From a virus, in the IMG/VR virus record IMGVR_UViG_3300045988_174428: 59,578 nucleotides of DNA. One strand, written 5' to 3'. The notes beneath the pieces are model-generated. The model saw only the letters and a program-made list of their open reading frames with translations, made no database searches and had not been told where the DNA came from. How positions within the stretch are numbered: position 1 is the first letter of the stretch; every line of letters begins with the position of its first letter. Both the position numbers and the translations under genes were made by a program. Positions 1 through 59,578 of this stretch are shown one piece after another.

Positions 1-55
1 TCACAGCAGGGCCCCCTCGCAGTCGACACGGACCTCGAAGGGCAGGTCCATCAGC
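1..55. repeat. 55-bp exact direct terminal repeat, copy 1 (copy 2 at 59524-59578); circular-assembly overlap
   Basis: Read directly: 1-55 is identical to 59524-59578. The minus-strand ORF ending at 1-3 (TGA) overlaps, through the junction, the GTG start of the ORF 58892..59527. Confidence 0.95.
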
Positions 56-213
56 GTGTCGTTGAAGCGGGGGTGGTGGGCGAGCTCGTCCACCGCCTGC
101 CAGTAGTCCCTGTCGTCCTCACCCGCGTTCGGGTGCCCGAACGGGTAGCGGGGCAGCCCGTCCAGGTTCATGTTGACGATGTCGACAACCATGTGTTCGA
201 TGTCAGTTGCCAT
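1..213 (-). CDS. hypothetical protein (70 aa)
   Basis: ORF track 1..237. Internal ATG at 213 is preceded by AGGAAGAGAGGA. The stop forms a GTGA overlap with the next gene across the circular junction. Confidence 0.6.
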   Translation of the reverse strand: MATDIEHMVVDIVNMNLDGLPRYPFGHPNAGEDDRDYWQAVDELAHHPRFNDTLMDLPFEVRVDCEGALL

Positions 214-233
214 CTCTCTTGTTCCTCTCTTCC

Positions 234-593
234 TCACTTGAAGACCTTCCAGGCCTCATCGTAGCGAAGCACCCTGTCATTCGACAGGACGATCTCATTC
301 TCCTTCAGGGCCACGATCCACTGGGCCCGGGCGTGGCAGACGTTCACCGCCGCCCAGTAGGCCTCGAAGCGCCGGTCCGCCTCGGCGAGCAGCTCCTCGA
401 CGTCCGACACTGACAGGCTCCTAAGGTTCCGAGTGACGCGGATCTGCCGGTGCTTGACGACGAGGCCCCGAACGGGGGCCCCGAACAGGGCCACCGTGTA
501 GGACCCGTCCTTAGTCCTCACACCGCGGGCGTGGTCCAGGTGCTCGACGTCGTCCAGGGACCGCCCCGTATGTTTGGCCAGCGCCCGAGCCAT
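234..593 (-). CDS. hypothetical protein (119 aa)
   Basis: ORF track 234..653. Start moved to M21 (MARALAKHTG) because the upstream gene ends at 617. GC3-rich frame. Confidence 0.6.
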   Translation of the reverse strand: MARALAKHTGRSLDDVEHLDHARGVRTKDGSYTVALFGAPVRGLVVKHRQIRVTRNLRSLSVSDVEELLAEADRRFEAYWAAVNVCHARAQWIVALKENEIVLSNDRVLRYDEAWKVFK

Positions 594-616
594 GATGTCC
601 TTATAGGGTCTGGGGG

Positions 617-976
617 TCACTCCTCGTCCGCCTCCTTCTCCTCGCGGAGCCACGCTTCCACCTCACGGCGCGACGCCTCCATCTCTTCACGGAACCGCGC
701 CTTATCCTTACGAAGCTCCTCCTCCATCTCGCGCGCCCGGTCGGGCAAGCAGTCGTATCGGATGAACTCCGCCAGGGCGCCGGGATCGTCGGCGAACTGC
801 TTCTTCAGGACGATCCTGATTTCCCAGCCGTCCCGGACCTTCTCGAAGACAAGGGCGGACAGGCGGAAGAACTTTGCGTCCCCCACCGGTCCCTCCACCT
901 CCTTGACGAACCGGTCGAGCCAGTGGTCGGCCTGGCCCTGGGTCTCCCAGTACTTCGGCGGCGTCAGGTCGCTCAT
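617..976 (-). CDS. hypothetical protein (119 aa), member of paralog family a (motif KKQFADDPGALAEFIRY)
   Basis: C-terminal part of ORF 617..1585. Starts at MSDLTPPKYW with an ATGA overlap onto the stop of 976..1791. The rest of that ORF is Arg-rich shadow. Confidence 0.7.
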   Translation of the reverse strand: MSDLTPPKYWETQGQADHWLDRFVKEVEGPVGDAKFFRLSALVFEKVRDGWEIRIVLKKQFADDPGALAEFIRYDCLPDRAREMEEELRKDKARFREEMEASRREVEAWLREEKEADEE

Positions 977-1791
977 CAGTTCTCCTCCTTCTCGGCGTCC
1001 TCGTCGATCAGCCAGCTGATGGCAGCGTGCATCTCCTCGGAGTCCTCGGGGCTCATCATCGCCTCCGCCGCCCGCTTGATGAAGAACGTGTCGCTGTTCT
1101 TGGAGGACAGCCTGGTCACCATGCACCGTGAGCCGCCGTCCTCCGGGTAGCGCAGGTCGACATCCAGGCTCAGCGCCCGCCCGGAGCGCTCGTTGACGAA
1201 GATCCAGTCCGAAGACGGGTCCTGCTTCACGTCGGCGAAACCCTCCTCCGGCTGGAGGTCGATGTTGCCCACGATGGTCTCGCGGATAAACTGGCGCACA
1301 TTCATGGCGCCCTTGTCGTAGGCGTCGGCGAGCACCGCCCTCAGGTCGTCGTCGACCTCGACGCTGCCCTCGTCGTTGTAGTAGATCTTCCCGTCCTCGC
1401 GCTCGCCCCCGGCCAGGTGGTGGATCATGTCGAGCGCGGTGCCGATGACGTCCCCGGCCAGTTCGCTCATGGCCTCGTCCATCTCCGCCTCGCTGCCGGT
1501 CCACCCGACGCCGGAGCGGGACCAGTCCGACGCCCACCACTGAAGGTCGGGGTCGTGCTCGTCCGCGCCCTCGTCGCGACCCCACTGGAGGTGGATGGTC
1601 TCCTCACTCCAGGCGGTGTCCTCGTTTCCCAGGTCGATGACGAGGCGGGCCGTCCCGTCGTCGCCGGGGATGAGGCGCAGGTCGTGGTCCTCGTCGTCCT
1701 CCTTGCCGGGGAAGTAGACGCTGACTCCGTAGGGCAGCGCCCGATCGAGAGCCTCGGCCAGTTCGTCCCAGTCGTCCATAGTCTTGGCCAT
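976..1791 (-). CDS. hypothetical acidic protein (271 aa)
   Basis: ORF track. AAGGAG lies upstream of the ATG at 1791. Protein-like composition. Confidence 0.75.
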   Translation of the reverse strand: MAKTMDDWDELAEALDRALPYGVSVYFPGKEDDEDHDLRLIPGDDGTARLVIDLGNEDTAWSEETIHLQWGRDEGADEHDPDLQWWASDWSRSGVGWTGSEAEMDEAMSELAGDVIGTALDMIHHLAGGEREDGKIYYNDEGSVEVDDDLRAVLADAYDKGAMNVRQFIRETIVGNIDLQPEEGFADVKQDPSSDWIFVNERSGRALSLDVDLRYPEDGGSRCMVTRLSSKNSDTFFIKRAAEAMMSPEDSEEMHAAISWLIDEDAEKEEN

Positions 1792-1827
1792 GATGTTCTC
1801 TCCTTCTCTTCGTTGGTTTCATGAACC

Positions 1828-1900
1828 GGCCCCCGGGGAGGACTCGAACCTCCCTTTATTCCTCCGCAATAAAGCGCAATAACCTTATTACGGCGGGGGC
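1828..1900 (-). ncRNA. tRNA-like element A (73 nt, full cloverleaf size, non-canonical anticodon arm)
   Basis: Minus strand reads GCCCCCG-CC-GTAA/TAAGGTTA/TTGC-G-CTTTATT/GCGGAGG/AATAAA(G)-GGGAGG/TTCGAGT/CCTCCC-CGGGGGC-C. It has a perfect 7-bp acceptor, a D-arm with GG and a T-loop TTCGAGT. The anticodon-like arm has a 7-bp stem, no U33 and no variable loop. Confidence 0.6.
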
Positions 1901-1911
1901 GCGACTGCTCG

Positions 1912-2313
1912 CTACTTGCGCAGCAGCCGCCTTGCTGTGGCCCCGGAGGCCGTCAGGCCAAGGGAGCCGTAGTGGACCCCATTCCGACGCACGTTGCGTC
2001 CGGGGGTGAGGATGTCGTCGCGTTCGGGGAACAGGTCCTCCGTGGTCTGCTGCACCATGCGCGACACGACCAGGAACGTGTCCTCCCGGTAGGGCGGGAG
2101 GAAGGCGTGCGTGGCCCGCCCCTTGCACGACACGGGGATGCGGGTGATGCCCCGCCAGCCGGGGACGGTGGCGTCAACCTCGGTCATGCCCTCGTCCCGG
2201 TGCCGAACAGTGGGCGAGTTGCCGTCAGGCTGGAGCACCATGATGGTAGTCTCCCTGTCGGCGGGGTCGATGATGCGCAGCGGCCTTCCGGTGAGGTTGA
2301 GGATGCGCGCCAT
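1912..2313 (-). CDS. hypothetical protein (133 aa), paralog family c (N-terminal NLTxxxL motif)
   Basis: ORF track. Resembles 8593..8943 (MARILNLTGRPLRII vs MTTIYRNLTPHALSV, and later PGR..R...G). Confidence 0.7.
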   Translation of the reverse strand: MARILNLTGRPLRIIDPADRETTIMVLQPDGNSPTVRHRDEGMTEVDATVPGWRGITRIPVSCKGRATHAFLPPYREDTFLVVSRMVQQTTEDLFPERDDILTPGRNVRRNGVHYGSLGLTASGATARRLLRK

Positions 2314-2567
2314 CAGTTCTGCTCCTTCTTCGCCTGATACTCCTTGATGAAGTCGGCCAGGGAGTCGAGGTCGTCCTCGAATCGCTTGCGCAGATCGTAG
2401 AACGTCGACCAGCGGATCGGGACCTCCTTGAAAACCCGGTCGAAGAGGACCGGGTCAGATGAGAGATCCTGGTACTGGGGGCCCAGGTTTTCGTGGATGA
2501 ACTTCTGGAGCCAGGCTGCGGCGTAGTACGCCTCGCTCCAGGAGTGCCGGGGCTTGTTGCCGCTCAT
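2313..2567 (-). CDS. hypothetical protein (84 aa), paralog family a
   Basis: ORF 2313..2636 trimmed to M24 (MSGNKPRHSW). ATGA overlap with the upstream stop at 2564. Motif RKRFEDDLDSLADFIKEY. Confidence 0.7.
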   Translation of the reverse strand: MSGNKPRHSWSEAYYAAAWLQKFIHENLGPQYQDLSSDPVLFDRVFKEVPIRWSTFYDLRKRFEDDLDSLADFIKEYQAKKEQN

Positions 2568-2785
2568 GCGTGCTCCCCGACGTCCTTGGGCTCGGGCCCA
2601 TCGTTCGTGACCATCACGGGCCGCCCGGCCTCCCACTCCTCATCCGTCTTCCCCGCCCTGTACTTCTCGATGAAGTTGATCAGGCCGTCGGGGTCGTCGA
2701 CGAACTGCCGCCTCAGGCGGTAGCAGATATACCAGCGCACCCGGTGCATCTCGAAGACGGCCTCGAAGCCGCCGTTCTCGCTCAT
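2564..2785 (-). CDS. hypothetical protein (73 aa), paralog family a
   Basis: ORF track. Motif RRQFVDDPDGLINFIEKY. 4-nt overlaps with both neighbours. Confidence 0.7.
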   Translation of the reverse strand: MSENGGFEAVFEMHRVRWYICYRLRRQFVDDPDGLINFIEKYRAGKTDEEWEAGRPVMVTNDGPEPKDVGEHA

Positions 2786-3579
2786 CGGTCCTCCTCCTCC
2801 TCACTGCGCCCGCCGCTGACGGCGGCATTGATGAGGCCCGTCATGGCGCAGAACGGGTACGACACGCCCCGCGAGCCCATCGTGATGTCGACATCCCCCA
2901 GGTTCGTCCCCTCCCGTGTGGACAGGGCGACCTCGGCCCTGCCCCGGTCGGTGCGGATCTTGATGACCCGCTCCGGCAGGTTGATGTTGCTCATCCCGAG
3001 GGCGGGGAACACCGCCACCGTGAAGGGGACCTCCTCCAGCAGGAGGTAGTCGACCATGGTGGTCAGCGCCCGGCGGGCCAGGGTCTTGTCGGCCCGCTCC
3101 TGCACGTATTCGGTGAACTCGCCCATGTTCTTCGCCTCGCAGGCGTAGTCGCAGAAGTCGGCGATGATGGACTCGTCCCACTCGAAGTAGTCCCCCGTGG
3201 TCCACGCACCGGGCAGGTGCTGGCGGACCTGGTCGGCGGCCCGCTTCTCGATGACTCCGGCGACCTGCTTGGGGGTGACGTCGGTCAGGGTGCGCCCGTC
3301 GGTTCCGGGCTCGTCGACGAGGAGGTTGAAGCAGGGTTCGTACTCCCACTTCTCCTTCTTCTCCGCGCCCGTCGGAACCCGGGGGTAGTGGTACAGGGAG
3401 GCGATGTGCTCCTCCTTCTGGTTCCACCACGAGGTGAAGATGTCGACATCGCCGGGGTCGGCCAGCGGGTAGGCCGACACGAACCCGTCCCGGCCGAGGA
3501 GTCCGGGCAGTCGGTCCTTCACCTCGGCCCAGAACTCGGCCATGTCCTCGTCCATTTCGATCCTGTCGTCAGCCGACAT
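2782..3579 (-). CDS. hypothetical acidic protein (265 aa)
   Basis: ORF track. GC3-rich frame. Overlaps its neighbours by 4 and 11 nt. Confidence 0.75.
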   Translation of the reverse strand: MSADDRIEMDEDMAEFWAEVKDRLPGLLGRDGFVSAYPLADPGDVDIFTSWWNQKEEHIASLYHYPRVPTGAEKKEKWEYEPCFNLLVDEPGTDGRTLTDVTPKQVAGVIEKRAADQVRQHLPGAWTTGDYFEWDESIIADFCDYACEAKNMGEFTEYVQERADKTLARRALTTMVDYLLLEEVPFTVAVFPALGMSNINLPERVIKIRTDRGRAEVALSTREGTNLGDVDITMGSRGVSYPFCAMTGLINAAVSGGRSEEEEDR

Positions 3580-4312
3580 GGTTCTCCTTCCTCTCCTTCT
3601 TGTTCTTCTCGATCCTGTTGTTCAGGAACAGGGCGGCCCGCTCGCGAACCTCCTGAACCTCCGGGATCCCGTAGGCCAGGTGGTAGTGCAGCCCGTATCC
3701 GTCCCGGTCCAGGAGATTGACGTCGATCAGGCCGTCGTCGTCGGGTGCGACGGCGATCTCGACACTCCCGTGCCCGCCGGTGAGGTACCGGATCATGTTC
3801 GGCGTGCTCTCCTTGGTCACCCGGAGGGGGATGTCGTTGTCCAAGTCCGTGGCGAAGTCGCCGACCCAGCACCATGCCGCGAACCGGCGCACCTCGTCCC
3901 GGTACTCGCGCAGGTCCGTGGTATTCACGTCCAGGCTCTCCGTCATGTTGTCCGACTCCCAGCACAGCCCGTCGTAGTCGTCCCAGACCAGCGGGACGTC
4001 CCCGACGAGGACGTTCAGGGCCGAGTGGTACACGGCCAGGGCGATGTTGCGGGCGTATCCCGACTCGTAAGGAATGGGGTCCATGGGCTCGCCCTTCAGT
4101 GTGACGAAGAACGAGCTGCCCACGCCGATGTCGTCGTCCGTGCTGATGACGCCGAGCACCTTGTCTCCGCCGACACCGTGCAGGGTGACGACTCCCGTGT
4201 TCAGGTCCAGGCGCAGCATTCGTATCACGGCCTCCGTCGGGATGTTCGACAGGACCTGCATCCAGATCCGGGTGCGCTCGTCGAAGGTCTCCCAGGTGAT
4301 CTCCTCGATCAT
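3569..4312 (-). CDS. hypothetical protein (247 aa)
   Basis: ORF 3569..4738 trimmed to M143 (MIEEITWETF). ATGA overlap with the stop of 4309..4626. The upstream part of the ORF is shadow. Confidence 0.7.
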   Translation of the reverse strand: MIEEITWETFDERTRIWMQVLSNIPTEAVIRMLRLDLNTGVVTLHGVGGDKVLGVISTDDDIGVGSSFFVTLKGEPMDPIPYESGYARNIALAVYHSALNVLVGDVPLVWDDYDGLCWESDNMTESLDVNTTDLREYRDEVRRFAAWCWVGDFATDLDNDIPLRVTKESTPNMIRYLTGGHGSVEIAVAPDDDGLIDVNLLDRDGYGLHYHLAYGIPEVQEVRERAALFLNNRIEKNKKERKENHVG

Positions 4313-4626
4313 ACGTTCCTCTCCTTCTCCGCCCGCTCTCGCCGGTCCCGGATCACCTCGTGCAGGACCAGGAAGTTGGCTAGCGCCGCGATCACCTGGT
4401 CCTCCCGCGCGCTGCCGCGCTTGAACGTGATTCTCCGGCCCTTGTCGTCGGCGTCGTGGTGCACCGAGGCGATGCTGTTCTCCCCAACCGGGGCCAGATA
4501 GATGACCGCGTGCGCTCCCCCGGACCCGGGGATCTCGATAAGGGCGTAGGTCTGCTGTCCTCCCGTGACTCTGGCCGAGGGTGTGTCCCTGGTGATCCCG
4601 GCGACGATCTGCTGAAGTGTTCTCAT
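4309..4626 (-). CDS. hypothetical protein (105 aa)
   Basis: ORF 4309..4710 trimmed to M29 (MRTLQQIVAG). AAGGAG lies 5 nt upstream of the ATG. Confidence 0.7.
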   Translation of the reverse strand: MRTLQQIVAGITRDTPSARVTGGQQTYALIEIPGSGGAHAVIYLAPVGENSIASVHHDADDKGRRITFKRGSAREDQVIAALANFLVLHEVIRDRRERAEKERNV

Positions 4627-4675
4627 TCTCCTTCTCTCTCTCTCTTCCTTCAATCGGTTCCTGTTTTGGAACCCG

Positions 4676-4771
4676 TGCCGGGCGGGGGAGTCGAACCCCC
4701 GGAGATTCACGTCCGCAGTACGGCCCGTACCGACCCATAAACGCGACGCCGTTCCCGATCCCGTCCCCGGC
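4676..4771 (-). ncRNA. tRNA-like element B (96 nt composite; T-arm plus acceptor closing a structured insert)
   Basis: Minus strand reads GCCGGG(G)...CGGGGG/TTCGACT/CCCCCG-CCCGGC-A, a 6+6 bp coaxial helix. The insert contains the hairpin CGGTACG-GGC-CGTACTG. No canonical D or anticodon arm. Confidence 0.5.
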
Positions 4772-4786
4772 TGTTAACGTGCGGGG

Positions 4787-5176
4787 CTACCACACGTAGA
4801 TCGACACGCCCCGGCCGCTTCCCGGGATCGGGTTCGCGCACCGGGCGCAGTCCGACTCCCCGGCCACGTCGGCCCTCCCGAGTTCGGCCGGCCTCACCTC
4901 CCGTTCGCAGCTACGGCACAGGGGTCCGTAGGGCTGCTGAGCCGAGCGCGAATCCAGGTACACGTATCCGCCATCCATGAGGGCGTTCAGGACGGACATC
5001 CACTGTCCACAATCCCGGAGCCACCCACTCACCTCGTCCTCGTCCACGGCGAGGCGCCTCAGGATGCCCCGGACGTCCTCCCCGGTCACGATCCGCTCCC
5101 GCCACGGCCAGTCGCATCGGCGCGTGTTCAGCATCTTGACCACGACACGGGCCAGGGCCTTCTCGTTACCACACAT
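4787..5176 (-). CDS. hypothetical Cys-rich (zinc-ribbon-like) protein, paralog family b, C-terminus IYVW
   Basis: ORF track. Shares GY.YL...YGPLC...C..C...IYVW with 5166..5615. The start could instead be the internal MLNTRR. Confidence 0.65.
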   Translation of the reverse strand: MCGNEKALARVVVKMLNTRRCDWPWRERIVTGEDVRGILRRLAVDEDEVSGWLRDCGQWMSVLNALMDGGYVYLDSRSAQQPYGPLCRSCEREVRPAELGRADVAGESDCARCANPIPGSGRGVSIYVW

Positions 5177-5615
5177 AGATGGTCACCTTGTCCGTGGCAC
5201 CGGCCGCCATGCGGCGGCAGTCGACACAGACGGCGCCCACCCAGGACGGGTCGGGAACCTTCCCGACCTTTCGGGCCTGGTACTTGTAGCGCGCCTCATG
5301 CTGAGGGCACAGCGGCCCGTAGTGGCGGTTCCCGTCGTCGGTCCAGTTCTGGGGCAGGACGACATAGCCCTCCCCGTTCAGGGCCGCTTCGAGGAAGCCC
5401 CGGAGCACGGGCTCGGCGAGCGGATCCCTCCCATCGTAGGGCTTCCTACCGAGCAGGTCGTTGGCCAGGCGGCGCAGACCCTCCCACGTGAGGACATAGT
5501 CGGCCCAGCTGGGCGCCGGGTTCCACTCGGGCGAGGCGTCCGCCTCCAGGGCCTCGACGATGCGCTCGATGAGCTCGTCGGTGTCGGTCTTGGCCTCGTT
5601 CTCGTTTTCGTTCAT
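5166..5615 (-). CDS. hypothetical Cys-rich protein, paralog family b, C-terminus IYVW
   Basis: ORF track. Tandem paralog of 4787..5176 with an 11-nt overlap. Confidence 0.7.
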   Translation of the reverse strand: MNENENEAKTDTDELIERIVEALEADASPEWNPAPSWADYVLTWEGLRRLANDLLGRKPYDGRDPLAEPVLRGFLEAALNGEGYVVLPQNWTDDGNRHYGPLCPQHEARYKYQARKVGKVPDPSWVGAVCVDCRRMAAGATDKVTIYVW

Positions 5616-5652
5616 GAATGCTTCCTCTTCTCGTTGGGTTGGTTGTTGCTGT

Positions 5653-6312
5653 TCAGACCTCGAACCGGAGGAACGACACGGCCGGGGCGATGACGTCCTC
5701 GTCCCGCATGACGCCGTAGTCCACTCCCGCGACCGTGCGCCCCGCTTCTCCGTACTTCCCGCCGCGTAGGAGGATCGAGGCCATGGGCTCGTCGCCGTGG
5801 ATCACCACGGTGCGATCCTTGCGACGCACTGTGATCCCTTCGGGCTCCCAGACGGCCGTCAAGGACTGCCTCTTGAGCGCCTCGCGCAGGGCGTCGGCGA
5901 GGACGGCCCGGTACTTGAACCCCGTGATGTGGGTTGCGTACAGGGCCAGGTCCGCGACGTCCTCGAACCGGGTCAGAGCCGCCCATGCCTCCCCCGTCGG
6001 GGCCCACTGAATGTTCTTCCCCGCGTCGTCAAGTTCCAGAGGCGGTGCGACGGGCAGTGGAAGGCCTTCCAGGACCTTCTCGAATGCTGCGTCGGTGAGA
6101 AGGCGGGCCACCGTCTCCGTAGTGCCCCCGCCCAGGCACACCGGCGGACGCTGTCGTCTCATGACGATGCGGTTCCGCTCGACATCGGCCAGGATTGTCG
6201 CCACTCGTCCCCGGCGCAAGAACACGCCGTTCTGGCACACTCCGATGCTGTCCCGGAAGGGCCGGGGGAGGCGGGCGAGGACCTCGTCCCACAGTCGCTT
6301 CTCCTCGGTCAC
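5653..6312 (-). CDS. hypothetical protein (219 aa)
   Basis: ORF track. GC3-rich frame. Confidence 0.7.
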   Translation of the reverse strand: MTEEKRLWDEVLARLPRPFRDSIGVCQNGVFLRRGRVATILADVERNRIVMRRQRPPVCLGGGTTETVARLLTDAAFEKVLEGLPLPVAPPLELDDAGKNIQWAPTGEAWAALTRFEDVADLALYATHITGFKYRAVLADALREALKRQSLTAVWEPEGITVRRKDRTVVIHGDEPMASILLRGGKYGEAGRTVAGVDYGVMRDEDVIAPAVSFLRFEV

Positions 6313-6614
6313 TCAGAGGTCCTCCTCTCCTTCAGGACGGTGTACATATACATTCGGATCTCACCGTCCAGGTCATCGTTCGCGGTGAAGACCCCGTCGG
6401 CCTGGGACCGGAAGGTGTTCCAGACCGCGTCGAGGTTCTCCCGGCTCATCGGAAACGCCGCGAGCCGGATGATTTGGACCGGACGGATCCGCTTGTCCAT
6501 GCTGTCGTCCTCGAAGACGAACCGCAGGGCGTTGCGGGCCTCTCCCAGGTTTCCTGCGAGCAGGGCTCCCCGGACGAGCCGGGCCTGTTCGTTCAGCCAA
6601 GTGGTCAGATTCAT
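6309..6614 (-). CDS. hypothetical protein (101 aa)
   Basis: ORF track. 4-nt overlap with the downstream gene. GAGAGGAAG lies upstream of the ATG. Confidence 0.7.
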   Translation of the reverse strand: MNLTTWLNEQARLVRGALLAGNLGEARNALRFVFEDDSMDKRIRPVQIIRLAAFPMSRENLDAVWNTFRSQADGVFTANDDLDGEIRMYMYTVLKERRTSE

Positions 6615-6645
6615 GGTGATGCTTCCTCTCTTCCGTGTTGCATCG

Positions 6646-6697
6646 CGCTCCCGGCGGGGCTCGAACCCGCTGCGCGGCCTTAAAGGGCGACAGGAGC
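6646..6697 (-). ncRNA. tRNA top-half mimic C (52 nt)
   Basis: Minus strand reads GCTCCTG-(20 nt linker containing GCC/CTTTAA/GGC)-GCGGG/TTCGAGC/CCCGC-CGGGAGC-G, followed by CGAT. The acceptor is 7 bp (one G-U) and the T-stem 5 bp, giving 12 bp. Confidence 0.6.
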
Positions 6698-6743
6698 GGC
6701 CGGGCGGGGCGTAACAGAAGTTCGTCCCGCGCCGGCCCGGTTC

Positions 6744-7358
6744 TCAGTTGGCCTCGATAATGGCACCGTAGAAGCGCAGGGCCCCGGTGAAGTCCTCCTC
6801 GTTGAAGAGGGTCGGGTTCCAGCGCCAGGAACCCACCTGGCCCTCCACGTACTCCGAGTCCCAGCTGCCGCTGTGGGGCGTCCCGTCCGGACCCCAGACG
6901 AAGCTCACGGCGTCGCCCTGCACTGCGCCGTCGGGCGCGGGGAGGGTGAAGACGACCTGGAGGCTCCCGTCATCCCAGGGGTAGAAGTCGACACGGGCGT
7001 CGGTGGCAATGGTCTTGCCGCGCAGCCATTCCCAGTAACCGCTGGCCGCCACGGCGTTCGTCTTGAGCGGTCGCAGCACGTCGTCGACAACGCCGTCCTC
7101 AGCCGCCAGGGCCGCCTCATAGTCGCACACGGCCTCCGAGCCTTCATAGTGGTAGCCGCCCTTGGGCGTCCCGTCCGCGGTCCACATGTAGGTGAGAAAC
7201 GAGATATCGGCGGGGCAGTCCCCATTGGCCAGGTCGACGACGACGGTGGCCCCGCCGTCGGGCTCGGCATAGATCACGGTCCGTCCCGCAATGGCCGGGT
7301 CGAGGAACCACGGCTCCGTGACGGCAACCGCGGGCGGGGTAGTGGTATCGGCGTTCAT
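6744..7358 (-). CDS. hypothetical protein (204 aa) with two internal repeats, paralog family d
   Basis: ORF track. Repeats SF.TYMWTADGTPKGG and SFVWGPDGTPHSG resemble 7467..7748. Confidence 0.7.
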   Translation of the reverse strand: MNADTTTPPAVAVTEPWFLDPAIAGRTVIYAEPDGGATVVVDLANGDCPADISFLTYMWTADGTPKGGYHYEGSEAVCDYEAALAAEDGVVDDVLRPLKTNAVAASGYWEWLRGKTIATDARVDFYPWDDGSLQVVFTLPAPDGAVQGDAVSFVWGPDGTPHSGSWDSEYVEGQVGSWRWNPTLFNEEDFTGALRFYGAIIEAN

Positions 7359-7398
7359 AATGATCCTCTTCTCTCTTCCCTATTTGTTCGAGGGATCG

Positions 7399-7441
7399 CG
7401 CCCGGGGGAGGAGTCGAACCTCCCCTTAAGACCATCCGGGC
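7399..7441 (-). ncRNA. tRNA top-half mimic E (43 nt)
   Basis: Minus strand reads ACA-GCCCGGA-TGGTCTTAAGG-GGAGG/TTCGACT/CCTCC-CCCGGGC-G-CGAT. It can be read as a 7-bp inner plus 5-bp outer helix (12 bp). Near-identical architecture to G, with compensatory stem changes. Confidence 0.65.
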
Positions 7442-7466
7442 TGTTATGAGGCGCTCACGCTCACAC

Positions 7467-7748
7467 TCACATGTATCCCGCGAGCGTCTGTGCGAGCGCG
7501 TCCTCATTGAGGAGGGTCAGGTTCCGGCTGTAGTAATCCGGCTGCCCGATCGCCTCCTCCTCCATCGTGCCTTCCACGGGACGCCCGTCGGCGTCCCACG
7601 TGAAAGAGGCGTACAACGAGTACCATCCGCTCTGGATATCCTTCCAGACCGCCTTCATACTCCCGTCATTCATAATCCGGAACTCATCGGGGAACGGGAG
7701 CGAGAGATTCCGCTCCCGCCACGCCTCGAATCCGGCCTTCGCACTCAT
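7467..7748 (-). CDS. hypothetical protein (93 aa), paralog family d
   Basis: ORF track. SFTWDADGRPVEG motif. Confidence 0.7.
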   Translation of the reverse strand: MSAKAGFEAWRERNLSLPFPDEFRIMNDGSMKAVWKDIQSGWYSLYASFTWDADGRPVEGTMEEEAIGQPDYYSRNLTLLNEDALAQTLAGYM

Positions 7749-7766
7749 TATAGCTTCCTCTCTCTC

Positions 7767-8051
7767 TCAGCGAGCGGCCCGACGGGCGCGATGGTCCCGC
7801 ATGGCCTTGTACTCGTTCAGGAACGGGCGGACCCAGTACCTAAGGTTCGGCAGCGGGTCCCAGTCCCCGGTCCTGCGTCCCCTACGGGCGGCCTGGAACA
7901 GGATATCCCCGGCCGCCTTGAAGTCTTCGTCAATCTTCAAGCGGTACAGCCAAAGGCCGTACTCGCCGATGGCCCTGCGTCCGAACTTGACGGCATCGTC
8001 CAGGTAGTCATTCGTGACCCGCACGATCCACTCCCGAGTTCCCGCGTCCAT
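7767..8051 (-). CDS. hypothetical protein (94 aa)
   Basis: ORF 7767..8504 trimmed to M152 (MDAGTREWIV). GAAAGGAAGAG lies upstream. The remaining N-terminal part is Pro/Arg shadow. Confidence 0.65.
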   Translation of the reverse strand: MDAGTREWIVRVTNDYLDDAVKFGRRAIGEYGLWLYRLKIDEDFKAAGDILFQAARRGRRTGDWDPLPNLRYWVRPFLNEYKAMRDHRARRAAR

Positions 8052-8090
8052 TGTCTCTTCCTTTCGGTTGTGTGCCGCTTCGCGGCATCG

Positions 8091-8135
8091 CGCCCCGGGC
8101 CCGCGGCGAACGGGCGATGGTTCTCCCTCCGGGGC
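8091..8135 (-). ncRNA. tRNA top-half mimic D (45 nt)
   Basis: Minus strand reads GCCCCGG-AGGGAGAACCATC-GCCCG/TTCGCCG/CGGGC-CCGGGGC-G-CGAT. Perfect 7+5 bp. Flanked 5' by a GAAA-tetraloop hairpin and 3' by the hairpin TGCCGC-GAAG-GCGGCA. Confidence 0.6.
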
Positions 8136-8193
8136 TGCCGTAGCGGACTTTCGTCCCGCCGCGGCTCGATTTTGCGGGCTGTTGTCGTTGTTG

Positions 8194-8553
8194 TCAGCCG
8201 CGTCCGCCGCGCCAGATGACGTAGGAGGTCCCGGTGCGGTTGCCTTGGGTGTTCGCGTCCCAGTAGCAGCCGTCGAAGGCGGCGGGGATCGCATCGTCGC
8301 CGTCCTCATCGGTGAGGCACTGCGCGACGGGCACCCACGCGCAGTCCTGGGCTCCCGCCGTGGACGTCTCGAAGCACCGGGGCGCCAAGTGGGTGGGTTC
8401 AGTCCCGGCCGGGGCGGCCGTCGTGACGACGGCGGGAGCCGGCTGGTTGGTCGGGGCGGGCTCCCCCGACGCGATAAGGGCGATGATGCCGGTGCCCAGC
8501 GCACCGGCGAAAACGATTGCCGCCGCGGTCGGAACGGCGTCAGGGATGTTCAT
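8194..8553 (-). CDS. membrane-anchored or secreted Cys-containing protein (119 aa)
   Basis: ORF track. N-terminal hydrophobic helix AAAIVFAGALGTGIIALIA, then a Pro/Thr linker and 4 Cys. Confidence 0.7.
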   Translation of the reverse strand: MNIPDAVPTAAAIVFAGALGTGIIALIASGEPAPTNQPAPAVVTTAAPAGTEPTHLAPRCFETSTAGAQDCAWVPVAQCLTDEDGDDAIPAAFDGCYWDANTQGNRTGTSYVIWRGGRG

Positions 8554-8592
8554 TTGGATTCTCTCTCTCTTCGATTGGTGGGTGGGTGCTTA

Positions 8593-8943
8593 TCAGGCGC
8601 GGCGGGTGAGCCCGTCGCAGCCGATCACCCTGCCCTCCGCGTCCCGGAGCAGGCGCCCGGGACTCATCAGATCGCCGCGTCCGGCCGGGGCAGCGTCGGC
8701 GACCGCCTTGGCGACGATGAGGATGACGTCCTCCTCGGGCTCGGGGAGACCAACGATCTCCCGCGGCGAGCCGGCCACCGAGATGGCGATCTCATGGCCG
8801 TTCAGGGTTGCCTGCTCCGGAGGGAACCGGTCATACACGACGCGGGCGGCGCCCCGGGAGTCCGGCGGGATGACGACGGTGGCCCCACCCAGCGCCTTGA
8901 CGCTCAGCGCGTGGGGCGTGAGGTTACGGTAGATCGTGGTCAT
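8593..8943 (-). CDS. hypothetical protein (116 aa), paralog family c
   Basis: ORF 8593..9372 trimmed to M144 (MTTIYRNLTPH). GAGAAGAG-rich leader. Confidence 0.7.
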   Translation of the reverse strand: MTTIYRNLTPHALSVKALGGATVVIPPDSRGAARVVYDRFPPEQATLNGHEIAISVAGSPREIVGLPEPEEDVILIVAKAVADAAPAGRGDLMSPGRLLRDAEGRVIGCDGLTRRA

Positions 8944-8966
8944 GGTTCTCTTCTCTCTTCTCGTTG

Positions 8967-9025
8967 CCGTATTGTTGCGGAGCGCCGATCTTTCAGGCGC
9001 ATCCCCGCTTACGCGGGGTATACGG
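8967..9025 (-). ncRNA. three-way-junction RNA structure with GNRA loop (intergenic)
   Basis: Minus strand reads CCGTAT-A-[CCCCGC GTAA GCGGGG]-AT-[GCGCC TGAAAGATC GGCGC]-TCCGCAACA-ATACGG. All stems are perfect. Confidence 0.45.
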
Positions 9026-9043
9026 ATTGGGGTGACGGTCGGT

Positions 9044-9451
9044 TCAGCCGACCACGATGGGCGCCCTGCGCAGGTCGCGCAGAGTCTTCTCGGCCTTGGC
9101 CGCCGCGGCGTCGTCGCCGTGCTCCCAGGCCTCACGACGCGCCTCGTGCGCGTCCAGAGCGACGCGGGCGTTGTCATAGTCCGCGGGGAAGAAGATTCCG
9201 CGGAAGATCCTAATGAGAGCCTCGTGGTCGTTCGTGTAAACGACGCGGTCATCGTTGGTGACGATTCGGCACGTGTCATCCCCCAGGAACTCAGCGATGC
9301 GGATACCGCGGAAAAAGATGTTCCCGGAGCGGGACAGCTCGACGAACTGCCCGATGGAGTCGGGCAGGACACTCCTGAGCCACTCCTGCCGCTTACGGGC
9401 CCGCTCGCGAGTCACGGCGAAGTGGGAGTGAGGGTGACGGTCGGTGTTCAT
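9044..9451 (-). CDS. hypothetical protein (135 aa)
   Basis: ORF 9044..9484 trimmed to M12 (MNTDRHPH). GAAGGGAAG lies upstream. Confidence 0.65.
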   Translation of the reverse strand: MNTDRHPHSHFAVTRERARKRQEWLRSVLPDSIGQFVELSRSGNIFFRGIRIAEFLGDDTCRIVTNDDRVVYTNDHEALIRIFRGIFFPADYDNARVALDAHEARREAWEHGDDAAAAKAEKTLRDLRRAPIVVG

Positions 9452-9500
9452 TTTCGGCTTCCCTTCGGATGGGTGGGTGAACAATGATGGGCCGGATTAG

Positions 9501-9552
9501 AGCCCGGGCGCGGGATCGAACCGCGCTACTGCCTCCGCTTTAGCGGCCGGGC
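9501..9552 (-). ncRNA. tRNA top-half mimic F (52 nt)
   Basis: Minus strand reads ACA-GCCCGG-[CCGC TAAA GCGG]-AGGCAGTA-GCGCGG/TTCGATC/CCGCGC-CCGGGC-T. The helix is 6+6 bp. Confidence 0.6.
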
Positions 9553-9564
9553 TGTTTTCGGGGC

Positions 9565-10221
9565 TCAGTAGGCCCAGACGTGGGCGCGCCCGTCGTCGGG
9601 CGAGTCGAAGAGATCGCGGTCGCAGCACTCGCAGACGCCGTCCGTGTTCTCGGCCTCGATCACGCCGTAGCGCATCCGCAGCCGTGGGGCGAGCGGGGCG
9701 CGCTCAGCGGCGCGGACATCGCAGTCCACGGCGTCCAGCGCGGCGGCGTAGTCGTCGTCCTCGGGCCGTTCCGCGTCGGACAGATAGGCCGAGCACTCAC
9801 CGCAGAGGACCACGATCTCTTCCGCCCGCGTGTCATAGGGCAGGACCACGTACTCCTGCATATCGGCCCACGGGGAGTGCTCCTGAAGACGGTGTTCCGC
9901 GTCCGTGGCGGCACTCCAGACGTACTCCGGATCGACGGCGGACCCCGCGGCGCGCAGGGCGCCCGACGCGGCAAGTGCGACGGCGCAGGCGCCGCCCGTG
10001 ATGATGCGGCTGTCCAGTGCCCGGTCACCGATCTGCCTCAGGAGCAGCGCCGCGGCCTTCGCGGCGGCGTCGGGAGTGGACTGCTCCTGGGCGCGGTAGA
10101 AATCGATAATGACGTCCAGCGGCAGGTCGTCGGCGCTCACCGGGATCGCGTCCCGGTAGCGCCCGTCGGAGTACTCCGCCTGATAGGCGGGCACGGTAAA
10201 GCTGACGGTCGTGGTGTTCAT
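9565..10221 (-). CDS. hypothetical Cys-containing acidic protein (218 aa)
   Basis: ORF track. CGEC and CECC motifs. GAAGGGAAAAC lies upstream of the ATG. Confidence 0.7.
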   Translation of the reverse strand: MNTTTVSFTVPAYQAEYSDGRYRDAIPVSADDLPLDVIIDFYRAQEQSTPDAAAKAAALLLRQIGDRALDSRIITGGACAVALAASGALRAAGSAVDPEYVWSAATDAEHRLQEHSPWADMQEYVVLPYDTRAEEIVVLCGECSAYLSDAERPEDDDYAAALDAVDCDVRAAERAPLAPRLRMRYGVIEAENTDGVCECCDRDLFDSPDDGRAHVWAY

Positions 10222-10275
10222 TGTTGTTTTCCCTTCAGTTGTGAGGGTGGGTGAATGGTGGGGATGATTATGGGC

Positions 10276-10359
10276 GCCGGGTATCCTTTTGACAGGATGG
10301 TCTCGTCATCGTGCGGATGACCGGGGTAGGTCTGAGCTACCTGCTTCCTTTTACCCGGC
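10276..10359. ncRNA. cloverleaf-shaped four-way junction (84 nt) inside the 580-nt ORF-free region
   Basis: Closing stem GCCGGGTA/TACCCGGC (10276-10283 with 10352-10359) encloses three perfect hairpins: 10283-10298, 10305-10321 and 10325-10341. There is no T-loop consensus, and the strand cannot be decided from stems alone. Confidence 0.4.
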
Positions 10360-10801
10360 CGTATGCTTTGTCTTATGTCCGTTATATTTCACACCGAAAA
10401 TCATTTCGGTTCGTCCCGGCCGACGGAAATCGTCGTCCCGCTTCGTGGCGGGGCGCGATGCGTCGTCGGCTTGGCGGGGCCGTCCTCATGACCTTATGGC
10501 ACGGACTGCAACTGGCCTACCGGCCGCTCGGCCCCGTTTTTAACCGTCTATTGCACGGGGCCGAATATTCAGTTCTCAATCTTCCCGGGGTACTAGGTCG
10601 GTTCAGGTGGGGTTCCCGTTCCTTCCTATCCCTTTGTGATGACTCTAGTCTAGCGCGCCCGCTGGGGAATGTCTACTCTTAAATCTGTGTTCTGCGTCTC
10701 TTTTAGGTTTGCGGTTCAAACTCGGGAGTGACGGCCGCCGGATGGCGGAGTCGACAGAAGCGAAGTCATTCCGGCGCACTAGCACTATTGAGTTGTCATC
10801 G

Positions 10802-10844
10802 CGCCCGGGGAGGGAATCGAACCCTCCCTTGAGACCGTCCGGGC
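10802..10844 (-). ncRNA. tRNA top-half mimic G (43 nt)
   Basis: Minus strand reads ACA-GCCCGGA-CGGTCTCAAGG-GAGGG/TTCGATT/CCCTC-CCCGGGC-G-CGAT. It starts 18 nt after the TAG of 10862..11197. Confidence 0.65.
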
Positions 10845-10861
10845 TGTAGGGGCGGGGCGGC

Positions 10862-11197
10862 CTACCACTCATAGACCGGCCGGGCCGGGGCGGCGGCCTT
10901 GAGCGCGGCCCACAGCTCATCGGCCCTCACGCCCAGCTCCTCGAGGACGTAGTGGGGCAGCGAGTCGACCACGGCAGTCAGGAGATGCCCCTCATGCGCC
11001 GGGCCGTCGCACTCATCGCGCAGGGCCTGGATCAGGTGCGCCGCATCCCCGTAGGGGTCGACGCGGGGCAGGCGCCTGTAGAGCGTGCGGTAGGCCGCGG
11101 AGTGCGTGAACAGAGTGCTGTAGCGGCAGATGATCTCCATCCGCAGGGCCCGCGCGGCGGGCGTGAGGGCCGGGGCGGGAGCAGGGCGGGAGTACAT
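10862..11197 (-). CDS. hypothetical protein (111 aa), first gene of the leftward unit
   Basis: ORF track. GAGAGGAACC lies upstream of the ATG at 11197. A promoter-like hexamer pair lies about 45 nt upstream. Confidence 0.6.
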   Translation of the reverse strand: MYSRPAPAPALTPAARALRMEIICRYSTLFTHSAAYRTLYRRLPRVDPYGDAAHLIQALRDECDGPAHEGHLLTAVVDSLPHYVLEELGVRADELWAALKAAAPARPVYEW

Positions 11198-11241
11198 GGT
11201 CGGTTCCTCTCGGTCGGTGGCGTTCCTTGCTGACGGGTATA

Positions 11242-11270
11242 AATGTACTCCTGGGGCGAGTAGGAGTCAA
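11242..11270 (-). promoter_or_regulatory. candidate leftward (early) promoter: -35 TTGACT, 17-nt spacer, -10 TACATT
   Basis: Minus strand reads TTGACT (11270-11265) - CCTACTCGCCCCAGGAG - TACATT (11247-11242). The spacer carries one copy of the GAGTAGG/CCTACTC motif. Confidence 0.5.
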
Positions 11271-11373
11271 GGTCGAAGGGGAGGACGATAGGGTGAGGTA
11301 GGACACATTTCGGTTTGCGTTTCAAAGCGGGGAACGGTGGGAATTGCGACGCGGGAGAGGACGATGCTCGCCA

Positions 11374-11387
11374 GTTTCACGTGAAAC
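11374..11387. promoter_or_regulatory. 14-bp perfect palindrome GTTTCACGTGAAAC, copy 1 (operator-like)
   Basis: Read directly. Flanked by CTCGC..(palindrome)..GTGAGTAGG, the same context as copy 2. Confidence 0.6.
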
Positions 11388-11462
11388 AAGTGAGTAGGGA
11401 AGGATTGGCTCGCTCGCACGGCATCGCCATGAGCGCCGGCGGCGGAGCGAAGCGGAGACGAG

Positions 11463-11626
11463 CGAGCGGAGCGAGAGAGTCAGCCCGGGCGCATGTCGAA
11501 TCCTCTCTCTGTTGCCGGGGATTGTCCTCGCATGTTTCACGTGAAACTGGCGAGTAGGAAAACGGTGGGGATGACGGAGCGGGGATTCGACATGCGCTTG
11601 GCTGCCTTGCTTCCTCGCTCCGCTCG
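11463..11626. repeat. nested long inverted repeat (13-bp outer and 15-bp inner arms) centred on palindrome copy 2
   Basis: CGAGCGGAGCGAG (11463-11475) pairs with CTCGCTCCGCTCG (11614-11626). GCGCATGTCGAATCC (11489-11503) pairs with GGATTCGACATGCGC (11583-11597). Confidence 0.8.
11534..11547. promoter_or_regulatory. 14-bp perfect palindrome GTTTCACGTGAAAC, copy 2 (operator-like)
   Basis: Read directly. Lies at the apex of the nested inverted repeat and is followed by GCGAGTAGG (11550-11558). Confidence 0.6.
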
Positions 11627-12069
11627 GTCGCGCGTCTCGCCAGCGCGTGATGCGGAGCACATAGAAGCGGGGATGCATATGGGTTGGCTGGGATCAAGGG
11701 ACGAAAGTCCCGAAACCTCCTTCGGGTTAAGGCGAAAGTTTCGGCTACCCGAAACATACTATGCGTGACATAGGTATGTGTGGGGGAGTATTACGCCAGA
11801 CGTATCATCCTCGGGGAGGAGGAATGTGATGGAGAAGACAGACCTCGGAGGGTTGACAGGATTGCGGAGGCATGCTATGGGAAATGTGTGGAAGGTCATA
11901 GGGGATGAGGGTTGAAGATAACGCTGTTATGTGCATGTGTGAGTAGCAAACACGCGTGAGGGTGGGTTGGGAGTATGGAAAAGTCGTCCCAAAAATAGTG
12001 AAGTTCGGGTAAATGTGATCTGTGACATATGCATAAATATACGGTTGAGTGCATATTGGATGATCTTCG

Positions 12070-12147
12070 TGATAGATGATGATGATGATGATGATGATAG
12101 ATGATGATGAATGATAGATGATGATGAATGATAGATGATAGACGATG
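12070..12147. repeat. GAT-rich tandem array with 17-bp units TGATAGATGATGATGAA (iteron-like)
   Basis: Units start at 12070, 12095, 12112 and 12129. The two middle units are identical. This is the most A+T-rich stretch of the window. Confidence 0.85.
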
Positions 12148-12207
12148 ACTATATTTGGTAAATGATAGTCTTTAATCCTGCGTTTACTATTCTCTATCGG
12201 GAGCCAA

Positions 12208-12268
12208 TTGTGACCTAGGTTACGTTCACTATAATTGATTTTGTGACCTAGGTTACGTTCACTATATT
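12208..12268 (+). promoter_or_regulatory. two perfect 26-bp direct repeats, 33-bp period, each shaped like a promoter (TTGTGA-16 nt-TATAAT / TATATT)
   Basis: TTGTGACCTAGGTTACGTTCACTATA occurs at 12208-12233 and 12241-12266. Each contains a CCTAGG palindrome in the spacer. Confidence 0.55.
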
Positions 12269-12498
12269 TGAATGTGGTCTGGCTCACATTTATCTATGTT
12301 TGGCGGCCCTTTACGCATACGTCGGCTTCGGATTGCTACTCACTAGACAAGCGTCGATATATCGCAGCTGCGTGGTTTGTATCAATACAAAGGCGAATCG
12401 TCACTCTTTGGGGCCTAGGACGGCCCATACCCCTACCCCTAGGCAGACACACAGACCATGCTGTGATAGGCCGCCAGCGTGGTGCACAGCAAGCCCTA

Positions 12499-12514
12499 GG
12501 GGTACATGTACCCC
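12499..12514. repeat. 16-bp perfect palindrome GGGGTACATGTACCCC
   Basis: Read directly in the ORF-free region. Confidence 0.8.
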
Positions 12515-13440
12515 CATGGGCAAGCGCACGCATACACGCACGCGCGCGTGATAGCACCATAGGGAGGAAAACGCAAGAGTGGGTTTTTGTGCTGTGCATC
12601 ATGTGTCTTGACAGTGAGTGTGTGAGCAAGAGCACAGTGAGTGTAGCAGTATGTAGCGTTTCGATTTGGTGGGGAGAGCTCGTCTCGCCCATGGGGACCT
12701 ATCGTTGCAACCATAGGGAAAGATGCCGATAAGTACCGTTATGACAATTTACTTAGCAGACTATCTACATACCGGGGGATTTTTGAGCGGGTCATTCTAG
12801 TGCTAGCGTGGGAGAAAATCAATGTGACGTGCGCCGCAGGCCGGCGGAGGCGAAATCGGATGCTCTCGACGACGGGGCGTGGCACGCGGGTGTGAGGTCG
12901 CCCACAACTCCCCCCGCCCTGCCCACCTAAACCCCCGACTTCCCTACTCGCGTAGCAGAGTGTCGACCAATCCGTCAAAACCGTCACCCCTCACCTGAAG
13001 AGTGTATCCAAATGTTTATGCACGATTTTATCCATGGCTGCATAAACGTGGCCTGCCTCACATCAAGATACACTATCCCTCCTCTCTCTTCCGTCACACC
13101 CGTCTCATAGGCCCTTAGTCCCCCTACCCCTCTTCATCTCTCCCCCGCAACGAAAAGTCGTGGTTAGTCGGCCCTAACCCAGACCCCCCTTAGCTACACC
13201 CCCTTGAACCCTTTCACAACCTGCAACGACTCTTGCGAATCAACGCCAACGCTTGGAATGAATAATGTAACCTTCGTCACGCCCACCCAACCCCTCTTCG
13301 CCCCTCACCTACCCGGCCCCAATCTGTTACCAGTGTGACCCCACACCATCAAACATCACCAACTGCCACCAAGAATTATGGTTTTCCGAAGACAGATGCC
13401 CCTGTGGCCAGTGTGACGATGCCCTACCAGTTCCTCCTCC

Positions 13441-13489
13441 CCTCAAGAGGGAAGAGGGGGTGTCGAACTCCCCTCCGGGGCCCGGGCGC
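13441..13489 (+). ncRNA. degenerate plus-strand relative (H) of the tRNA top-half mimics
   Basis: CCTCAAGAGGGAAGAGGGGGTGTCGAACTCCCCTCCGGGGCCCGGGCGC parallels CTCAAGGGAGGGTTCGATTCCCTCCCCGGGCGC of element G, but the T-loop is altered to GTGTCGAAC. Confidence 0.3.
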
Positions 13490-13644
13490 TCATAGTTTCT
13501 TTATTTACTGCGCAAATCTCTTCCTCTCCTTCCTCCTCTTCCGCCCCAAGGCCCCCGCCAGTCACAGCCCGGCCCTCAGCCCTTCCGCGCCCCGCCGCCA
13601 ACGCCCGGGGGTGTCGAACAACCGACCCGCCCCCGACAAACCCC

Positions 13645-13672
13645 TTGACACCCTCAACCCCCGCGCTATAAT
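13645..13672 (+). promoter_or_regulatory. consensus sigma-70-type rightward (late block) promoter: TTGACA, 16 nt, TATAAT
   Basis: TTGACA at 13645-13650 and TATAAT at 13667-13672, about 110 nt upstream of the first plus-strand gene. Confidence 0.65.
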
Positions 13673-13780
13673 CGCGCGCCCGCGTACGTGCGCGCACGCG
13701 CGGTAATAAGAAGGAGAAGCCGGAGGGGGTGTCGACCTCTCCGCCGGAACAGGCGCGAACCTCCGTGCTACGCTGGCGTC

Positions 13781-14332
13781 ATGCGGATCACCATCAAGCC
13801 GCCGAGCCCGGCCCCGTCGCCACCCCTGCCCGCGGGCGCCCTCGTAACCCTCCGTGTCGAGGCCGCCGACCCGGTCCCGCGAATCGACGGCCCGGTGTCG
13901 ATCGCCTACGAGGGCCGCTACGCCGACGACCCCTCGCCCGCGTTCCTCTTCCCCGCTCCGGGCAACGGCCACGAGAAGGAGGGGGTGTCGACCGCCACCA
14001 GCGCGGCATCCGATTTCCGCACCCCCGTCGCCGCCCCCTCATCGCCCCATGTCGACATTCCCGCCCACGAGGGCGACGTCGTCACGGCGACGCTCCTCGC
14101 CGACAACAAGACCTACAGCGCCGCCCTCAGAGCCCCGGCCGCCCCCGACCACCCCAACCAGGCCCCCGTCGTGCTCCAGCTCGCCGAAGGCGGCGCCGCC
14201 CCACCCCCCGGTCCTCCGCCAACGCCCCAGCCCGCGCCCGGGCTGACCATCACCCCCGACGACCCCGACGACCCCGACGTCCTCACCCTCGACCCCGCCC
14301 CCGGCAACGACAACATCGTCGTCGTGGGCTGA
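13781..14332 (+). CDS. Pro-rich hypothetical protein (183 aa)
   Basis: ORF 13688..14332 trimmed to M32 (MRITIKPPSP). GC3-rich in this frame. The overlapping open frame 13729.. is an Arg-rich shadow. Confidence 0.6.
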   Translation: MRITIKPPSPAPSPPLPAGALVTLRVEAADPVPRIDGPVSIAYEGRYADDPSPAFLFPAPGNGHEKEGVSTATSAASDFRTPVAAPSSPHVDIPAHEGDVVTATLLADNKTYSAALRAPAAPDHPNQAPVVLQLAEGGAAPPPGPPPTPQPAPGLTITPDDPDDPDVLTLDPAPGNDNIVVVG

Positions 14333-14382
14333 GAAGGACCCCCGACGACCATGACGACAACGAACGAGGACGGCCCCCGACC

Positions 14383-16359
14383 ATGACGACCTACGACGTG
14401 TACTCGAAGAGGGGCGCCGACAACCGCTTCGCGCCCAAGGCGAGTGTCGACGCCCTCACCGGCGCGCAGATCGCCCAGGGGGCCGAGATAGGGACCCTCA
14501 AGGAGCAGGTGCGGGCCCAGCTGCTCCTGTCGAACATGCTGCCCCGTCAGGGGGGCCCCGGCGTGCCCACCGCCCTCGTCGTCGGGTTCATCGGCGATTC
14601 CTGGAGCACCCCCGGCGCCGGAGGCCAGGGGGGCGCCCCCGAGGAGGCGACCATGCCCCAGATCGCCGCCAAGAGGCTCGGTGTCGGGGCCGCGGTCAGC
14701 GGGCAGGGGTCCACGGGGTGGGCCCATGTTCCGACCCCCACACCCGCAGGCGTCGGCTTCTTCAGCGCCCCTGAGCGTGTCGACGCCGTCCTCGACGCCC
14801 ACCCCTCCTTATTGGTCGTCGTCGGCTCCGTCAACGACAACTGGGCGATCGACCAGCCCCCGACCCCGGCCGACCCCGCCTCGGGCCCCAGAGCCATCAG
14901 CCAGTCCGTCAAGGCCTTTGTCGACCGCGTCAGAGACCGGGCCCCCGCCCTGCCGATCATCGTCGTCGGGCCCCAGCCCACCTCCGAGTACCGCACCTAC
15001 GCGGGCTCCTCGCACAAGAACGTCCACGCTGTCAAAGACGGCGTGGACCTCGCCGGGGGCCCCGCCAACGGGATCTGGTTCAGTGACTGGCTCGGTGTCG
15101 CGACCAGCCCGGCCACCAGGTGGGACCCGGCCTCATCGCCGGGCCGGCACTGGGGGCGGGGCGAGATCATCTGCTACGACGGGGTGAACTACGAGGTGAC
15201 GTCCGACTCCTGGGTCCCGAGCGCGAACCCCGACGCCGCCGACCCCTACCTGGCGTCGTTCCTGCCGTCGGCGCCGGTGTCGAGGAGGACGGCCGTGCTG
15301 TCGGGGCGGGGGTCCGTCGGCAAGACCCCCGCGAGCGGGACGCGGGCGCTGTGGCTCATGAGCGACGAGACGCACGTGAACGTGGGCGGGGCGCAGGCCT
15401 TCGGCGTCGAGCTCGCGGACCGGGTCATCGAGGGCGTTCAGGCTCTGCGGGAGTGGATCATCGGGCAGGGGCCCGTCGTCGTCCGCCCGGCGTCGCCGAC
15501 ACCCCCGGGCCCGGGCCCCCAGTCCGCCCGCCCCGTGGGGGCGCTGGCCGACGTGCGCGACGCGCGCTGGGGCGTCAAGTGGGGGGCGCTGTCGGCCACT
15601 GCGCTGAGGGGGGCCTTGTCGCAGCTGCCGGAGGGGGGCGGAGCGGTCCTGCGGGGGTCCGCGGCCCTGCCGGTGCGCATGAGCAAGGACGAGGGCGCGG
15701 ACAGGTTCGTGACGTCCGTGGTGTCGTCCATCACCCCGAAGGGCGGCGGTGCGGCCCTGCGCATCAACCAGTCCACCATCGCACAGCTCAAGGCCGTCGA
15801 GGACGAGAACGGCGTCGTGGCGACCCTGGGCGAGGCGCTCGACATCCTGGACGCCGCCCCGGCCCGCACCCCGATCATCGTGGAGTGCATGGACACGTCG
15901 AACGACATCATCGCGGACTACTGGGTGTACGACCAGAAGATGATGCAGTACCTGCTGGGGCGCTACGGGGCCCGGGCCGCCGAGCGGGTCATCGTCGCCA
16001 CCAACGGGACGCTGAACGCGGCCAGACAGAAGGCGAAGGCGGATGCGGCGCTGAAGGTGCTGCCCCGCCTGGCGTACAAGCCGTCGGGGCCGTGGACCGC
16101 CGAAGACGTGGGCGCCCTGAAGGCCGTGGACATGATCGCCTGCCGGTCCAACGACGCCTCCAAGCCGGAGGTGCTGGCGGCCATCAAGAACCACCCGGAG
16201 AAGCCGGGGCTGTGGTGGGCGGGCATGACGACGGCGGCGCACGTCGATGCCGCCAGGGCCGCGTCCTCGGCGGCGGGGCTGGCGATCGAGGGCTGGATCA
16301 TGGAGGCGAAGGAGGCCGCTCCGGGGGCCCTGTCGACGGCGCTGCCCGTCAAGCCCTGA
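14383..16359 (+). CDS. fibre-like protein with SGNH/GDSL hydrolase domain (658 aa)
   Basis: Internal start M219 of ORF 13729..16359. SGNH blocks FIGDSWS, VVVGSVNDN and MSDETHVN. The N-terminus MTTYDVYSKRGADNRFA is shared with 18449..20068. Confidence 0.7.
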   Translation: MTTYDVYSKRGADNRFAPKASVDALTGAQIAQGAEIGTLKEQVRAQLLLSNMLPRQGGPGVPTALVVGFIGDSWSTPGAGGQGGAPEEATMPQIAAKRLGVGAAVSGQGSTGWAHVPTPTPAGVGFFSAPERVDAVLDAHPSLLVVVGSVNDNWAIDQPPTPADPASGPRAISQSVKAFVDRVRDRAPALPIIVVGPQPTSEYRTYAGSSHKNVHAVKDGVDLAGGPANGIWFSDWLGVATSPATRWDPASSPGRHWGRGEIICYDGVNYEVTSDSWVPSANPDAADPYLASFLPSAPVSRRTAVLSGRGSVGKTPASGTRALWLMSDETHVNVGGAQAFGVELADRVIEGVQALREWIIGQGPVVVRPASPTPPGPGPQSARPVGALADVRDARWGVKWGALSATALRGALSQLPEGGGAVLRGSAALPVRMSKDEGADRFVTSVVSSITPKGGGAALRINQSTIAQLKAVEDENGVVATLGEALDILDAAPARTPIIVECMDTSNDIIADYWVYDQKMMQYLLGRYGARAAERVIVATNGTLNAARQKAKADAALKVLPRLAYKPSGPWTAEDVGALKAVDMIACRSNDASKPEVLAAIKNHPEKPGLWWAGMTTAAHVDAARAASSAAGLAIEGWIMEAKEAAPGALSTALPVKP

Positions 16360-16406
16360 CTGCGCAAGCCGTTTTTACATAAGGACCAGGAACGAAGGAG
16401 GACGAC

Positions 16407-18134
16407 ATGAGCGTTGTCGGGAATGAGGCCGCGGCGAGGATGGCGTACTGGTGCGCCACCGATGAGAAGGGGGGTGTCGGGTACGACCAGGACACGAGGG
16501 AGGAGATCCGGGACTTCTCCTACATCAGCACCTCGCGGCTGACCGGGGCCGTGGACTCGGACTGCTCGGCCATGGTCGCTGCCGCCTGCAACCTGGGGTT
16601 GCGGGCGGCCGGTGTCGTGCCCGCGGGCGCGGGGGACGGTGACCCGCGTCTGCTTCCGGCTTCCACGTGGACGGGGTCGATGAGGGCCGAGCTGGAGGCG
16701 CGGGGCTGGCGGGAGGTCCACTGGGACGACTCGGCCATGACGCCCGACGGCGGCTTCCGGCGCGGCGACGTGGTTCTGTCCTCGAAGGACGAGGGGGGTG
16801 TCGGGCATGTGGCCATGGTCGTGGACGACAACCCGACCGACCCCGTCCTGGCCGAGGCGTGGATCGACGAGCGCGGGGAGATCACCGGCGGGGCCGTCGG
16901 CGACCAGACGGGTTCGGAGACCAGGCTCGTATCCTACTCGTCGCATATCTATACGCAGCGCGGCGCGTGGACGTCCAGCCACCGTTACGCCGCCTCGTCC
17001 TCGGCCCCCTCCGCACCGGCCCCCGCCCCCTCCAGCGGCAAGCCCGGGCCGCTGCTCGGTGTCGACATCTCCAACTACCAGGCGGGCATGAACCTGGCCG
17101 CCGTCGACCCCGACTTCGTCATCGTCATGGCGACCCAGGACACGGGGCGGTTCGCGTTCACCAACCAGCACCACCAGGCGCAGCTCGACGAGGCCGTATC
17201 GCAGGGGCGGCCCGTCGGCGTCTACCACTACATCGGCGGCGGAGACAACGGCAGCGCCGAGGATGCGCAGGCGGAGGCCGACCGGTTTCTCGACGCCGTG
17301 AGGGCCACCGGCCACTTCGAGCGGGTCATGTGGTGCATCGACTGGGAGGCCGACGACAACTCGGCTTGGGGCAACGAGGCGTACCTGGCGATCGTCATCG
17401 ACCGCGTGCAGCGGGCCACTGGCAAGCCCGTCATGCTGTACGCCTCCTCCGGGTCCTTCCCGTGGGGTCTGGCGGCGCAGTACGGGTGCGGCACGTGGGC
17501 CGCCCAGTACGCCGACGATGCCCCTACGGGGTGGGACCGCAATCCGTGGTCGGATGGCACCTGGAGCGCCCAGATGCACCAGTACACGGGCCACGGCCGT
17601 GTGCCCGGCTACGACGACGACCTCGACCTCGACGTCTTCCACGGCTCCGAGGACGACTTCAGGGCGTACGCCATCGACTCCTCCTCCGCTCCGTCCGCCC
17701 CGCGCCGCGCCCCCGCGCCATCTGCTCGGCCCCGCCCTACGGCCCCCGACGGGCAGGACCTCCTCGATGTCGACGGGCAGTGGGGGCCTCGCACCGTGGC
17801 GCGGTTCCAGCAGGTCATGGGCACCCCCATCGACGGCGTCCTCGACGACGACGGCTCGACCTGCATCGAGGCGTTCCAGCGGTTCCTCAACGGGACGGTC
17901 GGCTCCGGCCACCTGACCAACCTCATCGGCACCCCGGCCCTTGAGGTCGACGGCATCGACGGCGAGCACACCTGGAAGGCGTTCCAGTTCCTCGTGTGGG
18001 CCTGGCACCGCGAGTACGTGCCCTCGGGGTGGGACTTCGGCGACTGGATCGACGGCGTCGACGGCCCCAGCACCGTCGCGGCCCTCCAGCGGGCGCTGAA
18101 CGTGTCGACGGCGGGCACCGGTAGACTGTGGTAG
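16407..18134 (+). CDS. multidomain endolysin (Cys-His peptidase, GH25 muramidase, peptidoglycan-binding repeats)
   Basis: DSDCSAMV plus GGVGHVAMV suggest an NlpC/P60- or CHAP-like domain. LLGVDISNYQ...VGVYHY...IDWE...QMHQYT is GH25-like. Two C-terminal VDG.WGP.T..A.Q-type repeats. Confidence 0.85.
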   Translation: MSVVGNEAAARMAYWCATDEKGGVGYDQDTREEIRDFSYISTSRLTGAVDSDCSAMVAAACNLGLRAAGVVPAGAGDGDPRLLPASTWTGSMRAELEARGWREVHWDDSAMTPDGGFRRGDVVLSSKDEGGVGHVAMVVDDNPTDPVLAEAWIDERGEITGGAVGDQTGSETRLVSYSSHIYTQRGAWTSSHRYAASSSAPSAPAPAPSSGKPGPLLGVDISNYQAGMNLAAVDPDFVIVMATQDTGRFAFTNQHHQAQLDEAVSQGRPVGVYHYIGGGDNGSAEDAQAEADRFLDAVRATGHFERVMWCIDWEADDNSAWGNEAYLAIVIDRVQRATGKPVMLYASSGSFPWGLAAQYGCGTWAAQYADDAPTGWDRNPWSDGTWSAQMHQYTGHGRVPGYDDDLDLDVFHGSEDDFRAYAIDSSSAPSAPRRAPAPSARPRPTAPDGQDLLDVDGQWGPRTVARFQQVMGTPIDGVLDDDGSTCIEAFQRFLNGTVGSGHLTNLIGTPALEVDGIDGEHTWKAFQFLVWAWHREYVPSGWDFGDWIDGVDGPSTVAALQRALNVSTAGTGRLW

Positions 18135-18166
18135 TCCCCCGCCCCCAACCCACCCAGGAGGAACCC

Positions 18167-18382
18167 ATGGCCAGCCACAAGGCCATCACCATCACCGCCC
18201 CCCAGCGCAAGGCCGTCTACGCCCTCGTGGCCGCCGCCCTCGCCGTCGGGGCCGCCTTCGGATTCTGGACCGCCGACGACGCCCGGCAGTGGGCCGAGGC
18301 CGCCGCCCAGGCCGCCGGGGCCCTCGCCAACATCCTGGCCCTGGCGCACGTCTACGACCCGGGAGACGGCTCCGAGGGCTGA
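18167..18382 (+). CDS. putative holin / small membrane protein (71 aa)
   Basis: M14 of ORF 18128..18382 with AGGAGG 6 nt upstream. One hydrophobic helix, VYALVAAALAVGAAFGFW. Lies immediately after the endolysin. Confidence 0.6.
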   Translation: MASHKAITITAPQRKAVYALVAAALAVGAAFGFWTADDARQWAEAAAQAAGALANILALAHVYDPGDGSEG

Positions 18383-18388
18383 CACAAG

Positions 18389-18420
18389 GACGCCGGGGGT
18401 GAATAAAAGCCCCCGGCGTC
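18389..18420 (+). terminator. GC-rich hairpin after the holin gene
   Basis: GACGCCGGGGG-TGAATAAAAG-CCCCCGGCGTC, an 11-bp stem with a weak T-tract. Confidence 0.5.
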
Positions 18421-18448
18421 TGCATAAGTATACGAACGGAGAGGAGCC

Positions 18449-20068
18449 ATGACCGCGTACGAGGTCTACTCGCGCCCCGGAGCCGACAGGAGGTTCGCCC
18501 TCCGCACCGAGACCGACGCCATCCGCGGGCTCCTGCCCGCCCTCACCGGTACCGGCACCGTCATCACCCTGCGCACCGGCGAGCACGCCCCGGCCGGAAC
18601 CCGCTCCGGAACCATGGTGCTGCGGGAGCGGGCCGCCCTCGGCGGCGGCATCGTCGTGCGCTCCTCGGCCGTGGGCCGGGCCCAGGCGGGTGTCGGAGAC
18701 CCCCTCACCGCCGCCGCCGAGCCCGGGGACCTGGCCGTGCTCATCATGGCCGCCCAGCTCCAGGCCGACGAGAACCCCTCGCCGATCCCCGAGGGCTGGA
18801 CGGGGACGTGGCAGCCGCAGATCGGGGGCACCAACCGCTCCGGCTACGTGGCCACGCGGAAGGTGACGGGGGCCACCGACACCCGCGGCGTGGAATGGTG
18901 GGTGAAGACCAAGGCGTGGACCGCCAGGCAGAGGGCCGTGCTCGTCATCCTGGCCGGTGTCGACGTCGATCGGGCGGCCGCCGGGCAGTGGAGCGCGACT
19001 CTGGGCGCGGCCCCGGCGGGTGCGACGGCCCAGCTGCTCGCTTCGGCGGCCCACGGCACCAAGGACAACAGGATGGCGGCCTGGACCCTTGAGGGCGGGG
19101 CCATCGTCGCCGACGGGCTGGCGGACGTGTCGACGACGGAGTCCTGGTCGGCGGTGCGCGCGGTTCTGGGGGCGGCTGCGACGGCCCCGGACGGCGCCGG
19201 AGCGAATCCCCCGGCCGCCTGGGCGCAGGTTGGCCTGGTGGCGAAGGCCGCGGGCGCAGGGGCCGACAACCTCGACGGGGCGACGGTGCCCCTGTGGTTC
19301 GGCGGCGAGCAGACCCGGGCGGGGGTGTCGATCATGCCCTACGGGGCCCGGTCCGCCTCGGCGCTGAAGGAGCGCAAGGGGATCGTCGTCGGGCACCGGG
19401 GCATGAGCGAGGCGGGGGATGTCGTGGAGCACACGATGGCCGCGTACACCCGGGCGGTTGAGTGCGGTGTCGACGCCCTGGAGATCTCCTGCCACAGGAC
19501 TTCGGACGGGGTGTGGTTCGCCTCGCACGACTCCACCCTGGAGCGTTTGGGGGGCCCGTCAACGCCCATTCGGGACATGACCTGGGCTCAGGTCCAGGCG
19601 GCCTTCGTCGGGCGGCCAGAGGCGCTGCCAGTGACCCTGAAGGACTACCTGGCGACCTACGGCGCAACGCACGTGACCATCTTCGACCCCAAGACGGAGA
19701 TGGCCCGGTCGGACGAGTACCTGGCCCTGCTGGCGCCGTACAAGGACCGTGTCGTCATCAAGGCGTTCGCCGACTCCGGCTGGCTGTTCGCCAAGGTCAA
19801 GCAGGCCGGGTGGACCACCTGGGGGTACGCCTACGCCCGCAACCGCGGCCAGAACTGGTACCCGGACTTCGTCCAGGGCACGAACCTGGACTTCCTGTCG
19901 ATGGAGTGGGACGCCGCCGACGACGTGTGGTCCCCGCTGGTGGCCACCGGCAAGCCGGTCATCGCCCACATCCCCGCCTCGGTGGCCCAGGCGGCGGAGG
20001 GGACCCGCAAGGGGGCGGCGGGGTGCATCACGTCGCGCGCCGACCTCGTGGCCGGGCTGAAGGTGTAG
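18449..20068 (+). CDS. fibre-like protein with glycerophosphodiester phosphodiesterase (GDPD) domain (539 aa)
   Basis: VVGHRGMSEAGDVVEHTMAAY...GVDALEISCHRTSDGVWFASHDSTLERL matches the HRG / E.T / E.D / HD pattern of GDPD. N-terminus MTAYEVYSRPGADRRFA. Confidence 0.7.
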   Translation: MTAYEVYSRPGADRRFALRTETDAIRGLLPALTGTGTVITLRTGEHAPAGTRSGTMVLRERAALGGGIVVRSSAVGRAQAGVGDPLTAAAEPGDLAVLIMAAQLQADENPSPIPEGWTGTWQPQIGGTNRSGYVATRKVTGATDTRGVEWWVKTKAWTARQRAVLVILAGVDVDRAAAGQWSATLGAAPAGATAQLLASAAHGTKDNRMAAWTLEGGAIVADGLADVSTTESWSAVRAVLGAAATAPDGAGANPPAAWAQVGLVAKAAGAGADNLDGATVPLWFGGEQTRAGVSIMPYGARSASALKERKGIVVGHRGMSEAGDVVEHTMAAYTRAVECGVDALEISCHRTSDGVWFASHDSTLERLGGPSTPIRDMTWAQVQAAFVGRPEALPVTLKDYLATYGATHVTIFDPKTEMARSDEYLALLAPYKDRVVIKAFADSGWLFAKVKQAGWTTWGYAYARNRGQNWYPDFVQGTNLDFLSMEWDAADDVWSPLVATGKPVIAHIPASVAQAAEGTRKGAAGCITSRADLVAGLKV

Positions 20069-20110
20069 TACGCTTGCTCAGCGGGCTTCTCATCTCTCTT
20101 CCCCCGCACG

Positions 20111-20142
20111 CCCCCGGTGCCGACCGTCTACGGCACCGGGGG
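20111..20142 (+). terminator. 12-bp-stem GC hairpin after the GDPD gene
   Basis: CCCCCGGTGCCG-ACCGTCTA-CGGCACCGGGGG. No U-tract. Confidence 0.45.
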
Positions 20143-20149
20143 CATCCGC

Positions 20150-20178
20150 TTGCAGGAAACAGATGTGTACTGTATACT
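20150..20178 (+). promoter_or_regulatory. candidate promoter TTGCAG, 17 nt, TATACT
   Basis: Hexamers at 20150-20155 and 20173-20178, 50 nt upstream of the ATG at 20228. Confidence 0.45.
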
Positions 20179-20227
20179 GAAACCACGGCCCGGGACGGAA
20201 CGGGCCCGGAAGAGAGGAAGACCGAAC

Positions 20228-20806
20228 ATGAGCAGAATCAACGAGAGACGAGCCGAGATCCTCGCCAAGGCCAGGGCGCGCAAGGCGGAGATCGCCCACA
20301 CGGCGCCATCCGAGAACACGCTGCGGCGACGGGACCAGGTCAAGCGGGTCAAGGGGCTCCTGCGCGAGTTCATCCTCGACCACGGCGTCGAGATCAAGGA
20401 CGCGGGCAGGGTCACGGGGTACGAGTCCACCGCCCGGCTGCCCCGCCACCTCAGCCGCGGCATGATCGACCTTGAGGACCTCCTGGCCCTGACCGAGTAC
20501 TTCGAGGACCTCGACATCACCACCATCCTGCGCGACGTCATCCTCGGTGTCGATCTGCGCCCCGACGAGGCGCAGGCCCGCCGGGAGGGGACGATTACCC
20601 CCGACGGCGAACGGGTTGCGGCCCCCGAGGAGCCGGAAGAGGAGAAGGAACTCAGCGCACCCTCCGTCCCCTCGCCGCAGGAGGACGAGGAGATCGTGGT
20701 CATCCAGCCCGACGCCATCGCCCCGCCGCCCGAGGACGACGAACCCTCGCTCGACACCGACGAGGGCCTGAGGGCCTGGGCCAACCGGTTCGGGTTCGCG
20801 ATGTGA
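20228..20806 (+). CDS. putative HTH DNA-binding protein with acidic Pro-rich tail (192 aa)
   Basis: M38 of ORF 20117..20806 with GAGAGGAAG upstream. The segment IKDAGRVTGYESTARLPRHLSRGMIDLEDLLALTEYF looks like an XRE-type helix-turn-helix. Confidence 0.55.
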   Translation: MSRINERRAEILAKARARKAEIAHTAPSENTLRRRDQVKRVKGLLREFILDHGVEIKDAGRVTGYESTARLPRHLSRGMIDLEDLLALTEYFEDLDITTILRDVILGVDLRPDEAQARREGTITPDGERVAAPEEPEEEKELSAPSVPSPQEDEEIVVIQPDAIAPPPEDDEPSLDTDEGLRAWANRFGFAM

Positions 20807-20810
20807 CGGC

Positions 20811-20839
20811 TTGACAGACGCCCGACGGGGTGGGAGTAT
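20811..20839 (+). promoter_or_regulatory. candidate promoter TTGACA, 17 nt, GAGTAT
   Basis: Hexamers at 20811-20816 and 20834-20839. Confidence 0.4.
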
Positions 20840-20864
20840 CTCCCCGGGAGACGGCATACACCCC

Positions 20865-20897
20865 AACCCCCGGCACCAGCGGACGGTGCCGGGGGTT
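20865..20897 (+). other. 13-bp-stem GC hairpin related to the one at 20111-20142
   Basis: AACCCCCGGCACC-AGCGGAC-GGTGCCGGGGGTT. The arms are the CCCCCGG(YR)CC type, as in the earlier hairpin. Confidence 0.6.
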
Positions 20898-20913
20898 GTC
20901 CTATACTCGGGCC

Positions 20914-21090
20914 ATGGGATGGGACATCAACGAGGTTCGGGTCGACACGCTGCTACCGGACGACCTCCGGCTTCACATCGGCACCATCACAGCCGACAAG
21001 GTCAGCGCGGGAAGTTTCGATCTGGGCGCGTATCTCACCGAGGAGCAACTCGCGTACCTTCGCCGCGCCGTCACGAAGGGCTCCTCCTGA
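20914..21090 (+). CDS. hypothetical protein (58 aa)
   Basis: M29 of ORF 20830..21090. TATACT at 20902-20907 sits 7 nt before the ATG, so the transcript may be leaderless. Confidence 0.5.
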   Translation: MGWDINEVRVDTLLPDDLRLHIGTITADKVSAGSFDLGAYLTEEQLAYLRRAVTKGSS

Positions 21091-21278
21091 TGCTCGCCGC
21101 CGTCGCGATCATAGCGCTGCTCACAGGATTCACCCTCGGCCTCATCGCCGGGGTTCACTGGAAGGGGAAGGTGGACGATGAAAGGCTTAGTGGATTCCTC
21201 ACCGGGCTCGAAGCCACGGCGGACCGGGTCGCAGTCCAGGCCCGCGAAGACGCCATCGAACGGGCGGGCCGCTATTAG
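21090..21278 (+). CDS. small membrane protein (62 aa)
   Basis: M94 of ORF 20811..21278. TGATG junction with the upstream gene. Hydrophobic N-terminus LAAVAIIALLTGFTLGLIAGV. Confidence 0.55.
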   Translation: MLAAVAIIALLTGFTLGLIAGVHWKGKVDDERLSGFLTGLEATADRVAVQAREDAIERAGRY

Positions 21279-21330
21279 GCGCGTCGTCGACGCACCGCCC
21301 CCCACCGAGGGCGTCATCGCCCGGACGGGG

Positions 21331-21876
21331 GTGACCGACGGGCAGGTCGACGAGGCCAAGCGGAACCTCGTCATCAACGCCCTCGTCAAGGGCGGCACCC
21401 GCGGCGATGTCGCCCACCAGGCGGGGCTGAGCGAAGCGCAGGTCTTCCGCATCGAGGAGGAGTACTACACGGGGCAGGCCATGCTCTCCGAGCACGCCCG
21501 CCTCATGAAGCAGATGGCCCGCCTCGACCGGGTGCTGGGCATGCTCGACGCCCGCGTGCAGTCCGCCCTCCTGTCCAACCCGGAGGGCGACCCCAAGTAC
21601 TTCGACTCGATCCTCAAGGCCATCGACCAGACCAGCGAGCTGATGGGCCTGAAGAAGACCAGGATCCAGACCGAGGTGCGGGTCATCGAGACCAAGCAGG
21701 TGGAGGTCATCGTCTCCTTCACCCGCTCCGTCGTCGAGGCCATGGAGGCCAGGCTTCGGCCCATGCTCACGATCGCGGGGCGCGAGGAGCTGGAGGCCAG
21801 GCGCGAGGAGTGGCTGGCGCAGGCCACGGCGGCGTCGGCTCAGATCCTTGAGGCGACCGCGCCGATGGAGCTCTGA
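21331..21876 (+). CDS. terminase small subunit (start uncertain)
   Basis: Frame of ORF 21178..21876, with GTG at 21331 chosen to avoid overlap with 21090..21278. HTH-like GGTRGDVAHQAGLSEAQVFRIE. Ends 1 nt before TerL. Confidence 0.55.
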   Translation: MTDGQVDEAKRNLVINALVKGGTRGDVAHQAGLSEAQVFRIEEEYYTGQAMLSEHARLMKQMARLDRVLGMLDARVQSALLSNPEGDPKYFDSILKAIDQTSELMGLKKTRIQTEVRVIETKQVEVIVSFTRSVVEAMEARLRPMLTIAGREELEARREEWLAQATAASAQILEATAPMEL

Positions 21877-21877
21877 T

Positions 21878-23440
21878 ATGCCCGTCATTGACTTCAAGGC
21901 GGTTGCGGCTCAGTTCCAGGAGGGCGCCCGGGCGGAGCGTCTGGCCCGGGACCCGGTGGCCTGGGTGGAGGAGCGCCTGGGCGAGCACGTGTGGTCCAAG
22001 CAGCGCGAGGCATTGGCGTCCGTTATAAACAACAAGCGAACGATGGTCGCCTCTTGTCACGGTTCAGGGAAAACGTGGCTTGCGTCACGTTTGATCGGGT
22101 GGTGGCTCGACACCAAGGATACAGCACCCACCGAAACCCGCATCATCACCACCGCCCCCTCCTGGAACCAGGTCGCCAACGTCATGTGGGGGTACGTCGA
22201 CGAAGTCCGCCAGAAGGCCGGAATGCCCGGCAACATCACGGCCAAGGCGTCATGGACCTTCCCCGGCTACAAGACCCCCACCGCCTTCGGCCGCAAGCCC
22301 TCCGACTACGACGAATCCACCTTCCAGGGCATCCACGCCACCAACGTCCTCGTCGTCGTCGACGAGGCCGGGGGCGTGCCCGAGTCCATCTTCACCTCCG
22401 TCGAAGCCATCACCACCAACGCCAACGCCCGCATCCTCGCCATCGCCAACCCCGACGACCCCGGCTCCTACATGGCCAAGGTCTGGCGCGAGGAGTCCAA
22501 GAAGGCCCCCGAGGACCGCAGATGGAACCTCATCACCATCTCCGCCTTCGACACCCCCAACTTCACCGGCGAGGACGTGCCCGAGAGGGCCCGCACCAAC
22601 CTCCTCCAGAAGGAATGGGTCGAGGACGCCCGCGTGCGCTGGGGCGAAACAGACCCCCGCTGGCAGGCCAAGGTCCTCGCCCAGTTCCCCGACGTCGGCG
22701 AGGACGGCCTGTTCAACCTCGGAAGAGTACTCGTGTCGATGAATGAGTATGCGGACTTCGAGGAGCATGACGACCGGACGGTCCTCGGCGTCGACGTCGG
22801 CCTGTCCATCACCGGCGACTACTCCGTCATCGCCCTCAACCGGGGCGGGCGCGTGTCGATCCTCGACAAGGTCAAGGGCTACGACGGCAACAAGCTCGCC
22901 AGGCTCATCGGCCAGCGCGTCAAGGAGCTGGGTGGTGTCGACGAGATCCGCATCGACGCCGTCGGCGTGGGCCGGGGCGTGCAGGCCGTCCTCGACAACC
23001 ACCTGCCCGAAGGCACCCTGGTGCGCTGGATCGTCGGCAACGCGGCCTCGCCCAACAAGCTCAAGTGGTACAACTTCCGGGCCGCCATGTACGACTCGGT
23101 GTCGGAGCTCATAAACGAGGGCGCCCTGGCCATCCCCCCGGAGGGCACCTCCGACGAGCGCACCCGCGGCCTGTACGACGAGTTCCGCACCATCAAGTAC
23201 GAGTACCGGGGCACCGCCCTGCTCATCGAATCCAAGGACTCGCTCAAGCGGCGCGGCGAATCCTCGCCCGACACCATCGACGCCATCTGCTACGCCTCCA
23301 TGCCCGCCGAGGTCATCGACGGCGGCGGCAAGGACCCGATCCTCGAACTCACCCTGGACACCCCCGCAGGGCCCCGTGTCGACGAGAGCCTGATCATCGA
23401 CGAGTGGGGCAACGAGGCGTGGTCCTTCGCCCCGGCGTGA
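21878..23440 (+). CDS. terminase large subunit (520 aa)
   Basis: M11 of ORF 21848..23440. Walker A-like SCHGSGKTW and Walker B VLVVVDEAGG. Size and position upstream of the portal gene fit. Confidence 0.85.
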   Translation: MPVIDFKAVAAQFQEGARAERLARDPVAWVEERLGEHVWSKQREALASVINNKRTMVASCHGSGKTWLASRLIGWWLDTKDTAPTETRIITTAPSWNQVANVMWGYVDEVRQKAGMPGNITAKASWTFPGYKTPTAFGRKPSDYDESTFQGIHATNVLVVVDEAGGVPESIFTSVEAITTNANARILAIANPDDPGSYMAKVWREESKKAPEDRRWNLITISAFDTPNFTGEDVPERARTNLLQKEWVEDARVRWGETDPRWQAKVLAQFPDVGEDGLFNLGRVLVSMNEYADFEEHDDRTVLGVDVGLSITGDYSVIALNRGGRVSILDKVKGYDGNKLARLIGQRVKELGGVDEIRIDAVGVGRGVQAVLDNHLPEGTLVRWIVGNAASPNKLKWYNFRAAMYDSVSELINEGALAIPPEGTSDERTRGLYDEFRTIKYEYRGTALLIESKDSLKRRGESSPDTIDAICYASMPAEVIDGGGKDPILELTLDTPAGPRVDESLIIDEWGNEAWSFAPA

Positions 23441-23485
23441 CGGGATAGTATTGCCGCGGAACAAAAAGAGGAAGAAGGAGGGGCC

Positions 23486-24919
23486 GTGGGCGTCATCCGA
23501 TGGTTGGAACGGTTCGGAACCGACGGCCGTATCGAAGCGGCCATGGAATCCGCCGCCCGGGCGTTCTCCGACACCGCCGACGCCCTGACCCAGGCGTCCT
23601 TCATGAAGGAGGACGTCGGCTGGTACGACCCCTCCGGACGCGCATCCGACCTCGTACCCCTGAGCGTCATCAAGGAGCATGCCATCCGCTCACGGCGCCT
23701 GGCCACCTACAACACCATCGTCAAGCGCGGCATCAACATCCGCAACGCCTACATGTGGACCGACGTGCCCGAACCCCGCAAGATCGCCAAGCGGGTCAAG
23801 GAGAGGCTCGAACCGGTTCTCCTGGGCCGGGAGGCCAGGGTGCGCGACGAGGCCGCCTTCAACACCGACGGCATGGTCATCTACCGGGTGTCGCCCGGCG
23901 GGAATGTGGCGCCCGTGCCCATCACCCGCGTGCAGGGCATCGCCAGGGCCGAGGATGCCCTCGAAGAGGCCGACATCCACGCCCTGCTCATCACGCCCGT
24001 GCCCCTGGAGGACCCCTCGCGGGCCACCCTCCCCGACCCCGAATGGGTCATCCTCGACGGCAAGCCCCGCGTCGACGTCGTCGACCAGGGCGGCTACAAG
24101 ACCAACAAGACCGACTCGCTCGTCGTCGCCACCGTCAACCGCCTCGCCGGGGAGCAGTGGGGCAAGCCCGACCTCATGGGCGCCGTGTACTGGGCCCAGG
24201 CCTACAAGGAGTACCTGGAGGCGGGCCACGTCCTGGCCAAGGCCCTGGCCCGCGTCGCCTTCAAGGTCAAGTCCACCACCACCGCCCAGCAGCAGGCCGT
24301 CATCGACAAGATGTCCACCCTCCAGGGCACCGGGGCCACCGCCTCGCTCGGCGCCGACCAGGACCTCCTGGCCGTGTCGAAGGCCGGGGCCGGGATCGAG
24401 TTCTCCGCCGGGACGCCCCTGGCCGCCATGGTCGCCGCCGCCCTCGACGTGCCCCTGTCCGTCCTGCTCACCGACGGCTCCGCCGGCGGACGCCAGGGCG
24501 CCGAGACCGCCCTGGAGGAGCCCACGTTCAAGGCCCTGGAGCTTCGGCGCCAGGTGCACAAGGATCTCGTGCGGCGGGTTCTGCGGGCCGCCGGGTTCAA
24601 GACCGAGGTGGACCTGGCGCCCCTGTCCAACGACCTCATCCAGCGCTGGGGGCAGGTTGTGACATTGGGGCTCCAGAACGGCATCCTGCACCGCGTCGAG
24701 GCCCGCGAGCTGTTCCTGCGCCGCTTCGCCCCCGTCAACGCCAAGCCGGTGTCGGCCCTGCCCGACTGGGAGGACCTGTCGGCTCCGCAGCCGCAGCTCA
24801 ACAACGGCGGCGGCGAAGAGGAGGACCAGGGCAAGGAGGACGGCAACACAGGGGTCGGGCCCCTTTCCGACGGGACGAACTCCTCGCGCGACGGCGAAGG
24901 CAAGACGACCAACGCCTGA
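23486..24919 (+). CDS. portal protein (477 aa)
   Basis: ORF track with a GTG start after GAAGGAGGGG. Size and position directly after TerL fit. Confidence 0.7.
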   Translation: MGVIRWLERFGTDGRIEAAMESAARAFSDTADALTQASFMKEDVGWYDPSGRASDLVPLSVIKEHAIRSRRLATYNTIVKRGINIRNAYMWTDVPEPRKIAKRVKERLEPVLLGREARVRDEAAFNTDGMVIYRVSPGGNVAPVPITRVQGIARAEDALEEADIHALLITPVPLEDPSRATLPDPEWVILDGKPRVDVVDQGGYKTNKTDSLVVATVNRLAGEQWGKPDLMGAVYWAQAYKEYLEAGHVLAKALARVAFKVKSTTTAQQQAVIDKMSTLQGTGATASLGADQDLLAVSKAGAGIEFSAGTPLAAMVAAALDVPLSVLLTDGSAGGRQGAETALEEPTFKALELRRQVHKDLVRRVLRAAGFKTEVDLAPLSNDLIQRWGQVVTLGLQNGILHRVEARELFLRRFAPVNAKPVSALPDWEDLSAPQPQLNNGGGEEEDQGKEDGNTGVGPLSDGTNSSRDGEGKTTNA

Positions 24920-24957
24920 TGCACCGCGCTGTATATTAGTTCACCGGGAGGACAAAC

Positions 24958-25896
24958 ATGACGCGAACCTACTTCCGCCTCAACCAGGGCAGCGCCCTGC
25001 TGGAGGCCAAGAAGCCGGGCGAGAAGGACGACGGCGCCGGACGGTACCGCATCCGCATCATCGCGCCCGGACGCGGATCCACCGGCATGTACACCGCCCC
25101 CAACCTCGCTGAATCCGCGCCCCTCTTCGTGCCCGGCACCCACATGTTCTTCGACCACCAGACCATGACCGAGGACTGGGAGCGCCCGGAGCGCTCGGTG
25201 CGCGACCTCGCCGGAGTCTTCGAATCCGGGGCCGAGATCATGCCCGACGGGTCACTGGAGGCCGACATCAAGGTCTACCCCTCCGTCAACGGGATCATCC
25301 GCGAACGGTGGGCCGACATCGGGGTGTCGATCAACGGCTGGTCCGTTGAGGAAATAGGGCCCGACGGCGTCGTGCCGGTTCTCGCCGGAATCCAGTCCGT
25401 CGACTTCGTCACCAGGGCCGGGGCCAAGGGCGCCGTCCTGGAGGTCCTGGAATCCGACGGCCGCTGGCGCGTCAAGAACCCCCCTACCCCTTCCAACCCC
25501 ACCAACACCAATGTTCAGGAGGAACAGGCCGTGAAGCCGGAGGATATCTGCAAGGCGGTGTCGGAGGCTATGGCGGCCGCCATGCCCGCTGCCATCAAGG
25601 AGGCCGCGGCCCTGCTCGCGGCGGACCAGGAGAAGAAGGTCGCCGAGGCCAAGAAGGACGAGACGCCCGCCGTCGACCCCTACGAGGCCGCCGCCAAGGT
25701 CGCTGAGGCGCAGGACCTTCCGAAGGAGGCCCGCGCCCGCGTCATGGAGGCCGTCAAGCACGGCGCCGGTGTCGACGACGCCATCGAGGCCGAGCGCGCC
25801 TACATCAAGGCCATCGCCCCCGCGCCCGTCGTCCGCGAGGACGCCGCGGCCAAGACCGGCGGCGACGACGTCCAGGTCACCTCCTGGGCCAAGTGA
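24958..25896 (+). CDS. head scaffolding / prohead maturation protein (putative)
   Basis: ORF track. Lies between the portal and capsid genes. The C-terminal third is Ala/Glu/Lys-rich and helical, which is scaffold-like. Confidence 0.45.
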   Translation: MTRTYFRLNQGSALLEAKKPGEKDDGAGRYRIRIIAPGRGSTGMYTAPNLAESAPLFVPGTHMFFDHQTMTEDWERPERSVRDLAGVFESGAEIMPDGSLEADIKVYPSVNGIIRERWADIGVSINGWSVEEIGPDGVVPVLAGIQSVDFVTRAGAKGAVLEVLESDGRWRVKNPPTPSNPTNTNVQEEQAVKPEDICKAVSEAMAAAMPAAIKEAAALLAADQEKKVAEAKKDETPAVDPYEAAAKVAEAQDLPKEARARVMEAVKHGAGVDDAIEAERAYIKAIAPAPVVREDAAAKTGGDDVQVTSWAK

Positions 25897-25915
25897 GCGA
25901 AGGAGGACGCGAATC

Positions 25916-26413
25916 ATGATCGGAATCAACGAGTTCGGCGGTCGGAAGATCTCCGACATCCAGGTCTTCGAGTACACCGACACCCTCTCCCTGCCAGTCA
26001 GCAAGACCGACTACGGCCACAGCCACATCGGCGACATCGTCAAGGTCGGCGGCATCGTCGGCCTCCTCGTCACCGAGATCGCCGCCACCCCCGAGGAGAT
26101 CAAGAAGGCCGTCAAGGCCGTTGAGGACGCGGGCGGCACCTACATCCCCGCCACCAAGCCCACCGGCGGCTTCAACGCCCCCGGCTACGCCTCCGTGCGC
26201 ATCCGCGGCGGCGTGTTCAAGATGAGCGTCAAGCACTCCGGCGCCGTCAAGGTCGGCTCCCCCGTCTACGCCGACAAGCTCACCGACGGACGCCATGCCA
26301 TCACCACGACCAAGGGGGCCGACGGCTTCCAGGTCGGATACCTGTACAACGCCCTGCCCGCGCAGGGGACGGAGCACGTCGTGCCCGTCATCTTCGACCC
26401 GACCGCCCGCTGA
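25916..26413 (+). CDS. head decoration-like protein (165 aa)
   Basis: M50 of ORF 25769..26413 with AGGAGG upstream. Lies just upstream of the capsid gene. Resemblance to DUF2190-type proteins is from recollection only. Confidence 0.4.
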   Translation: MIGINEFGGRKISDIQVFEYTDTLSLPVSKTDYGHSHIGDIVKVGGIVGLLVTEIAATPEEIKKAVKAVEDAGGTYIPATKPTGGFNAPGYASVRIRGGVFKMSVKHSGAVKVGSPVYADKLTDGRHAITTTKGADGFQVGYLYNALPAQGTEHVVPVIFDPTAR

Positions 26414-26438
26414 CCGCGGACCGGGAAAGGAGTAACCC

Positions 26439-27656
26439 ATGATTCAGGGCAGGATCTGCGAGAACCGCAACGAGTTCGCCCACCACCTCGACCTCGCCCT
26501 CAAGGGCGTGCCCTCCTCGCAGGGCGTCGTCAAGGAGACCGTCATGATGACCCTCGGCCTGGCGCCCAGGGTCACCGAGGCCGTCACCTCCGACATGGTC
26601 GCAGGCTGGTTCACCTCCGTCGCCCAGGGCGCATTCGAGAGCCAGTACGCCGAGCAGACCACCACGTGGGAGAAGTTCGCCTCCACCGAGGCGCTGCCCT
26701 CCTTCCGCCCCACCCAGCTCTACGAGCTCGACCACGACATCGACGCCACGCTCCTGCGCGACAACGGCGGCGAGGTCGTCGTCCCCCAGACGATGCCGCG
26801 CATCCCCGAGCTCACCCCCTACCCGACGTTCGGGTACCGGGCCTCGGGGCGCTGGGTGGAGGTGCACAAGGAGGGTGTGCGCCTCCAGATGTCCTGGGAG
26901 GCGTTCATCAACGACAACTGGAACATCATCGGCCGCTTCCCCAAGGACGCCGCGTTCCTGGCCTCGCGCACCGTCGACGCCGCCGTCTACGGCGCCCTGT
27001 TCTCCCTGGACGCCGCCGCGCCCGGCTTCAACACGAACATCATCGCCGACGCCAACGCCACGGTCCTCCAGGCCCGCACCGCCGACGGCGCCTACGTGTT
27101 GCGCGATGTGCCGAAGAACTCGCCGCTGACCTTCGAGGCCCTGTGCGCCGCCATCTGGCAGGTGCGCCACACGAAGGTCAACGGCCGGTACATCCAGGTG
27201 CCCAAGTTCGTCCTGCTCGTGCCCCCGACCCTCAGGCCCATGGCCGACATGGTCACCTCCATGACGTCCATCGAGCACAAGGAGAAGGACGCGGCCGGGG
27301 CGACGTCGAACAAGACGATCCTGTCGACCACGCCGACGGCGGGCGTGGAGGTCGTCGAGTCCGACATGGTCGGCCTGCTCGGCGGACCCACCCAGGGCGA
27401 CACAAACTGGATCCTGGCCCCGGCCGGTGGCCGCACCGCCTCGCGGCGCACCATCCTGCGCACCACGCTGATGGGCATGGAGGGCGTCGAGTTGCGGGCC
27501 GCGGCCAACCAGGGCACGTCCCTGGGCGGCGGGGTCCTGTCGGCCACCTCCGGCTCGTTCGACAACGACGACATCCAGTTCCGTGCCCGCATGGTCACCG
27601 GCGGCGCCGTCCTGCACACGGACGGCATCGTCGCCTCGACCGGCCAGGGCCACTGA
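26439..27656 (+). CDS. major capsid protein (405 aa)
   Basis: ORF track. Size and position fit, and a very strong terminator follows. Confidence 0.7.
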   Translation: MIQGRICENRNEFAHHLDLALKGVPSSQGVVKETVMMTLGLAPRVTEAVTSDMVAGWFTSVAQGAFESQYAEQTTTWEKFASTEALPSFRPTQLYELDHDIDATLLRDNGGEVVVPQTMPRIPELTPYPTFGYRASGRWVEVHKEGVRLQMSWEAFINDNWNIIGRFPKDAAFLASRTVDAAVYGALFSLDAAAPGFNTNIIADANATVLQARTADGAYVLRDVPKNSPLTFEALCAAIWQVRHTKVNGRYIQVPKFVLLVPPTLRPMADMVTSMTSIEHKEKDAAGATSNKTILSTTPTAGVEVVESDMVGLLGGPTQGDTNWILAPAGGRTASRRTILRTTLMGMEGVELRAAANQGTSLGGGVLSATSGSFDNDDIQFRARMVTGGAVLHTDGIVASTGQGH

Positions 27657-27662
27657 TAGACG

Positions 27663-27705
27663 CCCCGCCCCCGGGTTGCAGGCAGAGGCCCGGGGGCGGG
27701 GTTTT
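27663..27705 (+). terminator. rho-independent terminator after the capsid gene
   Basis: CCCCGCCCCCGGG-(13 nt)-CCCGGGGGCGGGG followed by TTTT. Confidence 0.8.
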
Positions 27706-27740
27706 CCATATGAAAAGAAGAAGACGCGGAGGAGGAAAAG

Positions 27741-28121
27741 ATGCCTGTGGCGTTCAACACAAATGTGGGTAGGGTAAGGCTCCTTATCCCCGACATCGAG
27801 GAGCGCTCCGACCCCCGCGACCTGCGACTGCCCCCCTCATTCCTGTTCACCGATGAGCAGATCCAGGCCTTCCTCGACATCAACAACGGCAACGTCAAGC
27901 GCGCCGCCGCCGACGCCGTCCGCGTCATCGCCACCACGCAGTCCCTCCTCCTCAAGGTCCTGTCCACCGACGACAAGTCCACCGACGGGGCCAAGCTCGG
28001 CGCCGAGCTGCGCGCCCAGTCCAAGCGCCTCATGGACGAGGCCGACGCCGACGACAAGCGCGACATCGGCTTCGACATCGCCGAATGGACCCCTCAGCCC
28101 CGGGACTACGCATGGCACTGA
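27741..28121 (+). CDS. head-tail connector/adaptor protein (putative)
   Basis: ORF track. First of four small genes between the capsid and major tail genes. Confidence 0.4.
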   Translation: MPVAFNTNVGRVRLLIPDIEERSDPRDLRLPPSFLFTDEQIQAFLDINNGNVKRAAADAVRVIATTQSLLLKVLSTDDKSTDGAKLGAELRAQSKRLMDEADADDKRDIGFDIAEWTPQPRDYAWH

Positions 28122-28621
28122 GCTCACTCGCTTTCAAGGACCCCCACTTCGATTCCGCCGCCTACGACTTCCTGTCGCTGCTGTGCAACAGCCTCGTCGC
28201 CATCTACCCCCCGGCCGTGGGCAACGGTGAGGGCGAGGAGGACACCTGGGTTCCCGGGACCGGCGTCGTCAAGAAGAAGGTCGACCCCATCTGGCGCGGC
28301 TGGGCCGCCATCACCCCCAACAAGGACTGGCGCGCCCGCAACCGGAGGCAGTCCTACGAGGACACCGCCACCCACGCCTACCGCGTCCAGCTGTGGCACA
28401 TCGACAAGAACCTCCTCGTCCCCGCGGAGCAGTGGGGGGACCGGACCAAGCGGATCCGACTCGACTTCAACCAGCGCCTCCGTGTCGAGCGCCACGACAC
28501 CGACCCCCAGCTGGAGGGGATGGCCATGGTCATCCGCAACCCCGTCACCGACTCCGACTGGTGGCAGCCCACCCTCCTGTGCGACGTGTCCGTCAACGAC
28601 CTGCGAGGTGAGGGCTGGTGA
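28112..28621 (+). CDS. head-tail joining protein (putative)
   Basis: M10 of ORF 28085..28621. 10-nt overlap with the upstream gene. Confidence 0.4.
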   Translation: MALSSLAFKDPHFDSAAYDFLSLLCNSLVAIYPPAVGNGEGEEDTWVPGTGVVKKKVDPIWRGWAAITPNKDWRARNRRQSYEDTATHAYRVQLWHIDKNLLVPAEQWGDRTKRIRLDFNQRLRVERHDTDPQLEGMAMVIRNPVTDSDWWQPTLLCDVSVNDLRGEGW

Positions 28622-29067
28622 GCAGCACCAACGAGGGCAACCTCGTCACCATCCGGCAGACCGGCGTCAAGGACATCCGCCGGGCCCTGCGCGGCCTGGA
28701 GGAGCGGACCCTGGAGCGGGCTCTCGCCGAGGTCCGTCGGGCCGTCGACCAGGCCGCCGCCCAGGGCGTCGAGACCATCAAGTACGTCATCGACACCTCC
28801 GGCGCCGGAATGCCCTACAAGCACGACAAGAACACGGACGCCCGCGTGCACACCGGCGCCATGCGCGAATCCGTCGGGGTGCGCTGGGAGCGCGACGACA
28901 ACAGCGGGGTCACCGTGTTCATCGGCTTCATCAACACCCCCTCCTACACCGTCTTCCAGGAGGAGGGCACCCGCAAGCTCCGCGCCATGCAGGCCCTCGC
29001 CAAGGCCCGCGCCATGGCCGAGGACGACCTCGACAGCATCGCACTCACCCACGGAGCCTTGAAGTGA
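28618..29067 (+). CDS. HK97 gp10-like neck/tail-completion protein (putative)
   Basis: ORF track. GTGA overlap. The FQEEGTRKL motif resembles the F.E.GT motif of the gp10 family (recollection). Confidence 0.5.
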   Translation: MSSTNEGNLVTIRQTGVKDIRRALRGLEERTLERALAEVRRAVDQAAAQGVETIKYVIDTSGAGMPYKHDKNTDARVHTGAMRESVGVRWERDDNSGVTVFIGFINTPSYTVFQEEGTRKLRAMQALAKARAMAEDDLDSIALTHGALK

Positions 29068-29471
29068 ACGTCTACGAAGTCGACCAGGCGCTCATGGCGC
29101 ACCTGCGGGGGATCCCCGGCCTGGAGGTCGTCGAGGACGCCGTGCCCGGCGGGGCGAAGAGCCGCGACGTATACGCCGTCTTCTTCGGCGGCGACCTCAC
29201 CCCCCGCGCCAAGGCGGTGTCGATGGCTTCGCCGAGGTACTCGGCCATGATGCACACCTTCGCCGTTCTCGTCGCCGCCCGCACCGCCTCCGTCCGCAAC
29301 TCCGTGCGCGAGGAGGTCCGCAACAGGCTCGTGGGCTGGAGCGCCCCCGGTGTCGGACAGGTCCGCGAGACCGGCCAGCTCAACTCCTACGGCGACACCG
29401 ACGCCACCATCCAACCGCTCAAATATGCTTGCTACATGACGTTCCAGACCATGATCAGCGAGGCCGTCTGA
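29064..29471 (+). CDS. tail terminator-like protein (putative)
   Basis: GTG at 29064 in the frame of ORF 28227..29471 (VNVYEVDQ...). GTGA overlap. Confidence 0.4.
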   Translation: MNVYEVDQALMAHLRGIPGLEVVEDAVPGGAKSRDVYAVFFGGDLTPRAKAVSMASPRYSAMMHTFAVLVAARTASVRNSVREEVRNRLVGWSAPGVGQVRETGQLNSYGDTDATIQPLKYACYMTFQTMISEAV

Positions 29472-29680
29472 TGCCCCGCTACAGAACCCCTGAGGGGATC
29501 GTCGTGGAAAAGGACGAAGGCTACGCGCAGACGCTGCCCTCTCTGTTCGAGCCCGTACCACCCGACACCCCCCTGTCGCCGCGAGAGTGCTGCGGGGGAA
29601 CCGGGTGGATCGTGAACGGCCGGGTGGTCCATCCCGGCGACCCTGTCAACTCCAAGGAGGAGAACAACCATGGCAGCTAG
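29471..29680 (+). CDS. hypothetical protein (69 aa)
   Basis: M15 of ORF 29429..29680. TGATG junction. Confidence 0.45.
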   Translation: MPRYRTPEGIVVEKDEGYAQTLPSLFEPVPPDTPLSPRECCGGTGWIVNGRVVHPGDPVNSKEENNHGS

Positions 29681-30215
29681 CGCCGGAACCAAGATGATGC
29701 CCGGCAACATCACCGTCTGGTGGGTGCCCATCGAGAAGGCCGCCAGCCCGACCGAGGTCCTCAAGGCCGCCACCCTGAAGGACCCCGCCGTCATCAACCT
29801 CTCGTGCGCCATCGTCACCGGCTTCACCCTCAACGCCACCGACTCCGAGACGGACTCCACGGCGTCGATCTGCGACACCGCGGGCGTGTCGACCCCGACC
29901 CGTGACGCCTACGAGGCCAACCTGACGTTCTTCCGCCAGGACCTCGCCGCCGCCGACGCCACCACCTCTGTCTTCACCAAGGCGTACGAGGCGTTCAAGA
30001 AGGGCGGCGCCAAGGCCAACAAGCGCGGCTGGCTCGTCAAGCGGGTCGGCTACCCGGTCGACACCGAGCCCGCCAAGGACCAGGAGGTGTCGATCTTCCT
30101 GGTCATGCCCGACAACCCGCAGGACGTGTCCTCGGACGCCACCACCCCCATCCAGTTCACCGTGCCCTTCCTGCCGCAGGGCACCATGATCCTCAACGAG
30201 AAGCTCACCGAGTGA
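29670..30215 (+). CDS. major tail protein (181 aa)
   Basis: ORF track with AAGGAGGAG upstream. Lies before the chaperone pair and tape measure gene, and an attenuator hairpin follows. Confidence 0.65.
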   Translation: MAASAGTKMMPGNITVWWVPIEKAASPTEVLKAATLKDPAVINLSCAIVTGFTLNATDSETDSTASICDTAGVSTPTRDAYEANLTFFRQDLAAADATTSVFTKAYEAFKKGGAKANKRGWLVKRVGYPVDTEPAKDQEVSIFLVMPDNPQDVSSDATTPIQFTVPFLPQGTMILNEKLTE

Positions 30216-30235
30216 TTGTTTGACGGATACACTTG

Positions 30236-30262
30236 ACCCGGGTTCGTAAGAGCCCGGGTTTT
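30236..30262 (+). terminator. terminator/attenuator hairpin after the major tail gene
   Basis: ACCCGGG-TTCGTAAGAG-CCCGGGT followed by TTT. Confidence 0.65.
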
Positions 30263-30295
30263 GTGTTCGACAGGAAGAAAGAGGAGCCCGCTGCC

Positions 30296-30922
30296 ATGGC
30301 CGAAGAGAAGAAGAACGAGGACGAGGGCTTCGACCTCGAAGCCGCCCTCGACGGGGTGCGTCAGGCCACCAAGACCGTCAAGATCTATCTCGACGCCACC
30401 GCCGCCGATGAGGCCTTCCGACTCAACGGCGCCCTCCTGGAGGCCCGCGCCGACGCCAAGGACGGTGTCGAGCAGGTCCTGTCGATCGCCGAGGAGGCCC
30501 CCACCGTCCGCCTGGAGCGCGAGCTCAAGGAGGCCATCGCCGCCCTCGACGAGCGCGCCATGACCTTCCACCTGCGGGCGCTGGCGTCCAAGGAGATGGA
30601 CGTCATCCGCAACGTCGTCGTCAACAAGGTCAAGGCCCCCCGCAACCAGAACGAGGAGGCCGCGGGCGAGTTCCGCCGGGAGAGGCAGGGCGTCCTCAAC
30701 GAGTACTTCCTGTCGCACTCCGTTACCAATGTCGAGTACCGCGGAAAGAAGCGCAAGGGGCTCAGCCTCGACGACGCCCGCAGGCTGCACGAGACCCTGC
30801 CCGCCACCGAGTGGGACCGCCTCACCGAAACCTTCCTGGAGGCCCAGGCCGCCCTCGACGCCATGCGGCAGGTGATGGCCGACCCCACGTTTCGTTGGGC
30901 CGTGTCTGACGACGCCGAGTAA
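30296..30922 (+). CDS. tail assembly chaperone (208 aa)
   Basis: M22 of ORF 30233..30922 with GAGGAG upstream. Acidic protein directly upstream of the tape measure region. Confidence 0.6.
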   Translation: MAEEKKNEDEGFDLEAALDGVRQATKTVKIYLDATAADEAFRLNGALLEARADAKDGVEQVLSIAEEAPTVRLERELKEAIAALDERAMTFHLRALASKEMDVIRNVVVNKVKAPRNQNEEAAGEFRRERQGVLNEYFLSHSVTNVEYRGKKRKGLSLDDARRLHETLPATEWDRLTETFLEAQAALDAMRQVMADPTFRWAVSDDAE

Positions 30923-31013
30923 TCAGCAGTTCCTGCTGGCGATCTCCACCGCCGTCGACAACCACCTGCCCCCCACCCTGTACCTCGGCGGTTGGGGCGC
31001 GTACGGGCGCACC

Positions 31014-31373
31014 GTGCCCCGGTGGGATGAGATAGCCGGTGGCTTCGTGCCCGAGTACCTGCCCCAGGATTACCGTACTCCGCTCGATATCGCCCTGGAG
31101 CTCGGTTACGCCTTCTACAAGCAGTCGGTCTGCTCCAGGTGCGGGGTGCCCGCCTGGTACGGGCGGTCCATCGACGGGCGCATCGACTTCGAAACCGAGG
31201 ACATGGTCTGCTACGCCTGCCAGCACCTGGAGCAGGAGGAGAACCAGGAAGGGAAGAAGAGCGGCCGCAAACCCGGCGTCACCAAGATCGTGCGCCCCGT
31301 GGGGCTGAAGTACGAGGCGATCGGACGCCAGGACCCCCTGCCCCCGCCGTGGGAGGCGATGCGGTCGCTATAG
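31014..31373 (+). CDS. second chaperone-position ORF (CxxC...CxxC); possibly the frameshift extension of 30296..30922
   Basis: ORF track (GTG at 31014). Its frame is open from 30876 and overlaps the end of the upstream ORF in the +1 frame. Confidence 0.5.
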   Translation: MPRWDEIAGGFVPEYLPQDYRTPLDIALELGYAFYKQSVCSRCGVPAWYGRSIDGRIDFETEDMVCYACQHLEQEENQEGKKSGRKPGVTKIVRPVGLKYEAIGRQDPLPPPWEAMRSL

Positions 31374-31412
31374 AATGTTTCACGGGCGGACGAACTGATC
31401 GGAGGAGCAACC

Positions 31413-34400
31413 ATGGCTGGTGTCGACGACCTCGGCTTCAAGATCAGCGTCGACGCCTCCGGCGCCACCAAGGGCGCCAACGAGTTCACGGCCGCCGCCG
31501 GGCGCATCGCCGAAGCCACCCGCGCCATGGCCAGGGCCACCCAGGGCGCCAAGGCCGCCGTCCTCCAGAACGCCGTCTCCGGGCGCGGCGGTGCGGAGTA
31601 CCGCACCATGATGAAGCAGATCGACGCCTACAAGGGTCTCATCAAGGTCACCCGCGAACTGGCCGCCGCCCGTAAGGAGCTCGATGGCGTCGACTTCTCC
31701 AAGACCGCCCAGAACATCTCCGAGGCCGTCAAGGCCATGGCCAAGGCCACCAGGACCACCGACTACATCGGCAGCCCCCAGCTGGACAAGGTCAAGTCGC
31801 AGATCGACTTGTACGCGCGCCTGGCCAACGTGTCCCGGGACCTCGCCCGTGCCAACAAGGAGCTCCAGTCCTCCCTGATCAAGACCAACCAGGCCGTGGC
31901 GGCGCAGCCCAAGCAGAAGACGGAACTCGACGAGGCCGCCAAGAGGGAGGCCCTCAGCGCGTTCCGGGGGAAGATGTACCGGGCCCGCGTCAGACAGGCC
32001 GACCCCACCGCCTCCGGGGCCGAAGTAGCCGAAGGAGTGCGAGCCGAGACCCAGGCCTACAAGGAGCTCGTCGACGCCATCGGCAAGGCCGAAGCCGCCG
32101 AGGAGAAGCGCGCCACCGTCGCGGGCATCAACCAGGACCTCGCCCGCGCCCGCCGCCAGGAGGCCGACGAAACCCGGCGCCTGGCCGAGGCCGAACGGGA
32201 CGCCGCCGAGATCTCCGAACGGTCGCAGGCCTTCCGGGCCACCCAGATCGCTGACATCAACTCTGCCATCGACGCCAACAACCGCTACATCGGCGCCCTG
32301 GAATCCACCCGCTTCGCCGCCCAGGACCTGCGCAACTACCTGACGCTGCTCGCCGCCGGGTTCACCTCCCTGTCCGTCGCCTCCGTCTCTGCTGCTGCAA
32401 GCCAGGAGCGCGCGTTCGCCGACGTCGCCCGCACCACCCAGATGTCCGCGCAGTCCGCCGAGATGCGGGCCCTGTCGAACACCTACCGGGACCTGTCCAC
32501 GCAGATCTCCACCACCTACGAGGACCTGTCGCAGATCGGCTCGCTCGGCGCCCAGATGGGCATCAGCGCCGACAAGCTCGGAGACTTCACCCACGCCGTC
32601 GCCGGGTTCACCACCATCACCGGCACCAACATCGACAGCGCCACCGAGGCCTTCGGCCGCTTCTTCGAAATGGTGGACAACGCCGGTGTCGAAGCCGACC
32701 ACAGCGGCCAGAGGTACATGAACTTCGCCTCGCAGGTCGCCGAGCTCGGAGCCAAGTCCGTGGCCACCGAGTCCGAGATCCTCACCATGGCCAACTCCAT
32801 CGCCGCCTCCGCCGCGAGCGCGGGGATCGGTCAGGACGCCATCCTCGCCTACGCCACCGCCCTGTCCAGCCTCGGCATCAAGCAGGAGTGGGCGCGCGGC
32901 TCCCTCCAGCGCATCTTCGGGTCCGTCAACGACGCCGTCGCCGAAGCCGGGGAGGGCCTCGACAAGTTCGCCACCGTCCTCGGCATGACCACGGCGGAGG
33001 CGGAGAACCTGTGGCGCACCGACCCCTCCACGTTCTTCAACAACCTGCTCACCTCCCTCAACAACGTCACCGACAGCGTCGAGCGCTGGACCATCATCAA
33101 GAACCTGGGCTTCAAGAACACCCGCGACATTCAGCTGCTCCAGCGCCTCAGCCTCAACATCGACCTCGTCAACGAATCCTTCCGCAACTCCGCCGACGCC
33201 GCCCGCAACACCGAGTTCCTCGACAGCAGCCTGGAGACCCTCAACGCCACCCTCACCGAAACCATCGCCCGATGGAAGAACTCGCTGGCCAACCTGGGCG
33301 CCTCCCTTGGCGGCCCCTTCCTCGGCGTCGTCAAGAAGATCCTCGACGGCCTCATCGTCATCCAGGACGCCCTGTCGCACATCGGCGACAACGCCTTCGG
33401 CCGCGTCTTCCTGGCCGCCTCCTCCGGCCTGGTCATCTTCGGGTCCCTCGTCGCCATCTCCAAGGTCCTCCAGGCCCTCGTCCTCAACGTCGCCGCCTCC
33501 TACGTGTCGATGAGGACGAACATGGTGCAGGCGGGCCTGTCGGGGCAGATGACCTGGTCGAACATCTACAAGCTCATCAAGCAGGCCAACATGGCCCTGT
33601 ACGAGAACATCGGGCTGATGAAGACGCGCACCGCCCTGGAGCGATCCGACCAGGCCGCCACCTCGCTCGGGGGCCTGGCCGCCGCGGGCGCGGCCGCGAA
33701 GAAGAACGCCGACGCCGCCAAGGATGCCGCTAAGGGCATCGCGGAAGTCGGGACGGCCGCCGCCTCCAGCGCCGCGCAGACCGGCCTGCTCGCCAAGGCC
33801 ATGGGCGGTCTCAAGGGCGTCATGAGCGGGATCGCCTCCATCGGCCCCATGGGGTGGATCGGCATCGCCGCCACCGCCATCCCCGTCGTCATCCAGCTCT
33901 ACGACGAGTGGGCCAACTCCGCCAAGCGCGCCGCCGAAGCCGCCCAGCAGGCCCGTGTCGAGAACCTCCAGGCCCTGGGCGGGGGAGAGGCCCTCACCAA
34001 GGCGCTCATCCAGGACGCCAAGGAGGCCGCCGACGGAACCCAGCAGACCTTCGGCGCCCTCGAACTGGCCGTCGACGGGTCCGCCACCTCCACCAAGGAC
34101 AGCGCCGACGCCCTCTACTACTGGATCGACGCCTCCGGCAATCTCGTCCAGGCCACCAAGGACCAGGCCGCCGCCATGGGCTACTCCACCCTGGCGATCG
34201 GCGACCACACCGCCGCGCTCATCAAGGACGCCATCGCCTCCTCCGACGCCTTCAAGTCTCTGTCGGCCAACGACTTCAAGACCCTCCAGGATCAGGGCTT
34301 CGACTGGAAGGAGTGGTCGCGCCAGTACGCCACCGGCGGGCAGGACGCCGCCAACTCGTACATCGACGGATTCATCCAGCAGCTCAAGGACCGAAAGGAT

Positions 34401-36797
34401 GAGATCTACAAGGCCAACACGTACGAGTCGCGCGTCTACTCCGGCCCCTATGACAACGTCGGCACGCCCATCCGCAAGTACAACAGCACCCCGGCCGGGC
34501 AGCAGGCCGAGCAGGACGTCCAGAATCTCAACAACCAGATCGAGGCCCTGGAGAACCTGCGCACGAAGCTCGGCGATGTGTCCGGGGCCGCCTCCGACGC
34601 CGTGTCGTCCCAGTCCGCCCTCGGCCAGATCGTCCAGGGGCTCACCGGCGACACCCAGGACGCCGCCGACGCCACGGGGAGCCTCGCCGACGCCACCGCC
34701 GATGCGGCTGAGGACGCCAAGACCGCCGGGCAGGCGTGGGACGAGTACCTCCAGTCCCTCGACGCCATCGTCGACGCCGCCTTCCAGTTCACCAACGCCG
34801 AGGCGGGCATGTACTCCGCCCTCGACGAACTCAACCAGTCCTTGTACGACAACGGCAACTCGTTCGACACGTTCACGGAGGCCGGGCGGTCCAACCTGGA
34901 GGCCCTCCAGAACTACCTGAAGGCCACCGCCCAGTACGCCGGGCGCATGGCCGAGGAGATGGGCATGAGCGGCGTCGAGGCGCAGGAGTACATCGCCTCC
35001 TACGTGCAGGCCGCCATCGACGACCTCAAGGCCCAGGGCATCGACACCACGTGGATCGAGGCGCAGATGTCGAACGTCGTCTCCTCCCTCGACCAGACCA
35101 TCTCCGGGCCCACCGTCGACATGAGCGCCCTGAACGCGGGCCTCCAGGACGCGGTCACCAACGCCAACAACGCCGCCGCCCTCATCCAGCAGATCCTCGC
35201 GGGTGTCGGCATCCGCACATCGTCGCGGCCCGGGGGCGGGTTGAACACCGGTGGGAAGCGGCTCAACAAGAACGTCCTCGGATCGAAGGGCGGCCTGACC
35301 ACCAAGCAGATCACCGCGGGGATGAGCATCGGGGCGATGGGGTTCACGGGGGGCGGCGGCTCGGTCCGCGGCCTGGCGAACACCATGTTCCAGGGCAACA
35401 AGCAGCGCTACCAGTTCACCCCCAAGGAGTCCTCCTCGGGCCACGGGGGCGGCGGAGGTGGCGGCCACCGCGGCGGTGGCGGTGGCGGCGGAGGGGGCCA
35501 CGACCACACACCCCGGTCCTCCTCGTCGCGCACCAGGAAGGAGAAGACCCCGGAGGAGATCTTCGAGGACTTCCTCTCCCGCCTCGACAAGGCCATGAAC
35601 CAGGCTTTGAACAAGTTCTGGCAGAACCAGGACGCCCAGGACAAGTACCACGCCCAGCTCAACTCGATGCGCAAGACCATCGAGGACGCCAACAAGTCAA
35701 TCAAGGACCTCACCGACGACATCTGGGACCTGAACAACACCCTGTCGGAGAAGGAGAACGACCTGGCGAACCAGCGCTACTTCCAGTCCGTCGCCAAGAA
35801 GTACGGGGACACCAGCAGGCAGCGCGACATTCAGGTCGACATCGACAAGACCACGAAGGAGATCTCCGACACGAAGAACTCCATCGCCGACAAGGAGAAG
35901 GAGATCGCCAAGACGAAGGAGGGCATGTACGCCCTCCAGGGGTACACGGAGGCGGCCATCAACAACCGGGCCGCCCTCAAGGCCCTCCAGTCCACCATGA
36001 TCGACATGATCAACGCCTACGCGGCCTCCGGGGCGTCCACGGAGCAGCTCACCGCCTACGCCGCCCAGCTGAAGCAGGAGTTCATCGCCCAGGCCACGCA
36101 GATGGGCTTCAACCAGGGCGAAGTGACCACCCTGTCCGGGGCGTTCGACAACCTCACCCGGACGATCCAGGCGGTGCCCCGCGTCGTCGACGTCGACGTG
36201 TCCGACAACGGCACCTCCGACCGCACCGGCGCCGGAATCCGCTCCATGGCCTCCAACGGGGGCGCCGGCTACCAGGCCCCGGTCACCGCCGAGGCGGACA
36301 CCTGGAGGGCGGGCAAGCAGCTCAGCGCGCTCACCGAGGATCGGTACGTGACCATTCGGGCCCGAGTGGTGAGCGGGGCGCTGGCCGGGCTGGCCGGGTT
36401 CCTGGGCAGGGCCCACGGCGGCCGCGTGCCCGGCCGGGCCGGGGGTGGCGGAATGCTCGGAGGGCGCAGGCGCACCGGCAACTGGGACGCCGACGACCTG
36501 CTCGGCATCACCCCGGTCGGCGGCGTCATCGGCGTCCAGTCCGGCGAGTACGTCATGCCCCGCTCCAGCGTCGACAAGTACGGGCCCGGAATGATGGAGG
36601 CCATCCGTGCCGGGCAGTACCGCCCTGAGGTCAAGGTCAACAACAGCCCCGGCCTGTCGGGCCCCATTACGATCAACCCCAACCAGATCCACCAGCTCGC
36701 CCGGGCCGTGTCGACCGTCCTCAACCTGGACGGCCGGGCCGTGGGCGCCGCCGTCAACAACGTCAACGCCCGAAGCGGACGAAGGGGGACCTACTGA
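31413..36797 (+). CDS. tape measure protein (1794 aa)
   Basis: ORF track with GGAGGAG upstream. Long Ala/Gln-rich helical protein in the canonical position. Confidence 0.9.
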   Translation: MAGVDDLGFKISVDASGATKGANEFTAAAGRIAEATRAMARATQGAKAAVLQNAVSGRGGAEYRTMMKQIDAYKGLIKVTRELAAARKELDGVDFSKTAQNISEAVKAMAKATRTTDYIGSPQLDKVKSQIDLYARLANVSRDLARANKELQSSLIKTNQAVAAQPKQKTELDEAAKREALSAFRGKMYRARVRQADPTASGAEVAEGVRAETQAYKELVDAIGKAEAAEEKRATVAGINQDLARARRQEADETRRLAEAERDAAEISERSQAFRATQIADINSAIDANNRYIGALESTRFAAQDLRNYLTLLAAGFTSLSVASVSAAASQERAFADVARTTQMSAQSAEMRALSNTYRDLSTQISTTYEDLSQIGSLGAQMGISADKLGDFTHAVAGFTTITGTNIDSATEAFGRFFEMVDNAGVEADHSGQRYMNFASQVAELGAKSVATESEILTMANSIAASAASAGIGQDAILAYATALSSLGIKQEWARGSLQRIFGSVNDAVAEAGEGLDKFATVLGMTTAEAENLWRTDPSTFFNNLLTSLNNVTDSVERWTIIKNLGFKNTRDIQLLQRLSLNIDLVNESFRNSADAARNTEFLDSSLETLNATLTETIARWKNSLANLGASLGGPFLGVVKKILDGLIVIQDALSHIGDNAFGRVFLAASSGLVIFGSLVAISKVLQALVLNVAASYVSMRTNMVQAGLSGQMTWSNIYKLIKQANMALYENIGLMKTRTALERSDQAATSLGGLAAAGAAAKKNADAAKDAAKGIAEVGTAAASSAAQTGLLAKAMGGLKGVMSGIASIGPMGWIGIAATAIPVVIQLYDEWANSAKRAAEAAQQARVENLQALGGGEALTKALIQDAKEAADGTQQTFGALELAVDGSATSTKDSADALYYWIDASGNLVQATKDQAAAMGYSTLAIGDHTAALIKDAIASSDAFKSLSANDFKTLQDQGFDWKEWSRQYATGGQDAANSYIDGFIQQLKDRKDEIYKANTYESRVYSGPYDNVGTPIRKYNSTPAGQQAEQDVQNLNNQIEALENLRTKLGDVSGAASDAVSSQSALGQIVQGLTGDTQDAADATGSLADATADAAEDAKTAGQAWDEYLQSLDAIVDAAFQFTNAEAGMYSALDELNQSLYDNGNSFDTFTEAGRSNLEALQNYLKATAQYAGRMAEEMGMSGVEAQEYIASYVQAAIDDLKAQGIDTTWIEAQMSNVVSSLDQTISGPTVDMSALNAGLQDAVTNANNAAALIQQILAGVGIRTSSRPGGGLNTGGKRLNKNVLGSKGGLTTKQITAGMSIGAMGFTGGGGSVRGLANTMFQGNKQRYQFTPKESSSGHGGGGGGGHRGGGGGGGGGHDHTPRSSSSRTRKEKTPEEIFEDFLSRLDKAMNQALNKFWQNQDAQDKYHAQLNSMRKTIEDANKSIKDLTDDIWDLNNTLSEKENDLANQRYFQSVAKKYGDTSRQRDIQVDIDKTTKEISDTKNSIADKEKEIAKTKEGMYALQGYTEAAINNRAALKALQSTMIDMINAYAASGASTEQLTAYAAQLKQEFIAQATQMGFNQGEVTTLSGAFDNLTRTIQAVPRVVDVDVSDNGTSDRTGAGIRSMASNGGAGYQAPVTAEADTWRAGKQLSALTEDRYVTIRARVVSGALAGLAGFLGRAHGGRVPGRAGGGGMLGGRRRTGNWDADDLLGITPVGGVIGVQSGEYVMPRSSVDKYGPGMMEAIRAGQYRPEVKVNNSPGLSGPITINPNQIHQLARAVSTVLNLDGRAVGAAVNNVNARSGRRGTY

Positions 36798-37633
36798 TGT
36801 CAGCGCACCACGGTGTCGCGGCCCTGTGGACGGGGCGGCGGTTCGCCTGGATCCCGGCCCCCGACGCCCCCGCCTCGCACACCCTGGTCTCCTGGGGGTC
36901 CGCCGACCAACTGATCGGGGGCGGCGCCGTCGTGTCCGCCTCCAGGTACGCCGCCCGCACCATCGAACTGTCGTGGTCCAACCTGACCCGCTCCGAGCTG
37001 CTGCTCATTCAGGACATGCTCACCTGGGCGGGCGAGGATGAGATCATCTACCGGGACGACATGAACTCCGGCGGCAACATCCTCTCACCGTTCCTGGGGC
37101 GGCCCCACCTGCACGCCGACTCGCTGACGCCCCTCGCCTACGACGACAAGGGCACCGTCCTGGGGCGCACCGTCGACGTCAACAACGGGCCCCTCAAGGC
37201 CCTGGAGTTCACCGGGGCGCAGGCCGCCGACGGCAGGCCGCACGTGTACCGGGAGCACGTGCTCATCCCCCCGGGAGCCGACATGCACATCGTCGCCTCC
37301 GGAGCCCTCACAGCGCCCGGCCTCATCCAGGTCACCGGCGGCGTCAACATCTCGTCGGCCGCCATCACCCGCATCCCCGGCCTCGACGACGCCCCCAGGA
37401 TCGTCGACGTGACCGTCACCGCCCCCGCCGTGGCCGACCAGGTCCTCACCTGGGTTCGGGCCGCGTTCACCGCCCGCGGCGGGGCCGCCCCCGACCTGTG
37501 GCCGTACGCCACCCCGGAGGGCTTCGGCTCCATGCGCGTCGAACCCGGCTCCCTGGCCGTCACCGGCGTCAACCCCGCCTACGGGCTGTTCTCCGCCACC
37601 GTCACCCTGCGGGAGGTCTGGCCGTGGCTGTGA
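36797..37633 (+). CDS. distal tail protein / minor tail protein
   Basis: ORF track. TGATG junction with the tape measure gene. Confidence 0.55.
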   Translation: MSAHHGVAALWTGRRFAWIPAPDAPASHTLVSWGSADQLIGGGAVVSASRYAARTIELSWSNLTRSELLLIQDMLTWAGEDEIIYRDDMNSGGNILSPFLGRPHLHADSLTPLAYDDKGTVLGRTVDVNNGPLKALEFTGAQAADGRPHVYREHVLIPPGADMHIVASGALTAPGLIQVTGGVNISSAAITRIPGLDDAPRIVDVTVTAPAVADQVLTWVRAAFTARGGAAPDLWPYATPEGFGSMRVEPGSLAVTGVNPAYGLFSATVTLREVWPWL

Positions 37634-39099
37634 GATTCTTCGGCGCCCCCACCGGGGTGGGCTCCTGGTCCTACGACGAGGACGCCGTGTCCCTCGACCG
37701 GGACGAATCCCCCTCGGGAACCGCCACCGTCACCGTCGGCGGCCCCGGCCGGTTCACCCCCGCCGACCTGACCCCCCTGCTCGGCAGGACCCTGATCGTC
37801 CAGTCCACCGGCCGCGGCCGGTCCGACATGATGATCACCGATATCAGCATCGACGAGGACTCCTGGTCCATCACGGGGGGTTCGGGGCTGTCGGCCCTCA
37901 ACCAGGTGGGCACGCTCAACCCCGTGCACCGCACCGACCTGGAGTCGATCATCAGCCGGTGCTTCTTCGCCGTCAACTGGCCCATGCCGCCCGTCAGCGT
38001 CGACACAGCCCTGAAGGACGAGCGCTACAACCTGCCCGGCGGACGCGACAACGTGTGGTCCATGCTGCGTCGCTTCCTGAGCGCCAATATGCTCGACCTG
38101 TCCTGGCGGGACAGCACCATCACCATCACCCCCCGGCCCGGGCGCGACATCTACCTCCAGGACCGCCCCACGTCCTCCACCGTCAGCCTGGAGGACGGCG
38201 CCCGATCCAAGGAGATCCGGGTCAACGTCTACCACCGCACCCGCATCGGGACGGGCGTCGGCGCCAACGCCGACCGGGGCCTCATCTACCCGGTGGCCCC
38301 CTCCAAGTACCCGGGGGCCGACGTCCAGTACGGGGACTCCAGCGACACGGGGGCGCTGAGCGTCAACGCCGGTGAGCGCACGGAGGCCACCATCCGCTTC
38401 GGCGCCGAGGTCTCCTACGTCAACCAGCCCACCATGGTTCGCTCCATCCCCTTCAAAGACGGTTCGCCGGACCTGACGCACATGCGCAACGGCCTGTACG
38501 TCGTCGTCGGCAAGGACAACAAGCCGATCATGCCCGCCCAGTGGGCCGACATGGGCGGCGGCCTGACCGTCAAACTCAACGACGACCGGCGCTCCGCCAC
38601 GGTGATCCTGTCCGGCATGAACTACGAGCACCTGTCCCCCTACCGGGTCTGCGAATCCGACGGCAAAGTGGACCACCCGGCCCTGTACCTGATCGGCGGC
38701 CTGGGCTCCTACGTCGACGTGGAGACCCTCAGCCTGGCGACCGGGGCGAAGGGCACCGACGACGTCACCACGATCGACAACCCGTCCATTGACACCACGA
38801 CCAAGGGCTGGGCGGCGGCGCAGGCGGCCGCGGACGCCCGCGTCGGCTCCACGCTGACACTGCAATGGAAGGGCGCCCCGCCCTCCGGGCCGGTCCTGGG
38901 TGCCCTGCCGGGGGCCCGGTTCCGCTACCGGGGCCACTGGTGGCGGGTCGACTCGGCCACGATCGAGGAGGGGGCGGTGTCGCTCCAGGCCACCAGCCAC
39001 CCGCTCCTGGCCGACTACAACCGCAAGTACCCGCGCGTCGGCGACCTGCCCATCGCAGGACGCACGCTGCGCGACCTGTCCACGATCGGAGTCCTGTGA
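37630..39099 (+). CDS. minor tail protein (baseplate hub / Tal-like position, 489 aa)
   Basis: GTG at 37630 (V45 of ORF 37498..39099). GTGA overlap. Confidence 0.55.
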   Translation: MRFFGAPTGVGSWSYDEDAVSLDRDESPSGTATVTVGGPGRFTPADLTPLLGRTLIVQSTGRGRSDMMITDISIDEDSWSITGGSGLSALNQVGTLNPVHRTDLESIISRCFFAVNWPMPPVSVDTALKDERYNLPGGRDNVWSMLRRFLSANMLDLSWRDSTITITPRPGRDIYLQDRPTSSTVSLEDGARSKEIRVNVYHRTRIGTGVGANADRGLIYPVAPSKYPGADVQYGDSSDTGALSVNAGERTEATIRFGAEVSYVNQPTMVRSIPFKDGSPDLTHMRNGLYVVVGKDNKPIMPAQWADMGGGLTVKLNDDRRSATVILSGMNYEHLSPYRVCESDGKVDHPALYLIGGLGSYVDVETLSLATGAKGTDDVTTIDNPSIDTTTKGWAAAQAAADARVGSTLTLQWKGAPPSGPVLGALPGARFRYRGHWWRVDSATIEEGAVSLQATSHPLLADYNRKYPRVGDLPIAGRTLRDLSTIGVL

Positions 39100-41123
39100 T
39101 GGCGTATACCGCATCCGTGTTCCCCGCCTCCAACCTGTCCCCCCAGTCGCAGCAGTGGCGCGGCGCCGTGGAGAAGCGCGTGTCGATCCTGGAGGAGGGC
39201 GACACCTCCGCCCACGCCCGACGCATCATGAGCCGGTGGACGGCGGCCGTGGGATCCATCGGCAGCCTTGAGGAGCGTCTCGACGACGCCCAGTCGCTCG
39301 CGCAGATCGCCGGGGCCATGGCCGACGACGCCGTCTCCTGGCACGACGCGCCCCCCGTGTCCCCCGGTCCGGGCGTGGAGAACCCCGACATCCCCGTCAA
39401 CCAGAACGCCACCTGGTACGTGTGCGAACTGTCCAAGCAGGGCGGTGTCGACAAGGACCGCGTCAAGCAGGTGTGGCAGTGGTCGCCCCCGGGCGTGGAC
39501 GGCGACGCGGACGGCAAGTGGGTGCAGCAGCACTGGGGCACCGACACCCTCGGTGAGGGGGCCGTCGACTACAAGCACCTGGCCGCCGCCGCCAAGGGGG
39601 ACCTCCAGGCCGCTAAGGCCCTGTCGGGGCGCTTCGACACCCTGGCCGCCTCCTACGAGCAGACGAGGGCGGACCTGGAGCAGGCGAAGAAGGACGTCGC
39701 CAAGGCGGTGGCCGGTGCCAAGGCCGTCATCATCTCCGACACGGAGCCCACCGGCGCGGACCGCAAGCAGGGGAACCTGTGGGTGTCGACCGCCGGAGGC
39801 ACGACGAGGCTCTACGTGTTCGACGAGGCGAAGAACGCCTGGGTCCTGGTCGAGGGGGATGACGCCGCCCAGGCCGCGGCCGCCGCCGCCGAGGCGCAGA
39901 AGAAGGCGAAGGAGGCCCTGGACAAGGCGCAGGCCGTGGAGGACATGGCCACGGCCGCCAAGCTCGCCGCGCAGCGCGCCCAGAAGAGCGCTGACGGGAA
40001 GAACACGATCTTCTACCAGGCCGACAAGCCGTCGCTCAACGGGCGCAACGACGGCGACCTGTGGTACGACACGGACGACAACTACAGGATGTACCGCTTC
40101 CGGGCCGGTGTCGAGGACTTCATCGAGGCGGGGGTGGCCGCCGCGGACCTCACGGGCACCATGTCGAACAGCATGGTCGAGGGGGTGTGGAAGCAGGCGC
40201 AGTCCTCCGGGGCCGTGGCCAGGAACCCGGTCGAGGGGTCGATGATCGCCAATGGGGCTATCACCACCACGCACGTGCAGGGCCTTGACGCCGGTGTGAT
40301 CACCTCCGGGTTCATCGGCTCCGACCGCATCGCCGCCAGGTCCCTCACCGCCGCCGTGCTGGCCGCCGGGACCATCACCGCCGAGAGCGGGGTCATCGGC
40401 AGCCTGAACGCCAACGACATCAAGTTCGGCACCCTGTCGGGCGACCGCGTCGACGCCAACACGCTGCGCGGCAAGGTCATCGAGGGGGGCACCATCAAGG
40501 GCGGACTGATCGCCGGGGGCAGGGTTCTGGGCGCCACCCTGGCCACCACGACGAACGGGAATGGTGACCGCGTGGAGATCGACGCCAGCCACGGTCTGAC
40601 CGTGTGGCGGGGGAACAAGGTGTACGCGCGGTTGCACCCGTCCCTGGCGAACGGCCTGGCGCTGAACAACCCGAATAGCGGCAATCTGGTTCAAGGCCCG
40701 TACGCCGACCTGACGGACGTGTCGTCCATTATTTTCGGGGCGCAGTTCAAGTTCCAGCGCAACCCCACGACGGTCAACGCCGCCTCCGACGGATGCGTCG
40801 CCTACTCGTGGTCTTTCAACGCCCCCGCCTCAGGCCGAGCCATCATCATCGCGTCGATAAACTGCGTGTCGGGGGCGCAGAACCCCAACCAGCGGGCCCT
40901 ATTTATTCTGCGCAACAGGGACTCGGGCTCGTGGATGGAAACCGGTTACGTGTACAACGGCTACGGATGGCAGTCCGACGTCCCCATGTTCATGGGCATG
41001 GCCACGAAGCTGCCCACCTCGGGCAAGTGCACGATCTGGACGAAGATGGGCATGCGCAACAACGGGGCCGACTACATCGGCTGGGGCTCGGACTTCGCCT
41101 CCACCATGCTCATCCCCTGTTGA
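39099..41123 (+). CDS. minor tail / fibre protein with central Ala-rich coiled coil (674 aa)
   Basis: M79 of ORF 38865..41123. TGATG junction. Contains AAQAAAAAAEAQKKAKEALDKAQAVEDMATAAKLAAQRAQ. Confidence 0.55.
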   Translation: MAYTASVFPASNLSPQSQQWRGAVEKRVSILEEGDTSAHARRIMSRWTAAVGSIGSLEERLDDAQSLAQIAGAMADDAVSWHDAPPVSPGPGVENPDIPVNQNATWYVCELSKQGGVDKDRVKQVWQWSPPGVDGDADGKWVQQHWGTDTLGEGAVDYKHLAAAAKGDLQAAKALSGRFDTLAASYEQTRADLEQAKKDVAKAVAGAKAVIISDTEPTGADRKQGNLWVSTAGGTTRLYVFDEAKNAWVLVEGDDAAQAAAAAAEAQKKAKEALDKAQAVEDMATAAKLAAQRAQKSADGKNTIFYQADKPSLNGRNDGDLWYDTDDNYRMYRFRAGVEDFIEAGVAAADLTGTMSNSMVEGVWKQAQSSGAVARNPVEGSMIANGAITTTHVQGLDAGVITSGFIGSDRIAARSLTAAVLAAGTITAESGVIGSLNANDIKFGTLSGDRVDANTLRGKVIEGGTIKGGLIAGGRVLGATLATTTNGNGDRVEIDASHGLTVWRGNKVYARLHPSLANGLALNNPNSGNLVQGPYADLTDVSSIIFGAQFKFQRNPTTVNAASDGCVAYSWSFNAPASGRAIIIASINCVSGAQNPNQRALFILRNRDSGSWMETGYVYNGYGWQSDVPMFMGMATKLPTSGKCTIWTKMGMRNNGADYIGWGSDFASTMLIPC

Positions 41124-41140
41124 GAAGGGACAATAGGACC

Positions 41141-41812
41141 ATGACGGGAACCGACCGCAACGGAATCTACACGTACTCCGGCGACGACACCGCCGCCGAC
41201 TGGCCCACGCTACTCAACCTCGGCGTCTCCTCCGTGTCGAACGCCATCTCCAAACTGCGCCAGTCATCCATCTACAAGGCCAGCAACGCCGCCGCCGCCA
41301 ACACCCTGCGCGACACCCTCGTCGCCGCGGGCGTCACCCCGTCGGCCACCGACCCCATCCTCATCTACCTCACCTCCAATGGGCGCATCATCGCCTGGGA
41401 CGGGGCCACCTGGAAGTCCGACGGCTCCAACATCACCTCCTGGATTATCACCGGCAACGAGGTCGCCACCCCCGCCACCCCCATCACCAACGCCATTCTC
41501 GTCGGCAGTCGCGGCGAGGCCAGCAGGTTCCGGGAGGAAGCCGGCTCCACGGTCATCCGGGTGCCCACGCCCCTCGACAGCAAGTTCACCGGGTTCATCA
41601 GCCTGGCCCGCAAGTACACGGGCATCGCCACCGCCCTGATCACCAACGGCGACGTGTGGTCATTCGGCGGGAACATCGGCGGCGCCGGCTACGGGTGGGA
41701 CAAGGTCAAGAACAACGAGGGTGTCATCGTCCGCGTCCCCTACGTGGCCCGAGGCGCCGCGCCGGGAAGCCTCATCCGCATCAACTACGCCATCAAGGGA
41801 TGGGAGGCGTGA
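41141..41812 (+). CDS. minor tail / putative receptor-binding protein (223 aa)
   Basis: M117 of ORF 40793..41812. Last non-membrane gene of the tail block. Confidence 0.45.
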   Translation: MTGTDRNGIYTYSGDDTAADWPTLLNLGVSSVSNAISKLRQSSIYKASNAAAANTLRDTLVAAGVTPSATDPILIYLTSNGRIIAWDGATWKSDGSNITSWIITGNEVATPATPITNAILVGSRGEASRFREEAGSTVIRVPTPLDSKFTGFISLARKYTGIATALITNGDVWSFGGNIGGAGYGWDKVKNNEGVIVRVPYVARGAAPGSLIRINYAIKGWEA

Positions 41813-41817
41813 GCCTC

Positions 41818-42243
41818 ATGTACATACCGCACCCGCCCTGGGCCAACACCCTCGACCGGGGCCTGCGCGCCGTCGGCTACCTGGCCCTATCGGTGTTCTC
41901 CATCCGCGAGGCCGGGCTCATGCCCTACACGCCCGACGCCGCCATCTGGTACAACCTGACCGTCCACATGGTTCTGGCTGCGACAGCCGGCGGTTGTGCG
42001 CTCGCATGCCTGACCGGACGCTCGCAGGCGGAGATGGTCATCCTGCCCCTCGTCCTGGGGTGCGCGTCGGCCTCCTGGATCCTCGTCGTGTCCGCACACG
42101 GCCTGGGCGCCCGGTCCGCCCTGCTCCTGTCCGTCGTGTTCCTCCTGTCCGCTAGAATGAACTGGCTGCGGTGGCTCAGACACCGCGCCATAATCCTCAC
42201 CGCGCTACGCGACCGCGGCGGCCCGAACACCGACAGGGGGTGA
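41818..42243 (+). CDS. polytopic membrane protein (141 aa)
   Basis: M55 of ORF 41656..42243. About four hydrophobic helices. Confidence 0.55.
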   Translation: MYIPHPPWANTLDRGLRAVGYLALSVFSIREAGLMPYTPDAAIWYNLTVHMVLAATAGGCALACLTGRSQAEMVILPLVLGCASASWILVVSAHGLGARSALLLSVVFLLSARMNWLRWLRHRAIILTALRDRGGPNTDRG

Positions 42244-42247
42244 TCGC

Positions 42248-42529
42248 TTGACGCCCCTGCTCACCACAGTGGGGTCCGTCATCGCCCTCATCACCTCCGC
42301 CCTGGCGGCCTGGGGCTCCTGGATCAAAGTCAGCTCCGACCGCAAGCGGGGCGTGGGCGAGGCAGAGATGGCCCGCTCCAGGTTCGGCCTGGAGAGCCTC
42401 CAGGCGGCCCTGAACACGAAGGACACGATCATTGCCCAGTACCAGGAGGAGAACAACCGCCTACGCATCGAGGTGCATGATCTGAAGGTCGAGGTCGAGC
42501 GCTTGCAGCGACGCCGCAGGAACAACTGA
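42248..42529 (+). CDS. membrane-anchored coiled-coil protein (93 aa)
   Basis: ORF track (TTG start). N-terminal helix VGSVIALITSALAAWGSW, then a heptad-like region and an RRRRNN tail. Confidence 0.5.
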   Translation: MTPLLTTVGSVIALITSALAAWGSWIKVSSDRKRGVGEAEMARSRFGLESLQAALNTKDTIIAQYQEENNRLRIEVHDLKVEVERLQRRRRNN

Positions 42530-42545
42530 GCCGGAACACGAAAAA

Positions 42546-42577
42546 GCCCGCCCCCTCCCCGAAGGAAGAGGGCGGGC
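42546..42577. terminator. bidirectional terminator between the convergent late and early blocks
   Basis: GCCCGCCC(CC)TC...GAGGGCGGGC hairpin. Five A precede it on the plus strand, which gives a U-tract for the minus-strand transcript. Confidence 0.75.
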
Positions 42578-42587
42578 CTCTTGTCGG

Positions 42588-43055
42588 CTACCTCGACATG
42601 CGCTCCAGCAGGCCCTTCAGGCGAAGAGTCATGGCGCAGTAGTGGTAGAGGTGACGTGCGGCGTCGCGCACGTCATCGGCATCCGGCTGGTCCACGGAAC
42701 GGCCGGTCGGCCAGAAGCCGAGCGCCTTCAGCGTGACGTCACGAACCAGGGTCTTGGCCTGCGTCGGCGTCTGGTAGACGATCGGGCGCCTGTCGTAGAT
42801 GTAGTCCATGATCGCGTTGACCTTCACGGGGGTGAGGTCGGCGAGGAACTGGTTGTGCGGGCGCAGGTCGAAGCGCTCGCCGACGACGACGTCCGGCTTG
42901 TAGCACCAGATGGCGCCCTTGAGCGTGAACGCCGTGTCGGTGTGGCTCGGGGCGGTGAACTGGTCGTACTCGACGATCTCGACGTCGTCGCCGTCAACAA
43001 CCCCCAGGACCCACCCGGTCGACACCCCCGGGTCGTAGGCGAAGATCCTGGTCAC
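42588..43055 (-). CDS. RuvC-like Holliday junction resolvase
   Basis: ORF track. FAYDPGVSTGW at the N-terminus and DADDVRDAARHLYHY near the C-terminus. Confidence 0.7.
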   Translation of the reverse strand: MTRIFAYDPGVSTGWVLGVVDGDDVEIVEYDQFTAPSHTDTAFTLKGAIWCYKPDVVVGERFDLRPHNQFLADLTPVKVNAIMDYIYDRRPIVYQTPTQAKTLVRDVTLKALGFWPTGRSVDQPDADDVRDAARHLYHYCAMTLRLKGLLERMSR

Positions 43056-43207
43056 AGCGTGCTCACCACCAACCAGACAGTGAGGGCGGCGGCCGGGACG
43101 GCCAGCACCTTGATCATGACGCCGACGGGACCCTCGAACGCTTCGGCGATCTCATTCAGCGAGAACGAGAGCATGAACGCCGCAGTGAATGCGAGTGCGT
43201 ACTTCAT
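43052..43207 (-). CDS. tiny membrane protein (51 aa, below the ORF-track cutoff)
   Basis: Hand-translated as MKYALAFTAAFMLSFSLNEIAEAFEGPVGVMIKVLAVPAAALTVWLVVSTL. GTGA and ATGA overlaps with both neighbours. Confidence 0.5.
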   Translation of the reverse strand: MKYALAFTAAFMLSFSLNEIAEAFEGPVGVMIKVLAVPAAALTVWLVVSTL

Positions 43208-43374
43208 CGTCCACCCCCATAGAAGCAGTACGAGGCGAGCACGACGAGCGCCGCGATCGGCGTCGCGAGGAAGTTGAGAACCTGGCTGGCCGTGTCCTCC
43301 CTGCCCCTTGAGGTGATGTCGAAGAGGAAGGAGAGGAAGGCGACCCCAACCAGGGCGATGATGACGTCCTTCAC
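43204..43374 (-). CDS. tiny membrane protein (56 aa)
   Basis: GTG at V26 of ORF 43204..43449. GTGA overlap. Two hydrophobic segments. Confidence 0.5.
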   Translation of the reverse strand: MKDVIIALVGVAFLSFLFDITSRGREDTASQVLNFLATPIAALVVLASYCFYGGGR

Positions 43375-43556
43375 CAGCCCATCACCGCCCCGATGACGCC
43401 GAAGCACACCAGTGCGATCGACAGGCAGCACAGGGCCCGGAACCACCACTTGGAGAAGCCCTCCGCGTGGCCGTCCTCGGCGAACATGTATCCGGCGCTG
43501 AAGAAGAGCATCGGCAGGGTCAGGAGCCAGTAGCCGAACCAGCCTCCGGCGCTCAT
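43371..43556 (-). CDS. tiny membrane protein (61 aa)
   Basis: ORF track. Two hydrophobic helices. Confidence 0.55.
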   Translation of the reverse strand: MSAGGWFGYWLLTLPMLFFSAGYMFAEDGHAEGFSKWWFRALCCLSIALVCFGVIGAVMGW

Positions 43557-43945
43557 GCCTCGATCACCACCGCGTCCTCGCCGCGAAGGTCGCCCGGCTC
43601 AGCCTTGCGCCAGCGCCCGGAGCCCTTGGCGTGCGAGGCGACAGCCCGGCACGCCACCGCCCGGGCGGGGTCGCAGCCCTCCTTGCCGCGGTGCCACGCC
43701 AGGACGGGGATGTCGCCCTTGTCGAACCACACCCGGGTCAGGGCCCTCAGCATGGCGGCCAGCCCGCAGGCCCGGGAGCGCCGGACCCGCTCGGGCTGGG
43801 CGCGGGGGTCGAAGGGGGCGGGCGACCAGATGATGTCGAACTCGTTGACGCCGCCCCACAGCGCCTGGCCGCCGACGTTGTCGATGATGTGCACGCCGTT
43901 GGGGTGCATCTCGATGCGGATCGCAACCTTGCTGCCACGGCTCAC
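43553..43945 (-). CDS. hypothetical protein (130 aa) with DNA-methyltransferase-like N-terminal motif
   Basis: GTG at 43945 in the frame of ORF 43553..44290, with GTGA overlap. VNEFDIIWSPAPF resembles the ..DLI.TSPPY motif IV, but it is degenerate and the protein is too short for a methylase. Confidence 0.45.
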   Translation of the reverse strand: MSRGSKVAIRIEMHPNGVHIIDNVGGQALWGGVNEFDIIWSPAPFDPRAQPERVRRSRACGLAAMLRALTRVWFDKGDIPVLAWHRGKEGCDPARAVACRAVASHAKGSGRWRKAEPGDLRGEDAVVIEA

Positions 43946-44463
43946 GGGTTGTTCCTCCGCTCCGTGTCGACGACGATGCGGGCGCACCAGGCCAGGGCCA
44001 TGGCCGCCACCTGGATGAGCTCGTCGCGCAGCGGGGCCGCATGGCCGACGGGGGTGTCGGCGTCGGGGGTCAGGGCGCGGGCGACCTCGCCGACCTCCTC
44101 GGCCAGGATCACGAACTTCATCTGCTCGGCCACCTCCGGGTTGAAGGGGGTGCGGCCGTGGTGCTTGTCGTAGGCGCGCTGGTACTCGGCGACGACCTCG
44201 TTCTCCAGGACGCGACGCGCCCGGCCCCGACGCCGTCGCAGGCCGTGCAGGGAGGAGCCGTCGGCCTTCTCGTCGAGGTAGGCGATCCACAGGGCGGCGC
44301 GGGCGGCGATGGCGGACAGGGTGAAGCGCTTGGCCCCGCTGCTCCAGGCGGCCGAGGTCAGGAACATGATCTCGGCCAGGTAGTTGTAGGGGTTGACGGT
44401 GTTATGGCCCACGTAGTCGATCTCGTCGACGGCGCGCTCAACGGCCGGGTCGATGTCACTCAT
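43942..44463 (-). CDS. MazG-like nucleotide pyrophosphohydrolase domain protein
   Basis: ORF track. ILAEEVGEVARAL and LRDELIQVAAMAL are typical MazG helices. Confidence 0.6.
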   Translation of the reverse strand: MSDIDPAVERAVDEIDYVGHNTVNPYNYLAEIMFLTSAAWSSGAKRFTLSAIAARAALWIAYLDEKADGSSLHGLRRRRGRARRVLENEVVAEYQRAYDKHHGRTPFNPEVAEQMKFVILAEEVGEVARALTPDADTPVGHAAPLRDELIQVAAMALAWCARIVVDTERRNNP

Positions 44464-45016
44464 CGGTGCTCTCCTTCTTGTCGTTCCCGGCCTCGACCTG
44501 TGCGGCCAGGCGGCGGATGGTGTCGGCGAGCTCGGCGCGCTCCTCGTCGAGGTACTTCAGGTCGCGCTGGGCGCGCAGGAGCTTGAGCTCGGTCTCGTCG
44601 GGCCAGGGGACGGAGGCCTCCACGTATCCGTGGCTGCCGACGTTCTCCGGGTCGACGCAGGTGTTGTAGTACAGGCGCCCGCCCCGGGTGAACAGCATGC
44701 CCGCCAGGGCGGTCACGTTCGTGGTGTCGACACCGGCGGCCTTCAGGACGATCTTGGCGTCGCGGATGAAGGCGTACGGGGCGCAGTCGGAGTGCCGGAT
44801 GTTGTCGTGGATTCCGTCGTAGAGGCGGATCTTGCGCTCCAGGTACCACAGCGCCTTATACAGGTCGGCCAGGGGGTCGGCGCCCCTCTTGCGCCCCTCG
44901 CGGCAGATGTACTTGACGATGTTGCCGGACAGGAAGTCCAGGTGCTCGGTGATCTCGATGACCTCGCGGTCGCCGAGCCTGTAGTGGGGCGGGTGGTTGA
45001 TCATGTCGTCGGACAT
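44456..45016 (-). CDS. DUF3310-like protein (186 aa)
   Basis: MSDDMINHPPHY start in ORF 44456..45463 with GAAGGAGAGGAA upstream. NHPPHY...GNIVKYICR...DLYKALWYL pattern. Confidence 0.6.
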   Translation of the reverse strand: MSDDMINHPPHYRLGDREVIEITEHLDFLSGNIVKYICREGRKRGADPLADLYKALWYLERKIRLYDGIHDNIRHSDCAPYAFIRDAKIVLKAAGVDTTNVTALAGMLFTRGGRLYYNTCVDPENVGSHGYVEASVPWPDETELKLLRAQRDLKYLDEERAELADTIRRLAAQVEAGNDKKESTDE

Positions 45017-45033
45017 GGTTCCTCTCCTTCTTG

Positions 45034-47268
45034 TCATTCCTTGTGGTACCGCTGGCAGGTGTAACCGGCGGCCTTGATCACGAGATCGTCGTCGGCCCAG
45101 GAGGGCGGACGGCACATGATCTCGGACACTTCGGTGACGAGCTCGGCCTCGCTGAGGTCTCGCTTGTCTTGGGGGATCTCGCAGACGACCTCGTCGTGGA
45201 TGTGGGTGACGACGGGCCACCCGGCCTCCTCCAGCCGCCGTAAGGCGGCAACGAGGATGTCGCGTGCGACGGCCTGGACGATGTTCTCGGTGATGATGCC
45301 ACCGTGCAGGGGCTTGTAGGGGACCCGGGCCCTGTCGCCCCCGGTGTTGAGGACGTGGGGCACGAGGCGGGCGGGGCCGAGTGGGGTGCCGTCGACGTCG
45401 AGGGGCTGCTTCCAACGCCGGGTGAGACCGCGGTAGACGATGGGTCTCTTGGAGGGCAGCCACACGTAGCGGTCCTGCCCCTTGACCTCGATGCTGACCA
45501 GGCCGGTGTCGACGGCTCCGCCGGTGTTGATGATGCGCTCCAGCTGCGACCAGAAGCGCCGGACGGCGGGGGACTGGGCCCTCCAGATGTTCACGATTTC
45601 TTGCAGTCGCTTGCGCAGGACGTCCTCGGGGGTGTTCTTGGGCAGGATGTTCCGGCCGCCCATGGCGATCATGGCACCGATACCTCCTCGGTACTGGAGG
45701 GCCAAAGATGCCACCTTCCCGTGCTGCCGGTCAAAACCCTTCTCGGGTCCGCCGAGCTTGGCGGCGGTGGCGACATAGATGTCCTCATCGTTGCGGAAGG
45801 CGTCGATCATCCACTGCTCGCCGGTCAGCCACGCCATGACTCGGGCTTCGATCGACGAGTAGTCGCACACGACGAACGGCCCCATGAGCAGCGGGCGGAT
45901 CAGCTTCTTCAACTCCGGCGAGGGAACCGAACCGCCCTCCAGCAGCCGCCCCACCGCAGCCTCCTCGGCCTGCGTGTCGTAACCGCCCCCGGCCGCCTTG
46001 AAACCGTCGCGGGCGAGATTCTGGAACTGGATGAGCCGACCGGCGAACCTGCCCGTCGACGCGCCGAAGTACTGCATCGTGCCCCGCAGGCGCCCGTCGT
46101 CGTTCGTGGCCCGGATGGCGGCGGTGAACTTCGCGGCGGCCGACACCGCGCACTCCTGGCGCAGCGTGAGCACCCGGCGGACGTCGTCGGGGATCTCCCC
46201 TTCCAGCAGCTCCTTGACCGTGTCCTTGCGCAGGTCCTCCGTGTCGACGCCCCGGCTCTTCAGCCACGCCCTCAGCTGGGCCACCGAGTTGCCGTTGTCG
46301 ACACCGGCGATCTTCTCAATCTCCTTCAGCGCCTCGGCACGGTTGTCCTTGAAGCAGCGCTCAGCGGCCTCGGCCAGCGCGGTGTCGACACGGACGCCCC
46401 GGTCGTTGATCCGCTGGTCCACCTCGTAGACGGCGCGCTCACCTCGGGGGAAGTCGCGTGCGAGCCTCTTGGCGGCGTCGCGCATGGTCTCCACGTCCTG
46501 GTCGCAGTAGGCGCCGAACGCCGCCCAGTCGTCGGGCTTCTCCTCCGCGGTCACCCTCTCGCCCTTGCGGCTGGGCTTGGAGAACAGGTTGATGAGCCGG
46601 GTTCCGGCCTCGTCCTTCTCCTCGGCGCCCATGGCCAGGGCGAAGTCCTTCAGGGAGGAGGGCAGGCCCCACGTGCGGGCCAGGGCGGCGGTGTCGAAGA
46701 ACTGTTCGGGCGGCAGGAACTTCTTCCGGCTCTTGAGACGGGACAGGTTGATGCGCTCGAAGGAGGCGTTGTGGGCGATCTTGAGGACCTTCCTGTCGAA
46801 TAGGCCGGGGATTTCAAGGATCGCCTCGTGCCCTTCGGCTCGGTGCACCCCGCCGTCGTTCAGCGCCCAAGAGCACATGAGGATCCACCAATCCGGGTGC
46901 TCTGTATACTTATACACTCCGCTCTTTGCCAGGTCGACGGGCGAGTAGGTCTCGATGTCGAGCCACAGGACGTCCTGCGTCATCCACGGCGCCCCGCCTT
47001 CTTCCGAAGCGGTCACCGTCCAACGCCCCTGAAGGACGAGCGGCCAGATCTCGTCAAAGCCGCCGTCGGCGGGGGCCGTCCACGGACCCTCGACACCGAA
47101 CAGGCCGATGGCCGGGCGGCGGGGGTCCAGAGGCCAGTCGGGCCCGGCCAGGTCGATGTTACGCCCCATTGCCATCTTGACGTCGCACAGCACCCCCCGC
47201 TGATGGGCGGTAAGGTCACGGGGGTCGGGCACCAGGAACACGGGCTTGGCGGCCCAGAAGTCACTCAT
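45034..47268 (-). CDS. family A DNA polymerase with 3'-5' exonuclease domain (744 aa)
   Basis: ORF track. WLDIETYS (Exo I), KVASLALQYRGG (motif B-like) and THIHDEVVCE (motif C). Confidence 0.85.
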   Translation of the reverse strand: MSDFWAAKPVFLVPDPRDLTAHQRGVLCDVKMAMGRNIDLAGPDWPLDPRRPAIGLFGVEGPWTAPADGGFDEIWPLVLQGRWTVTASEEGGAPWMTQDVLWLDIETYSPVDLAKSGVYKYTEHPDWWILMCSWALNDGGVHRAEGHEAILEIPGLFDRKVLKIAHNASFERINLSRLKSRKKFLPPEQFFDTAALARTWGLPSSLKDFALAMGAEEKDEAGTRLINLFSKPSRKGERVTAEEKPDDWAAFGAYCDQDVETMRDAAKRLARDFPRGERAVYEVDQRINDRGVRVDTALAEAAERCFKDNRAEALKEIEKIAGVDNGNSVAQLRAWLKSRGVDTEDLRKDTVKELLEGEIPDDVRRVLTLRQECAVSAAAKFTAAIRATNDDGRLRGTMQYFGASTGRFAGRLIQFQNLARDGFKAAGGGYDTQAEEAAVGRLLEGGSVPSPELKKLIRPLLMGPFVVCDYSSIEARVMAWLTGEQWMIDAFRNDEDIYVATAAKLGGPEKGFDRQHGKVASLALQYRGGIGAMIAMGGRNILPKNTPEDVLRKRLQEIVNIWRAQSPAVRRFWSQLERIINTGGAVDTGLVSIEVKGQDRYVWLPSKRPIVYRGLTRRWKQPLDVDGTPLGPARLVPHVLNTGGDRARVPYKPLHGGIITENIVQAVARDILVAALRRLEEAGWPVVTHIHDEVVCEIPQDKRDLSEAELVTEVSEIMCRPPSWADDDLVIKAAGYTCQRYHKE

Positions 47269-47830
47269 CGCCGGCCTCCTGCTTCTGCGCCTTGAGACGG
47301 CGGCGCTCCTCGCCCTTGACCCGCCACGGAACCTCGCCGACCTTCTGGCGCACCTCGAACTTGGGGCGGAAGGCGATGTTGTCCGGCCCCCACGGCAGGC
47401 TGCTGTCGGGACGCATGAACGACCAGCCGTCCATGTCGTCGAACGGGGGGAGGTTGAAGTTGGACAGGACCCAGTTGACGGCCTCCGTGCCGTTGGCCCA
47501 CGTCATGCCCCCGGGGCTCTTGCGCCAGTTGTCGGCCCGCTTGAGCAGGGACTTGCGCAGGCGCAGGTCGCTCGCGGCCCGCTGGCGCCCCTTGGCCTTG
47601 ATGCCCGCCTTGCAACCGCACAGCGGCCCTTCGAGCAGCCCCGACGCGGACGCCTGGCTGTGCCGCCCGCAGAAGACGCACTTGATGTCGAACACGGCGC
47701 CGCGGGTGGACGTCCACCCCGCCGGGTCGAGGGACGTGATGCGCCAGTCGCCGAAGCGGTGGTCGAGGAGCGCCCCCAGGAGGGGGTGCGGTGAGTAGAC
47801 GGTTTTGGCCGGCTCTCGGTGGGTGATCAT
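47261..47830 (-). CDS. hypothetical Zn-ribbon protein (189 aa), possibly a degenerate HNH/AP2-type DNA-binding protein
   Basis: ORF track. CVFC...CGC cluster. Sits between the polymerase and primase genes, where homing-endonuclease-like genes often sit. Confidence 0.5.
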   Translation of the reverse strand: MITHREPAKTVYSPHPLLGALLDHRFGDWRITSLDPAGWTSTRGAVFDIKCVFCGRHSQASASGLLEGPLCGCKAGIKAKGRQRAASDLRLRKSLLKRADNWRKSPGGMTWANGTEAVNWVLSNFNLPPFDDMDGWSFMRPDSSLPWGPDNIAFRPKFEVRQKVGEVPWRVKGEERRRLKAQKQEAGDE

Positions 47831-47860
47831 GGTTCTCTCTCTTCTTGTTGTGTTGGTTTG

Positions 47861-50299
47861 CTATGCGTCGGTTACGGTCCGGGCCGTGTAGATGACCTCG
47901 CGGTCGCCGGGGCGGTCGGGGTTGGGCAGGATGTCTCGCAGGGTTCCTTTCTTCTGGCAGTGCATGAGGATTCGGGTGATCTGCTCGGGGCCGTCGAACT
48001 TATTCTGGAACTTGGTGACCAGGGCCGCGTACGACACCCTGTGGCCCGGCTGGGAGGCGACCCACTGCTCGACGTCGGAGACCATCCGGCTGAAGCCGTT
48101 GGAGTCGACCTGGTTGACCAGGGCCTCGGCGCACCTGGCCCACGTTCCGGCCAGGTCGATCGCCTTGACGACGTGGCGCAGCTCAATGGTGTCCTTCATC
48201 TCCGTCATGGCCAGCAGGGCAGCCACCCGCAGGGCGGAGAACGACAGCCGCTCGCAGGTGGGGAACAGGGCCACGGCGTTGAGCGGGTGGTTGGCGGCCA
48301 GGAACGTGACGTCGTAGGCGAAGCACTTCCACCGCTCCAGGGCGTCCTCGTCGCACTTGAGGGGCACGCGCAGGTCGTCGAAGGGCCCCGAAACGGGAAC
48401 AGCGGCCTGGAAGCCCTTGTCCCAGTACTTGACCACAGAGGTCAGGTGGTGGATGAGCATGTCGCGCACCTGGTCGACACGGGCCCGCTCGCCGGTGCGC
48501 CACGCGACGTCGTTGGCCCCGGGTTCGAAGCCCTCACGGGAGTCGACGACGACCAGGCACCGGGGCACGAAACCGGAGATGATGCGCTCCATGGTCAGGT
48601 AGCGGGCGGTGAGGTCGAAGATTCCAGTGCCGTAGAACGACATCTGGTGGTCGACACCGCCCTTTCTGGCCAGACCCCCGGTCTTGCGCAGAATGGCGGG
48701 CACGCGCCCGTCGTAGATTTTGGTGAGCATGGGGATGAAGGAAGCCATGTAGGAGCCCTTGCGGGAGGCGGCGGCGAAGGTGTCCTGGACCTCGTCGACG
48801 CTGAGCAGCGTGGACAGACGGGGCAGGTCCCCCAGCCACTCCTGGAGGGCTTCGGCGGTGGCGTCCTCGGGGGCCTCGTAACCGCTGCTGTCGACACCCA
48901 CCTCCTCAGCCACGTCGTTCAGGACGCCGCGGGCCAGGCGCAGGGCCGTGCTCTTGCGGGACTGCGTGGTGCGCCCCAGGACCAGCCAGTAGAGGTTGAG
49001 GCCCATGTCGGTGAAGGTGAGCGGCAGTTTGGCGTAGCGCGACAGGAGGGCGGAGAGCATGGCCAGGCCGCCCGCCACGGAGAACTCCCAGGGGGCCTGC
49101 GGGGACTTGTGTCCGACCCAGGAGGTGAAGGCGTCGATGAACGTGTCGTTGATGGGCTGCTCCTCGGGGTGGAGGAACTGCACTCGCGTCCAGTACAGGC
49201 CGTTGGCGTCGGCGTCGAGCACGGACGGCAGACGGTCGACGAGCGCTTCGGGCGAGGACTCATCGCCGAACTGGTTGACACCCTCCAGGGGCGTCAACCC
49301 CAGGACCCGGAGGATGTCGGCGTCGTCGTCCATGATGAAGTCCTCGCCGTCGTGGTACTGCCTCCACCTTGCGGCGTCGCGCTGCACCTGCACCCACAGG
49401 TCAATGTCGGGGCGGTTGTCGCGCCGGTACTTGTTGCAGGCGGCCTCGTGCAGGACGAGGTAGCAGGAGCGCGCGTCGAACCCGGCCTCCATGAGTATGC
49501 ACTGGAGGTGGTACATGCGCGAGGACCAGTCGTCGCCGATCTCGGGGCGGATCATGAACAGGTCGTTGGCGACGCTGTTGTTGACCAGGGCGAGCAGGCG
49601 GTAGATCTCGTTGGGGTCCTGCTCCTGGGGAACCTTGGAGTCGAGCTCCTCCTGGGACAGTGGTTCGGCCGGGGGGTAGTGGGCGGCGAACTCGGCGACG
49701 GTGACGGCCTCGCCCTCGCGCTGGATCTCGACCAGGTCGACACCGCCCGCCCCTCTTCTCCTGACGGTCTCCTCGGAGTACTGGGTGACGCGGAATGGGG
49801 CGCCGTATTCTGGCTTCGTGTTGTAGGACCAGGGGACGCGCAGCATTTTGGCCAGGGGCCAGCCGCGGTCCATACCGTCGGCGGCATGAGCGTTGTACAG
49901 CCCGTGCGACAGGTCCTCCATGTCGTTGTTCGACAGGTTCTCGGCGTCGAGGAACCGCCAGTAGCCGTGCCAGTGCCCTGGACTGGTGCGCACGAACGTG
50001 GTGGGGAGGATTGCGAGCTTGGAGGGGTCCATGTCGTCGCCGTCGCAGTAGACGACGTCGCAGCGCAGCACGTTGGCCTTGGTGGCGTGGCGGGGGTCGG
50101 TCAGGGAGGGCGGCTGGGTGAACGTCATGGGCTTGAAGTAGACGTCGCCTGCGCCATTAGCCTCGACGTAGCGTCCCATGGCGGCCTTCTCGTCGGGCCA
50201 GGAGAACCACTTGAAGACGGTGAGGCGCCCGAAGGGGTCCTTGGTGATGATGGGCACCCAGCCGGGGGTGTCGGGCAGTACCTCCTCGAAGAAGGCCAT
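47861..50299 (-). CDS. primase-polymerase / helicase fusion protein (812 aa)
   Basis: ORF track. N-terminal VVYCDGDD...SPGHWHGYW is a prim-pol-like catalytic pattern. The large C-terminal region sits in a D5/DUF3987-type position. Confidence 0.7.
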   Translation of the reverse strand: MAFFEEVLPDTPGWVPIITKDPFGRLTVFKWFSWPDEKAAMGRYVEANGAGDVYFKPMTFTQPPSLTDPRHATKANVLRCDVVYCDGDDMDPSKLAILPTTFVRTSPGHWHGYWRFLDAENLSNNDMEDLSHGLYNAHAADGMDRGWPLAKMLRVPWSYNTKPEYGAPFRVTQYSEETVRRRGAGGVDLVEIQREGEAVTVAEFAAHYPPAEPLSQEELDSKVPQEQDPNEIYRLLALVNNSVANDLFMIRPEIGDDWSSRMYHLQCILMEAGFDARSCYLVLHEAACNKYRRDNRPDIDLWVQVQRDAARWRQYHDGEDFIMDDDADILRVLGLTPLEGVNQFGDESSPEALVDRLPSVLDADANGLYWTRVQFLHPEEQPINDTFIDAFTSWVGHKSPQAPWEFSVAGGLAMLSALLSRYAKLPLTFTDMGLNLYWLVLGRTTQSRKSTALRLARGVLNDVAEEVGVDSSGYEAPEDATAEALQEWLGDLPRLSTLLSVDEVQDTFAAASRKGSYMASFIPMLTKIYDGRVPAILRKTGGLARKGGVDHQMSFYGTGIFDLTARYLTMERIISGFVPRCLVVVDSREGFEPGANDVAWRTGERARVDQVRDMLIHHLTSVVKYWDKGFQAAVPVSGPFDDLRVPLKCDEDALERWKCFAYDVTFLAANHPLNAVALFPTCERLSFSALRVAALLAMTEMKDTIELRHVVKAIDLAGTWARCAEALVNQVDSNGFSRMVSDVEQWVASQPGHRVSYAALVTKFQNKFDGPEQITRILMHCQKKGTLRDILPNPDRPGDREVIYTARTVTDA

Positions 50300-50391
50300 G
50301 GTTCTCTTTCTCTTCCTTCTTTGTTTCCGTCTCTTCCGCGGGGACGACGCGGCCCCGACGCCGTCAGTTTAGCGACGCCGGGGCCCGGTCC

Positions 50392-50661
50392 TCAGTCGAA
50401 GGTCTTGTCGGTGGCGCTCACCAGGCGTACCACGTGGACGGGGTCGGTGCCCTGAGCGTTGGCCCAGAAGGCGTTCTCGTCGTAGCGGCCGTCCCACCAC
50501 TTCTCGTGGCCGCCCTCGGCGCGGCTGTCGTAGACGTCGAGGGTGTCGACGTCGTCGACGCGGTCGTAGCCGCTCTCGTAGCCTCGGACGACGACGATGG
50601 TGTCGCCGCCCTCCTTGTCGCGCATCTGCGTCAGCTTCTCGATGAGTTCGTCGAGGGTCAT
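50392..50661 (-). CDS. hypothetical acidic protein (89 aa)
   Basis: ORF track. Confidence 0.6.
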   Translation of the reverse strand: MTLDELIEKLTQMRDKEGGDTIVVVRGYESGYDRVDDVDTLDVYDSRAEGGHEKWWDGRYDENAFWANAQGTDPVHVVRLVSATDKTFD

Positions 50662-50662
50662 G

Positions 50663-51019
50663 TCAGCCCTCCCTGACGACTTCGCCCTGAACCCAGGCGC
50701 CGGGCTTCAGACTGACGTTCAGAACCTCGCGCTCCAGCCAGTGGAGCAAACCGGGGGTGGCTTCCCACTTCGTTCTGTGCAGCATCCAGAACACACCGGC
50801 GGAAGTCACGACCCGAACCTTGCGCCGACCCCTGCTCGTCTTCACGACGCGCAGCTCGGAGGCATCGGGGGCGAGGCCGTTCAGGAGGTTCAGGGCGTTG
50901 CAGTAGCCGAGGATGTCTCCGATGTCCTTGACGACGAACCAGAGGGATCCGTCCTCCTCCATCACCACCCGGACCGGCTCGTCCTCGTAGTGGAGGGTGA
51001 TCATCGTTGATGCGGTCAT
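50663..51019 (-). CDS. Bro-N domain protein (copy 1)
   Basis: ORF track. PVRVVMEEDGSLWFVVKDIGDILGY pattern. Confidence 0.65.
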   Translation of the reverse strand: MTASTMITLHYEDEPVRVVMEEDGSLWFVVKDIGDILGYCNALNLLNGLAPDASELRVVKTSRGRRKVRVVTSAGVFWMLHRTKWEATPGLLHWLEREVLNVSLKPGAWVQGEVVREG

Positions 51020-51052
51020 GTTGTCTCTCTCTCTTTCTCTTGGTTGGGTTCC

Positions 51053-51841
51053 TTATGCGGGGTTGCCCAGCTTCTCGGCGTAGCGCTCGTTCCAGATGCG
51101 GTCGAGCAGGGGCCGGTCGGCTTCGGTGTAGGCGCAGACCTCACGGACCTGCCCAGAGGGGGTGTCCTGGAGGTACACGCCCGGATCCTTGCCGTCGTGC
51201 TCGTCCCTGTAGGCCTCCTTGACGTACTTGCCGAAAGTAGGGGCATAGCTCCTGAGTTTCTTGCCCGACACCCCCTTCCCGCGCATGTAGTCCTGAATGT
51301 AGAGCGGTCGTGCCTTCGCCTCGATCTCGGGGTGCTCGCCGCGGGCCTGGGCGAGGATGATGCGGAGCTTGGCCTCCAGGTGGTCCGGGGAGACAGCCCC
51401 CTGGGCGAGCATGTGGATCTCGACGAGCTGACGGGCTCGGGTTAGGGCCCTGTCCTCAGCACTCGGAGTAGGCACCCCGACAGCGCGAGGGTTGATGGCG
51501 GCGCCCTCGTTGAAGTACTTGTCGAGGGCGTCGGCTGCCTCGCACTGGTAGGTGCGTACGAGCTCGCGGGTGTGCTCGTTCTTGACCCGGCCGGTGTCGA
51601 TGGTAGCCAGCCACATGGTGAACGTACGTCGGTCGACAGTGGTCATATCGTACACCTTGCCGTCGGATCCAGTTGTGGGTGTCATACCCACAACTGCCCA
51701 GGACTGACGCTGGAGTCGCTGCAACTGGCCGGAGAAGTCCAGGCCGAGCGAGTCGCAGACGGGACGCAGGGCGACGTAGGCGCCGTCGGCGGTGGTGTAG
51801 ATGGTGGTGTCGTGGAACGGGATCTGTGTGAGTTCCTTCAC
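51053..51841 (-). CDS. antirepressor-like protein (P22 Ant N-terminal-type domain)
   Basis: ORF track. IPFHDTTIYTTADGAYVALRPVCDSLGLDFSGQLQRLQR. Confidence 0.6.
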   Translation of the reverse strand: MKELTQIPFHDTTIYTTADGAYVALRPVCDSLGLDFSGQLQRLQRQSWAVVGMTPTTGSDGKVYDMTTVDRRTFTMWLATIDTGRVKNEHTRELVRTYQCEAADALDKYFNEGAAINPRAVGVPTPSAEDRALTRARQLVEIHMLAQGAVSPDHLEAKLRIILAQARGEHPEIEAKARPLYIQDYMRGKGVSGKKLRSYAPTFGKYVKEAYRDEHDGKDPGVYLQDTPSGQVREVCAYTEADRPLLDRIWNERYAEKLGNPA

Positions 51842-52185
51842 GGGATCTCTCCTTCTTGGTTGGTGGTGCTGATGTCGTGGCGCAGGCTGACGGTCAGGAC
51901 CTCATCCACGAGCCACTTCCTGAAGGCCTCGGCCTTCGGGAGACGACTGCGGGAGAGGCTGTCGAGCAGATCCTCGCCTCGAATGAGGGAGGACGTGCGC
52001 GTCCCCCTGTTCGTGTGAACAGTGTAGGGCCTAAGGTTTTCCGTGTCAACCACCCGGGTCAACTCAGACGCGCTCTTGTAGCCCGAGGCCGCCGCCACGT
52101 CCTTCGACACGAACCACACTCGCCCGTCGCCGTCGACGTCCTCAAACAGGCGGACCGGGTAGCCCTTGTACTCCAGTGTCAGCAC
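51838..52185 (-). CDS. Bro-N domain protein (copy 2)
   Basis: ORF track. PVRLFEDVDGDGRVWFVSKDVAAASGY...FRKWLVDEVL. Confidence 0.65.
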   Translation of the reverse strand: MLTLEYKGYPVRLFEDVDGDGRVWFVSKDVAAASGYKSASELTRVVDTENLRPYTVHTNRGTRTSSLIRGEDLLDSLSRSRLPKAEAFRKWLVDEVLTVSLRHDISTTNQEGEIP

Positions 52186-52520
52186 GACACGGCCTCCGCC
52201 CTCGCCCGTTCCCGGGCGTCCTTGCGCAGCTCGACATCCAGGACATCGTCGAGCAGCCAGCGGTAGAAGCCCTCGGACCGCTCGGACCGGGACCTGAACG
52301 CCAACCCGATCAGAGCCCGGGCCGACACCGCCCTGGCATCATGCACCCCCCGGCGCCCGGGCACCTTGAACCAGCGGACCTCGTTCTTACTGAACCTGCG
52401 CAGCATGTTGGGCGAGTCCCGGTACCCCAGGGCCACGGCCACGTCCGCGGCGACGAACCAGGCGCCGTCGTCGTCGACGAACGCCCGCAGCTCATTCTTC
52501 TCGTAGTAGAACAAAAGCAT
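52179..52520 (-). CDS. Bro-N domain protein (copy 3)
   Basis: M15 of ORF 52179..52562 with AGGAGAAGCC upstream. LRAFVDDDGAWFVAADVAVALGY...FYRWLLDDVL. Confidence 0.65.
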   Translation of the reverse strand: MLLFYYEKNELRAFVDDDGAWFVAADVAVALGYRDSPNMLRRFSKNEVRWFKVPGRRGVHDARAVSARALIGLAFRSRSERSEGFYRWLLDDVLDVELRKDARERARAEAVSC

Positions 52521-52592
52521 GGCTTCTCCTCTTTCCTTGTTGACCCGGCCGGGGCCCCGCACAAGACGAGACCCCGGCCTGGCATCAGGGGA

Positions 52593-53207
52593 TCAGAACG
52601 GAGTGGTCGAGCTGTCGACCGGCTCGTACTCCACCTCGTCGACCTGCCCCCGCGGGCTGCCCATCAGCGGAGAGCCGTCGGGGTTGAACATCGGCTGCCC
52701 GGTCTCACGGTCCACGCGCTGACGCGGCGGGGCCACAGACGTCTTGATCGTGCACTTGCGACGCAGCATCAGCGCGAACAGGCGGTCGACGGTCGTCTTC
52801 AGCCCAGCCGCGTTGAGCATGGGCACCCGCTCACGCGGGTCCTCGCGCCACAGGTCCACAGCCTCCAGCATCCGCCGGAAACCGGGGTTGAGGACCCGCG
52901 TGGTCCGCCCCTGCTCCGTGCGCTTGAAGTAGAGGACCGTGTACCCCAGCACGACGACACCGTGGTCGGGGTCGTTGGCGTCGTCGATGGCGTACGTGAG
53001 GACGGCCATCGGCAGACCCTTGGACGACAGCCGGCACTCCGTCTTGGTGACGACGGCGTTGTGGAAGCCGGGCTCGGGGGCGCGGAACGAGAACTCCTCC
53101 GCGACCTCCACCTGGGACAGGTCGAGGCCGTCCAGGGCGGTGAGGTCCGCGCCGGACGTACCGGCGGCGGTAGCGGGGAAGGCGGCGAAGGGGTCGTTGG
53201 CGGTCAT
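52593..53207 (-). CDS. DUF669-like (putative ssDNA-binding) protein
   Basis: ORF track. Lies directly downstream of the Sak4-like ATPase. The call rests mainly on synteny recalled from other phages. Confidence 0.45.
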   Translation of the reverse strand: MTANDPFAAFPATAAGTSGADLTALDGLDLSQVEVAEEFSFRAPEPGFHNAVVTKTECRLSSKGLPMAVLTYAIDDANDPDHGVVVLGYTVLYFKRTEQGRTTRVLNPGFRRMLEAVDLWREDPRERVPMLNAAGLKTTVDRLFALMLRRKCTIKTSVAPPRQRVDRETGQPMFNPDGSPLMGSPRGQVDEVEYEPVDSSTTPF

Positions 53208-53995
53208 GCGCTCTCCTTATTGGTTGTGGTGGTGCTGGTAGTGGCTTCGGTGTTGTGGGCGAGCATCCAGACCCGGCCCATGGTGGGGTTCTCCAAGAAG
53301 TCGGGGAAGTCCTTGACCCGGCGTTTGGTGATGGCCCCCGGCAGAGCGAAGTCCGCTCGGACGGCGAACTGCCCGCTCTCCAACCTGCCCGACCTCATGT
53401 AGGCGACGAAGTCGAAGTTGGAGGGCATGTGCTTGTCGGACTGCTGGCCCCGGAAGGCCGGTCCGATCTCGGTCTCCCCGGTCACCGAGTTGGTGACCCG
53501 GGCGACGTGGGTGAGGGCCAGGAGGTTGACGCCATCGCATCGCATGAAGGCGTTGATCAGCGTCATGACATTGTCGTAGGCGTCGGTCCATGGCTTGTAG
53601 TTGTTGCCGGGATTGGCCGTACGGGACTCGCCCACGATGAGCTCCTGGAGCTTGTCGATGGTGTCGAAGACGACGGTGCGGTAGGGGAAGGACCTACTGT
53701 TCATCGTGGGCCGGACAACCTGGGCGATGAACCGGTGGGTGTCGGCCCAGGAGTCCAGGTGGATGATGGTGATCTTGTCCAGCTCGCCCCATTCCCTCAG
53801 GGGAAGCGTGCCCCTTTCGAAATCGAGGTAAAGGACGGGGGACATTTCGGGGACCCTGGATGCGGTGGCCGAAAAACTCGTCTTTCCGCTCCCTGCCCCT
53901 CCGTACATGAGTACCGAGATATCCTTGAGCTCCTGCGGATCCTCCGCGGTGAAACCTGCTGCTGCGAGCATCTTATCGAAAGCTGATGTCGACAT
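53204..53995 (-). CDS. Sak4-like / RecA-fold AAA ATPase (263 aa)
   Basis: M61 of ORF 53204..54175. Walker A YGGAGSGKTS and Walker B-like VVFDTID. Confidence 0.7.
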   Translation of the reverse strand: MSTSAFDKMLAAAGFTAEDPQELKDISVLMYGGAGSGKTSFSATASRVPEMSPVLYLDFERGTLPLREWGELDKITIIHLDSWADTHRFIAQVVRPTMNSRSFPYRTVVFDTIDKLQELIVGESRTANPGNNYKPWTDAYDNVMTLINAFMRCDGVNLLALTHVARVTNSVTGETEIGPAFRGQQSDKHMPSNFDFVAYMRSGRLESGQFAVRADFALPGAITKRRVKDFPDFLENPTMGRVWMLAHNTEATTSTTTTNKESA

Positions 53996-54393
53996 CAGGC
54001 CGCCTCCCCCGCCTCGTCGAGCGGGAACAGCGCCAGCTGCTTCCAGCCCGGAAGGGTCAGGGTGTCGACGAGCTCGGCGCCCTCGACGCCGCGCAGACGC
54101 CACAGGGCCAGCAGGCGTTCCAGGTCCTCGCCGGTGCGCAGGTCGACGACCTCGCCCCGGCTGGACAGCGTGCACTCGATGCGGCCGCTCCTGTGCATGA
54201 CGGCGGGGCGGGTGAACGTCAGGACGAGGGGCTCGGTGTCGACGTTGAGTTCGTTAGTGATGACCCACATCGTCGAACTGCGCCCGTCCGGAGCCCACAC
54301 CTCCTCGCCGCCGTTGACCACGAGGCCGGGCAGCCGCCCCATCCTCTCCAGGGCACGCTCAATGCCCCTGGTGCGAATCGCCGAACCCTTCAT
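53995..54393 (-). CDS. hypothetical protein (132 aa)
   Basis: M66 of ORF 53995..54588. ATGA overlap with the upstream stop. Confidence 0.55.
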   Translation of the reverse strand: MKGSAIRTRGIERALERMGRLPGLVVNGGEEVWAPDGRSSTMWVITNELNVDTEPLVLTFTRPAVMHRSGRIECTLSSRGEVVDLRTGEDLERLLALWRLRGVEGAELVDTLTLPGWKQLALFPLDEAGEAA

Positions 54394-54641
54394 CGCGCCT
54401 CCCGCTCGACCCAGTGCAGGACCTCGTCGTGGTAGCCCGTGTAGGCGCGCGTCCAGCCCATCGACTCGCTCCACTCGAAGATGGCGACGGTGCCGTTGTG
54501 ACCGGCGACCAGCGCCAACTGACGCCCGTCCTTGGTGTAGACCGCCCGGTAGCGGCCCAGGTTGTTGCGGGGCCGGTCGAGCGCCCACCCCGCCTTCCTC
54601 AGCGCCTCTTCGATCATGCCGATCACGGCATACCTCCCCAT
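54390..54641 (-). CDS. hypothetical protein (83 aa)
   Basis: ORF track. Confidence 0.6.
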   Translation of the reverse strand: MGRYAVIGMIEEALRKAGWALDRPRNNLGRYRAVYTKDGRQLALVAGHNGTVAIFEWSESMGWTRAYTGYHDEVLHWVEREAR

Positions 54642-55405
54642 GCGGCCATGTCGGCCTCCTCCTTCTTCAGTCGCTTACAGCGGTAGCAGCCGGGCGAGGA
54701 CTCGTACGTCTCGCTCGACGCCCCCGCCCCTTCCTTCTCGCCACGAACCCGGGCCACGAGCTCGCTGAAACGGCCCAGGACGGCCTCGGCGACGGCCCGA
54801 CGGTACTGGAACACCAGCGTCCTGGCCGCGCCCGGCAGAACGTCCGTGGACGCATCACGCGGGATCATGAGCAGGCTCGCCCGCTCCACCTCGTAGCCGT
54901 CGCGCTCCAGGGCGTAGCCGTAGAGCATCATCTGCGCGTAGTACTTCCACGCCGTCTCCCAGACGATCTTGTCCCGGTCCATCAGGACCGAGCCGTCCAG
55001 GCGGTTGTGCACCACGGCGCTGATCCCCGCGATGCGGGACTTCGACAGGACCTTCCAGTCGATGACCTCCCGCCGGGCGGTGTCGAACAGGTCGACAGTG
55101 CCCCGGATCGGCCCGTAGCCGTCAACCTGGGCGACGTCGACCCGCTTCTCCACGAGGACCAGCCCCGCCCGCCCCTCCGGGGAGTTCGACAAGCGCTGCT
55201 GGGCCAGCAGGTGGAAGGCGGTGCCCAGCAGCGGGGCGAGCGGTGTCCCCGCCCTCTTGTCCTCGTAGGTACCCCGGATCTTGTCGGCCAGGCACCGCTC
55301 GCACACCTCGCCGAGCTCGGAGGGTCCCACGTGGCGCTGCCGGTCCCGGTCCGTCGGGGCTCCGACGATCTCCAGGGCTCGACCCGTGGCCTCAGAACCC
55401 CACAT
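54623..55405 (-). CDS. PD-(D/E)XK Cas4/RecB-like exonuclease
   Basis: ORF 54623..55417, with the start at M5 or the GTG at 55417. GTVDLFD...VIDWKV, QMMLYGYA and C-terminal CYRC motifs. Confidence 0.65.
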   Translation of the reverse strand: MWGSEATGRALEIVGAPTDRDRQRHVGPSELGEVCERCLADKIRGTYEDKRAGTPLAPLLGTAFHLLAQQRLSNSPEGRAGLVLVEKRVDVAQVDGYGPIRGTVDLFDTARREVIDWKVLSKSRIAGISAVVHNRLDGSVLMDRDKIVWETAWKYYAQMMLYGYALERDGYEVERASLLMIPRDASTDVLPGAARTLVFQYRRAVAEAVLGRFSELVARVRGEKEGAGASSETYESSPGCYRCKRLKKEEADMAAWGGMP

Positions 55406-55757
55406 CGTCGCCCTCACTCCGAACCCGCTGCACGAGGTAGGGCTCGCCGGGCGCGCACGCCTGGGCGTAGATGTCGGGGAACCGCTCCTTCAGGGCCTCG
55501 GGGTCGATGACCTCCTTGTACACGCCCATCCGTTCGTCCGTCGACACGAGCCTCTCGTCGAGCAGGGCGGCGGCGACGAAGGGGCGGAAGTGCGACCGGC
55601 GGGTGAGCACGGCGCCGTCGTAGCGGTCGAGGCCCCTCCTGGTCATCTCGGCGGCGATAGCCTGGTTGAGGCCGGTCAGTTGCCTGTTGACGGCGGAGCG
55701 GGCCTCGATGAGCCCGGCCCGTCGTTCGATCAGTTCGGACAGTTCGTCATCGTTCAC
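55392..55757 (-). CDS. hypothetical protein (121 aa)
   Basis: GTG at 55757 in the frame of ORF 55392..56996 with GAAGGAAGAGAGGAA upstream. Confidence 0.55.
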   Translation of the reverse strand: MNDDELSELIERRAGLIEARSAVNRQLTGLNQAIAAEMTRRGLDRYDGAVLTRRSHFRPFVAAALLDERLVSTDERMGVYKEVIDPEALKERFPDIYAQACAPGEPYLVQRVRSEGDDVGF

Positions 55758-55777
55758 GGACTGTTCCTCTCTTCCTT

Positions 55778-57217
55778 CTAGATGAGCCCTGATTCCGTCA
55801 GGGCGCGGTGCCTTTCGGCGAGTCTTCCGACGACGGTGTCGTCGATGGTCCCGGGGCACTGCACCAGGTAGCGCACGACACCCCGTTCCTGGCCGGAACG
55901 ATGCAGTCGTCCTTGGGCCTGTTCGTTGATGACCAGGGAGGAGTCCCTGGACAGCCAGATCTCCGTGTGGCAGTCCGTTTGGAGCCCGTCGACGCCTTCG
56001 GCGATGGCGGACACGACGGCCAGGAGGATCTGCGCCCCGTGGTCGTCGCGGAACGTGCGCCAGCCCTCGTGGTCGTCCCCGCTCACCTGCTCCACCCGGT
56101 AGCCGGCCTTCTCCAGGCGCCACCGCAGGGGCACCAGGAACTTGCGGGAGTGGGTGAAGACGATGACCCTCTCCCCATTCAGGTCTTGGAGGATGTCGAG
56201 CAGGGCGTCGATCTTGCCGCTCCGGGCGTCCTTGTCGAAGGTGACGACCTCCCGCTCCCCTCCGGTGCTCGTCACCCCGCTCTCGACCGTGGGCTGGGCG
56301 AGGGTGGCCTGCTGGAGGCGGGTGTCGAGAACGACGGGGAGGTTGACAGCGACGGGGTGATCGTCGAGCCACGCGATCGCCTTGTCCCTCCACTGCCTGT
56401 AGATGCGCTTCTGGTCCCGGGTCATGGTTGCGGCGACCCGGCGGATGTCGACGTCGGCCAGTTCGGGCAGGGCTTGCTGCCTGGTGACCGACACCCAGCA
56501 CGGGGTCGTGGCCCGCACTCGTCCGGGCTGCTTCTCCTCGCCGTAGAGCTTCCCGTACCCGGTGTCGGAGAACGGGTTGTACTGCGACTTGAAGAAAAAG
56601 TCGGCGAAGCGGGTGAAGGATGTGTAGCGCACGGGCCACAGGAAGTGCAGGGCGCCGTAGATGTTGGCCGGGATATTCCCGGCCGGGGTGGCCGACAGGG
56701 CCAGTCGCCGCTTCGCGCGGATCCGGCACAGGACCTTGGAGTTGAGGGACTGGGGGTTGCAGGCGCGGTGGACCTCGTCGGCGATGAGGATGTCGAAGAG
56801 GGTTCCTCCGAAGGCGTGAGTGTCGGGTGCGGAGACCATCCTCCCCCGCTTGTCCTTCTTCTTGTGCTTGTTGCGGGCGGTCATGAGGGACCAGCCGATG
56901 AAGAAGACCCCCTTCTCGTTCCTGTCCCACAGGGCTTCGAGGTTCGCCTCCCTGTCCGCTCCCTTGGCCGCACACTCGCGCAGCTCCATGCCCCACACTT
57001 CTCGGACGTGCCGTCGCCAGCCGTCGATGGTGTGCAGGGGCGCGACGATGAGGATGCGGGCGCCCTCGGGTTCCCTCCCCTCTTCTTTCAGGCTCCGCTC
57101 GGCGCAGGCCAGGGCCGTGAAACTCTTTCCCGCTCCTAAGGCGAGGGCCAAAAGGCCGGTGCCCCCGGCGGCGGCGACCTGTTCGACCGCCGCCGCCTGG
57201 TAGTCACGAAGCTCCAT
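55778..57217 (-). CDS. SNF2-family helicase (479 aa)
   Basis: M48 of ORF 55778..57358. LALGAGKS, ILIADEVHRACN and QAQGRLHRSGQ motifs. Confidence 0.8.
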   Translation of the reverse strand: MELRDYQAAAVEQVAAAGGTGLLALALGAGKSFTALACAERSLKEEGREPEGARILIVAPLHTIDGWRRHVREVWGMELRECAAKGADREANLEALWDRNEKGVFFIGWSLMTARNKHKKKDKRGRMVSAPDTHAFGGTLFDILIADEVHRACNPQSLNSKVLCRIRAKRRLALSATPAGNIPANIYGALHFLWPVRYTSFTRFADFFFKSQYNPFSDTGYGKLYGEEKQPGRVRATTPCWVSVTRQQALPELADVDIRRVAATMTRDQKRIYRQWRDKAIAWLDDHPVAVNLPVVLDTRLQQATLAQPTVESGVTSTGGEREVVTFDKDARSGKIDALLDILQDLNGERVIVFTHSRKFLVPLRWRLEKAGYRVEQVSGDDHEGWRTFRDDHGAQILLAVVSAIAEGVDGLQTDCHTEIWLSRDSSLVINEQAQGRLHRSGQERGVVRYLVQCPGTIDDTVVGRLAERHRALTESGLI

Positions 57218-57614
57218 CGCCGCGCTCCCGCTCCAGCTTCTTGAACGTGTTGCGGACCAGGTCGTCAACATCGACGGCCACATCATGGATGATGCCTTCG
57301 ACGCTATCGCCCCGGTAGTAGATGACGTCCCCGTAGCGCTGGTAGCCCAGGTGCTCACCGTCGGTGAGCATGTCGGGCTCGCTCACGTGGAAGGCCACCT
57401 CCGGCACCATGACCCCGTGGTCGCGCAGGTAGTAGTACGGGCCGCGGATGTTGCCCAGCACGTACCACAGCCAGGGGTGCTCCAGGCGCACGCACACGTC
57501 CGCGCCGCCCTCGTCATCCCACTTGTCGTCCTCCGTGGAGGCGGCCGACACCCGCACCGGCGGGAAGTCGCTGGGCAGGTGCGCCTTGAGCCGGTCTTCG
57601 ATGTAGTTGGTCAT
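57204..57614 (-). CDS. hypothetical protein (136 aa)
   Basis: ORF track with GGAGACGGGAGAAAGGAAGAGG upstream. Confidence 0.65.
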   Translation of the reverse strand: MTNYIEDRLKAHLPSDFPPVRVSAASTEDDKWDDEGGADVCVRLEHPWLWYVLGNIRGPYYYLRDHGVMVPEVAFHVSEPDMLTDGEHLGYQRYGDVIYYRGDSVEGIIHDVAVDVDDLVRNTFKKLERERGDGAS

Positions 57615-57642
57615 CCCTCTTCCTTTCTCCCGTCTCCTGCTT

Positions 57643-57966
57643 CTACTTGACGGGGATGTCGATGTTCATGAGCGACGGCAGGATCCGCTCGACGATCAGG
57701 TCAGGCTTGTCGAGGCGGGCGGTGTCGAGGTTGATCTCGATGAGCTCCCCCGCCCGCCCGGTGCGCCGCATCAGCGTGAGCACGTCCCAGGCGGTGATGG
57801 CGGCCGTCCACTCCTGGCCGCCCATGACCCACACGATCATGCACAGACCCTCGGCCCCCTTGCTCTCGTCGGCGGGCAGGGGTCTGTATCCCTTGCGGAT
57901 CATGGCCACGCGCAGCCCCAGCATGGCCAGAGCCAGCTCGTTCGTCCTCTTGTCCTCAGCGCTCAT
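57643..57966 (-). CDS. hypothetical protein (107 aa)
   Basis: M9 of ORF 57643..57990. Confidence 0.55.
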   Translation of the reverse strand: MSAEDKRTNELALAMLGLRVAMIRKGYRPLPADESKGAEGLCMIVWVMGGQEWTAAITAWDVLTLMRRTGRAGELIEINLDTARLDKPDLIVERILPSLMNIDIPVK

Positions 57967-58300
57967 CCTTGTTCTTCTCCTCCTTCTCATTCTTCCGGGC
58001 CTCTTGCGGGGTCCGGACGGCCATGTACTGGAGCGTCACCCCCACGAAGTAGTCGGGGTCACAGCAGATCTCGGGGTCGAGCAGCGCCTTGAGCACCCAC
58101 ACCTCGTTGGTGTCGGGCATGTCGACATACCGTCGAACCTGAACTTCCGTACCCGTCAGGTCGGGGCCCACATCCCAGGCGCCGAACTCGTCCTTCCAGG
58201 AGAAGCACTCGCCGTGGCGTTCGACATGGCGCCCGGCGGCCACGACAGCCTCGTACAGCCGGTCGAAGTCCCGGGCCTCAAGAAACCGCGGCATCGTCAT
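57956..58300 (-). CDS. hypothetical protein (114 aa)
   Basis: ORF track. Confidence 0.6.
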   Translation of the reverse strand: MTMPRFLEARDFDRLYEAVVAAGRHVERHGECFSWKDEFGAWDVGPDLTGTEVQVRRYVDMPDTNEVWVLKALLDPEICCDPDYFVGVTLQYMAVRTPQEARKNEKEEKNKDER

Positions 58301-58631
58301 CCTTCTTCTCGACGGCGATGATCCTCAGCATCCACTTAGTGCCGTCGGGGGCGCTGTTCAGGTCCTCGAAGCCCGGGGGCCGGTGGGCCATGGTGCGCAC
58401 AGCGGTGGCCGCCAGGACCACGGAGTGGATCCAGGACTTCCATGCCTCGCGTTCGCGCTCGCCGCCCCAGGCCTCGTTCATTTCCATCAGGCGGTTGAGG
58501 AGGTCGTCCAGGTCCTCCCAGTGCACGCGCCGGGCCTCCATCATGTTCCCGCACCACAGCTGGACACGATCTCTGCTGAAGGGCCGCCCGGGCATGTTGA
58601 AGTACTCGAAGGTCCTCTCCTCCCCGCTCAT
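58278..58631 (-). CDS. hypothetical protein (117 aa)
   Basis: M49 of ORF 58278..58775. ATGA overlap with the upstream stop. Confidence 0.55.
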   Translation of the reverse strand: MSGEERTFEYFNMPGRPFSRDRVQLWCGNMMEARRVHWEDLDDLLNRLMEMNEAWGGEREREAWKSWIHSVVLAATAVRTMAHRPPGFEDLNSAPDGTKWMLRIIAVEKKDDDAAVS

Positions 58632-58879
58632 CGCCGCCCCCTGGCCGGAGTGAACACGACGGTCCAGTTCTGGCCGTCGGGGGCGTCGTCGATGATGCTC
58701 GTGGCCTCCTCGGCCCCGCCCAGGGAGTCCATGGCGTCGCGCTGGGCGACGAGGCGGTCGGCGAACACCGACCACGCCATCCCCTCGATCTCCGAGGTCT
58801 TGGAGACCCGGCGGACGACACCGCGCAGTTTGGCGACGGTGACCTCCTGGCCGTTACGCAGAATCTTCGTGTTGAGCAT
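58628..58879 (-). CDS. hypothetical protein (83 aa)
   Basis: ORF track. Confidence 0.6.
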   Translation of the reverse strand: MLNTKILRNGQEVTVAKLRGVVRRVSKTSEIEGMAWSVFADRLVAQRDAMDSLGGAEEATSIIDDAPDGQNWTVVFTPARGRR

Positions 58880-58891
58880 GTTGCTGTCCTT

Positions 58892-59527
58892 TCACTCGGT
58901 GGGGTTGTTGAGGTCCCAGATAACGTAGCGGGGCAGGGCGCCCCCGGGTGCGATGCGCTCGACACCGTGCTGTCGGGGAGTGTCGACCACGACCTGCACG
59001 GACCCGTACCCGTTCGTGTTTTCGGGGTTCATGCACACGGTTCCCTGCGTCGTCGTGATGATCGTGGCGCCGTCGCCCGTGCGTTCGATGATGTGCGGAC
59101 CCAGCCGCTTGGCCGCGTCGGCGGCGATCAGGCGGATCGTCTGGTCCGCCAGGGCCCTGATCCCCGCCTCCACGGCGTCGTTGTAGTAGTCGTGCTCCCT
59201 CATGTCCAGGAAGGGCCCCATACCGGAGTCCCTGAGGCGCACGGTCCCCTTGCGGACGTTGAACTTGTAGATTCCGTCGAGTGCCCGGTCCAGGCTGGGC
59301 AGGATGTCGTCGGTGAACGCCCGCTCGGTGAGGTACATGGCGGCGGCGACGTCGGTGATGTCCTGGTCGCGCCCGCCCGACCAGATGGTCATGCTGCCGA
59401 AGGTGTCCTCGTAGGGCCAGGCGGTCCGCTCGTCCCAGTCGCAGGTGACCTGACCGTCCTCGAACCGAACGGCGCTGCGCATAGCCTTGGGCAGGTGGCC
59501 CTTGATCCTCTCCTCCGCGGTGCTCAC
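58892..59527 (-). CDS. hypothetical protein (211 aa)
   Basis: ORF track. The GTG start overlaps (GTGA) the stop of the gene annotated at 1..213 via the terminal repeat. Confidence 0.65.
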   Translation of the reverse strand: MSTAEERIKGHLPKAMRSAVRFEDGQVTCDWDERTAWPYEDTFGSMTIWSGGRDQDITDVAAAMYLTERAFTDDILPSLDRALDGIYKFNVRKGTVRLRDSGMGPFLDMREHDYYNDAVEAGIRALADQTIRLIAADAAKRLGPHIIERTGDGATIITTTQGTVCMNPENTNGYGSVQVVVDTPRQHGVERIAPGGALPRYVIWDLNNPTE

Positions 59528-59578
59528 AGCAGGGCCCCCTCGCAGTCGACACGGACCTCGAAGGGCAGGTCCATCAGC
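59524..59578. repeat. 55-bp exact direct terminal repeat, copy 2
   Basis: Identical to 1-55. Confidence 0.95.

Follow-up and report, generated by a model that had tools for sequence, protein, structure and literature searches.

Candidate tRNA acceptor/T-arm mimics in the early operon of an actinobacteriophage and in its relatives

Judged from its sequence, the early operon of the actinobacterial phage studied here has seven short RNA modules, each reproducing just the acceptor/T-arm half of a tRNA. Comparative searches place these modules in a large and apparently undescribed family that is predicted in many actinobacteriophages, the model phages L5 and D29 included; we found no prior description of this minihelix family in the literature. 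The family probably recruits host tRNA-processing enzymes. Our preferred explanation, which we hold with evenly balanced confidence, is that its members are mimics of the tRNA elbow and acceptor that would mature through RNase P cleavage, trimming of the 3' side and CCA addition.

Structure and placement of the seven elements

The window analyzed is the whole 59,578-nt stretch of IMG/VR virus record IMGVR_UViG_3300045988_174428. All seven elements located there by the initial annotation are present (Table 1), each in an intergenic gap of the early operon and on the transcribed strand. They lie 11–58 nt downstream of a stop codon, and the next start codon lies ∼30–50 nt downstream of A–F; G is the exception and is followed by a ∼580-nt non-coding stretch. 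The flanking early genes are orphans, with Pfam matches for 0 of 20.

Table 1. Elements A–G and two adjacent hairpins, with family-model scores
Feature	Position	Strand	Acceptor stem or hairpin	Linker or inner domain	T arm	Score	Basis
A	1828..1900	-	GCCCCCG/CGGGGGC (7 bp)	AU-rich; one 12-bp hairpin, or D-like plus anticodon-like arms	GGGAGG-UUCGAGU-CCUCCC		
B	4676..4771	-	GCCGGG/CCCGGC	64-nt insertion	CGGGGG-UUCGACU-CCCCCG	23.8 bits, E = 6e-4	sequence, T-arm scan
C	6646..6697	-	GCUCCUG/CGGGAGC (one U·G pair)	20 nt, weak hairpin	GCGGG-UUCGAGC-CCCGC	8.9 bits only	sequence, T-arm scan, fold
D (atypical)	8091..8135	-	GCCCCGG/CCGGGGC	13 nt	GCCCG-UUCGCCG-CGGGC	15.5 bits only, E = 0.08	sequence, fold
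E	7399..7441	-	GCCCG(G)/(C)CGGGC	GAUGGUCUUAA	GGGGAGG-UUCGACU-CCUCCCC	69.8 bits, E = 1e-15	sequence, T-arm scan, fold
F	9501..9552	-	GCCCGG/CCGGGC	small hairpin CCGC-UAAA-GCGG; linker AGGCAGUA	GCGCGG-UUCGAUC-CCGCGC	20.2 bits, E = 0.005	sequence, T-arm scan, fold
G	10802..10844	-	GCCCG(G)/(C)CGGGC	11 nt, GACGGUCUCAA, YGGU inside	GGGAGGG-UUCGAUU-CCCUCCC	65.8 bits, E = 1e-14	sequence, T-arm scan, fold
Hairpin directly 3' of B	4656..4673	-	GGUUCC-AAAACA-GGAACC				sequence
Hairpin directly 3' of D	8074..8086	-	GCCGC-GAA-GCGGC				sequence, fold

A tRNA-type T-loop had been assigned to all seven. Six of them (A, B, C, E, F and G) do have a canonical UUCGANN loop, closed by a G-C pair, on a GC stem of 5–7 bp that stacks on an acceptor-like stem, whereas the loop of D is UUCGCCG and lacks A58. 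A search for UUCRANN loops with closing stems of 4 bp or more returned eight sites, all on the minus strand, with these six elements lying within 1836–10828; the sites at ∼35.2 and ∼40.2 kb are weak and were not accepted as members. The sequence GGTTCGANNCC occurs seven times in the window, against 1.07 occurrences expected, and six of the seven belong to these elements. When the T arm must also stack directly on an acceptor stem of 5 bp or more, six structures are observed compared with 0.61 per shuffle of the whole window (both strands), and with 0.0025 expected in the 1557 nt of intergenic gaps of the arm (2000 shuffles). Their occurrence is non-random.

Folded alone, A, C, E, F and G adopt the proposed stacked helices. 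D also forms a stack, although its stem has 6 bp and its loop 5 nt, and B forms its acceptor stem but not its T arm. With flanking sequence included, an alternative upstream 5' strand can pair in E and G; the comparative data favor the proximal GCCCGG/CCGGGC pairing. The stack measures 13 bp in A and 12 bp in each of the other six elements, in line with the annotated count of six out of seven. Twelve base pairs, the length annotated for real tRNAs, is the mode and not a rule, since the stack is 11 bp in the copy of E in the relative L002 and in the L171 copy. C–G had been described as entirely devoid of further arms, but there is a short third hairpin in F and a weaker one in C. Smaller details were borne out: the paired stem changes between E and G (GGGGAGG/CCUCCCC versus GGGAGGG/CCCUCCC), ACA before B, E, F and G, G-CGAU after C, D, E and G (the G being the discriminator in E and G), and the lack of an encoded CCA in all seven.

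Orthologues were found for C (L002, L103), D (L002), E (L001/L002) and F (L002, L016, L103). The L002 acceptor of C reads GCUCCCG, which converts the U·G pair to C-G. In the L002 counterpart of D the stem-loop and the acceptor 3' strand are identical, with a few differences in the 5' part and linker; lacking A58 and scoring low with the model, D is best classed from its sequence as an atypical seventh member. The L002 copy of A keeps the acceptor and T arm but has an unrelated 16-nt hairpin as its inner domain, and the L103 orthologue of B (8857–8897) is a plain 41-nt minihelix with no insertion. These two comparisons indicate that the inner domain is dispensable or replaceable.

Covariation and breadth of the family

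A single sequence pattern matched 52 IMG/VR loci, most of which contain the minihelix, and isolated Gordonia, Mycobacterium and Streptomyces phages, as well as an oral phage, carry it unannotated. Many genomes have 2–7 copies. The relative L169 has nine tandem minihelices in ∼850 nt with no ORFs between them, and L146 has three copies that run up to the contig end.

In an alignment of 29 sequences, 97.1% of cells pair; compensatory changes occur at five of the six T-stem pairs, and G53-C61 does not vary. For 55 model hits the corresponding figures are 97.2% of cells and compensatory changes in 11 of 12 pairs, values reached by 0 of 500 shuffles, although this alignment was fitted to the model's structure and its counts lean towards that structure. 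On the sense strand G·U outnumbers A·C by nine to one, which supports RNA made in that orientation. Of 84 copies, 66 are intergenic and sense to both neighbors, and a further eight are sense but lie inside ORF calls whose starts we judge to be over-extended.

Every copy has G53-C61, and the T-loop is UUCGA in most copies and UGCAA in one subgroup. Of the 29 sequences, 18 have A and nine have G as discriminator, and the next base is C in all 29; ACCA is encoded in three family members. YGGU is retained, either within the linker or in the form of a loop on a 4-bp mini D-hairpin that covaries. We infer that YGGU or the short hairpin probably stands in for G18-G19 of the D-loop, completing the tRNA elbow.

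Covariation, an invariant T-loop, sense orientation and broad phylogenetic distribution together argue strongly for a family of acceptor/T-arm mimics, and they uphold the earlier view that these are not tRNA genes, attP sites or ordinary terminators. ARAGORN detected no tRNA gene or tmRNA in the window, and the Rfam search returned no tRNA gene and no Y-RNA match. A reached 28.3 bits against the Rfam tRNA-Sec model, under the gathering score of 47, with a fold z of -4.2.

Because A still looks like a whole tRNA, the elements might be decayed tRNA genes; they might also be selfish repeats, or module-boundary sequences that promote recombination. Gene content beside the conserved elements does vary between the window and its relative, with one gene missing after D, an extra gene before C and a different gene upstream of F. 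We nevertheless regard such DNA-level or neutral origins as very improbable, given that pairing is kept by compensatory changes despite sequence divergence, that sense-strand G·U pairs are commoner than A·C and that most copies are sense to their neighbors. Homologous recombination would also find poor substrates in the seven copies of this one genome, whose sequences differ.

A tRNA-shaped relative at the 3' end of Pleft RNA

In Cluster A mycobacteriophages, RNAalifold predicts a related four-way cloverleaf in which 14 of 33 pairs show compensatory changes; this element maps to 51,135–51,226 in L5 and to 47,981–48,084 in D29. Unlike the minihelices of the window, it is ∼100 nt long and has a D arm and a long middle arm. 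The 88–89 gap of L5 additionally contains a minihelix of the window's family, which scores 28.7 bits with the family model.

The Pleft non-coding RNA of L5, D29 and StarStuff is abundant, stable and essential (Dedrick et al. 2017, PMC5712189). In L5, ∼90% of Pleft transcripts end at 51,140–51,190, and deletion of 51,195–51,407 is not tolerated (PMC5712189); D29 shows a "sharp peak immediately upstream of gene 89" (bioRxiv 10.1101/2025.11.21.689395). The position of the cloverleaf coincides with the published RNA-seq/Northern 3' end and with this sharp peak. The 3' end region of the L5 RNA coincides with a covarying tRNA-shaped element akin to those of the window, a likeness mentioned neither in PMC5712189 nor in the 2025 D29 preprint.

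The L5 3' end was read by its authors as termination (PMC5712189), and a second hairpin lies just downstream of it; both points count against processing. The elements could, more generally, be end-forming or stabilizing hairpins that act independently of tRNA enzymes, as U-less terminators, attenuators or roadblocks to 3'-to-5' exonucleases, with the T-loop merely inherited as part of a very stable fold. Such a role would suit GC-rich stacked helices placed immediately after stop codons, the extra hairpins beside several elements and the transcript ends at the L5 relative. It is improbable, however. U-tailed terminators were rejected because no U-run follows the elements, and terminator-like sites are no commoner than in shuffles (10 against 7.5). 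A simple roadblock leaves unexplained the near-invariant T-loop and G53-C61, YGGU, the purine discriminator followed by C, and a stack of ∼12 bp maintained across very different stem sequences.

Candidate processing and roles of the small RNAs

The modules belong to the polycistronic early transcript and display the features measured by tRNA-maturation enzymes; host enzymes would on that account process them. RNase P would cut on the 5' side of +1, the 3' side would be trimmed back to the discriminator or C74, and the CCA-adding enzyme would finish the 3' end. The operon RNA would in this way be divided into units with defined and protected ends, and stable mini-tRNA-like RNAs of 40–100 nt would be set free.

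Synthetic acceptor/T-arm minihelices are laboratory model substrates of RNase P, the CCA-adding enzyme, synthetases and EF-Tu. The phage elements share their architecture and ∼12-bp coaxial stack, so that recognition by these enzymes is to be expected, and differ in being natural and conserved and in having the YGGU linker. Three features count against processing. Position -1 is A in nearly all copies, whereas bacterial RNase P prefers U; acceptor stems are often 5–6 bp rather than 7 bp; and D is conserved though it has no proper T-loop.

In mascRNA (MALAT1), the MEN-beta tRNA-like element and the MHV68 TMER tRNA-like units, RNase P or RNase Z cuts at a tRNA-like fold embedded in a longer transcript; the upstream RNA gains its 3' end in this way, and a small tRNA-like RNA with a CCA tail is released. 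Those systems are eukaryotic or herpesviral, occur as full cloverleaf-like single copies and have no sequence relationship to the phage elements. Closer in layout are mitochondrial tRNA punctuation and the plant mitochondrial t-elements, RNase P/RNase Z signals (Forner et al. 2007, PMC1920247) in which acceptor/T-arm structures between or beside coding regions create mRNA 5' and 3' ends. Cleavage has been shown for these organellar elements, whereas in the bacteriophage operons it is predicted; the phage modules also differ in their minimal size of only 41–52 nt and in having up to seven dispersed or nine tandem copies. The tRNA-like domain of tmRNA similarly sets an acceptor stem on a T arm, with a reduced D-loop analogue and no anticodon arm. 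It is one large split module, whereas the phage elements are many small closed ones with no G3:U70 alanine identity pair, tag reading frame or pseudoknots.

The YrlA tRNA-like module of Mycobacterium smegmatis lacks an anticodon arm but combines a T arm and an acceptor stem with a mimic of the D arm; in vivo, RNase P cleaves it and CCA is added (Chen et al. 2014, PMC4201824). Judging by the primer sequence in PMC4201824, the D arm of YrlA is similar to the D-loop GGAAUG found in the Cluster A element. YrlA and the L5 Pleft 3' ends lend indirect support to processing or 3'-end formation at such elements. YrlA is nevertheless circularly permuted (T, acceptor, D), is a Ro60-binding module and adjoins rsr, while the phage elements follow the normal tRNA order with no Ro module, rsr neighbor or Rfam match.

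The nine tandem copies of L169 exceed what punctuation needs and suggest that the small RNA itself matters and not the cut alone. Released mini-tRNA-like RNAs could, at high copy, be decoys or sponges that occupy host factors working on the acceptor ends or elbows of tRNA, such as defense toxins (MenT/AbiEii nucleotidyltransferases or toxSAS/CapRel enzymes); titration of RNase P or the CCA-adding enzyme during host takeover is another possibility. The tandem and multiple copies and the setting among early orphan genes fit this proposal. The L5 region with two tRNA-like elements is stable and highly abundant, and both M. smegmatis and E. coli are sensitive to its toxicity (PMC5712189); tRNA acceptor stems are the reported target of mycobacterial MenT toxins (PMC7450476 and PMC10435456). 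We consider a decoy role rather unlikely: no toxin has been tied to these RNAs, and a decoy does not need the regular placement between stop codon and start. Since it too requires tRNA-type processing, it extends the preferred explanation more than it competes with it.

The placement of six of the seven elements shortly upstream of a start codon could instead point to cis-acting translational or ribosome-recruiting elements, the tRNA elbow being a known ribosome-contact surface (PMC4810234). Y-RNA-like modules that bind a host Ro60/Rsr-PNPase complex are a further candidate, and GACGAA(A)G in hairpins beside C and D resembles the Y-RNA motif GNCGAAN0-1G (a match in two of four copies). Either role seems highly unlikely to us, because arrays with no downstream ORFs do not suit a translational enhancer, the arms are not permuted as in YrlA, Rfam gave no Y-RNA match and a TROVE domain was found in 0 of 30 proteins scanned. 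The small hairpin directly 3' of D may cap the 5' end of the downstream mRNA; its site in L002 holds a different hairpin (GCCGUG...CACGGC), and the hairpin 3' of B is kept in L002 with a changed loop.

Elements of the early arm and their neighbours

The window is a tailed-phage genome of ~67% GC in which minus-strand genes extend from ~11,200 to 1 and onward from 59,578 to ~44,000, with the structural genes on the plus strand. The 59,578–~44,000 arm carries replication genes (DNA polymerase A, DUF3987, AAA_24 and a P22 antirepressor domain), and Pfam revealed no tRNA-related enzyme in those of its proteins that were scanned. About 20 small genes occupy the first 11 kb of the leftward arm, and none of 20 early-arm proteins has a Pfam match. 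By endolysin comparison, the nearest relative among isolated phages is Caudovirus D_HF2_7 from saliva (34% identity), and megablast of window 1-12,000 against isolated phages gave no nucleotide-level match.

The initial annotation described seven elements in this arm, A–G, in which a T arm with a tRNA-type loop stacks on an acceptor-like stem. Scans, shuffles and folds agree that these elements are real. A scan for UUCRANN loops closed by at least 4 bp gave six strong sites in the window, corresponding to A, B, C, E, F and G, each of them intergenic, minus-strand and between 1836 and 10828. Two further weak minus-strand sites, at ~35.2 and ~40.2 kb, are not members. The sequence GGTTCGANNCC occurs seven times in the window versus 1.07 expected. 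A T arm with a stacked acceptor of at least 5 bp was observed six times, compared with 0.61 per whole-window shuffle (both strands) and with 0.0025 in shuffles of the arm's 1557 nt of intergenic sequence (2000 shuffles). Shuffled intergenic sequence, which had been proposed as a control, does not reproduce the elements.

On their own, the elements fold into the proposed stacked helices, except that B fails to form its T arm and D becomes a 6-bp stem with a 5-nt loop. Also confirmed were the compensatory stem changes that distinguish E from G, the flanking ACA and G-CGAU, and the lack of an encoded CCA. Other parts of the description need adjustment. The combined stack is 12 bp in six of the seven elements and 13 bp in A, and this length is a mode rather than a rule, with 11 bp in two relatives. 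The loop of D is UUCGCCG, with C at position 58 in place of A58, and was detected only by a looser loop pattern; D is a weak member, yet it is conserved. The claim that the short elements have no additional arms has to be relaxed for F, which contains a short extra hairpin, and more weakly for C. For E and G, minimum-free-energy folds that include flanks gave another acceptor pairing, further upstream, which was rejected because the flanks vary over 29 relatives and GCCCGG/CCGGGC stays paired. This acceptor covaries, and is GCCGGG/CCCGGC in L103, one of the compared loci.

The elements begin 11-25 nt after a stop codon, or 46-58 nt where an extra hairpin intervenes. The next start lies ~30-50 nt further on, a gap that includes the ribosome-binding site; the exception is G, which is followed by ~580 nt of non-coding sequence. 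Small hairpins lie just 3' of B and D, at what would be new 5' ends, and are retained despite sequence change in a close relative, the IMG/VR contig IMGVR_UViG_3300045988_174334 (L001/L002). In this contig F, D, E, C, B and A follow one another as they do in the window, and G would fall beyond its start. Comparison of window 6600-9600 with L002 600-3600 reveals whole-gene gains, losses and replacements beside conserved elements: the gene after D is missing in L002, which has an extra gene before C and a different gene upstream of F. An integron-like or cassette-boundary reading was rejected, as these gains and losses are not bounded by elements on both sides. In the L002 copy of A, the acceptor and T arm are kept and the AU-rich inner domain is swapped for an unrelated 16-nt hairpin, so that this inner domain is not a conserved anticodon arm. 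The L103 counterpart of B is a plain 41-nt minihelix, and the 64-nt stretch in window B is therefore a linker insertion.

Two genes have a member of a second hairpin family (GAGCCGnGGCGGGACGAA...) after their stop codons, immediately 5' of D and C, and the family is also present in L002. It is a separate module, because in L002 an inserted gene lies between C and one copy. In two of four copies the GACGAA(A)G core of these hairpins fits the Y-RNA Ro-binding motif GNCGAAN0-1G.

Features of the window and of compared sequences, with scores of the covariance model R1
Feature	Sequence	Coordinates	Strand	R1 score (bits)	E-value	Remark
A	window	1828-1900	minus	15.5	0.075	
B	window	4676-4771	minus	23.8	6e-4	
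C	window	6646-6697	minus	8.9	3.7	
D	window	8091-8135	minus	15.5	0.076	T arm 8099-8115
E	window	7399-7441	minus	69.8	1e-15	training-set member
F	window	9501-9552	minus	20.2	5e-3	
G	window	10802-10844	minus	65.8	1e-14	training-set member
Gene after D	window	7767-8051				missing in L002
GAGCCGnGGCGGGACGAA hairpin, 5' of D	window	8137-8165	minus			
GAGCCGnGGCGGGACGAA hairpin, 5' of C	window	6698-6743	minus			
GAGCCGnGGCGGGACGAA hairpins	L002	~1987-2016; ~3117-3165				
Terminator call at F	window	9505-9489	minus			5-bp hairpin
Non-coding stretch	window	10222-10800	minus			directly downstream of G
Promoter-like site	window	10675-10647	minus			
28-nt palindromes	window	11367-11394; 11527-11554				160 nt apart
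Flanking inverted repeats	window	11459-11630				
33-nt tandem repeats	window	12208-12273; 12059-12151 (together with the adjacent GATGAT/ATGATAGATGATGATGA run)				
GGGGGTGTCGAAC... repeat	window	13456-13484; 13607-13635	plus			
Promoter TTGACA-16-TATAAT	window	13645-13672				perfect
Rejected model match	window	56,503-56,532				inside long ORF
Cloverleaf	phage L5, NC_001335 (L293)	51,135-51,226				
Cloverleaf	phage D29, NC_001900 (L294)	47,981-48,084				
Cloverleaf	L292	969-1039				
Minihelix with mini D-hairpin	phage L5	~50,420-50,476				28.7 bits; 88-89 gap
UGCAAUU variant	L138	1703-1758				
Minihelix array	L169	3400-4250	minus			~850 nt

The tRNA-detector and Rfam check named in the initial annotation gave no tRNA-gene or tmRNA call. 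ARAGORN reported 0 tRNA and 0 tmRNA genes in the window, and Rfam 15 gave 0 matches at gathering scores. In E-value mode A alone of the seven was matched, as tRNA-Sec at 28.3 bits versus a cut-off of 47, and B–G were unmatched even at E up to 10. Six of the seven elements have the T arm of a canonical tRNA (UUCRANN, G53-C61), D being the exception, and the acceptor-on-T stack and discriminator are of tRNA type. The elements are not canonical tRNA genes: the detectors recognise no full cloverleaf in them, an anticodon arm (7-nt loop, U33) is missing from C, D, E, F and G, and the candidate anticodon loop of A, GCGGAGG, has C at position 33.

Several other classes were rejected. A tmRNA is contradicted by a third acceptor pair that is C-G or U-A, not G3:U70, and by the lack of an internal ORF, in line with ARAGORN. 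An attP site or tRNA 3' fragment does not account for seven copies with both acceptor strands and with stems that covary rather than match a single host tRNA. A YrlA-type Y RNA was discarded because the arms are in normal tRNA order and Rfam gave no match; YrlA differs in its permuted order (T arm, acceptor hairpin, D arm) and its Ro module. The GACGAA motif is confined to separate hairpins adjoining the elements, in two of four copies, and no TROVE domain was found in 30 minus-strand proteins scanned. Translational or Y-RNA-like roles are very improbable readings. The stacks do not resemble intrinsic terminators either, as no T-arm/acceptor stack was called as a minus-strand terminator. Terminator calls overlap the elements twice, as a hairpin running from the 3' end of F into its flank and as a plus-strand call over the T arm of A, and terminator-like sites number 10 versus 7.5 in shuffles. 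We consider it improbable that the elements serve as enzyme-independent terminators or roadblocks. Their placement, sense and between cistrons, is that of t-elements and mascRNA-class RNAs, in which a tRNA-like fold lies at cistron boundaries.

The wider family and its covariation

The pattern AGCCCGGAYGGUC-N8-14-UUCGA retrieved 52 IMG/VR loci, most with a minihelix; in a few, no stem encloses the loop and the match is due to chance. The minihelix consensus is A / GCCCGG / AYGGUCGYAG / CGGGGG UUCGACU CCCCCG / CCGGGC / A C G A. Across 29 distinct sequences, 97.1% of cells pair, five of six T-stem pairs have changes on both sides, and G53-C61 is invariant (29/29, and 49/49 in a second count of family members); in slid-register controls on the 29 sequences pairing falls to 37-59%. 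Among family stems G·U exceeds A·C by 9 to 1, which fits an RNA on the sense strand. That the elements are DNA-level or neutral repeats appears most unlikely. The discriminator, which lies outside the search pattern, is A in 18, G in 9 and U in 2 of the 29 sequences (purine in 27) and is followed by C in all 29. Three family members encode ACCA.

A covariance model of the family and a search of relatives had also been proposed; these were carried out and covariation was found. The model, R1, was built from the 29-sequence set, of which E and G are part, and outside the seven elements it gave no other credible match in the window; a match with the look of an acceptor-only hairpin, inside a long ORF, was judged to be chance. 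Across 51 loci R1 gave 78 matches, often 2-4 per locus and on a single strand within each locus. In an alignment of 55 hits, fitted to the R1 structure so that its counts lean towards that structure, 11 of 12 pairs have compensatory changes and 97.2% of cells pair, a level reached by 0 of 500 shuffles. According to a crude gene caller, 66 of 84 copies are intergenic and sense to both neighbours, and eight are sense within ORF calls whose starts were judged over-extended; the rest are antisense (4), between neighbours on both strands (4) or without a called neighbour (2).

The family includes variants with a mini D-hairpin, consisting of a 4-bp covarying stem (GCCU/AGGC, GCUA/UAGC, GCGA/UCGC, GUCU/AGAC) and a YGGU loop, of which the short type retains only A-YGGU-C. 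In tRNA, D-loop G18-G19 pairs with Psi55 and C56 to form the elbow, and we infer that YGGU stands in for G18-G19. In five loci (L124, L129, L138, L148, L151) the T-loop UUCGAUU is replaced by UGCAAUU, with G at position 55, and the G-C closing pair and stacked acceptor stem are retained. Tandem copies occur in L146, L169 and L170; the L169 array comprises nine minihelices of three sequence types with no ORFs. Each L169 minihelix has CAUGGAGAAC...GGUA before it and ACGC and GGC-rich spacers after it, and the array looks like a tRNA gene array made of top halves only.

Two broader searches were less specific. The loose pattern CAGCCCGGN{8,38}GGTTCGA matched mostly real tRNA genes through their D-loops and incidentally yielded the loci L016, L027, L059, L103 and L109. 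A scan of genome contigs with GCCCGGAYGGTCN{8,14}TTCGA gave at least 120 matches. Among those listed, two had a stem of at least 5 pairs round the loop; neither had the acceptor 3' strand, and they were set aside as chance.

BLAST of the consensus against isolated phages located the element, unannotated, in Gordonia phages Cafasso, Aleemily, ObLaDi, Morgana and MakoManhole, in Cluster A-type mycobacteriophages HINdeR, SWU2, MyraDee, Sheen, Odin and Superchunk, and in Mycobacterium phage Indlulamithi, Streptomyces phage Dagobah and the oral phage D_HF2_7. The HINdeR copy is flanked by gp83 and gp82, and that of D_HF2_7 occupies the 87 nt that separate two early genes. L5 also has a minihelix, one with a mini D-hairpin.

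The Cluster A cloverleaf and the Pleft RNA

A larger, covarying tRNA-shaped element of ~70-105 nt is found just upstream of gene 89 in L5, D29 and relatives (L292–L304). RNAalifold independently predicts a four-way cloverleaf from ten Cluster A phages, with a 6-bp acceptor stem, an extended D arm with the loop GGAAUG, a long and variable middle arm that in several phages is capped by a GCAA tetraloop, and a T arm whose loop is UUCGAUU and which directly abuts the acceptor stem. Compensatory changes occur in 14 of 33 pairs. HINdeR and Twister share these acceptor, D and T arms, with a much shorter middle domain, and the HINdeR acceptor covaries (GGGCAG/CUGCCC versus GGGUAG/CUACCC). The Cluster A elements were not called by ARAGORN or by Rfam 15 at E up to 1.

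In L5, Pleft transcription starts at 51,672 and ~90% of transcripts end at 51,140-51,190, giving a very abundant, stable RNA of ~500 nt (Dedrick et al. 2017, PMC5712189). Deletions of 51,195-51,619 and 51,195-51,407 could not be recovered, 51,407-51,619 is deletable, and the Pleft RNA region is toxic in E. coli and M. smegmatis (PMC5712189). In D29, a sharp peak immediately upstream of gene 89 has been equated with this essential RNA (2025 preprint, bioRxiv 10.1101/2025.11.21.689395). The mapped element agrees in position with the published end and peak, and the 3' end of the Pleft RNA and the D29 peak thus coincide with the tRNA-shaped element. The non-deletable L5 segment takes out the 5' acceptor strand and D arm of the cloverleaf. 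The term 'tRNA-like' is absent from the text of PMC5712189, as is 'tRNA' from that of the D29 preprint. For the Pleft RNA of L5 and D29, which is abundant, essential and toxic, these observations offer an identity that is concrete and open to test: the relevant region folds as a tRNA.

Proposed processing of the early RNA, and further repeats of the window

Conserved among the elements are the acceptor/T-arm stack, the T-loop, a substitute for the D-loop, and a purine at the discriminator position with C74 after it; the anticodon domain is lacking, varies or can be replaced. The conserved parts are those that tRNA-maturation enzymes read, and the spacing of the window elements fits punctuation. 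Functionally, the elements are closest to mitochondrial tRNA punctuation, plant t-elements, mascRNA and TMER-type signals, and in architecture to the tRNA-like domains of tmRNA and YrlA and to laboratory minihelices. The M. smegmatis YrlA tRNA-like module, which has no anticodon arm, is cleaved by RNase P in vitro and was found in vivo cut at the RNase P site and extended to CCA (PMC4201824). This precedent, from the same host genus, and the L5 transcript ends at the related element (PMC5712189) are indirect evidence for ends made by RNase P and by RNase Z or trimming, with CCA addition.

The best explanation of these findings, to which we give about an even chance, is that RNase P would process the elements within the early polycistronic RNA, that the 3' side would be trimmed and CCA added, and that this processing would cut the RNA and release stable mini-tRNA-like RNAs. 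Against such processing, position -1 is A and not U, acceptor stems are often only 5-6 bp, and D is conserved without having the T-loop. The released RNAs might also act in trans as decoys or sponges for acceptor-end enzymes, as the tandem arrays, abundance and toxicity suggest; we regard this as rather unlikely, and it would extend the processing explanation, not exclude it. A joint reading, equally doubtful, is that actinobacteriophages carry unrecognised non-decoding tRNA mimics, from 41-nt minihelices to 100-nt cloverleaves, which would be the functional core of the abundant, essential, toxic early non-coding RNA of the L5/D29 type, would hijack tRNA maturation for operon processing and, as CCA-tailed acceptor-end decoys, might counter tRNA-targeting immunity of the host or a prophage, such as MenT/AbiE and toxSAS/CapRel.

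No description of the elements was found in full-text searches of the openly accessible literature. We regard them as tRNA-like processing or mimicry elements that are unusually widespread, have gone unannotated and connect directly with an essential phage RNA of unexplained role. Processing of the tRNA kind would mean that a bacterial virus uses the 'tRNA punctuation' known from mitochondria and eukaryotic long non-coding RNAs. U-tailed terminators are scarce in high-GC Actinobacteria, where such processing would be a simple, portable way of dividing polycistronic RNA and of producing stable ends or small RNAs. Hundreds of sequenced actinobacteriophages, some relevant to therapy, carry the family without annotation, and a covariance model could annotate it immediately.

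The window contains further repeats. The non-coding stretch downstream of G includes a promoter-like site and a repeat of UUUGAAACGCAAACC-like sequence that recurs near 11330, and its position recalls the long non-coding leader RNA of L5 and D29. On the plus strand, a GGGGGTGTCGAAC... repeat lies upstream of a perfect promoter; its first copy can fold into a hairpin with a loosely T-loop-like UGUCGAA loop, which is not a family member by the covariance model. Two 33-nt tandem repeats each carry a promoter-like TTGTGA-16-TATAAT/TATATT and adjoin a GATGAT/ATGATAGATGATGATGA repeat run in a low-GC (56%) segment. The divergent control region, which gave spurious plant-miRNA matches in Rfam, contains two copies of a 28-nt palindrome (CTCGCCAGTTTCACGTGAAAC...GAG) flanked by further inverted repeats, and these palindromes are probably repressor operator sites.
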